Source: Lingula anatina (Eukaryota > Animalia > Brachiopoda). Taken from it: a DNA stretch of 64,000 bases. The DNA is taken from contig CM120641.1 of the NCBI GenBank assembly GCA_051362555.1, positions 5,766,001 to 5,830,000 of the forward strand. Reading direction: 5' to 3'. The notes beneath the pieces are model-generated. The model searched no databases. It saw nothing but the letters and a program-made list of their open reading frames with translations, and had not been told where the DNA came from. The position numbers and the translations under genes are program-made. Below are positions 1 through 64,000 of the stretch, piece after piece. Each line of letters opens with the position of its first letter. Position 1 is the stretch's first letter.

Positions 1-1879
1 TTTAACCAAATTCTGACGGTGCATCTCTTATAAGGAGATTGGAGGTGTTGTACGCTCCTTTTTTCAAGCCAACCACAATAATTTTATCACTATATGTCCC
101 TCAGTGTGGATTGTATAATATTACACATAAAAATATAATCATATTCACTATTTTTTCACATCTTCCACAGCCCAAAGTGCTCATTTAACATAATTCCAAA
201 GCATTGCAACGGTGGTGGAATCTTCCTTGCCACGCAGGCAACCCAAGTTTATTTCGCGGCGGACGTTACGTTTTGATCTTGTGCGGCAACACTTTGGGAC
301 ACTGGATGTCACCGTTTAATTTATGAAACTGTAGTGCTACACGTTTTGTTTGTATTTTTACCAGGCTGTATAAAGTAGACAAAAAGGTGTTAAACTTAAT
401 TTGGTGAAAATATGAGTTAACAAAGAAAAAAGAGTGTTGAAGGGATGACAACTCTTCATTTTGGCAGGATAAGTGCCATAAAACGTATTTTCCTGGGGGA
501 ACGATAATTTCCCTATACTTTCTAATAGTTAATGAATATCAAACTTAGCCCATTGATTTTTTTTATAGTGTGATTACTGTAATAATCTCTAAAGCCATCT
601 ATGAAGGTCCAAGTGGTCCAACAGCAAGCACAGGTTTCAGAATAATTGTAATTGCCGCCGTTTTGGTGGTAATTAAAAATAGAATTTACTATTATAATAT
701 TTCTGTGCTGTTTACAATGTGGGTTTTTTGAATCTGATATGAAGAGTTGTTATCCCTTCAAATGTATTTCAATAAAACGTTTTTTTTTTGGGCTTTCAAG
801 AGATCAGCATATCTATTAACAGACTATAACTGATCCCTACATCTATGTCACTGGCCAAGATCTGGAGAATCTTAAGACAGCTCGCTCATTCAGCTAACCG
901 TACAACCTTGGACATAATAAATTTTAGACATAATTCGAAGAAAGATAAGTTAGTGATGTTGCGATTTGGCCATTACATCGCTACCGTCTTTGACAGCATA
1001 CCAGAATGTGAATATTTCACCAGTTAAAAACATTTTGCTGTTTAAAAGTCTTCATAATGAACGTGTTAATCATATTTTAACACGACAACAAGACCCAAAT
1101 AGGTTAAAAGTGTGTCAAAGTTTAGGCATCCTGCTCTTTTTTATTGTAGCTTTTTTATTGAAAAGGAAAATTTTTTTTTCACAAATTCCTTTTTTATACA
1201 TTTATAAATATAGTCTAGTGAGATTTTCGAAAAAAGGCTCTGCATAAGAGGTAAGGGGCATTTTGGGGTAAAAGTTGGGAACCAGGCTTATAAGCATAAT
1301 TTTGGGATGCTGAATCTGATTTACCCGGTTCCCAAGCGAAAATTTGCGTTTTTAACGGTCTAATTTGCAAAAAAACAAAATGGCCGCCAGCTTTCCTATT
1401 TTCTGCAATATCTCTGGAACTAGACAGGCAAATATGACAAATGAACTGTCTTTACCTATATTTTCAGGGTCGAGGAACATTATTAAGATGTTTCTGTTAG
1501 AATTAGATTTACGCAATTTTCCTAAATATGCAAATTAGGATCGCCATTACTGAAAAACCGTTTTACTTCTGTATCTCTGTAACTAGGCAAGCAAACATTA
1601 CAATTGAAGTGTCTACACCTATGTTCTCAGGGTCAGGGAATGTGATAAATCAGATTTCTTGTCTGATGGGTAGCACTGACTTTGTGAATCGTGTCCGAGT
1701 AGCACCTTTTATTGTTTCTTCCCTGTATCTGTCAAACACTAGTCAATCTGCTGAAAGTTAGAACCTGCCTTCAGAAGTGCTCTTACGTACGTGTCAGCCA
1801 ATCTACCAAAGGTCACTGCATTGTCAGCCTTTCCCAGTGAAATTGCCAGTGCTTTCCCATCAATTACAAGGCAAGGTGA

Positions 1880-2143
1880 GCAGAGGCGGATCCAGGATTA
1901 TTTGAAGGAGGAGTCCGCGGATGCAAAGCCGACCCCCCCCTACTTGGCAACGGGTGGCCTGTTGAAGGGGCCTGTTGAAGGGCCACGAAAAATTTTGGTA
2001 TTTAAGAGGGCGAACGGTGCCATTTGGTATGGTTTACAACTATGATTCAGCTAGTCAAAATTATAATTTCAAGGGGGGGGGGGGCAGAATTCGAAGGTGG
2101 GGGGGGGGGGGGGGGGGTCAGGGCCCCCTTGACACCCCCCCCA
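1880..2143. mobile_element. GC-rich MITE-like fragment inside the Academ-like element
   Basis: Begins CAGAGGCGGATCCAGG and has G and C homopolymer tracts typical of small non-autonomous DNA elements. The matching right terminus is missing. Confidence 0.4.
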
Positions 2144-2759
2144 GTTTAATTTCATCAGGGCAGAATATGTCTTCTGTTTACCTTTCTGTTACAGATTTGG
2201 TCTCAACGAAATCGTTTAGAAGCTTGAGAAACTGCTCAGACTTGCTATTAACACAGAAATGTTTTCCGTATCGTCAATCATTTAATTGGATTCAATAGAA
2301 TATCAGAAGATTAAAGCTAAAATTCAAGAAATTTTGTTAATTAAAATGAAACGATACCAATGGATAACCAGTAATAAACTAATGGAAAAATCGCTGAAAT
2401 GAATGAGGTGAGATGTCATCGTGTACATGAAGTATACACATACATATTGACATTTAATATGGAATATTTTAATTCAAAAGCAAAGCGTTGATAATAAATT
2501 AACTTTTTAAAAAAATTGATCACAAACGACAATTGTGATCAGGTATATGTGTAGCCAGGTGTGCTGGTTATTGTTCATTAAGCTGCTTTCTCTGAAGCGC
2601 GGTTATATTACGTAATATGTGGCAGTTTCTCTGAGCAGTCCTCTTTGGCTGGTTACAGAATGCGTATAAAAGGGAAGCAGTTCTGCAGAATAAGTCTCTA
2701 TATTTCGGCAACGTCCAGTCAGAAGAGTTTGATATTTTGCAGACTCTTAGCTGACCTTA

Positions 2760-3740
2760 CGGTATGTGAACTAACGGCAGCAACTTGCCACGCTATTGTT
2801 GCATTATGCCAGAATGGACAGAAGCAAACTGCTATTGCCAGACAGCTGAATGTGTCCCAGGGAGCAGTTTCTAACGTCTTACAGAAACACGCCCAGACTG
2901 GTGCATTAACACAGAGACCACGGCCAGGACGTCCTAAAGTCACCACCAGAAGGGAAGACCGCTTGCTTCTGCGGTTATGTCGCAACAACCGGACAAAGAC
3001 AACTCTTGCTGTACAAAATGAGTGGCAAATTACCATTCAAAAGCATGTTTCAAGAAATCTAGTGAATGTAAGGCTACTTTTAGCTGGTTAACTCTATGAA
3101 CAGAGCAGCATGGTGGGCTAGACGCCATTTGCAGTTCCAGGCACAGCACTGGGTTCATGTAGATTTTTACAGATGAGGCAGGGTTTGAGTGTCACCACGC
3201 GATGGCTGAATCAGAGTCAGTAGGTTTCCAGACGAGTTACTGCACGAGGATTGTGTCACACTACAGTGACTTGTGGCCGTGGCAGTATCTGTGTATGGGC
3301 CAGTTTCCACGCTGGAGCCAAAACACTATTGGTGGCAATTGACGGAAACCTCAACCAGATAAAATGCAGGGACATTTTAGAGAATAGTTGCTTGCAGTTT
3401 GCAAGAAGGTACTTCCAGGACAACTTCATCCTGCAAGATGACAATGCCCGACCACACCGTGCCCATGCAGTAACTGCTTTTCTGCAAAACCAAGAGGTAA
3501 ACCAGTTGCCTTGGCCGACGAAATTCCCCTGACATGGATTCTATAGAAAACCTGTGGGCATAAATGGCTAGCAGAATCAAGATCTTACCCGTCCAGCCTA
3601 CAAATCGGCACAAGCTTAGGCAAGCTCTGACTTATGCGTGTAACACAATACTGGATCATACTCTCAGAAACCTCTCTGCATGGATCCCTTGCCGAGTGAG
3701 GGCTCTGGTTGCAGCTACAAGAGGCTGCACGCGTTGTTAT
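2760..3740 (+). pseudogene. Degenerate Tc1-like (DD34E) transposase
   Basis: Fragments show a paired-like HTH (IARQLNVSQGAVSNVL), GRPKVTT and R-REDR motifs, SICVWASF, QDDNARPH, and WPxxxPD..IENLW split by a frameshift. In-frame stops (e.g. 3089-3091) and frameshifts are present. Confidence 0.85.
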
Positions 3741-4970
3741 CAGTTTCCATTTTTCACATTTGTCTTGATGATTCTTTTGTGTGAGAGAAAATCCTTACCA
3801 ATTGATATTCTTGATAATATCGAGTTCATAAGAATTTAATACCTCGTTGTTATCAGCTATAAAATTATCCATGCGCTGTTTATAACGCTGATTTGAATAC
3901 GCATTTAAATGAAATTTTTGATGATGTATTCACACGGGTTGATTTATTAAAGCCATATCGAACATGATAACAAGTGTTTTTTTCATCCATTACTAATATA
4001 TGGGAAAAAATCAAAGAAAATATGTTTGAAAAAAAATCCATTTTAAATGTCAAGTCTGTACAGTGCGTCACATGAATTACTTGATTCAGCAAATCGCTCC
4101 ATTGCATTAATAAGGTGATCTTTTTTAAATCTAGGTAAAAGGGGTAGTTGTGTGATCCAATATGTTTACATCCCAATGGAAGCGCAGTATTTAATTGCAA
4201 AATTCAATTCAGATTCGAATAATTGCTACAGTGTAACAGTGAAGCACTCATTGCTGATTTGATTATAGTGAAAATGTCTTAATCACTTTAACTTACGCTG
4301 AAAACATGGGTATGGGCACTTCATATGTCATGTTTGCTTGCCTAGTTAACGTAAAAGCAGTTCTGAAGGTAGGTTCTAACTATCAGCAGATTGACTTGTG
4401 TTTGACAAATACAGGGAAGAAACAATAAAAAGTGCTACTCGGACACGATTCGCAAAGTCAGTGCTACCCATCAGACAAGAAATCTGATTTATCACATTCC
4501 CTGACCCTGAGAACATAGGTGTAGACACTTCAATTGTAATGTTTGCTTGCCTAGTTACAGAGATACAGAAGTAAAACGGTTTTTCAGTAATGGCGAACCT
4601 AATTTGCATATTTAGGAAAATTGCGTAAATCTAATTCTAACAGAAACATCTTAATAATGTTCCTCGACCCTGAAAATATAGGTAAAGACAGTTCATTTGT
4701 CATATTTGCCTGTCTAGTTCCAGAGATATTGCAGAAAATAGGAAATCTGGCGGCCATTTTGTTTTTTTTTGCAAATTAGACCGTTAAAAACACAAAATTT
4801 CGCTTGGGAACCGGGTAAATCGGATTCAGCATCCCAAAATTATGCTTATAAGCCTGGTTCCCAACTTTTACCCCAAAATGCCCCTACTATTCATCTTTTG
4901 TGGAAATCCCACTAGACTAATATGTATAAGTGTTGTTATAAATATGTATGAAACAAATGACTGACTGCCT

Positions 4971-7900
4971 TCAACTTCTCTCATTTTTCTTAGGTGTTTT
5001 AGATTGTGGTAGAAATGGTTTCAGATAAAGGTGCTTGGCTTCTGTCATCAAAGATTTATATGGTGTAGGATTAGGAAACATCACTGGAATTTTCAGGATA
5101 TTGAGTGCCCTGGGGGAGAGAAAGACCAGGTTCTGAATAAGTGAGCATCCTCCAGATACACCCCAGTATAAAGTCATGCTCTGAAAAGAAAAAAAAAATA
5201 CATCTGAATTTTAACTTGAATAATTTTAACTAACACTAAACATGATTAGGACACACTTTTTTAATTTTATGGATGACATCCTGCGCGCGCATGGATTTTC
5301 GCCCGTTCTCCAAAAAAAAAAAAAAAAAAGCCCCCCCCCCCCAGCCCCCAACGAAGTCGGTTGTCGCAAACGTTGTTATTGAATTTGCAAGGAAATGAGC
5401 TTTCTGCGCATGCGTATTTTCGCCACGTGGAAATGCGGCCACTTTGCTGTCAAATTCATCTCTAGGATTACTTTCAAATTACACAACAATAAAAGTCATA
5501 AAGAGAATGGGAGCCATCGTTTTGGATTGGTATGCCATTGATATTGGGCATGGAGATATCACCTTTTTACAATTGTGCGAAAGGCTGGCGGCGGCCGAAA
5601 CATTTCTGTGACATTCTGTATAAAGCAGCACATTAATACCAGGTTTTCTGTAGCGAAAAAAGGGTCGACAAGGGCGTCGAGGTATTTGGTGGGCTGAAGG
5701 TCGGACAGGCCACCTGACAGTTTAGCTGCTTTGTGTGAGTTGAAGTTGACAAAATGGCATCGTCTGAAATGACCTTTAATAGATTTGGTAGTATTAAGCA
5801 TATCTTTGCATCATTTTTTAAACATTTCTGTGAAGTGTTCAAAATGTTTTAATATTCTGAGAATACAAATAAAGACACACTGTTTGATTGATATTTGTTT
5901 TATTGATTGCTATACCAAATGAATGCATGAAATAACCTTAAATAGATTTGGTAATATGAAGTATATCAATTCATGACTTTTTTTTACATTTCTACGAAGT
6001 ATTCACAATGCTTTAATATTTTGAGAGCATGGATAAAGACATATTGTTAGTTTGATACGTGTTTCTGTGGTTAAATTTGTGTTTCCAGCTGTGTACTGAC
6101 AGCATTCCTTTACTTAAGCATTTTTTTTTTTTTTTGGACTGTTTTTTTTTTTTTTTTTCGCCCTCTCGCACCGATTTTGGGGTACCCAGAGGATGTCATC
6201 CATAAAAATAAAAAAGTGTGGCCTTAAGGCCACACTCAGAACAGTGGACTAACTAGTCCGTGGCAACCCACTAAAAAGCTTGCCATCTAATCTGCTAATA
6301 GACACTGAACAGATTCCCCGTGGGGAAGTATTCAAGTGAGTTGACCATCTTTGAATCTTGGACTAGTTAGTCCACTGTTCTGAAAGCAGACTCCTCCCCT
6401 CCTTAAGCAGAGTTGTTTAGAGACAACAGAAAACATGGATGCAACTATTTGCTCTGCTGAAGCCAAGTGAAGGAAAAAAAAAGTGACTTAAAACTACACT
6501 TATGGGGGTTTTTGAGTCTGGAATTTGAAGGAATATCTCTATAATGACAAAAAATTTTCACAGTGCTATTTTATCTTGAGTGAAAGTAAACAGTCTAAAA
6601 TTTTAGGTCTAAAGGTTAGAACAACTTTTGATACGAAGTTCTTTTATGAAAGTGAATATGAGACATTAAATAAAACAACAGTCTATTTCTTACTAAACTG
6701 CAAAGTGAATAATTTAATGCATTTTTTCTGCCCTGCTGACCACAACACATAGCAAAACTATTTTACACTTACACAAGGTAATATTGAAGAAAGATACAGT
6801 AGCCAAGTTGCTCCAAGATGACCAAAAACAGATACTGTCTTCACCACTAATGGCATTGGACGTCCCTGTAGTCTCTGTCTTGTTGTTAAAATGGACATCT
6901 GAAAAATTATCACAGCATCATAAATCTACATTTTCAAAATAACATATCTGTACCACAATCAAATTTAAATCTACATTGTGGAAAGCTAAATTTATCTTCT
7001 AAAATATTCTGAAAACTTAATGTGTATTGCATATGTACAAACAAGTTCTGTTTTAAAACAGCCGAGTCCTTTTTGCTTTGTCTATATACAAAAACAATTA
7101 CCAAGTGATACAACTGGATCCTTTTACATTTGCTCCAAAAGCTCTTGCACTCTGATATAAATCTTCAGCCATAAAAGATAAAACTGTTACAGACCATGTT
7201 TTTGTCTGGTCTTAATCTAAGGTGGAAAACAATGGCAGCATACCTGACTAGTGATGATAAGGATGGAAAAGGTGATCAGACCTAGAGCCATAGATGTATC
7301 TGGGAGGAGTAAGTTTGGGAACCATGCCACTCCTCCTTCAGCAAACCCTGGCTCAAACAACCCCCCTAAAATAGATAACACATGAGGTAGTGATTTTTCA
7401 CCCTGACACACTGAAAAATAACTCTCATTTGCTTGATCACAGTGATTCACAGTCATGGACATGACTCTATTTTTTTCTGCTTCACAGTCTGAGCAAAAAA
7501 TGACCCAAATCTTTAGAATTTTGTGCCATTGCAACATATACAGAAACATAGGCACACCTGCACATGCATGAACACGTACACACACACACCACATTGTACA
7601 AATTCTAAGTGAAACTAGTAATTTTTCATTCCAACTTAATATATTATGCACCAATAACTCCTTACTTTCTCCTGTGAATGGAAGGGGTAATCCACTCATA
7701 TTCCTCAGTGCTGCACTCATAGAGAACCACAGTGAGGCTTGGATCAGCATAGCAAGGGTTGGTTGTAGGGGGTGGACCATGTATTTCTCGTAGTGGTCTT
7801 TTCTTAATGTCTTAAACTAAATAAATAATATTACAATAACAGAGCTCCATTTAACTGTCAATTAAGAAACACTGTAAATATAAGATTGTGCTATTGTTAA

Positions 7901-8973
7901 ATATGGGATTTACCTATCAAAATGAATCTTTTTGTGAGGAAAAAAAAACAGTTTTCTTCTACTCAAGAATCATAGTTCGACCTGTCCATGTACTTTAAAT
8001 CATGCTTTATCCCTTTTTCTTGTCAAAGATTTATTTCTAAGTGACTGGCCAGTCATTTAAGACCCCACGTCTTCCTGTACATTTCAGATGGAACTAGCAT
8101 CAGGCACTTATGTTTGAGGTGTTATATACTGTAGTATTGAAGTATTTTACATTGGGAAAGATTACAGTCATGATAAGAAGCTTTGCAGGGTATGTAGACA
8201 TAGAAATTGTGATTCTGGGGAAAAAATCAAACACTTACAGTATACCTTTAAATATGTTGAGGCCACCATGTAGGGATATCTCAGTACAACAGAACTGTAA
8301 CTTAGTATTTCAGAAGATAAATGTTGTGAACCTGATCAAGCAATGCTGTTACTGTGAACTTGAAATCAAAGGGATAATTCACTCATGTAGGTCGTTTTAC
8401 CTACAATTAACTTACACTATCTTCTAGCTCCTGTTTTCTTTCTTTATCAGAAAACCCCATGACCCGCTGCATATGATAAAGGTTCTGATCCACCAGTTGC
8501 CTTTTGACAGCAAGTTTTTGGTGTACACTTTGATATATGGCCCTCTTGTATACAGAATACCAGAAGAGAGGGAATATGGACAGTTTAGCAATTATTGCAG
8601 CTGATATAATGGTGCCCCACCATGGCAATCCTGTTACATCGTGTACCCATTCCAAATACCTGATACCAAAATCAACGCATGGATTCGTCTCTGGGTTGAA
8701 CAATTTCGACAGACCACTGAGAGGATGTCCAGATGAACCGTTTGTTAAAGTCCTTTTTTGTTGGTAGGAATGCAGAACCGGCTGTACAGAAACACCTAAT
8801 ACATGGCAGTTACTAAGATCCCTTTGGTGTGAAAAACCAGCACTAATACGGCTATTCTTGAGTAATTTTGTATGTTTCGTTAATGTCAACTTTCCTCTTG
8901 CAGAAAAATGCCGGTGGGCATTTACTACGATACCCATGGTTATTGTAGTCGATTTGTACATAATATGTATCAT
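4971..8973 (-). CDS. COX18: Cytochrome c oxidase assembly protein COX18 (Oxa1/YidC-family insertase), ~403 aa, 5 coding exons
   Basis: Exons 8973-8416, 7816-7666, 7410-7244 (an in-phase alternative acceptor exists at 7365), 6898-6773 and 5180-4971, all GT-AG and phase-compatible. Motifs: VHDVTGLPWWGTII, IQASLWFSMSAALRNM, GGVAWFPNLLLPD, SMTLYWGVS..SLIQNL, plus a basic N-terminal presequence-like region. A strong acceptor at 9142-9143 implies an upstream non-coding exon. Confidence 0.85.
5249..6223. mobile_element. Non-autonomous DNA transposon (Zator- or PIF/Harbinger-like) in COX18 last intron
   Basis: ~34-bp TIRs (GGACACACTTTTTTAATTTTATGGATGACATCCT / AGGATGTCATCCATAAAAATAAAAAAGTGTGGCC) with TTA on both sides (5246-5248, 6224-6226). 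No coding capacity. Confidence 0.7.
6228..6392. mobile_element. MITE
   Basis: Perfect 24-bp inverted repeat TCAGAACAGTGGACTAACTAGTCC (6236-6259 vs 6360-6383). The internal TCCCCGTGGGGA palindrome also occurs in the MITE at 32141-32355. Confidence 0.65.
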
Positions 8974-9253
8974 ACATGTAATGTTATTAAAGTTTAAATT
9001 AGTAATAGAAAAGACACATGTCTTAGCTGCACATTATTCATCTGATAAATGTGCCCACTTGCATTTCCCTCTCCTTTAGTCTTCTTGTCAGGCTCTTCTT
9101 GGCACTCTTTGGATTTTGGAGACGGGAAGCAAATATACTTCCTGAAAGAGAAACAAACGAAGGTTTCACTTCAATTTAATCAAAATAGGGTCCCTTTTTA
9201 GCAAGCAGAACACCAAAGATTGCCACGGAGCACCAGAAAAGAACAGCACGCTG

Positions 9254-12200
9254 ATGGAGAGTGCAGAAAGTATGAGCTTGTATTTATTTATTTTTCGTTA
9301 TACTCGATACATTTTTTCTTATTACCTGCGCCGTAGCACAAGTATAACTACTGTAATCTGTATGTTTATTACAGACCGCTGCATAGCTGCATGTACATCG
9401 GAGTATTAGGTCGGAATCATAGAAACTAATCCACTCCTTCTAAAACTTAATCTACCAACAGCGGCAATGTCACTACCTGATGTTGTAGTTCTGGTCCTTG
9501 ACTCGCTCTTTACCTGATCTGCTAGTGCTACATAACTCGGGCTCCGGTCTGCTTAAATTGCTCAATACACCTCAATACAGCGCTACACAGCATGATACAC
9601 TTGGAAAAAAAAAAAAAAAGAAAAAAAAAAAAAAAAAAAAAAAAAAAGAAACAGGTCCAGTTGCAAGTAAACACAGAAAACGATCATTCTCAACAAAATA
9701 AGGTGATATAAAAGCAAAATAATTGACTAGATTATTGATATCATTGATATAACTAACACATCGGCGCTACTTCAATATCGTTGGGTTGGCAGCCATGTTG
9801 GCTTGTGGCTCTTTTTGACAGTATTACTGGCCAAGAAGAGACACTAGTCAACATGGTGATTGACCCGACGATAAACAAAGGGTGCCAATTTCTTAAGTTT
9901 TATCAAGGCGTTTAATTATTTAGTAACATATTTTGCTCTTATATCAGCCTATTTTGTTTGGAATGACCGTTTCCCATGTTAACTTGTGACTGGACTTGTT
10001 TTTTTCAAGAGTATTGCGCTGTGTTGCGCTGTATTGCGGTGTATTGCGCAATTTAGGTAGACCCCTCAGGCTCCACTCCTGCTTCCTATTTAGATTTTTA
10101 ATGACCTGAGTAAATTTAAAGTCATAAGTAGGATCAAGTGCCAGAGGCATGTCATTCTGTCTATTCAGCTATTTACATTACATAACTTTATATTTATAAG
10201 TTAAAGGAAATGTATATCAGTTACCAATACTTTTTTTCTAAAAACACCTTGCAGTGGAACCAAAAAGAAGTTTTGTCAGAATATATTATGTTGCGCTGTG
10301 CATTGTAGCAGTGGTCAAAGTGCCTCTGCATGAATTGCTGATCCATTAATAGCATCTAGATGCAGTTTAATGCCCTGGTCAACCTTCACCATTAAATAAA
10401 TAAATAAATAAAAACTTGATATAATTGTTAAAGCTAAGATTAGTTTGGGTATTATACGTTTACTGTCAAACATGAAAACTACTGGTAGGTCTCAAAAACT
10501 GTCACAAGTTGTATTTGAAATCACTGAGCGCTTTTATTCACACTGGGTAACTTAGAGCATTGAATTCAAACCTAAATGTGCCAGTATTCATTTTAATGCA
10601 TATTAAGGCATTGAGACCTTACACGAAATGATTTTTACTAAATAATTAATGACAAAGGAGGTGTGATTTCATTTATATGCAGAGCTACAGTTTTTAGTTA
10701 AATGATTGCTACTATACAGCTCATTGGTTGTACATGTATTGCTAGTGTTAATAAATTTTCACAATGTTACTTCTGTTTCAGAGCCAGCTACTGCCGTGAA
10801 CACAGTGGATACATCAGGAGGGCCTTTTGGGTATGCAAATGGTATTAATTTATGCATCTCTGGCTTATTGATATAGTTGTTTATATCGTTTTTTTTAAAT
10901 ACTGAATTGGGAGTTACTATAAGAATTGATAGGCTTTTGTGTTTTCAATTTTGATAAACTGTCAATGTATGTGTTGTAACAATTGTTATTTAAAGTGCTG
11001 TGATAATGAATTAATTTTATACATGTATTTTGTACAAATGTCTGTAGAGAAAATTTGTTTAATAAGCTGTTTTTGAAATTAAGACAATAATAAATATATA
11101 AGTACTGCTGATGTTAAAAAATTCACTAAAATTGGTCTCAACAGTGGCTTTCATAGATCTTAGTGGACTTAATTATATTTCATGAAAATACCAAAAGGTC
11201 TAAAATGCCATTTAGTTTTTTAAGTATATTGAAGCCAATAGAGCTTTTTCGTGATTGTCTTGGCAATAATTTTTCCCTCAGATGTAACTGTGAAATAAAA
11301 AGAAAAAAGAAGAAGCTTATCTTGAAGCATATTTTCTTTTTTAATAAAAATGCACACATTCCATACAGAACTGCCTGTGACAATATAGCATTGTATTAGA
11401 GGAGCTGATTTAGTTTATTGTAAATCTGCTTAACAATAATTGCACTAGGAGAGATAAAATGAAATCATTTCTCCACAGACACAATGATGAGAAGAGAACA
11501 AATTAAATAATAGCATTTAATATTTTGCTCTACAGTTTGAATACACAGTTACAATCATACAGTTATTTTACCTAGAATGACTTTAAGCCTTGATCTATCA
11601 CATTACTACACACATAAAGTTTAAAACAGTCACTATTGAATAGCGCCACATTAAAATGTTATTCATGTTTTGCAGTCCAATCATCATCACAATTTTCATT
11701 TGTTATCTCCTCTGAGAATAACCCCTCTATTATTTCCAGTTGCCTCTTTCTTTAAGATACAAAAAATAAGCAATATCTGTCATTTGTCCAGAAAAATAAT
11801 ATCCAAAGTTATCCATTGCTCATGCCTTGTTGTGTATCCATGTGCACTTGACATCATTGTGCCAGGCAATCTGTAAGACAAATGAAACATCAATATGAGA
11901 AACTGCAGCTTAAGAGCTGGTTATACATCTAATGGTACTCTATAATAGTGTTATTTCTCAAAAGCAAACTACCTTGGTGAATTGCATATTACATGTTTTT
12001 AAAAAATGCGGAGTGATTTCTATATGCCCCCTGCCCTCTTCCTCAAAAGTCAACTATGGTAATAAGTTCCTGTACTGTTATTCCTAAGTCAAAACATAGC
12101 GCTGTGGCCAATATCTAGAGTTTTACAGCCAGACTGTTTTTATCTTCTTTTCACTTGAGTATCAATAGTCTTTCTCTCTAAGGTTATCCATGAAACATAT

Positions 12201-15200
12201 ATGCATTGATATACATGTAACTATATTTAGAAACATAACTGCAGCCTGCTGAAAACCTGTCTGCAGTGATGCCCTGTCATTCATGTAGATCTGAATATTT
12301 TTCTGTGTTGAACTGTTTTGTAAGTACTCTGAACATGGAAAAATTCCCATTAGAAAATAAAAAAAGAGATGTACTCTTATTGCCACAAATTGTATTTAGG
12401 CTATTGTCTGGCTCAGCAAATTTATTCTGCTTTTGTGTATAGAAAAACAAACCAGAAGCATGATAAATGTTACAGTTTTTATTTCACTTTTAAAGAGAAA
12501 GACCAAGAGAGATACATAAATACCAAAAGAACATATAATAAATGTAATCAGAGCAAAAAAAGAATGGTTTGTGATATAAGGACACAATTCCCATCCATCC
12601 TGTCCCCCCCCCCCTCCCTCCCAAGATGCTGGCTTCTAAATGCTAAGCACAATGTTTAGTGCCATTACAATACCATCACTGTGAAATGTGTTCATGACTA
12701 GCCTTGGAAATGAGAGGGAGAACAGCTTATCGTTTCTGACAGTTTTCCGTATTGAATCTTTATTACCTAATGATAGATCAACCTAACCCTCATGGCAGTG
12801 CTGGCATTTTTTTTTTTTTCTTTTTAGCCAGGAAATTCTGAAATAAGCAGGTCAGCAGAGACAATAATTTTCATACAAATGATTTCTTTATAACAGCTGA
12901 ATACAGATTCTGTTTTTTTTTTTTTTTTGTTGTTGTTGTTGTTTTTTCAATTATATTGTGTCCACTGAGTGCAAATAAATAGTCCAGTGTTATTTTCCAT
13001 CATGAATAGACATTGTATATGTAGTTATCTTGACTGAATTTTTTTCATCAAGTCCTTTTTGTTTTATAAATGTGCAGTTGATAAGGTTATAACCATACTT
13101 ATGCCCTTCATGGCTGTCAGTTTTGTCTAACCATCAGACTGATCTGTAAGCTGATGTATAGCACTTTGTAATTGTTCAGATAAGGTCATCTAGAGAACAA
13201 AAATGTATTCCTAAGATGGTAAAGAAAGGACATAAGGACTGACTGAAAATGAAAATGGACATATAAGTGATTTGAATGTCTTTGGTCATCCATCATGAAA
13301 TTGATTGGAATTCTTAAACAAAATTGTTACTGGGAAATTGGTAAAAAATTACGACTTGGGGTGGGGTATTTTCAAAGGTAGATAGAATACTTTTAATTAT
13401 ACTGAATTGATATATGAAAGAAACAACACTTTGATAATTTTCTTTTACTTAATAAAAGTTTTGTGAAATTTTCATTTATTTTTATACAAATCTGTAACGA
13501 GGGAGTCTAATGGAAATGCCCCTCCTAACCTGTTCCTGATTCTGTTTCTAATATTTTATACTGCATTGAAGAGTGCATGCTGTATAGGGGATTAACTGTC
13601 TATATATAGATTGAAACATTGGACACCACCAGTATGACCCAATGAGAAATGAGGTTATGGGTGGGGGGGTTGGAGGGGGGTACATGCTGCATCGGGTGGT
13701 GACTCAAAAACATTACTTTCTTCTGAACTTCTTGACTAGTCTATCTGGAGAAAAACTATAATTCTTTTGTTTGAAAACATTTCCGATTTGAATTTTTTTA
13801 CTTACTGAAATAAGCTGGTTACCATTGACTTCTCTTGTGAGATCTACCTTGCCATTATCAGCAGAATAGGTTTCACTAAGCTTGTTGTCTTTTAATGTAA
13901 CTGTACTCTGAAATAAAAACAATTTTGTTTTGAAAATCTTGTAACCCATAAAAGTTGAAAGCTTATGGTTTCACAAGTATAAGATTTAAAAATCTACAAT
14001 TAAAAGTGTCATTTAATTAACAAAATTACTGTTTTTTACCATTTGTATGTTGATAAAACCTTTCCTTTTGTGTAATTATTATTATAATTTCATTACTATT
14101 TTTAAGTTCACACTTATTAAGTGACATGATAAAGTGATTTGCTTTGTTTTTTTTTATCAGTAAAAACCTGATAGAAAACACTCACTTTGACTGGCATGCC
14201 ATCTAGTGTTGTGTTATCAAAGGGTTCCCCTAGCTTGAACTTTGTGACCTTAGTAGAGCCAGGAATGTGTATAGTCATCACCCACTCATCTCCCTCTTGT
14301 GAATACTCCATGTCTGGGTTGGTGTTCTGCATGAACTCGCGGACCTCAGGTTTTGTACCTAAAATATTGTATGGTTTTATTGCCAGTGAAGATGTGTTCC
14401 CAGTGAAGATGGGTCAGCCTTACTTAAGTAGCATGGCCCACTTCAGCAAATAGCCTATTACCTTATTATTCTAAGTGAACCATCAGAAACCAATCTAACA
14501 GCATATGACTTACTTGTATCTCAATTATGGTAGAAATTGGCATAGCAATGGAGGAATAAGTTTGCTCCCTGTGGTGAGTTAATTGCAATCAAACAGCTTG
14601 ATGAGGTGTGTTGTACTTATATATAATTATTACATGTAGTTATGCTATCTCATCTTCACCGGAGCTAGGCCTATACATGTCTTTTATGTACACATCACAA
14701 CTGTTTCCATTATTTCAATTATCAAAATGGATTGATCAATTGTTTTTTATGAGCAATACATGGGAACAAAGACAATCTATTATGATAACCCCAGGTGGAT
14801 ATATAAAAAGTGTTCAGAGGTGGAGCTGGGGACTCTTGCTCTTAAATGGTGGTAGCAAGTTTGAGGCATGAATCATGTCTCATCTTTAATTCCCCCCAGA
14901 TTATTATTTTGCTAAGCCTGTCCCCAGTAGAAGGTATGGACCCTCCCTAGCTGGAGAGGATTTGCCTTATAAGTATCCAGCCTTTGGCTAAATGTGTATT
15001 CACAATGGAATAGTCAGGAGACAGGTGAAAGAAGAAGAATTTGAACCATGTTACTCATTTTTATGCTTAAAACATTTTGCTAATGATGCATCATGTTTTA
15101 TCTCAAGCTGTAGAAAGAATGCTCCAGAACTACTGAGGCTGTATTTTCATGTTCAAAAGCTGAACACAGTGTTATACAACCTTTTCTTCAATGTACGCTG

Positions 15201-18200
15201 CAGGTTATAGAACATTTGTGGCTGATTATCTCAGACATAAATATACTGCTCCACCTAGTCATGTTTATTAACCTGAGCTATGTTCAGTTTTAAAAGAGTA
15301 AGCTCTCTACCTGTTAAATGCTTCTGTATGTCACTTTTGATCATGTTAACTGCTCTTTCTACATTTACGTGAACTTGCTAAAGAAATATTGCAGCATATG
15401 ATTTTGCTTTAGTTCTTGAAAGTGTTCAGAGCATTATTTAATGGAGTGACTTTAAAAAAAAATTATATATATATTCTACACTATTTTAGTGAAAAAAAGA
15501 AATAAAAATACTTAGTGTAATTTTCAGTTATTGTCAAAACAGTTAAATTGTGAACTCATTTGCATATTTTGAAATCATTTTTCATCAGTTTTTTTCTACC
15601 TCATGATATACAGAGCACTTTTTATATACAGACCCATAGCCAATTGGATTCAAGGGGTGGGGGACTCAAAGTTACCACCCTTTTTGCCAGGAAAAGGTCT
15701 GATCTGGTTATAAATTGTTTTAGGTACATGCAGGCTTCATGGTAAAAGGCCCACTTTTTAAGACAGAGTGGCCCCTCCCCTTTTAAATTGCTGGCTATGG
15801 GCCTGATTTTGTTCACATTGATTACATTTACTGTCTACATTAATGAATATCTATCAGGTACTAAACACTTTGTATTTTTCCAAGCAGCTGAGCTACAAAC
15901 ATGCCAACTAGTTGTATTGATTTCCGTGGCCAGTATTGGCGAGTATTGGTCAGAAAACCTGAAATAGCTCCTACAAATTGTTAGTATCGGTTAAGTAAAC
16001 TTGACCCCAAGTGGCCTGAGCGATTATGACTGGGGGGCAAAGAAACGATAACATGTACAAATAGCATTAGTCTTAACAGACATCTGTATGATGCACATGA
16101 TGAATACTATTCAGTTTAAGTGATGATGGGAATCCATCTGAAACTGCCTGTAAAGAATACATAAAAATGTTGATGATTGAGTGATTTGATATGCCACATA
16201 TATAGCTGAGCCCCTGCTTATCAACAGTTCTGTTAAGACTGCTGTCTTTGCCGTGATTGTTTTATAAGTTGGTTGTGAGATCAGGATTTGACATGAAAAT
16301 ATGCTGTTCTTTGGTGTGTAATTGCCTCGTGATATTTATTTTTGTCAGAATGTCAGAGGGAGATCGTCAGACTGCATTAATTGTAGATGTGCTGTCTAGT
16401 GGGTGTGTAAGTTTGTGTTATATAATGAACACAAACCCAAAATCAAAAAGTTATTTGTATAAAAAATTAAAACTATTCTTAGACTAGCTGATCATTTGTA
16501 GACATTTTTGGAAATCTTTCATCTCCTGTATAATACATGTGATGTGGGAAAAGCCTAATGCTGTTACGCTGATTTTATGCTCCATATTTCACCACTATCT
16601 AAATGCATTACAAAAGATATATGATGTGAGTAACGCGCCTTGCATCAAACAAGGCATTTGTGTAAAAAGCGGGTCAAGAAGCGAGGCTTGTGCGTATATT
16701 GAGTGTAACCCTAAGTATATCTCTAGTATTACTATGAGTTGTTTGCCAGATATGATGGGGTTTTGGTTGCCACCTCCTGCAGAAGGTTATCTTATATGGG
16801 AAAAGATCATTTATACTGGAGAAACTGATGAGCAGTCAGAACTGAGGAAAAGCTTTCCCCAGTTAGTTTTACATCAGACAGCTCTAGATCCTTTCTGATT
16901 CTTACGTTAATTAGCATTATTACAATTTCAGGAATAAAAAGAAATTTTGAAAAATGAGAAACAATTTTGACTAAGGTGATATTGCATATGAAATAGTGTG
17001 CTTGTATTTTAGATATGCAATTGCTGAACAGCATAAACAGTATAAAGTTGTGTTCACATTTAGACCAAGTCAAACTTGAAATAAACCAGCTGAAATCACC
17101 AGAGTTATGATAATTACTCATTCAATTAAAACAAAAGTTATTTGATATGTTTCCAATAATGATGTTTTAGTAATGAGGAAGATTCAGAAGTTCTTGAAAG
17201 TGAGTTCACTCTGAAAACATAATTCTGCAAGTAATTAAAAAGATGAAAAAAATTGTAATTAATGAGTTGTTTGAATGTAGAACCCCCATGGTGATTGATC
17301 ACATGGGATTCCTTTAAACATCAATAAATGTTTTGGATCTCAAATCGTATGTCCACTCTCTTGAACCTACCAAAGAACACATGTCCCGTCCTAGCAGGTT
17401 ATCTGAAGCCAGATTATGTGACAAACCTCAGTGTATGTCACAGTGGACATGCAGATACAGAGACTTGATTTTGCTACCAGTGGTCAGTTAGTCACGATCA
17501 GGCAGCCTGCTGAGAGTGGTTGTACTGAGTAAGGCTGACATAAATTACCTGAAAATGCGACTTGGGTTAGCATGGTTGTGAACATGCTGCATGCCATGCT
17601 GCTACAAAATAAGATTTGGAATCCTGGCTAATCCTAATGAGGTCTTTAATACGCTAATGTAGCTTATGTTTATTGACAATTTGAATTGAGATTTGCATGA
17701 CTAGTGAAGGAAAACATATTGTCTAATGAGACATTACAGAAAGAGAAGCAGAATCAAACAAGATTTTTACTCCCCTCTGAATCATGATCAGACAAAGTTG
17801 ACAGCTCATCCATTCCATGTCTGGGATTTTGACAGTTATGCATTGTAAGTGCCAGAAGCAGAACAAAGATTTTATAATTCTGAAAGCATTGTATAGAAAA
17901 GCGAAAGTGGTGTATTCAGAGACACGGGAAATGTACTATGAAAGAGATAACAATTAACTCTATTCCACTGTGCCTTTTTTCTCTGCCCAGTGAAGCTACT
18001 GCTTGATTCACTGACTTGCTTTTACTTATATTATTGTACATTGTTATTGTCATTTTTAATTTAATGTAATATGTTGCTTATATTGTCTATTTTTTAGAAA
18101 GCATTTAGAAGAAAAATTGAAGACAACCAAGTTGCTATATACATCTTAGTTACGTAACAATTTTTTATCAAGACAAGTTTGGAGATGTGGGCGTGAGCTC

Positions 18201-21200
18201 ATGCAGTTACTGCCTCATCATTTGATACATTTTTAAAGAAATTGTTGAAATATTAAGAGGAATGTTTACTTTGTAATTATAAGTCTGAACAAACAATCAT
18301 AATTTTAAATTATTTATTGGATCATAACCTCACGCTTATGTTTTCATTAAATTTTACACTACTATACAAAACATTGTAGAAATCAGCCCCTTACCTAGAG
18401 AATCCATAAATACATCCAAATTTTCCACAGAAACAAAGTTCCATTTTCCCAGGAATTGAGTCATGTTGAGTGTTGTCGGCTATAATTGTGTGGTTTTAAG
18501 TTATCACAGGCAGTGCTGAGAGAGATCACTGTGGCGTAAGCTCCAAGAATCAATACACACAACCCAGTGCAGGTGCTTCTACTGATCGACTGGTTTCCTA
18601 GAGTTTTCTAGGAGCTTTATAAATGCCTAGCAGTGTAGTACGCCAAATTCAACTGCTGTGATAGGCCAGGCCGCTGATTTTTTGCCTGACATCATCACTA
18701 TTATGCTTGGGATACATGCAATTATCGGGTTGGTTTTCCAAGTCTGCATTCATGTGTTGAGAAGAAAGGATGTAATATTGCCACAACCCATTGATTTACT
18801 GACAATCTGGTGAACAAGTACTTTCGTTGTCTAAGGTGATTCAGAGGATTGCACCTGGAGGGAAGGGCAGGGATTTTTTTATTTGTGTACTGGAAGTCTT
18901 TCACTTTCTGCAACTTAATGAATAAAGGGAGTATTTTTCTTATAGTTCCAAGTAATGAAAGAGAAAAATCAAGTGACAATACCACAGATGTTTTATGAGT
19001 CAGTCATGACTTATGTAATACCAATAATTTCACAGGTGAATTAGAGTATGATGTGCAGTTATCAGGCAGCATTCTAGATAATGTTTTCTCTTTCTCTTTC
19101 TTTCTCTATCACTCTCTCTCTCTCTCTCTCCTTCACACTGAAGGATAGTGGAAAACTGCATTTGGCAGGCTTTTGACATTTATCTGTGTTACTTGATGAA
19201 GAAAAATGTATTCATTTTTGTTCCTCATCCTTTATCTCTCATACCAGATGGAATGCCAGTGATCTGGATCGCTTTCTATTAACAGTATGTCAGATGTTGA
19301 GGAATTGTTTTGAACCTTTCCTCTCACATAATGTAGTGTTGATTCCAGGTGAAGAAAACGGTTATCAGACAATTATGTGCACTATATGTACATGCTATTC
19401 CATATGTGTTCTGACTACAACGCAAGTCTAACTTACTTAATACAAAAGTACTACCTCACAGGCATTGGGATTGAATTTTTATTTCCAAAATAAAGTTGAA
19501 GTTGTTTTTGTGATTGATGACAGTTATGTATCCTTTTCTGTTTAAAACAACAGAATTATATTACTGAGTAATTGAGAAGAAACCATCCATGTATAGAGGC
19601 TCATAGTGGAGAGATGTACTGGAAAAAATGTCACTTGGAATAAAAGAAAGTATTAGAAATAGTTCAGATAATAAATTTGTTAATTTTTTCACATGGATGA
19701 GGTAAAATTGACATTGAACAAAATGTTTTCAAAATGTAATTGAAATTATAAACTTTTCATGCTCCTAATTCTTTGAATAGATTCTGTAAAAAAATTTACC
19801 TTGGCATGATTTAATTAATACCACCAGTGTGGCTTCTCTGGCTACGTGTCATGTTGGCAGATACAAGTCACTGTTACTGCCTTTTCCTCCTAGACTACAA
19901 AGGCCTCTACTCTGTCCCATCCCTTTAAATTAGATCACAAATAACCTCAACTTGAACCTCCTAGATATTGGGTTCTGTCAGTGATTTGCCTTTAGGTGTG
20001 ATGGTTGTCACAATGCACAAAATAAAATGTGAAATACTACAAACCTACCAGAGATACATACATGTGACCATTGAACTCGAATTGGAGGTCACATATATAA
20101 TCTTAATATGACCTTGAATTTGACCCTTAACCTACTATACTTTTCCCCATGAACTGAACTTTGCAAATTTTCAGGCCTTTATATCTCTAAAACTGACAGA
20201 GACATACCCATAGTAACTATTGAACTTGAATAGGAAATCATACATTGGCAGTCTTAATATCACCTTGAATGTGACATTTAACCTACTGATCTGCACAGGT
20301 ACATCCACATGAATGAGCTCATTTCACTGGTGGTACAATACCTGGCATCTATATCATCGCTCTGGGCCCATAACTCGAAAGCACCGTGCATTACAACCAA
20401 GTGCAAGCATCTCGATTCCATAACTTGCCCATACTAGCCCTATATAATACATTGTAGCCTCTATGTCATATCACTATTCGCAATAAGCGCTGCTTTCGAG
20501 TTACAGGGCCCTGATCTTCTAGTTTCATTGTGTGTGTGTGTGTGTGTGTGTGCACGCGCACATGCACTACGCACAAGTGGCTGCATGATATGATAGGTAA
20601 AAGCTCAAGTTCTAAGCTTGTCATGAGCATGATATTGTTTTAGCTTTGAGAAATAACAAAGATTAGAAAAATCAATTGTCAAAGATGGCAGTGATTAATG
20701 ATGAAGCACTCTGTTACCTCATACTAAAAAGATAAGATTTTGGCATTTTTGGTATTTATTAATTTAAACATATGAGTATAAATGGAAGCCCAATTTCACC
20801 ATATGTTCTCTTGTTATCTGACATTTAGTCACTCTTTTAAGTATGATGTAATTGATTACATGGTCAAACAGCATGGTCTTCACATTAATCTCCTGTCTCT
20901 CTCTATCTGTTTAGGTAATGCAAAAAACTACCACTTTTTCTGAAATTTTCAAATCTGATGCACTTCATAGGTTTGTTATTATTAAGGTTACAGGTTAATT
21001 AGTTAAGTTGTATACTAAATCCAATCTAGACTGAAATTCCATATTTTTATCAATACCAATTTAAGGTCTTTGCTATGTGAGAAGGATTGCCTTCCTTAAA
21101 TTTGCTGGCTAAGAAAACAGTTTATATAAGCTTAAATGCTTTTATAAAAAGTTAATTACTACTCATTTTTTTCTCAAATATCTATTTTCAAGGTGCTCTT

Positions 21201-21828
21201 AATATCTGTGATATATAACTTTGTTAATAATTCACCTAGACAAATGTTAACAGAAGTTCTTTAAATATGTTTCTAATATTAGAAGATTACTCTTATCTGC
21301 AGTTTAAGCTCTTTGGGGGATGGATACAAGGGTAAAAAAAATGATTTCAAGAATTTTTTTCCTCTAAGATCAAAGAGGTACTGGATTTGATATAAAAGTT
21401 ATAATAGCTGTATAATAGTTGAACCATATCAATTAGTGAGTAGACAAAAGCAGCCACACATTTGTGATGATCACATGTAATTGATCTAGCATTGGAAAAT
21501 AAATCAAACCTAATTGCACATCTTATGTGTTATTCCCAATATAGCACTACTAGAGAAACTTTTTCTGCTTCACAAGAATTCCCAGAAGGGACAGTTAACG
21601 ATGATTGATTCCTTGTAATTATCCGGTGACTTTCCAAGAATTAGAGATGTCGGAAGCAATCCTGATTCTAGTTGTCTTAATATCTCATTTGTCCTAGACA
21701 TGGCACGGGCAACCTTCTTATTAGAAGAGCAGTATCAAGACCTGATCAGTGTGCAAGGCCAATGTATGGGTTATATATGATTACTGTTTAACACCAGAGG
21801 GGACTGAATTGTCGGGGATGTAAATGGT

Positions 21829-21879
<51 letters not shown>

Positions 21880-24800
21880 GTGTGTTCATGTGTGCGTGCG
21901 TGAACTGAAAATTACACTAAGAACATTCAGGCGAGAGAAGAATAAAATAATACTATACCACTGGTCATTTGATTTTATGGTTAATCATCTGAGTCATAAT
22001 TTAATTACTTTAAAATTAAGTACTATATCAGGTCACTTTGACATTTCTGTGATTCTAAGACCCTTATTTGCTGAACCTTAAAGCTCCTAGTACACATGAA
22101 GAAGACAGTTGAAGTGAGTTGTAAACCAGGCAATAAATTGTGTTTACAGAGCTGTGTTTGTCTGCTGCTCACCAGACTGTGGGGACACCTGGGGTCTTAG
22201 GGCTCAGCTAGTCAACTACTCAGTGAATTATTTGGTTAACTGAACCAATCAATTTACTAGTATATATGCCTTAACGATGATAATATGCATATCATTATAA
22301 GTTCCTTTATTTTGTGCACATTTTAACTAAAAAATGTGGAATATGTCATCTCAAATTCCAAGGATTGCTTGACTCACATCTTAAAGGAAAATGCACATAA
22401 ATGTATGAAGAAAGAAATGAAAATGGTAATATAGATAAAACTATGTATGCTGGAGGTACTGCATTCAAAAGAAAAAAAGAGACAGAAGAAAAACACTCAA
22501 AAATGTTTTGTGTCTCTGAGAATTGTATTGTTTCAGCCTTAGAAGGAGCAATCCAGAAGTAAACTAAGCAGAAATGTCTCTGGCATACACATTGACTATT
22601 GGTTTACAGTGCGGTCTCTGTGGGACTGTAGTCTTCTTCATCAAACAACACTTGTTTGTTCGCTTGTGCTGAGTCTGTAATAAATGTGATTATGGCATAG
22701 CTTTATGAGCCCCTTGAGATGTCGAAATGTTGTTCAGTAATCAGCTATCGTGTAATACATCAAAATATTGCTGCTCCTCTTTTTTGGGTCTGTCTTTTTG
22801 TTTGGCCATTTATTTGCTTGACTCTCTTTCTCTCTCTCTCTCTCTGTTACTACTGTATGTTTTGGTGCTTTGTCTATTTTAATTTTATCAATCTGTTAGT
22901 TTTTATGTACAGACACAGATGTGTCTGTACATATAGCCGTCACCTGCGTCTGTCGTCGCCGTTGCCGTGCACTTTTACCGATAACACGATAAGTGGAAAA
23001 CGGTTTTACCTTTTGGCTTGAAACTAACAGAACTGATGAATATTCATAATACGCAGGTCAAGTTCGAAAATCAGCATGATTGGGTCATTTTTAGGGAATT
23101 TATGCTGTTTTTTCACTTTTTTCAGCATATATACAGCACCGATAACACAATAAGTGGAAAACCATTTTACCTTTTGGCTTGAAACTTACAGAACTGATGA
23201 ATATTCATAATACGCAGGTGAAGTTCGAAAATCAGCATGATTGGGTCATTTAAAGGGAATTTATGCTGTTTTTTCACTTTTTTCAGCATATATGCAACAC
23301 TGATAACACAATATAAGAAAAACAGATAGGCCAATTGTCATTATACTCACAGGAGTAGTCAAACTAACTAAAACGATGGTTGAGTTCGAAAATCAGCATA
23401 ATTGGGCCTTTATTTTAGAAGTTATGCTGTTTTTTCACATTTCCTCAGATTCAATTCTTAGGCATGTTAACAGTCTCATTATTTAAATAATAAGATAAGT
23501 AAAAGTGTTTGTTTGATATTTCCTGCATCTTAACAACATTGTTAATTGATTATGTAAAAATGATGGTAAACTTGTTATCGTGTATTGTGTAATAAAGCGT
23601 CAAAAATGGAAATAAACTCATATCATTGCAGTTTGTCAGATTCAATCATCCACTATGTTCAGAATTTCAGAATGGAGGAAATTGGACATTTAACACTGTT
23701 CTATTGATATTTTTCCCATCTCATCAATTTTCTTAGTTGGTCATATAAAAATGGCAACAAACTGTTTATTTTGTTTTATGTTAAAAAAGTGTTAAAAATG
23801 GAAATAAACCCATTTCAGGACAGTGCTGTCTTGTTTACATTTTGGCATTTTTAGGATGTGACTTTGAAGTTCCATGAGCCTGCAGACCTTTGCTAGTCAC
23901 ATTTTCTGAATATCCATTATATTAATATTTTATGATTAAAAATTGATGGTCATAATGCTGTTAAACATTATGTAATATTGCATCAAAATTTGAAGAAACC
24001 CCTATTTTGGGCACTGCTCCCATGATGACCATTTAAGAAAAACCATGTCACTTGCTGTTTTCAAACTTACAGGAAAGAAACATAGGGCTGAAATACAGCT
24101 TCAGTGGGCAATGCAGTCTGTTTGGTAATTTTTTCTGGCAGTTAAACATTTTTTTGTGAAAATTTAATTTTTCACATATTGGCATGTTCAAGCCTGCAGA
24201 CCTTTGCCATGATGACCATTATGGGAAAACCGTGTTATGACTGTCAAACCTTTAAAAAAACAAACACAGGACTAAAATGCAGAATGAGTTGGAAAAGCAG
24301 TCTAATTGGTTTCTTTTTCTGGAAGTTATACATTTGAGTGAAATATTCATTATCTTTTTGGCATATTCATTGTGGGACTCAGAGCTCCCATGGACATGAA
24401 GCCGAATGGTAATCAAATTTTTCTACATGTCCATGCTATTTATTGTCAATATTAAATCAAAAATTGGTGATAATTATTGTATAATTTATTATGTAATGTT
24501 ATATCAAAATTTACAACAATGTTTTTGCATTGCTACTGCAAACATTAGTGTTACTTATTATTATTTTTAACTTACAAGTATGATTTTTAGGATTGGCATG
24601 CAGTTCAAATTAGAAAGCCAGGTCAATTGGGTTATCATTTATTATTGAATTTATGCAATTTTGTGTGAAATTTTCATTTTTCTCATTCTGTCACTTTTTA
24701 AGTATAAACTTGCACTCTGATGGGCCCGAAGCCTTATGCTTTTACTTTCGTCGTTGTTACCTGTTGTGCATAATTAAAATTTGATGTTGACTGTGCAGTA

Positions 24801-27800
24801 AAACGTAATGTATTATTGCATCAGAATTGGTAGTCTCCTATTTTGTGCATAATTGTTTTGTGCTTTTCTTAAGATGTGACTTATGGGCCTGAAAGACCTT
24901 TGAGAGGGTCAGTCTGTTAATATCCCTTAGGTATCACTTAGCTAATTTCTGAGTTATAAAGCCATTTGCCTAATTGATAGGCCATTAAAGGAGATTACAT
25001 AAAGCACACTTGTTGATATTTCCTTGTAAACTCCCAAAAGTTAAGCTCTCTGCTAGATTAATAATAAGGAAGCAGTGATAATTATGCAGGTTATTATATA
25101 TATTAACCTGCATTAATTGATAATATATATAATCAAAGATTAAAAGTTTGAATAGCAGCTTCATTGAAATTATATTTACCTAGGAGGAGGTTATATTTTC
25201 ACCCCTGTTTATCTGTCATGAACATAACTCAAAAAGTTATGGACCAATTTTGCTGAAATTTTCAGGAACTGTCAGAATTGGGCCAAAGAGGACAATGATT
25301 GGTTTGTAGTGGTGGTCTGGCTCAGTAATCAATCAATAATCAATAATAATCAACAATTGCTGCCTTGGCAGAGGTCTGCACTCTCCGTGGTTTTCTAGTT
25401 TTGTTATGTTTTCCTTTACAATTTTTTCTCAAACACTTGCATTTGTGACTTTTATCTCTCATCTACTCTAGGCTCTGCACATTTTCTGTATTTCCACATA
25501 AGCAATTGTATTGTTTTTTATGTCTTTAAACATCATATAATATTATTTTATTCACTGTCATCATTTTTCAAATATTGAGACTTTCATCATATGACTTTGG
25601 TCTCTCATGGTCCTGAAACTGTAATTTTATTGAAGGGGTGGATTGAGACCATCTTCTGGGTCTTCCAGAAGACAGGTTATTAAGTTTATATTGACTGCTA
25701 TCTATTTTTTTTTCTGTTGGAAGACCATCAAAATGGAGGATGGATCAACATAGATACTTTGGAATACTGTCAGAAAATATCTCTGGATCTGCTCCTGTTA
25801 TTGACCATGTTACCTGTTGTGCATAATTAAAATTCAGTGTTGACTGACAGTGCTATTATAAGCATTATTTATTATTGCATCAAAATTGACAAAATGACCT
25901 TTTTTTTGCATCTTTATTTTCTGTTTTTTGTCTGTACATTTGACAGCTTTGCTGCCTTGTTTTTAACCTGTTTTTATAGCTGTCCCAATAAAGATTTTAT
26001 GTGTTTGAACTAAGATTAAAAAAAAAAAAACAACCTGAATCTCCTTGATCCCAAGTTTTTTATTTCTTCCTGTCACCTTCTTTCCTTTTTCCTTTTTTTT
26101 TTGTACAGAATCTTTTTGTTATACATATTATTGTACTCCATTTTTATGTGTTTCCTTAAAATGCGTAATTTTTACTACAGAGTACCTGCAGGAGAGCCCA
26201 AAGTAGAAGTTTCAGAACCAACTAGAAGGGCTCTAGAAGGCAACTTGGAGTACAACTTCAAACATGCGAGAAGAGGAATGGCCATCATCGTCAACAACTG
26301 TAACTTTGAGGAGAAAACGGAACAAGGTGAAAGGATAGGGACTGATGTAGATGCAGGAGCACTGGCAAACCTTTTCATGGATCTGGGATTTGAAGTCACC
26401 CGTTATGACAATCTAAGCACTATGGAGATGATGTCCGTAATGAGGCAAGGTACATGTATGCTGACATCATTGGGGAAAAGGGATTCATTTTGGGAATAAG
26501 GTTGAAAACAGAGGGAGAAAGAAAGATATCATGGGAAAAAATCATGGGAAAAATTGGAAGAAAGGGAATACTCTGAGTAGTTGGGGGTAATGGTAGTAGG
26601 AGGTTTACAGATTCAGGTTTAGTTTTCCACATTTTTTTCAGTGGTTCACTTGGAATCAAGAGTGAATCAAAGAGTGGTACTTAGTAGTCATGCTTTATAT
26701 GTACAGACTTGATAGTTTCATGGGAATGAGCCCTTAGATCTTTTGTGAAACTTGCTCTAGGGAAAGTTGTCAATCACACCACCAGAGGGGGGATTTTTTT
26801 TTTTTTTTTGGGGGGGGGAGGGGGGGGGGAGATAACAGCCTGAAAGAGCTTGAAGTTATGCTTGCAAGTGGCTGGTCATCGATCCATATGTTAAGCCTCA
26901 GATTTTGCCAACTATTGTGCTCCAGTATCACCAGTATGCTGTTCTTTGTCCAGTTTTAGTAGGTATTGCCCATTATCAACTGCTTGCCTCCATAGCCACA
27001 AGACTTTTCAGTGGGTGTGAGGGTGACATCTTTATAGGCAAACACAAAGTATTGGTGATCTATCTATATTGATAAATTGATGAAATTTTCAGTGAGCATG
27101 GAATGAAATATTTGAGCTGTTTCATTTTTAACTACCCAGTCAGTGCTTTCAAAGTTTGCCAAATTATATTTTGAAATAATAAATTTCATAATTTTAGTAG
27201 GTATTTTATACAAAAAGTTAACATGAAAAAGATCATATTTAGATAAGCTCTGCAACTCAATGACTTAAAGTTAATGCAGTTTTTAGTACCTGCTAACTTT
27301 GTCATATGTACCCCTTACATGAAATCTTGGCCTCAAAATGCTAGAATAGAATTTGTGGAATTGTGGATTGAAAGGAGGTGAAAGTTGAAGTAGATAAATT
27401 AGTGTGATAAAGGCTTGATAATTGAGAGACTAAGTCCCATCTGGTTTTAGGCAAAGGATCCTGGTTTCAAGTTCTGACATTCTTTCCAGTTTCATGTAAT
27501 GGTTCTTTAAATAAGAATCATCTTTTAGTCAGTTTCAGGCAATTATTTTATACTTGTTTTACAACAGGAAAGGGTTCTTCAGTCTACTTTTTTTGTAAGT
27601 TTTAATAAAAGTAATTTGTATCAGAAATGATTGATAAGGGATGGATATTTTTTCTTGACTCACTTTTTCAACATAACAATGGACTTACTGAAATGAAAAA
27701 AGTATCGATTGCCAATTACTCAATATTAATTATTGTGTAATGAGACTGTGGTTTGTATGATGTATTACTGCATCAGTTCCAGAACATTTACCATCTACAT

Positions 27801-30800
27801 TTTTTTCAGTGATTCACTTGGAATCAAGAGTGAATCAAAACCTGGTGGTACTTGGTAGTCATACTTTTTTTATACTTTTTTTCTGTGTGCATTTTGCCTG
27901 TATCTTCTTTCCTGCAAATTAGAACTAAAACAGATACATGGGTTGTCTATTATGGTGCAAGCATTACAAGTATTACATGTCTGCAAGCGCTTTGAAATTT
28001 AAAGACAAATCTTAGTGAAACAATGCAAACTTGAAAGTCTGTTAATACTTAATTTGGAACTTAATCAGCATTTGAACCATACAAAATCTTCCAGTGAGAT
28101 GAAAGTTAAATAGAAATATGATTTTGCCATAACAAGCAAACATTACAGAAATGTGCACAATAAATTACATTATTTGTTATAAAAAACTATTACAAGTATT
28201 CTGGGTTCACATTAGGACTGGCATTTATACCAAACAAATTAAGCTTTCCAGGAACTTTTAACAAAAACAACCACCTGTTTGACAGTTCTGGGGACAGGCA
28301 AGTATGGGGTTGACAGATAGTAGCAGCAATGTGCTCATGACCAGAAAATAAAGACACAGTAAGTTGTCCTCACAATGTCTGTATATATGAATTGATGACC
28401 ACTGTGCATATGCTTTACACCATCCAGACTCTCTGAAGTACATCGCCTCTTTTCATTAAGCATGTTTTATTGATATTTTGCTTATCTTCATTAACCAGTC
28501 ACACTCCATTAAATCCACAATGATTATTGTGCTAGCAGACTCAAAGTTGGTTTAAATCACATCCAATTAAGGTGCTCAGCCTGTCCATTGTACTATGCAT
28601 TATCATATGGCATTAGTGTCTGGGGTAAAAAGGCAATTCACCTCACTTGGCTCATGCCATTAGGCGGGTTTCCAATTGGTTCAAACCAGCTCAGCTTAAA
28701 GACCCAGCTCAAGTGAGTAGGCAACAGGAAGATTAGATTTAGTGCATGTCAATGGTGGACATATCATAATTCAACAGCTTCTGTCTAAAAGAAAAGAGTC
28801 ATGACCATGTATTTGTCTGGACACATGGCATAGAGCTGCATGTACTGAGAATGGCTGAAAATTTAAATGTGTCCCCATAAAAAGTCTCAAGTTTTTGGGC
28901 TTAGATCACATAACTGATTATATGTGAAGTTGACTTTGTGATATTAAAAATTATTTTTTCAAATGATTGGTCTACAGTGAATGTTTTTACATACCTAAAT
29001 ATACTAATGTCTCAACTTTAAGTATCACTCACATTCACAGTTTGCTCTTGGGGCTTAGTCCTGAGACCAAAAAATGAGGTTAATAACCTTCTATATCTTT
29101 CTTGAAATGCAGCCTAGCTAATATCCAACAACATTTTTTCTAAGATCAATTTTCTGCTTATAACAGTTATTATGTAGAACAGGTCCCATATGACAAACTT
29201 TTTCTACTAGTATCTATAGGGCAGGGTCAGTGAGAAGCCCCCTGGACCTCAGACCAGGTTTTGAGAATATATTTGAGGTGTAAGTCTTGTAGGAGTTATG
29301 CAGTTGAACTAGATTTTCCTAGGAAGTGCAAATGCACTGACACTTATATTACTGTGCACAGTGCTACTTGTAAATCTGTGCAAACTGGAAGAGTTTTTGT
29401 GTGTGTGTGTGTGTGTGTGGGGGGGGGGGGATGTTTTTCACAGGTATAAGCAGGAAATAATTTCCTTAAATTTTTCACGTAAGCTAGGTCAGTCTAAAGT
29501 GGTCTTTTTTTTTTTTTTTTTTTTTTTTTGGGGGGGGGGGGTATTTTTAACAGGTATAAGCAGGAGCTAATTTCCTGGAATTTTCCACCAAAGCAAGGTC
29601 AGTTAAATGTGCATTTATGAATTGTCTATGAACTCTAGTGATGAATTTTAGCATCTCACTCATTAATACTCTTACCCCTGTTTAATTTCCTATAAATCTC
29701 CTGCCTGCTTTTTATAAAAAATATCAATCAATACTAAGTTCATTGAATTTTACAATAATTTACTTCTTATGTCATTGGATGAAAATTGTTAGCAGACCCT
29801 GGAAAATATGTGCATGACAGGATGCAAAATGGCCCCTTGGCTCCCATTGATACATAATATGTCTGGATTTTGGATAAGACATATACTGCGAGGAAATTAA
29901 GGCCAAAATCAATTCTGATTTAATCTGTTGGTGCATGCACTAACTTGATAAGACTGAGTAAATTACTGTAGTCTGTCTGGGTGTTCACCTAAGGTATGCA
30001 CAGAAGACACAAATGCAAAGTTTTTTGCAGTGCATGAAGGTTTTTAGTGCTGACTGGGGGGGGGGGGGGTCTGTCCATTGCAGGAGAGATTTTGATGATT
30101 TTGATTTTGATCACCATGTAGTGCAGTAAATTAAGTTTTTCATCTTTCTTTTTTTTTTCTTTTTTTTTTTTTTGTCTAATTGAAAGTATTGCCATGGAAG
30201 TTGTTTATCCTTTAGATAAGGCACTAATTGTTTCTTGGGTACAATTACATTTATTTCCGAAATTCATTGATAATGTGTAAATAGAACTAACAACAACAAC
30301 AAAAACAAAAACCACTCATAAGAACTAATAAAACCAGTAAAAATCAAACTTATTGGCTCTGCCTTTGAGATATTATCTTTTATATTTTTATATTTCAACC
30401 TAAAGGTAAGGATTTAGTAAGAAAGCTCTTTTAAAAGGTATTTAATTTATCACAGATTTGATTTTGAAAGTTCTTTCCAAAGGGTTTAATTTATGTCAGA
30501 CATCCCTGAAAGATTAGTCATAGTCTGGCTTTTAAGCATAATGTGATATATAGTCTGCTTCCAAAAATTATGTAACATAGCCCATAAGTCACCCGATAAG
30601 TTCTGTTACCAAGCACTCAAATGTGTTTTTTATAACACCAACAATCCAGATGCCTGTGTTGGTTTGGTAATGGTTGCCAAGACCACCATATTGGGTGAAC
30701 AACCACACAGGAAATTTGTTGAGATAAACTGTGATCCTGTTTGACATCAGAGTAATGTTTATCTATAAGATAGAACTGTTGCCTGTTGAAAAAAATGAAA

Positions 30801-33169
30801 TACTGTGTCAGTTTATCTGCACATTGCCTCAGTATTACTGGGCTGTAGCTGATAAACATGCATTGAGCGTTCAGGTTTGATTTCATCTTTTAGTGGATTG
30901 AAAATTAAATCATTTTGAGATGCGGTTAATGATCTAGAAATAAATAATAAATGATCAAGCATGAGGAAAATCAGCTGCCAACTTAATTATACATATTTAT
31001 GTGTAATGAAAAGGCTTACTGTTCATTCAGCATTTAATTCATCAGCATGTTTGAATTAAACCCCTCACCCAAAAACAAACAAAAAAATAAATGAAGAGCA
31101 GTAATGTTAAATGATATTCAAAAAATAATCAAATAACACTTTCACATCATGGATTGATCACTTGTTAAAATAAAGGAATATACACTTGATGCCATGATAG
31201 CACTACACATTGGGTGACTTTGTAGACTTTCATAGGGATATAGTGTCCTTGCTATTGGTTGACTTTATTTCAGCTTATACTTTTATGCAGAAGAGAAATG
31301 GAGGGAAGAATTGTGTTATGTGTGACTTGGAATTGCATTGAATGTGTGTTTATTTGTCTTCACTACTGATGCTGAGTTAAATTTTAAGTGAATAGTATTG
31401 TAGGGCTGAAATCAAAACTAAGGGATTGCTGGGACCCATATAGAGATTGACTGGGTGAGATGGACAGGGGAATGACTGGGTGAGATGGACAGGGAAATGG
31501 CTGGGTGAGATGGACAGGGAAATGGCTGGGTGAGATGGACAGGGAAATGGCTGGGTGAGATGGACAGGGGAATGACTGGGTGAGATGGACAGGGAAATGG
31601 CTGGGTGAGATGGACAAAAAAAATGGCTGGGCGAGATGGACAAAGAAATGGCTGGGTGAAATGGACAAGGAAATGACTGGGCGAGATGTATATGGAGCTC
31701 TTGAGCAGTATATCTTGTTACATTTGATGTAATGGGGGCATTGTGTTAGGTGTGACATTGAATTGTACTGACACAACACAATACAGTGTCTTTCCTAATC
31801 CAATACAGTCTAAGATAAGACACTGTATTGTATTGTATTGTTTTGTATTGTGGCAACATGATTACTGTTTTAATTTTGTCAATTTCATTGTAGCTGCCCA
31901 GGAGGACCACTCTGATGCTGACTGTTTTGCCTGTGCGTTCCTAAGCCATGGTATAGAGGGACGGATATATGGGACCAATGGCCTCATATCCATAGATTTA
32001 CTGCTAAGTTTTTTCAAGGGAGACAAGTGTTTATCACTGGCTGGGAAGCCTAAGCTGTTCTTTATACAGGTGGGCAGTTTCATATTTTTTCCTATTTAAA
32101 GAATTACACAAAAACAGGTGGCACTCATTTCAATGACATAGACCCCATTCCCACATATTTTAGATCGATCTATCCCCGTGGGGAGTCTCACTAGATTACT
32201 GTCAGCTTAGCCGACTTAAATGTCTGTCCCGCCTACTAAAAGCTGTAAGGGGGTAATTAACTTCCATGCGCGGTCGTATGACAGCAATTTAGTGTGAACC
32301 CTCAGGGAGTTAGGTCGATCTAGTTGGATCGATCTAAATCTCTGAGAATGCGCTCATAGACTCAAAACTGACAGGCACTGATTTCCGCCATATCTTACAA
32401 ATAATTGATGTTATATTAACCTTTATTTGGACTGATTTCTCTGTACCTTGTTATAGGCCTGTCGTGGAAAGAAGAATGATGAGGGTGTTGATATCCCATT
32501 GGATGAGACAGATAGTGCCACTGAGCCCAAAGTCCGGCGTATTCCTACAGAGGCAGACTACATGGTGGCATATTCTGTGGCACCTGGTAAGAGCAGAAGA
32601 GGAACATACCCAGACTGTTTAGCCCACTGGTCTCTTGCATTAATGGACCTCAGAGAGTTACTAGTCTATTAGTCTGAATTAAGTTGTGCTATACACATCA
32701 GGTGACATCTATAGATAGTGGAAGACTGGTGTTAAACAGCTGCCCAAATTTCCATTAATCTTATTTATTTATTTATTTATTTATTTTGCTATTCAATAAT
32801 TAAGTATTCTGATGCCAAGTATTCTGATAACTTTGTAATGCTCTGGGAGTGGTGGCTCATTGAGGCAAACTGATGTCTGATATATAAAAGAAATATTCCA
32901 AGAATTTTTTTATCTTTCCAGGTTATTACTCATGGAGGAACTCTGTAGATGGCTCCTGGTTTGTGCAGGGTCTGGTGCTAGTGTTGAAGGAGTTCCACCA
33001 AGAGATGGAGCTGCTGCAGATGATGACCTTGGTAAACAAGGTCGTTGCTGAGGAGTTTGCCTCCGACACAGGGTACGAGTACAACAGCGGGATGAAGCAG
33101 ATACCCACTATTGTGTCCAGGCTCACTAAGTTTGTCTATTTCAGACCAAAATATCTTGATTATTCTTAG
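9254..33169 (+). CDS. Effector caspase (caspase-3/7-like), ~295 aa
   Basis: Secure exons are 26181-26449, 31894-32069, 32457-32586 and 32922-33169. They carry [16 protein letters not shown], catalytic [11 protein letters not shown]|ACRG, a DETD linker, YYSWRN, GSWF and KQIP. Two inferred N-terminal micro-exons, 9254-9269 (MESAE) and 10782-10830 ([15 protein letters not shown]), join in the correct phases (1, then 2); these are less certain. Confidence 0.85.
9545..10066. mobile_element. Old foldback/palindromic MITE
   Basis: 9545-~9815 is a diverged reverse complement of ~9835-10066 (GGTCTGCTTAAATTGCTCAATACACCTCAATACAGCGC vs GCGCTGTATTGCGGTGTATTGCGCAATTTAGGTAGACC). The left arm has an expanded poly-A tract. 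Confidence 0.65.
11820..18464 (-). CDS. Fatty acid-binding protein (intracellular lipid-binding protein family), 131 aa, 4 exons
   Basis: Exons 18464-18395 (70 nt, [23 protein letters not shown]), 14358-14186 (173 nt, ..[16 protein letters not shown]..), 13907-13806 (102 nt) and 11870-11820 (51 nt, [16 protein letters not shown]). The GxW motif and the 173/102-nt internal exons match the canonical FABP gene structure. Confidence 0.92.
18581..18621 (-). promoter_or_regulatory. FABP core promoter (TATA box and Inr-like site)
   Basis: Minus-strand TATAAA at 18621-18616 and TCAGT at 18585-18581, about 30 nt downstream and ~120 nt upstream of the ATG. Confidence 0.55.
20365..20510. mobile_element. 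Harbinger-like MITE
   Basis: TIRs GGCCC(A/TG)TAACTCGAAAGCA with a CTG duplication on both sides (20362-20364, 20511-20513). Confidence 0.6.
21829..21879. repeat. (ATTT)n microsatellite
   Basis: Direct reading. Confidence 0.9.
22900..25961 (+). mobile_element. Helentron-associated non-autonomous element (HINE/DINE-1-like), copy 1
   Basis: Order of parts: 5' T-run, sub-TIR TGTACAGACA with adjacent inverted copy, GTC/GCC microsatellite, ~3 tandem 161-bp units (22977, 23138, 23299), 3' sub-TIR TGTCTGTACA, hairpin GACAGC-TTT-GCTGCC, T-run. Homologous along its length to 34570-37633. Confidence 0.8.
25174..25400 (+). mobile_element. Short HINE-like element nested in HINE copy 1
   Basis: Reads TTTACCT..GGAGGTTAT ... 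CCTTGGCAGAGGTCTGCACTCT..CTAGTT. It is absent from the homologous TT site in copy 2 (~37075). Confidence 0.6.
31449..31690. repeat. 25-bp G-rich minisatellite, ~10 copies, in a caspase intron
   Basis: Unit G(G/A)CTGGGTGAGATGGACAGGG(A/G)AAT; CTGGG recurs at 31451, 31476, 31501, 31526, 31551 and onward. Confidence 0.9.
32141..32355. mobile_element. MITE (Harbinger-like) in a caspase intron
   Basis: Imperfect ~30-bp TIRs with a TTTAGATCGATC core, and ATA on both sides. Confidence 0.55.
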
Positions 33170-34569
33170 CTTTTACTCATTTTGTCATCCTTGGCGACAT
33201 GTGATCAGAGTTAATTATATTGTCAAGTCATTCAAAGTAACCAGCTTCCTTCAAATAATTTATACACATATCTTTTATGCATTAGCTATAGAACTGTTTT
33301 GTTCCTTTTTATACATTTTAATAACTGTTGCAGTGGAGTTAGTGTCTGACACAGGGTATGAGTATAACAGCTGTATTCAGGCTGAAAAAAATCTTGGTTA
33401 TCCCTAGCATTTTTTTTAGCACATATGATTGCATTATACAAGTATGATAAAAAAAGGTTTATTGATACGTATCTTCCTTGTTTACCAAAATGTGCTCCAG
33501 ATAGTCTGTCCAGTCATTAATTCACCAGCTTCCTTTCAAGACATTTATACACACCTTTTTTTTACCCAAGTTTCAGAGCTTTTGAGAATTTTTTTAAACA
33601 TTTTGTACAATTTTGGACAAATATATATTTGCTTTGTATTGATTTGACTCAATGCAAAAGAGGAGATCTTGTTTTGGGGATAAATGCATTTTAGACACAA
33701 TACCAAAAGCATTTTAGTAACTGCTCAAGAAAATTGTTAAATGGTCAATGACCACTTCTGTGAAATTTGTCTAAAAGTTGAAAAACTTTATAGGCCTTTT
33801 TAAAGCTGTGCAATTTGTAAGCACTGTGTAATCAGAATGTGCTATAAGCATTGTGGGGACATTGTTTAATGTACAAATTTTACGTGATACAACAATGTGT
33901 TGATTTTATGAAGTTTCAATTGTTGGTTAAACTATGATGATGCCATTGATTTATTTATATAATATTCTATATATAATGCAGCAGTGAAACTGCATGACTT
34001 TTAAATATTTATACTCAAATCATGCTTACATAATCTAGTCAGTGCTTACTGACATATACACTTTATGTATTTGTTGAAACAGAATTTGTTAGGGACTGAC
34101 ATTGTTTTAGAATGTCTGGTGCATTTTGTTGTTTTAATGATTTGGGGCATTTAAAAGCATGCTTTTAGTTTGTCTATTGCTTTTCAGAGGAATCCTTTGG
34201 ACGGAGTTATCCATATTTACATACCTTAACAACCAGTTTCCCTTGTTTATTTGACAATTACCACTACCAATTTTAATCATAATATTTAAAAATGATCTAT
34301 ACTTCATAAGTTATGTTTATAAGAACTGTGTTACTGCATGAATGATATAATCTGAGTTTTAACACTGATAGATGTATATTTAATCTCAAAGCAAGAAAAT
34401 CTTTCTTTATTGTCTCTTTTCTTTTACAGAAATGAAATCGTATGTATTTGAGTTCTTGAAAATGTGTTGTGATATGAAAAATTTGACCCAAAGATCTCAA
34501 TAAAATGTTATTAGATACAAGTATTGTTTTTTTTTTCTTTCTTTCAGATGTATTGCACTGTAAAAGGCA

Positions 34570-37500
34570 TTTTTATGTACAGACACAGATGTGTCTGTAC
34601 ATATAGCCATCACCTGCGTCTGTCGTCGCCGTCGCCGTTGTCGCTGTCGTTGCCGTCGTCGCCGTCGCCGTGCACTTTTACCGATAACACGATAAGTGGA
34701 AAACCATTTTTTCTTTTGGCTTGAAACTTACAGAACTGATGAATATTCATAATACGCAGGTCAAGTTCGAAAATCAGCATGATCGGGCTATTAATATGGA
34801 AGTAATGCAGTTTTTTCACTTTTTTCAACATTTATGCAATACCGATAACACAATATTTGAAAAACCGTTTTACCTTTTGGCTTGAAACTTACAGAACTGA
34901 TAAATATTCTTAAAACACAGGTCAAGTTCGAAAATCAGCATGATCAGGCCATTTATATTGAAGTTATGCAGTTTTTTCACTTTTTTCAGCATTTATGCAA
35001 CACCGATAACACAATATTTGAAAAACCATTTTATCTTTTGGCATGAAACTTACAGAATTGATGAATATCTATAATACGCAAGTCAAGTTTGAAAATTGGC
35101 ATGATCAGAGCATTTTTATAAAAGTTTTGCTGTTTTTTCACTTTTTTTCAGCATATATGCAACACCTATAACACATTTTAAGGAAAATCGATTGCCCAAT
35201 TGTCTTGAAATTCACAGTAGTGATCAGTATTACTGAAATACAGATTAAGTTTTGAAAATAAGCTTGATCAGTAAAGGTTTGGTGAAGTTATACCTTTTTT
35301 TGTATATAAGTGTTTTTTTTTCCTCAAATTTAATTCTCAGGCATGCTAACAGTCTCATTTTTGAACTAATTAGATATGTTAAGTTGTTCTTTTGACATTT
35401 TCTGCATCTTAACAACATTGTTAGTTGATTATAAAAAAATGATGGTAAACCTGATATTGTGTATTGTTTAATAAGTGACCAAAATGGAAAAAAAACACAT
35501 ATCTTTACAGTTTGTCAGATTCAACCATTCACTATGTTCAGAATTTCAGAATGGAGCAAGTTGGACATTTATAATTGTTCTATTGATATTTTTGATTTTA
35601 CAACATATTTTTTGATTGATAATATAAAAATGACAATAAATTGATTATTTTGCTTTATGTAAAAAAGGTGTTGAAAATGGAAATAAACTCTTTCAATACA
35701 GTTTTCTCTTGTTTACATTTTGGGATTTTCACTGTATGACTCTGAACTCTATAGGCTAGTCACATTTTCTGAATATCCATGATACTTTTATTTTATTATT
35801 AAAAAATTTATGGTTATTATGCTGTTAAGCATTGTGTAATATTGCATCAAAATTGAACAAAACCCTGCCTCCGTAGTGGTGGTGAAAGGAAAACCATGTC
35901 ACTTGCTCTTCTCACACTTACAGGAAAGAAACATAGGACTGAAATTCAGCTTCAGTTGAAAAATTGTCTCATTAATTAATTGTTTGGAAGTAATACAGTT
36001 TTTTTTGTGAAAATTTTTATCTTTCACATGTTGCAATTTTCAGTGTGGGACTTAGAGCTCCCTTGGGCATGAAGCCCAGTGGTAATCAAATTTTCTTAAT
36101 GTCCATGTTTTTAAAAGTAGATATTTTAAAATTGGTGGTATTTAATTAGTTAATCATTATGTAATGTTGCATCAAAATTGACAAAAAACCAACTTTGTGC
36201 TCTGCTACCATTAATATTATGTAAAGTAAAGTGTTACTTTCTATTTTTTTACTATTCTTACAAAAATGATTCTTAGGATTGACATTCAGCTCATATAAGA
36301 GAACCAGCTCTATTGGATTATCATTTTTATTAAATTTATGAATTTTTTGTGAAATTTTCATTTTTCTCATTCTGGCACTTTCTAATTGTAAACTTGGGCT
36401 TCGTTCACATGCAATGTCTATTTTCTAAATTCTATTTTCTATTCGCGCTATCTTATGATCACGATCTGTGCCCTGAATATCCCGCCGCGTAATTACTGGC
36501 AGCGCGAGCCAGTTACTTATAGTAACTTATAGTAACTGGCTCGCGCTGCCAGTAATTACGCCGCGGGATATTCAGGGCACAGACCATGATCATAAGACAT
36601 ACCGCAAATAGAAAATAGAATTTAGAAAATAGACATTGCATGTGAACGAAGCCTTGAACTCTGATGGGCCTGGAGCCTTATGCTTTTACTTTCATCAGTG
36701 TTACCTGTACGTTGTGCATAATTAAAATTTGATGTTGACTGTGCAGTTAAACATAATGTATTATTGCATCAGAATTGGTAGTCTCCTGTTTTATTTTGTG
36801 CATTATTGTTTTCTGCTTTTCTTAAGGTGTGACTTATGGACCTGAAGACCTTTGATAGACAAATTTGTGTGGTCAGTCTGTAAATTCCCCTTGGGTATTC
36901 ACTAGGCTAATTTCATTGCTATAAACTCATTTGCCTAATTAAGCGGCCATTAAATGAAATTTCATAAAGCACACTTGTTGATATTTCCCTGTAAACTCCC
37001 AAAGGTTAAGCTCTCTGCTAGATAACATAGTGTCCATAATAAGGAAGCAGTGAATAGCAGCTTCATTGGAATTATATTTTTGTTGTTTTCTTTTTAATTT
37101 TTTCTCCAACACTGGCATTTTTAAGATGTGATTTTTAACTCCCATCCACCTGAGGCTCTGCACATTTTCAGTATTTCCACATAAGCAGTTGTATTGGTAT
37201 TTATGTCTTTAAACACGCTGTAATATTATTTTATGCACTGTCATCATTTTTCATATATTGGGACTTTCATCATGTGAATTTTAACTCTCATGGTCCTGAA
37301 ACTGTAATCTTATTGAAGGGGATTGATTGAGACCATTTTCTGGGTCTCCTGGAAGACAGTCAGATTTTAAAGTTTATATTTACGGGTTTCTGTTGGAAGA
37401 CCATCAAAATGGAGGATGGATCAACAAAGATACTTTGGAATACTGTCAGAAAATATCTCTGGATCTGCTCCTGTTATTGACCATGTTACCTGTTGTGCAT

Positions 37501-37633
37501 GATTAAAAATCAGTGTTGACTGACTGTGCTATTATAAGCATATATTATTGCATCAAAATTGACAAAATGACCTATATTGCATCTTTTTTTTCTGTTTTTT
37601 TGTCTGTACATTTGACAGCTTTGCTGCCTTGTT
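34570..37633 (+). mobile_element. Helentron-associated non-autonomous element (HINE/DINE-1-like), copy 2
   Basis: Same termini and body as 22900-25961, with a longer GTC/GCC microsatellite and ~4 tandem 161-bp units (34680, 34841, 35002, 35164). Confidence 0.8.
36397..36653. mobile_element. Palindromic PIF/Harbinger-like MITE nested in HINE copy 2
   Basis: 257-bp near-perfect hairpin GGCTTCGTTCACATG...CATGTGAACGAAGCC with a 3-bp TTG TSD. The single TTG at the empty site in copy 1 (~24710) confirms the duplication. Confidence 0.85.
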
Positions 37634-38899
37634 AAATTAGTTCTTGTATTACTGAAACTACTAATGCTCATTATAAAATAAATGATTTGATCTTATCGAT
37701 CCCTTGAGCCTCCGCCACCTGGCCAGATTCATGGTCACCTTTCTATTCAGTGCAAAGGGGCTTGAAGGAATCTATTGAGGCACAAGAAAATGTATGTTAT
37801 GCAGTGTTGGATAATGAAATAATGTGTGTTTGATTTGATATAGTATTTGTTTCATGTCTGATTGTTAGAATGGCTCACTATTATCACAATAAATACAAAA
37901 TGGGTATGGTGCGGTCTTTCACACAACTCTTTATCAAAAGAATTTTCGTTAAACACTTACTGTTAATTAAGTCCCAATTCATGACATCCATGTTTTTTTT
38001 TAAATTAATTTAACCAACAATGTGACTGCCTTAAGGAAGGGAAGTATTCTGATGTCCCCATCATGATATAACGTATTGGGGCGGTCGATGTGAATGATGC
38101 GACACACTAGAACGCGATCGACAACATTACTAAAGTCACGGGTTCGAGTCCCGGATGAGGAACGTCACGACAACGACCTGGCCCCTGAATCGGGATGCAT
38201 TATCAGAGAGAAAACTTTTGATTTTTTACATAAGACTGTTCATATGTTCATGCAGTACCCGGGGCAAGTCCGCAGTCGACATTTGAAAGAGTAAAGACTA
38301 CTCAATACTAAAACCGCCGAGGTTTGAACAGCTGTGCATCTCACCGTGCTCTGTAACGTCAAAGGTGAAACCAAACGTTATCTCAGTGCAAAACAAAATG
38401 AAAATTAAAGCATCTGAAGTCATCTAACTAGGAACGTTCAGAACAGGCCTATCAAGGAAAGCGATCCAACTTGTTTTGATTCAGTAGCTTTTCCCGTATA
38501 ACAGCAGGTCATACCACATGGAGGCCCGTAGCCAGAAATTTCAAAAGGGGGGTTCTTTTTCTGAAAAAGTGGACCTTTTCCCATAAAAAACTTCATGTAC
38601 CTAGCTCAAATTTTACCTAGAGTGGACCTTTTCCCAGCAAAAGGGGCAGTCCTTTCGATCCCCCCCCCCCCCCCCCCCCCTTGGTTACGGGCCTGACCTG
38701 TTAACCGTGTTCGGTAGAAAAACGATATCTCCTCGGCAGAATTATGTGCCAAATATGTTTTACTCAAAATTACCATCACTGCAATCGCACCAGTAATTAA
38801 ACACTTGAATTTTTTTTTTATTCTCTCCTCTTAGGTTCTCGCTAAAAGTAAAACACGCCTGTTGTGAACCGCATCTGATCCCTGTGGACTCTTTAATAT

Positions 38900-41584
38900 A
38901 ATAATAATAATAAAGGTTTATTGTGTTCTTTGCAATATATAAGACATATATTGAATGTATATGTATAAAAGTATAAAGATGTAGTACTAAAATAGAGCTT
39001 TAAGATAAATTCTAAGTTATAAAACCAATAATGAGGTTAAAAATGGTGATTCGTTGTTATTTTCAAAAGCTAAAAGTTAATGGATAGACCTAGATCATTG
39101 ACACGTATATAAACAGTATGGGATAAAAGTGTTTCTATATCTTTTTGTCCGACATTTTGGTAAAACATATCTATAAACATTCCTTAGGTCCTTTTCTATG
39201 ACACGAGTGTTAGGTAAAAGATGGTTCAATCTATGTGTACACAGTTTTATCTCATTTAATAATTTTTTGCATAAGTCAGTACGCCGAGATTTCAAGGTAG
39301 GTAATTCAGTGATGTCCATTGCTTCGTTGTAAGTGAGTTCAGGGTATATAATATGAAGAGCCCTTTTTTGGATGTTCTCTAAGGCTTTAGATTGCTGTGC
39401 GGTAATTCCAGCATGCCATAGCTGACAAGCGTACTCAAGTGTTGGTCTGAGATTGCTTTTATAAATTTGTAAGAGGTCATGTCTCGGCACCCCAGCGTGT
39501 TTGACCATGCATAAGAAATACAGTCTGGATGCAGCTTTTGAGAGAGTTTTTTCTATATGTAAGTCCCATTTCAAATTAGAACTGATATGAACTCCCAGCA
39601 GTTTGGCATGTGAAACTTGTTCGATTTTTATACCATCAATTATTAGGTTATCAGGTACAGTAGGGTTTTTACTGAAACAGATAAACAGTTCAACAGTTTT
39701 TTTAGGATTGATTAGCATGTTATTTTGTTTTGTCCATTCATATAGGTTTGAGGCTGCTATGGGAAGTTTAGATTGTGTAGGTTTGGCACCTTGTTCTATT
39801 TCCCTTGGAGATGGTTGGTGAACTGTCTCATAAACTGTAGTGTCATCCACATATTTTACTGCTGGTAAAAAACATTCCATGTCATTTATCATTGTAATGA
39901 AAAGGAGAGGTCCTAATTTTGTACCCTGGGGCACGCCCCCATGAATATGGCACCATTGTGACATTACTGATCCACACTTGATCCGTTGCTGTCTATTTAG
40001 TAAAAAGGCATGGACCCATCTGAGTAATACTGGAGGTACTCCATAGCTGCAAAGCTTGCCTAGCAAAATATTGTGGTCTATTAAATCAAACGCTTTTCTA
40101 AAATCAAGTAATAAAACCCGAGACTGTGCCCCATGAGTGTCACTGGCCTTGGCCCAGGTGTCAAATAGCTCGATTAAGGCCATTGTGGTGGAGGAACCTT
40201 TAACATTGCCAAACTGATCTTTCTTAATATGTGGTCCTAGTATCTCCCACAGCCATGTAAAAATGAATGCTTCCAATTCCTTGCTGAGGATAGGTGTTAG
40301 GGAAACAGGTCTTAAATCATTTTCCACGCTCAGTGCTGGTTTAATTTTAGGCAGTGGCACTACATTGGCACATTTCCAGATTGTTGGTAGCTTTCCTTGA
40401 CGTATGGTATTGTTCCAGATTGCACATACTGGTGCACCGAGAACTCCAGCAAAGTCTTTGAGAATCCAGTTCGGTATATTATCAGGACCGGATGCCTTGT
40501 TTGTGTTAATATTAATGAGAGATCTTTCCACTTGTTCTACTGTGAGCTGGTACTGTGAGGGAATGTTAACATCATGGAAGTCCGTCTCATCTAAGGGGTC
40601 TAGGTGAGAAGTAATGGACTGGAAGAAGTTGTTGATGTTTTGTGCAAGTGCTTCCATATCCCCCTCATGGAGATGGTTGGCCATGGTGGTCAGAGAGGCA
40701 CTGTTTTGAGATTTACCCATGATGTTATTGATACCTTTCCACCATTTCCCTGGGTCTGACGATTTTGCCTCTTCAATCTGAGTTCTGTAGTAGACCGTTT
40801 GTAACCGTTTGCGTTCTTGGTTTACTTTGTTTCTAAGGTTTCTAAATTCAGGGTCCTTCAGTTGAAAGGCACGCTGGCGTTGGATGATTAGGTCACGAAA
40901 CTCATCTGTCACCCAAGGCTTGTCATGTGTACTCCTTGTCACAACCTTGGTGGGGAAGTGGGTTTCTATTAAGTTATGCAAGGTCTGATAAAACATATCA
41001 CATTGCTGATGGACACAGTCACTGTGGTATAGTTCATCCCAGTGGATGTTTTGAATGGCATCTGCGAAACTAATTCGTTTTGAAAGTGGGTATTTTCGGA
41101 CAGTCACCTTACATTTCCTGGCTGATTGTAACATTTGTGATGCGACAGGTTTCACTAAGATGGTTTCATGTTTAGACAAGCCAATAGGAGACAAATGGAC
41201 TGGGCTCTGATAGTAATCTTGCATGTTGGTATAAACAAGATCTAAGGTGGAGTTCATATGTGTAGGACATTTTACCAGTTGTTTTAATCTTTGGCTTTTA
41301 ATGAGCAATTTGTCAGGCAGATGGTTAAAGTCTCCGGTCAAAATTATTCCAGCATTCACATACTTTGTTTTTATTGTATCAAGTGTTTCAAGCAGATGTT
41401 GGACCATGTCATTATGGTTGCTATCTGGTGGATGGTAAATACATCCAACCACTAGTGGGTTGAACTGTCTAGGCATTCTCTGTGGGTTGAGTCTGATCCA
41501 CAGGGTCTCAAATTGATCATGGTGTGCCCAGCTAAGCCTTTCAAATGGTATAGACTGATGGATATAACAAACTATACCACCATA
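38900..41584 (-). mobile_element. 5'-truncated non-LTR retrotransposon (CR1/L2 group)
   Basis: Flanked by a TAATAT duplication (38894-38899, 41585-41590) that is single-copy in the other array units. Has a 3' AATAAA and (TTA)n tail and encodes partial APE endonuclease plus full RT. Confidence 0.92.
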
Positions 41585-41593
41585 TAATATCAT
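39095..41593 (-). CDS. LINE ORF2: C-terminal half of APE endonuclease plus complete reverse transcriptase
   Basis: Uninterrupted frame with CIYHPP, LTGDFN, TLDLVYTN, KASGPDNIP, LRPVSLT, LLDFRKAFD, GVPQGTKLGP and YVDD. The in-frame ATG at 41593-41591 comes from the flanking repeat, not the LINE. Confidence 0.85.
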   Translation of the reverse strand: MILYGGIVCYIHQSIPFERLSWAHHDQFETLWIRLNPQRMPRQFNPLVVGCIYHPPDSNHNDMVQHLLETLDTIKTKYVNAGIILTGDFNHLPDKLLIKSQRLKQLVKCPTHMNSTLDLVYTNMQDYYQSPVHLSPIGLSKHETILVKPVASQMLQSARKCKVTVRKYPLSKRISFADAIQNIHWDELYHSDCVHQQCDMFYQTLHNLIETHFPTKVVTRSTHDKPWVTDEFRDLIIQRQRAFQLKDPEFRNLRNKVNQERKRLQTVYYRTQIEEAKSSDPGKWWKGINNIMGKSQNSASLTTMANHLHEGDMEALAQNINNFFQSITSHLDPLDETDFHDVNIPSQYQLTVEQVERSLININTNKASGPDNIPNWILKDFAGVLGAPVCAIWNNTIRQGKLPTIWKCANVVPLPKIKPALSVENDLRPVSLTPILSKELEAFIFTWLWEILGPHIKKDQFGNVKGSSTTMALIELFDTWAKASDTHGAQSRVLLLDFRKAFDLIDHNILLGKLCSYGVPPVLLRWVHAFLLNRQQRIKCGSVMSQWCHIHGGVPQGTKLGPLLFITMINDMECFLPAVKYVDDTTVYETVHQPSPREIEQGAKPTQSKLPIAASNLYEWTKQNNMLINPKKTVELFICFSKNPTVPDNLIIDGIKIEQVSHAKLLGVHISSNLKWDLHIEKTLSKAASRLYFLCMVKHAGVPRHDLLQIYKSNLRPTLEYACQLWHAGITAQQSKALENIQKRALHIIYPELTYNEAMDITELPTLKSRRTDLCKKLLNEIKLCTHRLNHLLPNTRVIEKDLRNVYRYVLPKCRTKRYRNTFIPYCLYTCQ

Positions 41594-41827
41594 GGGTAAA
41601 TCCAAACTAAATCTTAGTATAAAACAAACTCCGAGCTCCGTGTCGGGTTCTCAAACACGACTTCCTGTGCATCATGCACTAAAATACCGTTCATGTCTGG
41701 GACTGGGGTTTCGTGGGATGAAATGCGGCACCCGGATTATCGATTGGGATAGCAGATCTACACATGTACATCCAATCTGGCGCTCTCCGTGACAAGGTTG
41801 AAAGTTTCCATCTGATCGTCTCTTGTC

Positions 41828-41923
41828 GACGAAGCTGTCGTGGCTGCGTGGTAACTCTGCTGTCTTGCAGACAGGCAGGAATTCGGACGCTGGTTCGAGT
41901 CCCGGTATCTACTGTGTCATTTT
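41828..41923 (+). ncRNA. Candidate Pol III small RNA A (~96 nt, vault-RNA-like architecture), copy 1
   Basis: A box TGGCTGCGTGG (41841-41851), B box GGTTCGAGTCC (41892-41902), T4 terminator, complementary 5'/3' ends and a central hairpin CTGTC/GACAG. Identity and start site are inferred. Confidence 0.5.
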
Positions 41924-41987
41924 CTGCCAGAATTAATTTTTCAAAATTGCGATTGATTACTATAAGAGGAAACTCGCACGTACGGAG

Positions 41988-42189
41988 GGTGGGCGGGTCA
42001 GTCACGGTGCAGTCGGTAGCGTGCATGGATGCAAATGAGACAGCCAAAGCGTCATCAACCTTGGTAACGCAAAGTCACGGGTTCGAGTCCCGGATGAGGC
42101 ACGTCACAACAACGACCTGGACCCTGAATCGGGATGCCACGAGACGAGAACGAGTGAGGGCTCTCGTGGGACTTAGCAAATTACCTTTT
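41988..42189 (+). ncRNA. Candidate Pol III structured RNA B (~200 nt), copy 1
   Basis: TATAAG at 41961, A-box-like CGGTGCAGTCGG (42005-42016), B box GGTTCGAGTCC (42080-42090), first T4 run at 42186-42189, and several internal stems. Confidence 0.5.
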
Positions 42190-43380
42190 GCATAAAAATA
42201 CGGTATACTTCAGAAAGTTTACATCTGCTTCGACAATTATATCTCCTTTCTTTTCAGTTGAAAGTCCTTATATTGGTGCCACGATCTTGAAGTTAAACTG
42301 AGCTAAAGCTAACTCCGTATGTTCTGCATTTCATCAAAATGTGCTATCTTTTTGGTGGAATTATCAGAGAGAAAACTTTTGACATTTTACAAAAGTTGCG
42401 TCGCCTCTACTCCTTTTATCAGGCACAAGCTTTGTCTTTTTATGCCCCTCCTTTCCTATCTTGGGCCTTTGCTTCTCAAGACTGTTCATATGTTCATGCA
42501 GTACCCGGGGCAAGTCCGCAGTCGACATTTGAAAGAGTAAAGACTACTCAATACTAAAACCGCCGAGGTTTGAACAGCTGTGCATCTCACCGTGCTCTGT
42601 AACGTCAAAGGTGAAACCAAACGTTATCTCAGTGCAAAACAAAATGAAAATTAAAGCATCTGAAGTCATCTAACTAGGAACGTTCAGAACAGGCCTATCA
42701 AGGAAAGCGATCCAACTTGTTTTGATTCAGTAGCTTTTCCCGTATAACAGCAGGTCATACCACATGGAGGCCCGTAGCCAGAAATTTCAAAAGGGGGGTT
42801 CTTTTTCTGAAAAAGTGGACCTTTTCCCATAAAAAACTTCATGTACCTAGCTCAAATTTTACCCAGAGTGGACCTTTTCCCAGCAAAAGAGGCAGTCCTT
42901 TCGATCCCCCCCCCCCCCCCCCCCTTGGCTACGGGCCTGACCTGTTAACTGTGTTCGGTAGAAAAACGATATCTCCTCGGCAGAATTATGTGCCAAATAT
43001 GTTTTACTCAAAATTACCATCACTGCAATCGCACCAGTAATTAAACACTTGAATTTTTTTTATTCTCTCCTCTTAGGTTCTCGCTAAAAGTAAAACACGC
43101 CTGTTGTGAACCGCATCTGATCCCTGTGGACTCTTTAATATCATGGGTTAATCCAAACTAAATCTTAGTATAAAACAAACTCCGAGCTCCGTGTCGGGTT
43201 CTCAAACACGACTTCCTGTGCATCATGCACTAAAAAATACCGTTCATGTCTGGGACTGGGGTTTCGTGGGATGAAATGCGGCACCCGGATTATCGATTGG
43301 GATAGCAGATCTACACATGTACATCCAATCTGGCGCTCTCCGTGACAAGGTTGAAAGTTTCCATCTGATCGTCTCTTGTC

Positions 43381-43478
43381 GACGAAGCTGTCGTGGCTGC
43401 GTGGTAACTCTGCTGTCTTGCAGACAGGCAGGAATTCGGACGCTGGTTCGAGTCCCGGTATCTACTGTGTCATTTTTT
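43381..43478 (+). ncRNA. Candidate Pol III small RNA A, copy 2
   Basis: As copy 1, with a T6 terminator. Confidence 0.5.
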
Positions 43479-43540
43479 GCCAGAATTAATTTTTCAAAAT
43501 TGCGATTGATTACTATAAGAGGAAACTCGCACGTACGGAG

Positions 43541-43742
43541 GGTGGGCGGGTCAGTCACGGAGCAGTCGGTAGCGTGCATGGATGCAAATGAGACAGCCAA
43601 AGCGTCATCAACCTTGGTAACGCAAAGTCACGGGTTCGAGTCCCGGATGAGGCACGTCACAACAACGACCTGGACCCTGAATCGGGATGCCACGAGACGA
43701 GAACGAGTGAGGGCTCTCGTGGGACTTAGCAAATTACCTTTT
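43541..43742 (+). ncRNA. Candidate Pol III structured RNA B, copy 2
   Basis: As copy 1; the A-box variant is CGGAGCAGTCGG. Confidence 0.5.
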
Positions 43743-44503
43743 GCATAAAAATACGGTATACTTCAGAAAGTTTACATCTGCTTCGACAATTATATTTCCT
43801 TTCTCTTCAGTTGAAAGTCCTTATATTGGTGCCACGATCTTGAACTTAAACTGAGCTAAAGCTTTTCCCGTATAACAGCAGGTCATACCACCTGCAAGCC
43901 CGTAGCCAGAAATTTCAAAAGGGGGGTTCTTTTTCTGAAAAAGTGGACCTTTTCCCATAAAAAACTTCATGTACCTAGCTCAAATTTTACCCAGAGTGGA
44001 CCTTTTCCCAGCAAAAGGGGCAGTCCTTTCGATCCCCCCCCCCCTCCGGCTACGGGCCTGACCTGTTAACCGTGTTCGGTAGAAAAACGATATCTCCTCG
44101 GCAGAATTATGTGCCAAATATGTTTTACTCAAAATTACCATCACTGCAATCGCACCAGTAATTAAACACTTGAATTTTTTTTTTATTCTCTCCTCTTAGG
44201 TTCTCGCTAAAAGTAAAACACGCCTGTTGTGAACCGCATCTGATCCCTGTGGACTCTTTAATATCATGGGTAAATCCAAACTAAATCTTAGTATAAAACA
44301 AACTCCGAGCTCCGTGTCGGGTTCTCAAACACGACTTCCTGTGCATCATGCACTAAAAAATACCGTTCATGTCTGGGACTGGGGTTTCGTGGGATGAAAT
44401 GCGGCACCCGGATTATCGATTGGGATAGCAGATCTACACATGTACATCCAATCTGGCGCTCTCCGTGACAAGGTTGAAAGTTTCCATCTGATCGTCTCTT
44501 GTC

Positions 44504-44601
44504 GACGAAGCTGTCGTGGCTGCGTGGTAACTCTGCTGTCTTGCAGACAGGCAGGAATTCGGACTCTGGTTCGAGTCCCGGTATCTACTGTGTCATTTTT
44601 T
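44504..44601 (+). ncRNA. Candidate Pol III small RNA A, copy 3
   Basis: As copy 2, with a GGACTCTGG variant before the B box. Confidence 0.5.
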
Positions 44602-44663
44602 GCCAGAATTAATTTTTCAAAATTGCGATTGATTACTATAAGAGGAAACTCGCACGTACGGAG

Positions 44664-44865
44664 GGTGGGCGGGTCAGTCACGGTGCAGTCGGTAGCGTGC
44701 ATGGATGCAAATGAGACAGCCAAAGCGTCATCAACCTTGGTAACGCAAAGTCACGGGTTCGAGTCCCGGATGAGGCACGTCACAACAACGACCTGGACTC
44801 TGAATCGGGATGCCACGAGACGAGAACGAGTGAGGGCTCTCGTGGGACTTAGCAAATTACCTTTT
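44664..44865 (+). ncRNA. Candidate Pol III structured RNA B, copy 3
   Basis: As copy 1, with one C>T variant. Confidence 0.5.
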
Positions 44866-45632
44866 GCATAAAAATACGGTATACTTCAGAAAGTTTACAT
44901 CTGCTTCGACAATTATATTTCCTTTCTCTTCAGTTGAAAGTCCTTATATTGGTGCCACGATCTTGAACTTAAACTGAGCTAAAGCTTTTCCCGTATAACA
45001 GCAGGTCATACCACCTGCAAGCCCGTAGCCAGAAATTTCAAAAGGGGGGTTCTTTTTCTGAAAAAGTGGACCTTTTCCCATAAAAAACTTCATGTACCTA
45101 GCTCAAATTTTACCCAGAGTGGACCTTTTCCCAGCAAAAGGGGCAGTCCTTTCGATCCCCCCCCCCCCCCCCCTCCGGCTACGGGCCTGACCTGTTAACC
45201 GTGTTCGGTAGAAAAACGATATCTCCTCGGCAGAATTATGTGCCAAATATGTTTTACTCAAAATTACCATCACTGCAATCGCACCAGTAATTAAACACTT
45301 GAATTTTTTTTTTATTCTCTCCTCTTAGGTTCTTGCTAAAAGTAAAACACGCCTGTTGTGAACCGCATCTGATCCCTGTGGACTCTTTAATATCATGGGT
45401 AAATCCAAACTAAATCTTAGTATAAAACAAACTCCGAGCTCCGTGTCGGGTTCTCAAACACGACTTCCTGTGCATCATGCACTAAAAAATACCGTTCATG
45501 TCTGGGACTGGGGTTTCGTGGGATGAAATGCGGCACCCGGATTATCGATTGGGATAGCAGATCTACACATGTACATCCAATCTGGCGCTCTCCGTGACAA
45601 GGTTGAAAGTTTCCATCTGATCGTCTCTTGTC

Positions 45633-45730
45633 GACGAAGCTGTCGTGGCTGCGTGGTAACTCTGCTGTCTTGCAGACAGGCAGGAATTCGGACTCTGGTT
45701 CGAGTCCCGGTATCTACTGTGTCATTTTTT
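45633..45730 (+). ncRNA. Candidate Pol III small RNA A, copy 4
   Basis: As copy 3. Confidence 0.5.
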
Positions 45731-45792
45731 GCCAGAATTAATTTTTCAAAATTGCGATTGATTACTATAAGAGGAAACTCGCACGTACGGAG

Positions 45793-45994
45793 GTTGGGCT
45801 GGTCAGTCACGGAGCAGTCGGTAGCGTGCATGGATGCAAATGAGACAGCCAAAGCGTCATCAACCTTGGTAACGCAAAGTCACGGGTTCGAGTCCCGGAT
45901 GAGGCACGTCACAACAACGACCTGGACCCTGAATCGGGATGCCACGAGACGAGAACGAGTGAGGGCTCTCGTGGGACTTAGCAAATTACCTTTT
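45793..45994 (+). ncRNA. Candidate Pol III structured RNA B, copy 4
   Basis: 5' variant GTTGGGCTGGTC; otherwise as copy 2. Confidence 0.5.
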
Positions 45995-46244
45995 GCATAA
46001 AAATACGGTATACTTCAGAAAGTTTACATCTGCTTCGACAATTATATCTCCTTTCTCTTCAGTTGAAAGTCCTTATATTGGTGCCACGATCTTGAACTTA
46101 AACTGAGCTAAAGCTAACTCCGTATGTACTGCATTTTTTGTGGGATTATCAGAGAGAAAACTTTTGATTTTTTACAAAAGTTGCGTTGCCTCTACTCCTT
46201 TTATCAGGCACAAGCTTTGTCTTTTTATGCCCCTCCTTTCCTAA

Positions 46245-46500
46245 TTAGGCTGAACGATCTACAAAAAATTCAAAATAGAGCGCTACGCATGGCACTCAAA
46301 CTTCCAATGGACCCCGAATTACAACTCTGCACGAGCTGGTCAACATTGAATATATATCAAGCAGACTATTCTTTCTGGGCATAAAAACAATCAGCAGGTT
46401 TGAAAATAACCTCCTATTTAAAGAACTTAAGCTGAAAAACATAATACTAAGCAAACCAGGCAAAAATACTACCCTTGACTTATATAAATAATGATACAGA
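46245..46500 (+). mobile_element. Degraded LINE ORF2 C-terminal remnant
   Basis: Translates LNDLQKIQNRALRMALKLP, a motif typical of the post-RT region of non-LTR elements, then loses frame. Confidence 0.5.
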
Positions 46501-46699
46501 TCGTGCACGAAAAACTTTGCGGCTTCGGTCTCCCGACGGCCGGAGAAAATACTGGCCCAGAAAAGGGCTACACCAATTCAATATTAAGGAAAAAATCTGG
46601 TCACCCGACGACCGGAGACAAGGTGAAAGAATTGGAATAACCATAGCGGAAGAAAAAGAAAAAGAATCATCAGGAAAAAAATACATAAGCTGGAGGGGC

Positions 46700-46805
46700 G
46701 GCCAGCGTTACGCCGCGGGGTATTCAGGGCACAGACCGTGATCACAAGATACCGAAAATAGATTTTTAGATTTTTAGAAAATAGCTTTTCCATGTGAACG
46801 GAGCC
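46700..46805. mobile_element. Solo terminal arm related to the Harbinger-like MITE at 36397-36653
   Basis: TTACGCCGCGGG.TATTCAGGGCACAGACC.TGATCA...CATGTGAACGGAGCC matches that element's right arm. Confidence 0.65.
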
Positions 46806-48874
46806 AAAGCATTATTTTATTTTTGCCACCGGAGTAAAATATAAATGGCAATTAAAAAGTTCCTGAAACTATTATAGGCCTACACGAAGTCAAAGACGAA
46901 ATATTCAACTTCGGTTGGAATTATATAACAATTATTTAAACAGACTTTCAATTAGTCAATACCAAAGAAGAGAAAGCGGGTGGCAGGACAAAAGGGGCAT
47001 TCATTTCAAGCCAATTATAGTTGTGAAACATGCCGTTGGTGTGCCCAAGTGGGAAAGATCAACTGTTAATAACCAGTACACCTTTAGAAAAATAATGCTA
47101 TGGCTAATTTAGGGTATGAAAATATTTAATGGCTTTCATAATTCTTAACAATTTTATTTCTCCCTCAGGCCGCCAAACGTGTCTACCTCGCGGAACATTG
47201 TATTCTATCAAGTGCCCTGCCATTATGAACCCATGCAATGGTGGTCCACGATCCATTAGTAGAAACTCCGGCAATTAAACAAATATACACTTCCATTCTT
47301 CGATGGATTACACAAATGGAGGATGAAATGGCCCATTATGATCATATGTTTGTGTTGAAGCAATGATCGACACAGTGTACACACTTAGGTTTATTTGAGC
47401 GGCCTAATATGAAATCATGCAAACAGGGGAGGCACGGACCCAAAGTAAGCAATCAAGTAAAGCTTTGACAGACCCCGGTGACATGGTGAAATAGTTAAAA
47501 AGGGCTTTTGCTTAATGCCGGTTTTTGAAAAGACGAATTAAGTGGCATTTCTTTTCTCATCGCGACAAAGTCGCCGTCCCATTTCACAGTTCACCCCGCC
47601 TTACTGAGGAGAGCAGGCGAAAATGCATGGAACTTCATGTACCTCGGAGTTATAATAGTAATGTGAGGTACGTACCGATCATGCTGACATTTCTAATTAT
47701 CCTGGAGCATATTTTTTTATTTGAATCAGTGTTCTTAATCAGGAGTACAAATCGAAGTGAGAATTGATCAACTATATTACCAGTATTTACTTTTAGATAA
47801 TCCATTGATATGATTCTTGGTAAAATCAGAACTTCAGTTGTGTTTTGTAGACTGAAAGGGTGGCTACTGACATCGTTGCTTGGTAACGATAATAAGAAAA
47901 TAAAAAATAATAATTTTGGAGAGAGAGCGACAGAGGGAGAGATCCACCAAGAGAGTCGGTCAATATAGTGATAAGTTAAACGTAATTTAAAAATAAAGAA
48001 AATTTAATAAAATAAAATAAATTTCACAGCAGCAAGCGTGTACTGTGAACATGTGAAACAATAAGGTATGGGTAAAGAAAAGAAAATTGATTGTAAGATT
48101 TTGATTCTCTGTCATTAACAAAATTATGTGTCGATTTCATTAAAGTTTATAAGCGATTAACATACGGAGACATCGTATTTGTTCGGAACATCATTATATG
48201 AATTTTGTGATCATAAAGTGAGAATCGGACAGACTGCCTTACGTCTTTGTATATTTGTTAAGCAATTCATCCGTAAGTGCCCAATCAACTGGCACGGGAG
48301 GGGCTGTAAGTACTCGTCGATGTAGCGACTTTGGTACCAGGAGACCGCATTGATCACCGTGCGTATTTGGATACTGATTCAATAGTCAAAACAATGTAGT
48401 ACAAGTCTTGATGTATCGACAGTTTTTGTTCTTCATCGGGGTAAAAATCCATTACTTCATTGTGTGTTTCAATTGTCAGTCCGAGAACTTTAATGCGATA
48501 CACTGTGACATTTACTATAAGTGCACTTGGCTTGGGAGCGTTGGCACCGTTGGTAACTCGGCTATTGTCATGTAGTATTATGAGGAAAAAATGGGACTGT
48601 TTTAACAAGTGACAAGGTAGATCCATACTAGGGGTGACAGGTTGTTCTGAAGTTTGCGTTTTAATCCAAACATGTCTCTTTAATTTCTTATCTGGTACAC
48701 TTTAATCTTAGCTACACGGTGTATATCAAAACGTGTGAAAGCACTATCTCTATTTGTAGATTAGAAATTACGAAAAAACAACGAAAGCCGGAGGGACAAG
48801 AAGAGACAGTTCTCATGTAGAAGACGTAAAAAAAGGATTCATCAAGATAATAGGGATTCCAACAACCGCCCACC

Positions 48875-51622
48875 ATGGCCGGAGTACACATGGTGGACCG
48901 TGTCATTAGTGTTATTAAACAAGAACCGAAAGATAGGAGAGACACGGAAATAGAAATCGTCCTGCCGTGGCTTCGGAAGAAGAGTCCTCTCTTTGAGGAT
49001 GTGGAGAAAGGTAAGGTTTAGTATAATCAGCCGGGAGGTATATTTTTCCTTATATTTATCTCACCTGTCAAGTATTTAACTTCAGGTATAGGTAAACAAT
49101 TCCTTGCGCACGTTAAGTGTTTTGTAAAACGTCAACACACGGTTTACAAATATTACCTAATGCTTGCCAAATCGTCAAATAACATTCCTGTTTTATCGAT
49201 AGTTTATGGAACCTGATAGTACTGTCTGTCAAATAATTGATGAATATTATTGTATCCTATATTTTTTATATTAAACGCATGAAACAACATCTCCTAGGTA
49301 TGTGGTTAATAAAATCTTCACTATTCCATACCTATATTGCCCAAAAGAAAAATCTTTCATGGCTGCATTAAAGAAACGAAATCGTTTATCATCAGTCTTG
49401 GTTCAAGTTGAACTGATTACATAAAAGAACATGAGAGTAAACAATATGTCTTTTAGGACGTATATTATTAAAGGAGATAAGAAGTACTTTTTTCACCAGA
49501 ATCGTGTTGTAGCTAAGGACGAAAACATAGGAAGAAAAAGAAGAAGTTGAAAATACCCTTATACTCGGGTTGTTAACAGTGTTTGATCAAACCAAAATTG
49601 GATAATAGACCGTAAAAACAAATATTAGAATGTCGACTTAATCTTCCTCCACTCATCGTGCAATGTGTGCCCGGGTGTTGTCTCGACATCATACGGTAAC
49701 TTTTGCTGACGTGTAAACTCTCATGGTTTAAAAGAGAGAATAGGCCACACCTTATCCCTTCAAAACAACGCACCCTCGGGCTGCTCCTGGCGTTAATGCC
49801 TAGGTAACTTTGTAAAGCTCAAACAGTCGGTGATATTTAATAAGGAGAGTAAATAAGAAATACAAAAACGTTTCCGCCATAATGTGAGGAGCAAACACAT
49901 CAACATCGTATGGCTTTTAAAATGTATGCATTTAATTTTATCAGGCCAGAGATTTTACAGTGAAGTCATTGATAATAATTTTGTAATTAGCATGTTCCTT
50001 TTTTCTCTACCACAGTCACTGTGTCACAGAATCGGTTCAAGGGCCGTCAACTAACTGCTAGAATTGCTATAAGGCAGAGCAACGGTTTTATATATTCCAG
50101 TTCTAGGACACATAAATCTCATTCTATCCTAGCATAAGTGCAACACATGTTATTTTAATATTAAAATATTGAATTTTTGCGACAAAATATTGCTATTGTT
50201 TTGGCTTAAGAAAACATTTCCCTCTGCCAGGACATTTTCATTCACACAACAGGCTCTTTTCTCTTTCTCTTTTCATATGATAGCCAAAAGAATACTTATC
50301 ATTCATCTAATGGGAATTCTCCTTCTTTTCTTGAATTCTCGAGTTCAATATAACATTCAATATCTTAATGATAGAGACATGACAAGACAATTAACCTGAC
50401 CCATGCCACTTAGATAGATTTAAATAATTGTTATCATTTCTTTTCAGGGGTACTGATGGAGATTGTAAGACGCTGTGAACACCAATTCTGTGTCCGGGAT
50501 GATGTCATCATTACTCAAGGAGAAATCGGAGACAGGTATATTTATGGCGTTCTTGTGTTATGAAAGACTTGCGGTCATTCAGTGTGCTAATTAAGAAAAC
50601 TCCATTAGGCACATTTTAAAAGATAAACAAAACTTAACTAATTAGTGCATCAACGAATAATAAAAATCGAACGGAATCTGCAAAGTTGGTAGGTAACACA
50701 TGGAATGCAAATTTCAGTCCAGTTAGAAATTTATAATTTAGTTAATAGTATGAAAGAAACGAAGTTACTGAAAGACGTGACACTCATCTTGTTCATAAGA
50801 CCCATTAACTAGAAATACTGTATGCAGACTTTCTTTTAAAGTGACAGAAAGAAATCCCATAAACGAATCTTAAACAAAAAAATTGGGGGGTAATTGGTCT
50901 GTGGATGGTAAATATCATTACTGGAAAATGGTTGAAGTGTTTTTTTTTTACATTTTTTAATTCCTCACGTCCCGTTAACAATCTGTTTATCTAATTAAAA
51001 GACGAGATGAGATTATGTCAAGGTATATGATGCTCAATGCAAGGTCATAATTGCATAACATCAAGCGATCGCTATTAGTGTTTGATGAAGGTGGAGAACC
51101 GATCAATCATGATCAAAGGGGGCTCAATTAAGTGTACATTACACAATTCACCTGAATTAAACCATGGTGCCGTATTTTTTCGATGTCTCAATTTTATATT
51201 TACCCTGCTATCAGTTGTATGACAGCATTAAGTTTGATATTTATATTACCAATAAGATTTGTTTACGGAGTGTCATATCTTAAGCCGATTTTAATAACAG
51301 TGGTTGGTGGATATCACCGTGCACAGAATCGTGCTAATGCTGATTTTGGCGATTATTTTAACAATGACGTACGAAGAAAAGACTATGTATGTACATAAAA
51401 AATCCACAGACCGAATAAAAGATATCTCCTTAATGTATACTATCCTATCCTAACCTATCTACAGTATGAATCGAATCACTATCGAGAAAAAGTAATTTTC
51501 TCATACTCACAAATCATAGCTCGACTCGTCTCTGAACTTGGATTCAATGTTTTATGCCATTTGTAGTTTAATAATTTAGTTTTAAACCTTTTAAACCTGC
51601 CTTTTAGACTGCCATGTCTTCC

Positions 51623-51693
<71 letters not shown>

Positions 51694-54600
51694 ACACCAG
51701 GTACTTTTATTTGAGGGGTTAAATCGTTTAAAAGATCTGAATTGAGAAAGTTAAGTACATGTAGCTTAGAAAATGTGACTTCGGGGCATTTTAAAAATTT
51801 TAAAATTGGATATATATGCCAGTAGGATCAGCTGATTACTTAGGATGATACAGGGAATTATCGATGTGTTTCCAAACCTGTTCCCGAACTTGACAATAAT
51901 GTAGGCCTACTTTAAGTATCATTTTATCCTTCTATCACGAACGGAAAAGAAGCCAACAGACAATGAATACAATCTCCATTTTTTAACATCAATACAGCTT
52001 TACGCTGCATCGGTTTTATTGAATGTAGGCCTACTCGAGTTATTCAAAAAACTCTATACATTCTTACATCATGGCCGACGAGACTTATTTTTCTGTGTAT
52101 TTTTTAAAGGTTTTACATCACTCTTACTGGTTCTACAGCAGTGTACATCGATACTACAAAGTCAGATGACGACCCTCCACCGGCGAAGGTTGAAGAATCC
52201 AAGAGTCTCCTGGAACAGATGGACGATCTTCTGGGCAAAAACAAAGAGAAGAAAAAGAAGAAACTTGATAGGTCAAAATTTGGGCGTTTCATTATTAATT
52301 TCCGTAAGTCGCCTTTTTTGAAAGATGGTAGTTTTTTTAACTTTGTGTTATCAATCTTTTTATTTTAGTAATATGCCTTTTTGGTTTAAAAAGTGATAAG
52401 TATACATGGAAATGCATTCAATAAATCAATATTATCAGCTATTAGTTATTTTAATGAAGGAGTGCCAAGTGACACTTACGTGATCGGGCCCTGGTGAAAG
52501 TAGAGTCAGCAAATATTTGCCCAACCCTGAACTACATAATTTGCTACATAAATTAAAAAAGTGTTTAAAAATACTCCAAAAATCATCCTTACTACGATAC
52601 ATAACCTATTGTTATACTCCATTGTGCAGGAGTCGTCTGCAGGTCTTTATTCAATTTAAACTGGTATCAGATACCAAGACACCGAAGAAGATTCCCCTAT
52701 CTCGTCGCCATGGTGCTTGTAAACCTTGCGGTATTCTTAACACTGGAGGCTTATGCAGATAATACCCATGTTTATACCGCGTTCAACAACGTTCCCATTC
52801 CCCGTCTTGGAACGTGTTTGATATACAAGAACACCGTCCACTTTGTCCTCCACTAATTAGCTTTCTTTTCTTTATGAAGCGGCGGGGAAAAGCTTTGGCG
52901 AAGTTGCCCTGATGACGGAAGATTCGGTCAGAAATGCTACCATCATAGCAGACGAAAACACGGACCTTCTTGTGATATCTAAGGAGCTGTTTGACAGCAC
53001 GCTCAAGGTAAGACTGGAGGTGTTGAGCAAATAAAAACACCTGAATTAACTTCTAAAACGCCTGTGATACATTAATCAATCTTGAAATTTGATAACAAAA
53101 AATGGAGATGATATGTGCTACTGTCTAGAGAAGTGAGGTTTTGCTTTTATCAGTTCCAAAATAAAATTATCTTTTAAAATTTACCATTGGTGAAAATAAG
53201 TTGACACGTTTTCGTTCGCGGAATAATGTGACAAAGTTTCGTTTCTGACAAGAAAAATCGAAAAGCACTTCATTATTTCAAGGCAAAACTGAAAAGTATT
53301 GACACGCACGCAAGAGCGTTGAATTTCATACCCGTATCTTTATTCCAGCATCAAGTTTGTTCTTTCTAAGGGGAGGTCAAAGAGACAATCAATCTACATT
53401 CCCCTTAATTAATGAAATCGATCCTGGGTCATCTTGACTGAACTCTATTCTCAATATTGATCGCACTGTTTTGTAACAGTCATACCAATATCATCACCAA
53501 TCAATGACGAATAATGTTAATGGGTATTTTAAGTTTCATGTAGGGAGTGTCTGATGTTTATGCAAATAGTTTTATGAAATATACCGCTGTCCTTCATTCA
53601 TAGCTTTTCTTTGGTTCCAGCAGGTTATTCACACGGCCTGGTCATTTCCTTTTATTTCAGGCGAAAAAAGAAGAAGAATACAGAGAAATCCGAGAATTTA
53701 TTGACAACAGTGTGTTGTTCAAATCATGGAGCCCAAAATTTAAACGTCTCTTGGAGATGAGTTTACGGAAGGAGAAATACGCGTACGACTCCGTTATCAC
53801 CAACCAGGGTGAAACCATGTTTGGCATTATTTTCATAATAAGGTATATGCGTTGACATAAATGCCAAAATTGTTTAAAACCAGGTTAAAACAGACGCAAC
53901 TTAAACGGGTGCATGTTTAATATATCCGTACACTTGCTAGGAAATACACTGATCAGCATTTTTTCTTTAAGCGTAAACAATTGGCAAATCAAATGAAATA
54001 AACCCTGTTGCTGTAAACACAGACGACACGTTGGTTACAATTTTAATTTCTTTATCCAGTAAATCGACTTTCCTCTTTACCTGACAGCACCATTATAGAT
54101 AAGTGCTAAAGCATCCTCGTTAAGCCTCCTAAATATAGCAACTGAAAAGTCTCTATCAAAAGAGAATATTTACCTCTCTAGTCTCCACAAACTTATGAAG
54201 TCTGTTTCACACATTCCTTTTTGACTGCGATTAGATGTAATTTGCTGATAGAAAAATATATTTTTGTGATGATTTTAGGGGGCAGGTAACATTAATCACA
54301 AAGCCGGGCCTCCATGAAGCAAGCTACTACAAATTGTTTCGGAAAAAGAACCATTTGATTGAAGCAGGAATTATACCGTAAGTGTAATGTTAATTATTAG
54401 AATTATTTTAATTTAGCCAGTCATATTCTTTCTGTCGTCACATTTTTCTCTTCCAGGATAGTCAGTATGTTTTTTTACCATTTTCTTTATTCATATCACT
54501 CATACATTGCACAGTATATAAGAATCAATTACATTAGCAATTTCTGCTTTTTAGAAAGCAGAATCTTGGGGCAAATAGTGCAAATTGAGCCTTATACAAA

Positions 54601-56684
54601 ATCCTCTATTTAAAAAATCAGAATACTTGTCTACAAACCTTAAACAACTTTTATCATCCTGGTACCATAATTTGTTTTAGTGACACAGACAAAGATGAAC
54701 CAAAGGTTATAGAAAATGTCACTCAGGACCAAATACGCGTGCGCAGGAAAGAAGGCTATGCTGCCGCAGAGAGAAGAATAAACACCAAAACTGTAGATCT
54801 GTGTTTTCTTGGACAAGGGGAAATGATAGGTAGGAGGTTAATTAACACAATATATTTAATTTTCGACATGGTTGTATCACATAGTTTCTTTTAGGAAGGT
54901 CTCTTATTTATGTGCCATTGACAGGCATTGACGCCTTGCTTTAAAATTCTTCTCAATAAATGTGGATGAACCAAAATAAAGTCCTCATAGTCACAAAAGA
55001 TAAGAAATTGGTTATGACTATATGTTTAAAGTGCATTTATTGCAGCAATTCTCATTCATGTCTCCACTTTTTTTCAGGTGACATTGAACTCGTAATGAAC
55101 ATGAGCACCTTCTTTGGGACAGCTAAGTGCAATTCGGACGTTCATGCATTTATACTAGATCTGAAAAACTATGACAGATTAGTCGGCAAGAAAAATCCAT
55201 TTACTCACGAAGTGCTCAAAAAAATCGTAGAGCACAAGGTGAAATGTCGACTATCGTCATCCCAGGGCAGCCAGCTTCCTCTTCTAAAATTCATTGAAGC
55301 GAAAATCGAAGAAGATAAACCAAAGATTACCCTGGTCGGAGATGAGTCGGAGGAAGAAAAGAAAAGAAAATTATTCATGAAGCAGTTGGTCGGTTTGTTC
55401 ATTGAAGGAAAAGTTCCATTAATAGAGCCTAGTGTACCAGACTCTGTGTACTACAGGCATAAATCGAAAGTGAAACTCAAAGAGCGTGAAAGAGACCAAG
55501 CAGTAAAAAGAGCTAATAAGCAATCTTCCAGGTTCAATGACGCTGATACTCGTTTATCGCGTGCACGGATGCCCCGTCGTCGCGTGAGGAGCAGACGAGA
55601 GTTGGAGCAAATGAAAATAGAGCCACCGAGTATAGTGAGTCAAGTTCGAGAAGCTAACGAGAGAATGCGAGCGCTTGGGTCGGGTACCACACCGGCTGCT
55701 ACTGCTATCAGCAATGTCGGCAATCAACAAAAGACTGTTGCATGGGGTGAGGGCACGAAATCTGATAATGGACCAAAATCAGGAAAAGGGTTTTTCTTGA
55801 CTACCCCAAATAATGACGACAATGACTCTGTAGCATCTGGATCCATGGAGAACGCATGGCGCGAAATAGACAATTACCAGCGCAGACGATCCTCTCTAAA
55901 GATGGTTTGCTCAAGCCCTGATCGGAGCAAGGAAAACACTAGTTCTGTGGCGCTGCTCAAGGCTACACAATTAAATGGTAACGCCAGCAGCGAAGGGGAA
56001 GATGATTATTTTGACTATGAAACTAGTGGGCATATTTTAAGTTCTCTCGAGGAGAGACTGAAGAATTTCTACAACAAGCAGGAGGAACACAAGAGAAATG
56101 TTGCCCGCGTTACGGAGCTGCGAAGATTTGAGATTAAGGTATATTTTTTAAGATGTTAAAAACGTTAAAATTATGCGATGGTTTGTTCCTCATTGTTGGT
56201 CCCCAGCAATTAATTACATTTCTTTTATTGCGATCATAATATAGGTGATTTCAGATATTATTAATCCATTTGATTAGAATAATGGTAATGTGATAAATTA
56301 AAAACTTAAAAATGCATTTCAACAAAAACCATTGGTATTTGTTTTGGTACATTTAAGGAGGCTAAAACAATCCCCATCCCTGGTGGTACGGTGTACGTAC
56401 GTACAAAGCCGTGCAAGTATCCCAGAGGCGTTCACGTGGATCCACAGCATCACCAGCACGTGCGACGCCACATCATAGCAAAGAGACCGGTCACTGCTGG
56501 GGCTCCGCCAATGCTTCCGCTACCGCCAGGCACTGCAGCGCCCCCTTCCCGCACCGCTACGGCACTGGGAGTTTCTCATGACAACCGACCGGCATCAAGT
56601 CTTGGTGGGCGTGACCATTCCTTAGCTCCACCTAGCGGAGGTTACAAGCCTAGACCACATACTGCATTAGCCAGAGTTCATTAG
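48875..56684 (+). CDS. Cyclic nucleotide-binding domain-containing protein (CNBD2-like), ~787 aa, 9 coding exons
   Basis: Start context is GCCCACCATGG. Exons 48875-49010, 50448-50535, 52110-52303, 52880-53007, 53661-53842, 54279-54377, 54681-54829, 55078-56138 and 56358-56684 are all phase-compatible. cNMP domain 1: IITQGEIGDRFYI..GKSFGEVAL..RNATIIA. Degenerate domain 2: ITNQGE..FIIRGQV..GQGEMIGDIE. A long low-complexity C-terminus follows. Confidence 0.85.
51628..51690. repeat. (TA)n microsatellite
   Basis: Direct reading. Confidence 0.95.
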
Positions 56685-57608
56685 AGAACTTCCATCGTTG
56701 TCCAGAACTATACAGAAGCCTATAAATGTATACCAATACAGAACTTATCAGGATATAAAAATACTCTACCTCTCCATATATGGCTCATTTTTAACTTAAC
56801 AATTAAGGATTTTATAAAGTTTACTGTTTGAGGGCCTTCTGATCCCTGAAATAATGTGATAATAGCAATGTGTCAAATTATGGTGCCTTTTCTAAGCTTT
56901 CTAATTACAATTTTTTTTGACACCATCTTCCACCTAGATCATTTACAATGAAAATTTAGATGCTATGTGTTTTAACAACTGTCATTTTCTGCTACAGATA
57001 TACAAGTCACTTAATGAAAAAGAAAGTTTATTTTAGACTCTATAGGCAACATAAAATTTACAGGTTTGTGAAACACTGATAGTTATATATACAATGGGCA
57101 CTGTATTTTTGCACCAATCATTTTTTTATATTTCAATAAAAATTTGCATAACTGTTTCCTTAAAATAGACCAAAGCTTTCAATGGTATTCTCACACTACA
57201 TATACCTGGAAAATCAATTCTATATTTTAATACTATTGGCTAAATATTAACAAAAAGTGATATACTCTTACATAGAATAATTGCACATTTTCATCTTCCA
57301 TAAAGAAAGATTTTCTCATTCAAACTGTCAGGAAAAAAGCAGCAACCTTCTGCTGCAATGATATCAAAAAGAATTTCAAGATCTGTTCTAGTTCCAACTC
57401 TGCCAGATGTTTCTTTTGTCTGTCAATCTAATATATGACACAACACCAAAGTAAATATGTCAATCCATTTGCAGTTATTAACATTTTCTCCATTCAGGAC
57501 CCATCCCCATGATTCCTTTTCAAAGGTGTAGATTAAAACTGCATGACTTCCAATTTGAAATCGCTTTCCATTGACATCTTAGAAAGTTTAATGTCTTTGG
57601 AGTCCTAT

Positions 57609-60434
<2,826 letters not shown>

Positions 60435-61140
60435 TGCTAGTGAAAAAAGTTAAAAAGCGGTTTTAATAAATTTTAGTCAAACAGGTAAGTTGCCATATGT
60501 GTCTATGCATAAACCCTTAGACCCAGAAAATGACCTCCGTCTGCCCCTATGAAGAATTTGAGATACCAAACCAGGGCAGAATCTGCATGTTTATATTGTA
60601 TTTGTTCAAAAGGCATTCACCAATTATGTACCAGTGTTTGAATTGTGTTTTACGCAACTCAAATTTTGGCAATCCAGAAACACGGGGGAGGTAGCACACG
60701 AGGAACACCTTACCCAATAACTTATCTGGAATTCCTCACTTAATCAGTTCACGCAAAATCTAAACTCTTGCATTTCCATAAAAAAGAGCAGTAATCCACC
60801 AAAACGATCCATATCTTTGTCAGTATTTTATACTAAGGACGACAGAATGATGTGAGTCTCACTTCAGACATCCCTATTTTGCAACCATATACTGCGATAT
60901 ACTGAAGTTATACAACAAATGTCGACATGCAAGCTGATGCATGCAGAATTTTGAAAAAAAAAAAAAAAACAACCTAAGCCTGTGGTGCTATCTAAAGCAC
61001 CATAATAACCATTAACGGTGGAAAATAGTTAAATAACAGGTATGATTATTTCCTTGAGCTTAAGTTTGTAAAATAAACAAAAACATTTGTGAAAACCAAC
61101 CTAACTTGGTGTTTGTCAGATCCGTACTAAACCGAGTTAA

Positions 61141-61357
61141 CCCGCCAATAGAGTGACGTCATGAAACCTCGTATCTGTTTCTCCTCATTTAAAAGTTTTT
61201 GAAATATTGTTCTTTTGTTTTTCTGCACAAAACACGTCAAATTTTAAGGTGTATTTTAAGGCAATTATTCCTATTCCTATATGGATTTTTAAAACTAAAT
61301 TAATGTTTTAATTTTCACATAAAATGCCTTCAGTGCGGGATGAAATAAAGATGGCAG
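61141..61357. promoter_or_regulatory. Putative bidirectional promoter between RAD51 and SHQ1
   Basis: The divergent start codons are 1.44 kb apart. Motifs: E2F-like/CCAAT CCCGCCAAT (61141-61149), CRE palindrome TGACGTCA (61154-61161) and YY1-like AAGATGGC (61348-61355). Confidence 0.5.
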
Positions 61358-61877
61358 CGCCCTGGAAGTGAATCATTACCCCTGAGTGAATCTGGGTGAA
61401 TGCGCTGGTCTGCATTAACTTACAATTTATATGTTTGCCATAAGAAGTGATAACGATTACAGCCAGAAACCCATTGAGAGTACACACCACGGCGTTTGGT
61501 TTATTTAATGTCACTTGCAGGTATATTTAAGTAACCCTGGAGTGTAAATCACACCAACACGTTACAACCAACGACATTGTTTATGTATTGTAGCATTTGG
61601 TTGGTAGTACTTACATGTATATGTTCCATAGACTACACAAATAATGATAGTCTTACAAGATTGTGAAAATTTTAGAGATGTGCAACAACAAAAATTAGAG
61701 TAGACTAGCTGGTTAAAAACCATCCTTATGGACACAGCTAGGATATTATTTAATGTCAAAAGATGCATTTAAGATTGAATAATTTGTAACTTAGAAGATT
61801 TACAAGACTTAAATAGTGTATTAAACTGTTCTTATGGCGATGAATTTATTTATCTTTCTGATTTTTAGTCTGTCAAC

Positions 61878-63620
61878 ATGCTGACTCCTGCTTTTGAGCT
61901 GTCACAGGATGAAACTTTCCTCATACTTATTGTGAGAGTCCCATTTGCCAAAGTCTCAGAAACTGAAATTTTCATCGAAGAAAATGAAGTTAAATTTTAT
62001 TCTCAACCTTATTATCTGCGTCTCACCTTACCTGGCAATGTTGTAGAGGATGGTCGGGAAACTGCTCAGTATGAGGCTGAATCTAGCTCCTTCACCATCA
62101 GGATTCCAAAAGAAGTCCCAGGCCAGTGGTTTGAGGGTCTGGATATGTTAACCAAGCTTCTTGCACCAAAGGGAGAAAGCAGTGCTAGTCTCCCAGCCAT
62201 GGAAGTTTTGGGAGAAGACATATCAGCTTCTGGTGATGATACATTGGATGATGCGACCATGTTTGAAGATTTTGACTGGCAGTATCCCCAAAAACCTTTT
62301 GTTGAAGGAGGTGTTTGCCTAAATGGGCCAACATATGGATTTGCAAATAGGAGACAAGGTATATTCAAGAGACTTCAGGAGGAAATGCTGGTTATTGTTG
62401 ATCTGAGAGATCCTGATTCTGTCCCAGTGAATGAAAGATCAAAATTGATGACTTCTTCAGAGAAAGCACATTTTGATGAGAATCACTATCTTTTTGATTT
62501 ATTTCAAAATGATGATCAGCTGACACCCATTTTATCATACCGGCCTGTCTGGTACAAAGATGAATCAGAGCTCCCTGTGGAGTTCACTGAAGAAGAAAAA
62601 GAGAGAATGAAGCAGCTTCCAAGGAAGCAATATTTGTTAGACAAAACTGAACTTGTGCAAGTTCTTTTGGCCCTAATAGATATTATCTATGCATTTGCTT
62701 ATAATCATAGAACAACAGAAGGAGAAAGCACAGTGGAGTCAGCCTGGACCATCAGAAAAATCAGTAGTACCTTGTCTTGGTTGGGAGTGCACCAAAGTAT
62801 TCAAAACACTGTGTTGACAAGTTTTAGAAGAAGTTTGTGTTTTCCACTGTTTAGAAACTGGGATCTAAGCCGTAAAGTCCTAAAGGACACACTGATGATA
62901 TTCAAGAGTGGCAGAAATAGGATACTAAAATGCCTTCTGGAAATTCACAAAATTTTTGCTAATAGTGACTTGTGTTACATTTTAAATGATTTGTACATCA
63001 CTGACTATTGTGTTTGGGTACAATCTGTAAGTGAAAAACAAATAGCTTCTGTATTTCATTCTTTAAAGGAAATCAAGGTGAACAAGAGTGACGTTGACTT
63101 GGATTTGGTAGAGCTTGAGCAGGCTGCCAAAATGGTCCAAGAAGAAGAAGAGGAGGAGGAAAGTGATGGTTTGGCCCAGGGGCTGGCACAGGTGTCTTTA
63201 AATGCCAGTTCATCTGGCAGGTTATCCAGTCCTGAGAATGACCAAGAAAGCTCTAGTTTAGAGGAGTCGGATACCACTGAGATAGGCAGTGATGAAAGTG
63301 AAAGTGAAAGTGTCAGCAGTGCAGTAGTAAGCAATGATGAATCAGACTCTGTAAATATTAACTCACATGCCTCTAAAAAAGCCATGCTTTCTGTAAAACT
63401 TCCTGAAAATATGGCAGTTTTCACTCCAATGAGTATTGGAACCAATCCTTGCAGCAAGCAAGACCAATCTGAGGTGTCTGGTACAGGACACAGTTCAAAG
63501 TCTGTACTTGAGGTTTTAACCAGCATCTGTCCAGCTGGATCAAGTAGTGAAGATGAAGTTTATGTTGGTGTTGTTCAGGAAAGTGAACCAAAGAGAACAC
63601 CACTTATTGAAGAGATTTAA
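61878..63620 (+). CDS. SHQ1: SHQ1, H/ACA ribonucleoprotein assembly factor, 580 aa, single coding exon
   Basis: N-terminal CS domain MLTPAFELSQD..PYYLRLTLPG, F.GLDMLTKLL, YGFAN, SHQ1 domain (AYNHRTTEGESTVESAWTIRKIS, RRSLCFPLFRNW, YILNDLYITDYCVWVQ), acidic tail ending PLIEEI. An acceptor just before the ATG (61867-61868) suggests a 5'-UTR intron. Confidence 0.95.
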   Translation: MLTPAFELSQDETFLILIVRVPFAKVSETEIFIEENEVKFYSQPYYLRLTLPGNVVEDGRETAQYEAESSSFTIRIPKEVPGQWFEGLDMLTKLLAPKGESSASLPAMEVLGEDISASGDDTLDDATMFEDFDWQYPQKPFVEGGVCLNGPTYGFANRRQGIFKRLQEEMLVIVDLRDPDSVPVNERSKLMTSSEKAHFDENHYLFDLFQNDDQLTPILSYRPVWYKDESELPVEFTEEEKERMKQLPRKQYLLDKTELVQVLLALIDIIYAFAYNHRTTEGESTVESAWTIRKISSTLSWLGVHQSIQNTVLTSFRRSLCFPLFRNWDLSRKVLKDTLMIFKSGRNRILKCLLEIHKIFANSDLCYILNDLYITDYCVWVQSVSEKQIASVFHSLKEIKVNKSDVDLDLVELEQAAKMVQEEEEEEESDGLAQGLAQVSLNASSSGRLSSPENDQESSSLEESDTTEIGSDESESESVSSAVVSNDESDSVNINSHASKKAMLSVKLPENMAVFTPMSIGTNPCSKQDQSEVSGTGHSSKSVLEVLTSICPAGSSSEDEVYVGVVQESEPKRTPLIEEI

Positions 63621-64000
63621 TTAGCAATAATATATTTATGCCTCATAGTGCTGAACTCTATTCATCTAGCTAATCCATTTAAATGATAGTAGAATCATGT
63701 GCTTACAAGTGGCATTTTGGTCTATCATGTAAAATGTTATTAAAACATGAACAGTGCATTGTTTGCAAACAATACATAAATAGCACATGTATACAAATAT
63801 GGTGTAAATTATGTGCCATATACAAAAAGTTATTTTAAAATTACATTCGTTTCTATGTGAAAACAATTCATTCAAATCCATAACATAGCTGTTTACATGG
63901 ATGTTTTGAGGGACACCTGCTGTGTATCTTGCTGAAGCATGTTAATTTTGTTACAAATAGTTAATTTCATATTAAAATGAGGATGATGTTTACATGCAAA

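Follow-up and report, generated by a model that had tools for sequence, protein, structure and literature searches.

What are the paired GC-rich modules that recur in a short tandem array of the brachiopod Lingula anatina, and for what are they kept? The array lies in the window analysed here, a stretch of 64 kb, and an earlier note had read it as a two-gene cassette of candidate Pol III RNAs. With slightly better than even confidence, we suggest that it consists of macrosatellite units carrying two Pol III-type genes that are likely transcribed in the germ line, and in which selection keeps the promoter and terminator signals but not most of the RNA sequence or fold. Judging from the DNA itself, the locus is likely to hold an active Pol III gene pair within a dispersed macrosatellite of the 4.5SH, OAX and snaR kind, and it is probably transcription as such, and not the RNA sequence, for which the genes are kept.

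The array and its genome-wide family

The four near-identical units described earlier are 96-99% identical over their full length, spacers included (Table 1). A fifth, truncated unit had been overlooked at the point where a LINE insertion severs the array; it is 95-99% identical to unit 1 when compared piecewise. The box B motif GGTTCGAGTCC occurs nine times in the 64-kb window, eight times in the four units and once in the fifth, and was not found outside them across the whole window. The four units and the truncated fifth are one array of a dispersed macrosatellite of ~1.4 kb. The LINE is bounded by a 6-bp target duplication (38894-38899 and 41585-41590) and has an open RT frame of 851 aa without a stop (RVT_1 match, E 3e-24), while the MITE, which has a 5-bp target duplication and ends in inverted repeats of 13 bp, is confined to the present array among the sampled arrays; it is dispersed elsewhere, and reads continue from both its ends into unrelated flanks. 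An assembly artefact is unlikely, because units carry changes of their own, the LINE is flanked by a target duplication and the genome holds dozens of different arrays. A caspase gene borders the array on one side and, on the other, the next gene has its start ~2.6 kb downstream, and two reading frames of 157 and 127 aa that cross the modules gave no Pfam match.

Table 1. Coordinates of the array and its predicted elements, counted from the first letter of the window
Feature	Coordinates	Strand	Remarks
Truncated fifth unit	38132..38902 (about)	+	Module 2 box B 38141; internal deletion; spacer with MITE 38521-38695
LINE, 5'-truncated	38900..41584	-	Inserted into array
Unit 1	41585..43135	+	1551 bp, with MITE
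TATA-like element, module 1	41796..41812	+	~30 nt before predicted start
Hypermutable 5' flank, module 1	41813..41832	+	Peak 41820-41825
Module 1	41829..41923	+	Predicted ~90-nt Pol III gene; putative start 41829-41831
Module 1 parts			Box A 41841-41851; vault-like extension to 41863; hypervariable middle 41857-41891; box B 41892-41902; tail; T run 41920-41923
TATA-like element, module 2	41960..41975	+	0.32-0.54x spacer rate
Module 2	41992..42189	+	Predicted ~195-nt Pol III gene; putative start 41992-41995
Module 2 parts			tRNA-Asn-like head; box A 42005-42016; box B 42080-42090; ~90-nt 3' part
MITE in unit 1	42767..42939	.	173 bp; other copies 43895-44060, 45018-45189
Unit 2	43136..44258	+	1123 bp; module 1 43382-43478; module 2 ~43548-43742
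Unit 3	44259..45387	+	1129 bp; module 1 44505-44601; module 2 ~44671-44865
Unit 4	45388..~46243	+	Partial, long spacer type; module 1 45634-45730; module 2 ~45800-45994

The shortening of the unit from 1.55 to 1.12 kb is real as a matter of length, but the longer form includes the 173-bp MITE and the shorter ones, units 2 and 3, lack the same ~425 bp of spacer, a deletion flanked in unit 2 by short AGCT microhomologies, so that the family unit is ~1.38 kb. The claim that both modules are retained on shortening does not hold generally: retention is mixed, some shortened units drop one module, and a 645-bp unit on contig C3 retains module 2 alone. Nor is amplification limited to four copies. Genome-wide motif matches number 473 for module 1, 582 for module 2 and 485 for the spacer, and tandem arrays occur at many loci, dozens in the whole genome, with several hundred copies in all. 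Our sample of about 30 loci on 6 contigs is 63-98% identical, and divergence between arrays reaches 37%.

Because the module and spacer counts are similar, the modules are not heads of a dispersed SINE; dispersed solo copies do not outnumber the flanks, and the singletons examined among those listed are fragments of units. The absence of SINE traits (tail, target duplication, unrelated upstream flanks) also stands, with upstream elements that are common to the arrays and conserved, and since these elements travel with the genes, copying appears to be DNA-based. The arrays have ragged ends and lie in both orientations. A transposon-type tandem such as a TRIM, Helitron or retrozyme was rejected because arrays break off at many different points of the unit, with no fixed termini, and no ribozyme was matched in the units by Rfam. 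A carrier transposon recognisable by common flanks was likewise rejected, as one array pair alone shares a flank. Two arrays, at C2:7.66 and C3:9.85 Mb, start and stop within 7 bp of one unit position, which would be compatible with circle integration. A literature search found no description of this satellite family, and a search for viral or metagenome relatives found none.

Two predicted genes and the selection on their signals

Each unit is predicted to carry two Pol III-type genes of ~90 and ~195 nt, much as proposed before. The modules are 56% GC and the gap between them 31%, and T runs follow both (T4-T6 for module 1, T4 for module 2). Among 33 units, the box B pattern is present in 29 for module 1 and 27 for module 2, the box A GG in 32 and 31, and a 3' terminator of T4 or longer in all 33 and in 32, respectively. 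The A-box-like motif is present and conserved, but it is non-canonical at one position, starting with C in module 2 and lacking tRNA A14 in module 1. Neither ARAGORN nor Rfam found a tRNA in the modules, and no Rfam match reached the gathering score or had an E value below 0.9. The self-complementary ends reported earlier proved weak, with folding z-scores of 0.19 and 0.18 and no covariation above shuffles. The consensus fold of module 1 has 7 local pairs, none of them covarying, and its proposed panhandle (75% paired) is not in excess of shuffles; covariation is absent from both RNA bodies, and constraint on them is not clear either. In four of nine listed RNA-seq runs, sampled at 6-25% of each, depth was at most ~10 over both modules of unit 1, not above the spacer, with no end pile-up at the modules; two true vault genes gave no discrete signal either, so these runs are blind to short Pol III RNAs.

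The signals themselves are conserved. Between 11 sister array pairs, internal boxes differ at 26 of 792 sites and external elements at 19 of 583, against 539 of 7821 in the spacer (0.48x and 0.47x), whereas within 12 arrays the same segments vary at 1.49x and 1.35x the spacer level. The between/within contrast gives odds ratios of 2.4 (p=3.5e-4) for internal boxes and 2.2 (p 0.007) for external elements, for segments initially drawn with the profile in view and with p values that treat sites as independent. Change below the spacer level between arrays together with change above it within arrays points to purifying selection on the signals. Boxes change less than spacer in 14 of 14 pairs, terminators are conserved as strongly as boxes, and the TATA-like element of module 1 evolves at 0.37-0.53x the spacer rate in three of the four sets of arrays, the exception being the four-array old C3 set at 1.0x. 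Conservation extends past the minimal promoter to five bases after the module 1 box A, to the block before the module 2 T run (42177-42196, the most conserved of that module, containing T4 at 42186-42189) and, in the young clade, to the module 2 middle (0.46x). The expectation that modules would be better conserved than spacers is thus borne out for promoter and terminator elements, but not for whole modules, in which the body of module 1 changes 2.4-2.9x faster than spacer and that of module 2 at 1.0x.

Such a pattern could also arise in a self-propagating satellite whose genes are transcribed but whose RNAs are idle, where working promoters would stall forks, recombine, amplify and seed more arrays. 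This rather unlikely alternative would account for conserved signals beside neutral bodies and for the ragged ends and both orientations of the arrays, and PMC5368702 describes tRNA genes as transcription-dependent fork barriers that can turn into recombination sites in yeast mutants. The same text reports, against it, that wild-type tRNA genes of fission yeast are no recombination hotspots, and the conservation past the minimal promoter in both modules is not what self-propagation predicts. The satellite makes an old question testable, namely whether such repeats persist for their RNA or because transcription aids their spread.

Conserved signals and free bodies would also suit landing pads for TFIIIC and Pol III that act on chromatin, as a boundary or in nuclear positioning, with the RNA as a by-product. 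tRNA genes and Pol III promoter elements act as boundaries in yeast, according to PMC5368702, and the present array does sit between two genes; nevertheless, the terminators are as conserved as the boxes, and the arrays lie at scattered, apparently unselected sites invaded by transposons, which makes this role very unlikely. Even less probable is that the satellite passively carries what is left of a dead tRNA and a dead vault gene: the lack of RNA in the runs (equally blank for vault genes), the lack of structure and the non-canonical box A would fit, but it would be left unexplained why boxes change half as fast as spacer between arrays that diverge by up to 37%, and why change peaks threefold at the start-site position.

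The reading that we prefer, selection on signals of genes kept for being transcribed, could work as follows. Boxes A and B would bind TFIIIC, TFIIIB would sit at the -30 element, and Pol III would make RNAs of ~90 and ~195 nt. Where the DNA is opened, at the start and beyond it, the mutation rate would rise. Unequal exchange would keep the arrays homogeneous, and they would spread as ragged-ended segments of DNA. The host, finally, would probably select for the total output of short, sequence-tolerant RNAs. This last step is among the least certain, and the observations would be compatible also with self-propagation; selection for total output has been proposed for the tandem 4.5SH, snaR and OAX genes.

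A mutation footprint in module 1

The 5' flank, middle and tail of module 1 change at 2.97x, 2.44x and 2.81x the spacer rate between arrays and at 2.83x, 2.94x and 2.66x within them. The excess is unaltered when CpG sites are left out and is present separately in young and old clades, and two pairs added once the segments were fixed gave 25 of 140 differing sites in the hot segments, 103 of 1809 in the spacer and 6 of 250 in the boxes. Change peaks 16-21 nt 5' of box A, equivalent to 9-14 nt before the +1 of a tRNA gene; for active tRNA genes, PMC6130373 places the mutation peak 12-15 nt upstream in human and 10-15 nt in all species. C>T and G>A are the most frequent changes within arrays. In the module 1 middle, divergence is not in excess of polymorphism (odds ratio 0.93), indicating mutation rather than positive selection. 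We read the module 1 pattern as the footprint of transcription-associated mutagenesis. Some observations count against this reading. The hot segments show a rise in every mutation class, and the ratio is highest for T>A (5.6x) rather than for C>T (3.5x). The body of module 2 is not hypermutable (1.0-1.2x); its 5' flank reaches 2.74x within arrays, and between arrays its excess is gone without CpG sites (1.25x, p 0.48). True tRNA duplicates, taken as a control, offered two alignable pairs alone, nearly identical and thus uninformative.

The family offers a natural experiment in which mutation is separable from selection at Pol III genes: hundreds of related copies bear a footprint of the tRNA type, and with an RNA body free to change, the raw footprint inside the transcribed region becomes visible, whereas tRNA genes hide it.

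Known relatives and probable origins

In adenovirus VA-I/II and EBV EBER1/2, two Pol III genes lie side by side in the same orientation and have upstream elements as well as internal boxes. The parallel drawn with them in the earlier note stands for the layout, but not for a viral context or match or a conserved strong structure, and the heads of both modules are probably of cellular ancestry. The EBER promoter type is mentioned in PMC7058938. Closer likenesses are found among tandem repeats transcribed by Pol III: here too a gene lies inside a longer, DNA-amplified tandem unit, transcription itself being predicted. As described in PMC7279448, rodent 4.5SH comprises hundreds of short Pol III genes, each embedded in a long tandemly repeated unit and equipped with box A, box B and a TATA-like box near -30; it is lineage-restricted and derived from an older Pol III gene. 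It differs in having one gene per 4-5-kb unit, 7SL/B1-derived, with demonstrated RNA, while each 1.4-kb unit of the present satellite holds two genes, one vault-like and the other tRNA-Asn-like, with arrays on many chromosomes, predicted RNAs and one hypermutable gene body. Xenopus OAX/satellite I, newt PolIII/TAN and Rana/polIII similarly carry a tandem tRNA-derived Pol III segment with no matching dispersed SINE, but these amphibian repeats have one tRNA-like segment per unit, as described in the Background of PMC10702118, which reports neither signal selection nor a mutation footprint. Great-ape snaR resembles the satellite in its tandem Pol III genes, DNA duplication and fast-diverging subsets, and differs in its about 30 genes, Alu origin, highly structured RNA and demonstrated expression, as described in PMC3045588. 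The present case would carry the range of Pol III-transcribed satellites beyond vertebrates, into an invertebrate.

Both module heads have cellular relatives. The 12 nt after the box A GG of module 1 match one of the three conventional vault genes of this genome at 8-11 positions in 33 of 33 units, and five old-clade units reach 11; among 48 tRNA sequences, an incomplete set, the best one matches at 5-8. Module 1 and these vault genes (RF00006) share box A with the near-identical motif, a variable middle, box B, a T run and a similarly placed TATA-like element, 40-45 nt upstream of box A. Module 1 differs in lacking the conserved 3' part and any conserved terminal stem of paired 5' and 3' ends, which all three vault genes fold, and in its hundreds of copies. 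tRNA-Thr(AGT) was the best of the 48 tRNAs for the young module 1 consensus (41.5 vs a shuffled maximum of 33.5) and was rejected as its source, since the matching middle is lost in old clades and the match is thus likely chance or secondary.

The shared motif raises the possibility that module 1 encodes a functional vault-type RNA that has been mass-amplified, has a variable loop specific to each array and binds TEP1 or vault particles. Conserved boxes flanking a variable middle are the vault pattern, according to PMC7058938; a chimeric unit reaches 22.8 bits on the vault model, the best array-derived score, and the MVP gene is present. This reading is doubtful, however: native units do not match the vault model (cut-off 34 bits), there is no terminal stem, three conventional vault genes are already there, and the tRNA comparison set is incomplete. 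Equally doubtful is a bolder variant, in which a vault fragment captured by the satellite would have become hundreds of self-diversifying RNAs, with a tRNA-Asn-derived partner, loaded on vault/TEP1 complexes; the RNAs would retain the vault-type motif and promoter while transcription mutates the loop, giving one variant per array.

Module 1 likely descends from the 5' part of a vault RNA gene and would then be a possible case of a mass-amplified vault RNA offshoot. tRNA-Ile was rejected as the source of module 2, its motif being missing from the genome, and no cloverleaf with an acceptor stem was found in the modules. Module 2 likely descends from tRNA-Asn, and these two descents are, with host selection for total output, the least certain of our conclusions. 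In old-clade units, the module 2 head, which alone aligns, matches tRNA-Asn over 26 of 31 aligned columns.

A dispersed macrosatellite with two predicted Pol III genes

The four nearly identical units reported in the earlier note were recovered at 96–99% identity over their full length, and the perfect B box described there occurs nine times in the window, always within the satellite repeat. Units of this ~1.4-kb macrosatellite carry two predicted Pol III genes, module 1 (~90 nt) and module 2 (~195 nt), the remainder being spacer. Unit 1 owes its length to an inserted MITE and a complete spacer, and units 2 and 3 are without ~425 bp of spacer.

Features of the window around the array, and vault RNA genes of the same assembly (G000)
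Feature	Position	Remarks
Older MITE copy	15654-15804	
Dispersed ~3-kb repeat	22900-25961 and 34570-37633	internal 161-bp tandem unit; either side of caspase exons
Caspase gene	26020-33220	flanks array, end near 33200
Fifth unit, truncated	38132-38899	set apart from other units by LINE
LINE, young, 5'-truncated	38900-41584	inserted in array; 851-aa open frame; 6-bp target duplication
Units 1-4	starts 41585, 43136, 44259, 45388	
MITE, 173 bp	42767-42939	in unit 1; 5-bp target duplication
Second LINE-like fragment	46241	touches array right end
Gene, cyclic-nucleotide-binding in looks (by eye)	48875 onward	flanks array, first coding exon from ~48875
RAD51-like exon	59941-60309	
SHQ1	61869-63620	single exon
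Vault RNA gene	G000:C3:13612379-13612488	above Rfam cut-off
Vault RNA gene	G000:C10:7560231-7560343	above Rfam cut-off
Vault RNA gene	G000:C10:7560848-7560959	above Rfam cut-off

The window corresponds to C2:5766001-5830000 of the 329-Mb animal genome G000. A first look at this genome gave 794 candidates for the cassette, and pattern searches matched module 1 473 times, module 2 582 times and a spacer motif 485 times, which are rough lower bounds since the patterns were unequal in strictness. The similar counts of modules and spacer exclude a large dispersed SINE family. Loci were sampled among the matches listed (first 100 per pattern; skewed to contigs C2, C3, C4 and C8), and an alignment was built of 33 representative units, which came from some 30 loci (C2, C3, C4, C5, C8 and C9); identity was 63–94% among 14 aligned units, with young units reaching 98%. 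Arrays occur in either orientation, break off at many different points of the unit and contain transposon insertions, indicating a dispersed macrosatellite that spreads by copying at the DNA level. An old two-module fragment (C9, ~1.236 Mb; L074:203-666) lies ~0.8 kb from two tRNA-Thr genes. At G000:C8:11030780 (L110:1501-1596), the two box A elements have recombined to give a chimeric gene in which a module 2 leader precedes the body of module 1; the two ends of this gene pair with each other, and the vault model gives it 22.8 bits.

Selection on promoter and terminator signals

The expectation that modules are conserved above spacers held for the signals only. In array trees, the TATA-like elements, boxes A and B and the module 2 terminator changed at ~0.2–0.75 times the spacer rate, and among 11 pairs of sister arrays the internal boxes differed at 26/792 sites and the external elements at 19/583, vs 539/7821 in the spacer (this set contains sister pairs only, three non-sister pairs of an earlier 14-pair set having been dropped or replaced). 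Inside 12 arrays, the same boxes and elements varied at 1.49 and 1.35 times the spacer level, giving between- vs within-array odds ratios of 2.4 and 2.2, respectively. Signal mutations thus arise but fail to spread, which means that purifying selection acts on Pol III-type signals; that the modules are dead relics is accordingly the remotest of the readings considered. Their serving as chromatin landing pads is scarcely more credible. A run of at least four T follows module 1 in 33/33 units and module 2 in 32/33, and the TATA-like elements lie 43–45 nt upstream of box A, a distance similar to that in the true vault genes of the genome (40–43 nt). The best-conserved block of the unit (42177-42190) directly precedes the module 2 T run and is complementary to what we take, by eye, to be a 5' splice-site-like sequence.

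TFIIIC and TFIIIB would drive two short transcripts from each unit, each array would be homogenised by unequal exchange, and the host would select the output of sequence-tolerant RNAs, thereby keeping the signals. Activity of the predicted gene pair is, by itself, very probable; for the whole statement, including host selection on output, we have a slight preference. The main rival is self-propagation, in which transcription-linked recombination (PMC5368702) would spread the units. We consider it rather unlikely and favour host selection on RNA output because conservation exceeds a minimal promoter.

Hypermutability of module 1

Module 1 contradicted the expected conservation, its 5' flank, middle and tail changing at 2.97, 2.44 and 2.81 times the spacer rate between arrays and at 2.83, 2.94 and 2.66 times within arrays. 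The excess was found in 13, 13 and 14 of 14 array pairs, respectively, was unaltered once CpG sites were excluded, and held for the young clade and for the old C3 clade taken separately; two pairs obtained once the segments were fixed gave 25/140 in hot segments vs 103/1809 in spacer. In the middle, the excess was as large within arrays as between them (odds ratio 0.93), a sign of mutation rather than positive selection. The module 2 body, for which conservation was likewise not borne out, changed at 1.0–1.2 times the spacer rate (middle 0.46 times, young clade only), and its 5' flank showed a 2.74-fold excess within arrays and a weak one between arrays.

The mutation peak lies 16–21 nt upstream of box A, equivalent to 9–14 nt upstream of a tRNA +1. 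According to Thornlow et al. (PMC6130373), tRNA loci have mutation rates raised 7–10-fold, about four times higher divergence in 5' flanks, an excess of C>T and G>A, and a peak 12–15 nt upstream, with active genes five times above inactive ones. C>T and G>A are likewise the most frequent within-array changes in the satellite, whereas every mutation class is raised here, T>A being highest by ratio. Mutations may fall on the melted start region and the transcribed strand, and the pattern suggests long-term germ-line Pol III transcription, stronger for module 1 than for module 2.

RNA structure, ancestry and expression

The self-complementary ends described earlier did not translate into structure, the folds of modules 1 and 2 being no better than shuffles (z 0.19 and 0.18). 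Consensus folds contained 7 pairs with no double changes and 24 pairs with two, respectively, and covariation in the proposed terminal stems (75% and 85% paired) was not above shuffles. The RNA bodies show no structural constraint.

Units of the window array matched no tRNA or Rfam family, and by membership tests the satellite genes are outside the vault, tRNA and SINE families. A working vault-type RNA is nevertheless suggested by the 12 nt 3' of module 1 box A, which equal a vault gene at 8–11 of 12 positions in 33/33 units, vs 5–8 for the best-matching tRNA among 48 sequences (not the full complement); chance matches are ~1.5e-5 for 11/12 and ~2e-3 for 9/12, uncorrected for post hoc motif choice. 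The genome has an MVP gene, with exons on C1, and its three true vault genes have TATA boxes and a 3' part in common. Module 1 fails the vault model and has no terminal stem, and we regard this role as improbable. In old-clade units, the module 2 head equals the genome's tRNA-Asn at 26/31 columns, the top of 49 tRNA sequences, a likeness decayed in young units.

RNA reads (4 of 9 listed runs; poly(A), oligo-dT or unspecified; 6–25% of each run) covered the modules no deeper than ~10, not above spacer and with no end pile-ups. Two true vault genes likewise gave no discrete signal, so these runs are blind to short Pol III RNAs. The same runs were rich in MITE sequence (depth 200–1600), coming from many loci.

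The satellite is real and is a variant of tandem Pol III gene repeats new to the literature searched, mostly papers open without subscription, in which no description of this family was found. It would work like the tandem Pol III genes 4.5SH (PMC7279448), OAX (PMC10702118) and snaR (PMC3045588; general background: PMC7916137, PMC12547018).

Elsewhere in the assembly, contig C16 at ~2.64–3.15 Mb has a GC content of 14–23%, clusters of bacterial-type tRNAs ending in CCA, a tRNA with anticodon TCA, and an ORF cover of 75–93% under genetic code 4 vs 37–60% under code 11; C16 at 2.30 Mb is animal-like. The region looks like a Mollicutes-like genome in an animal scaffold, either a co-assembled symbiont or an insertion.
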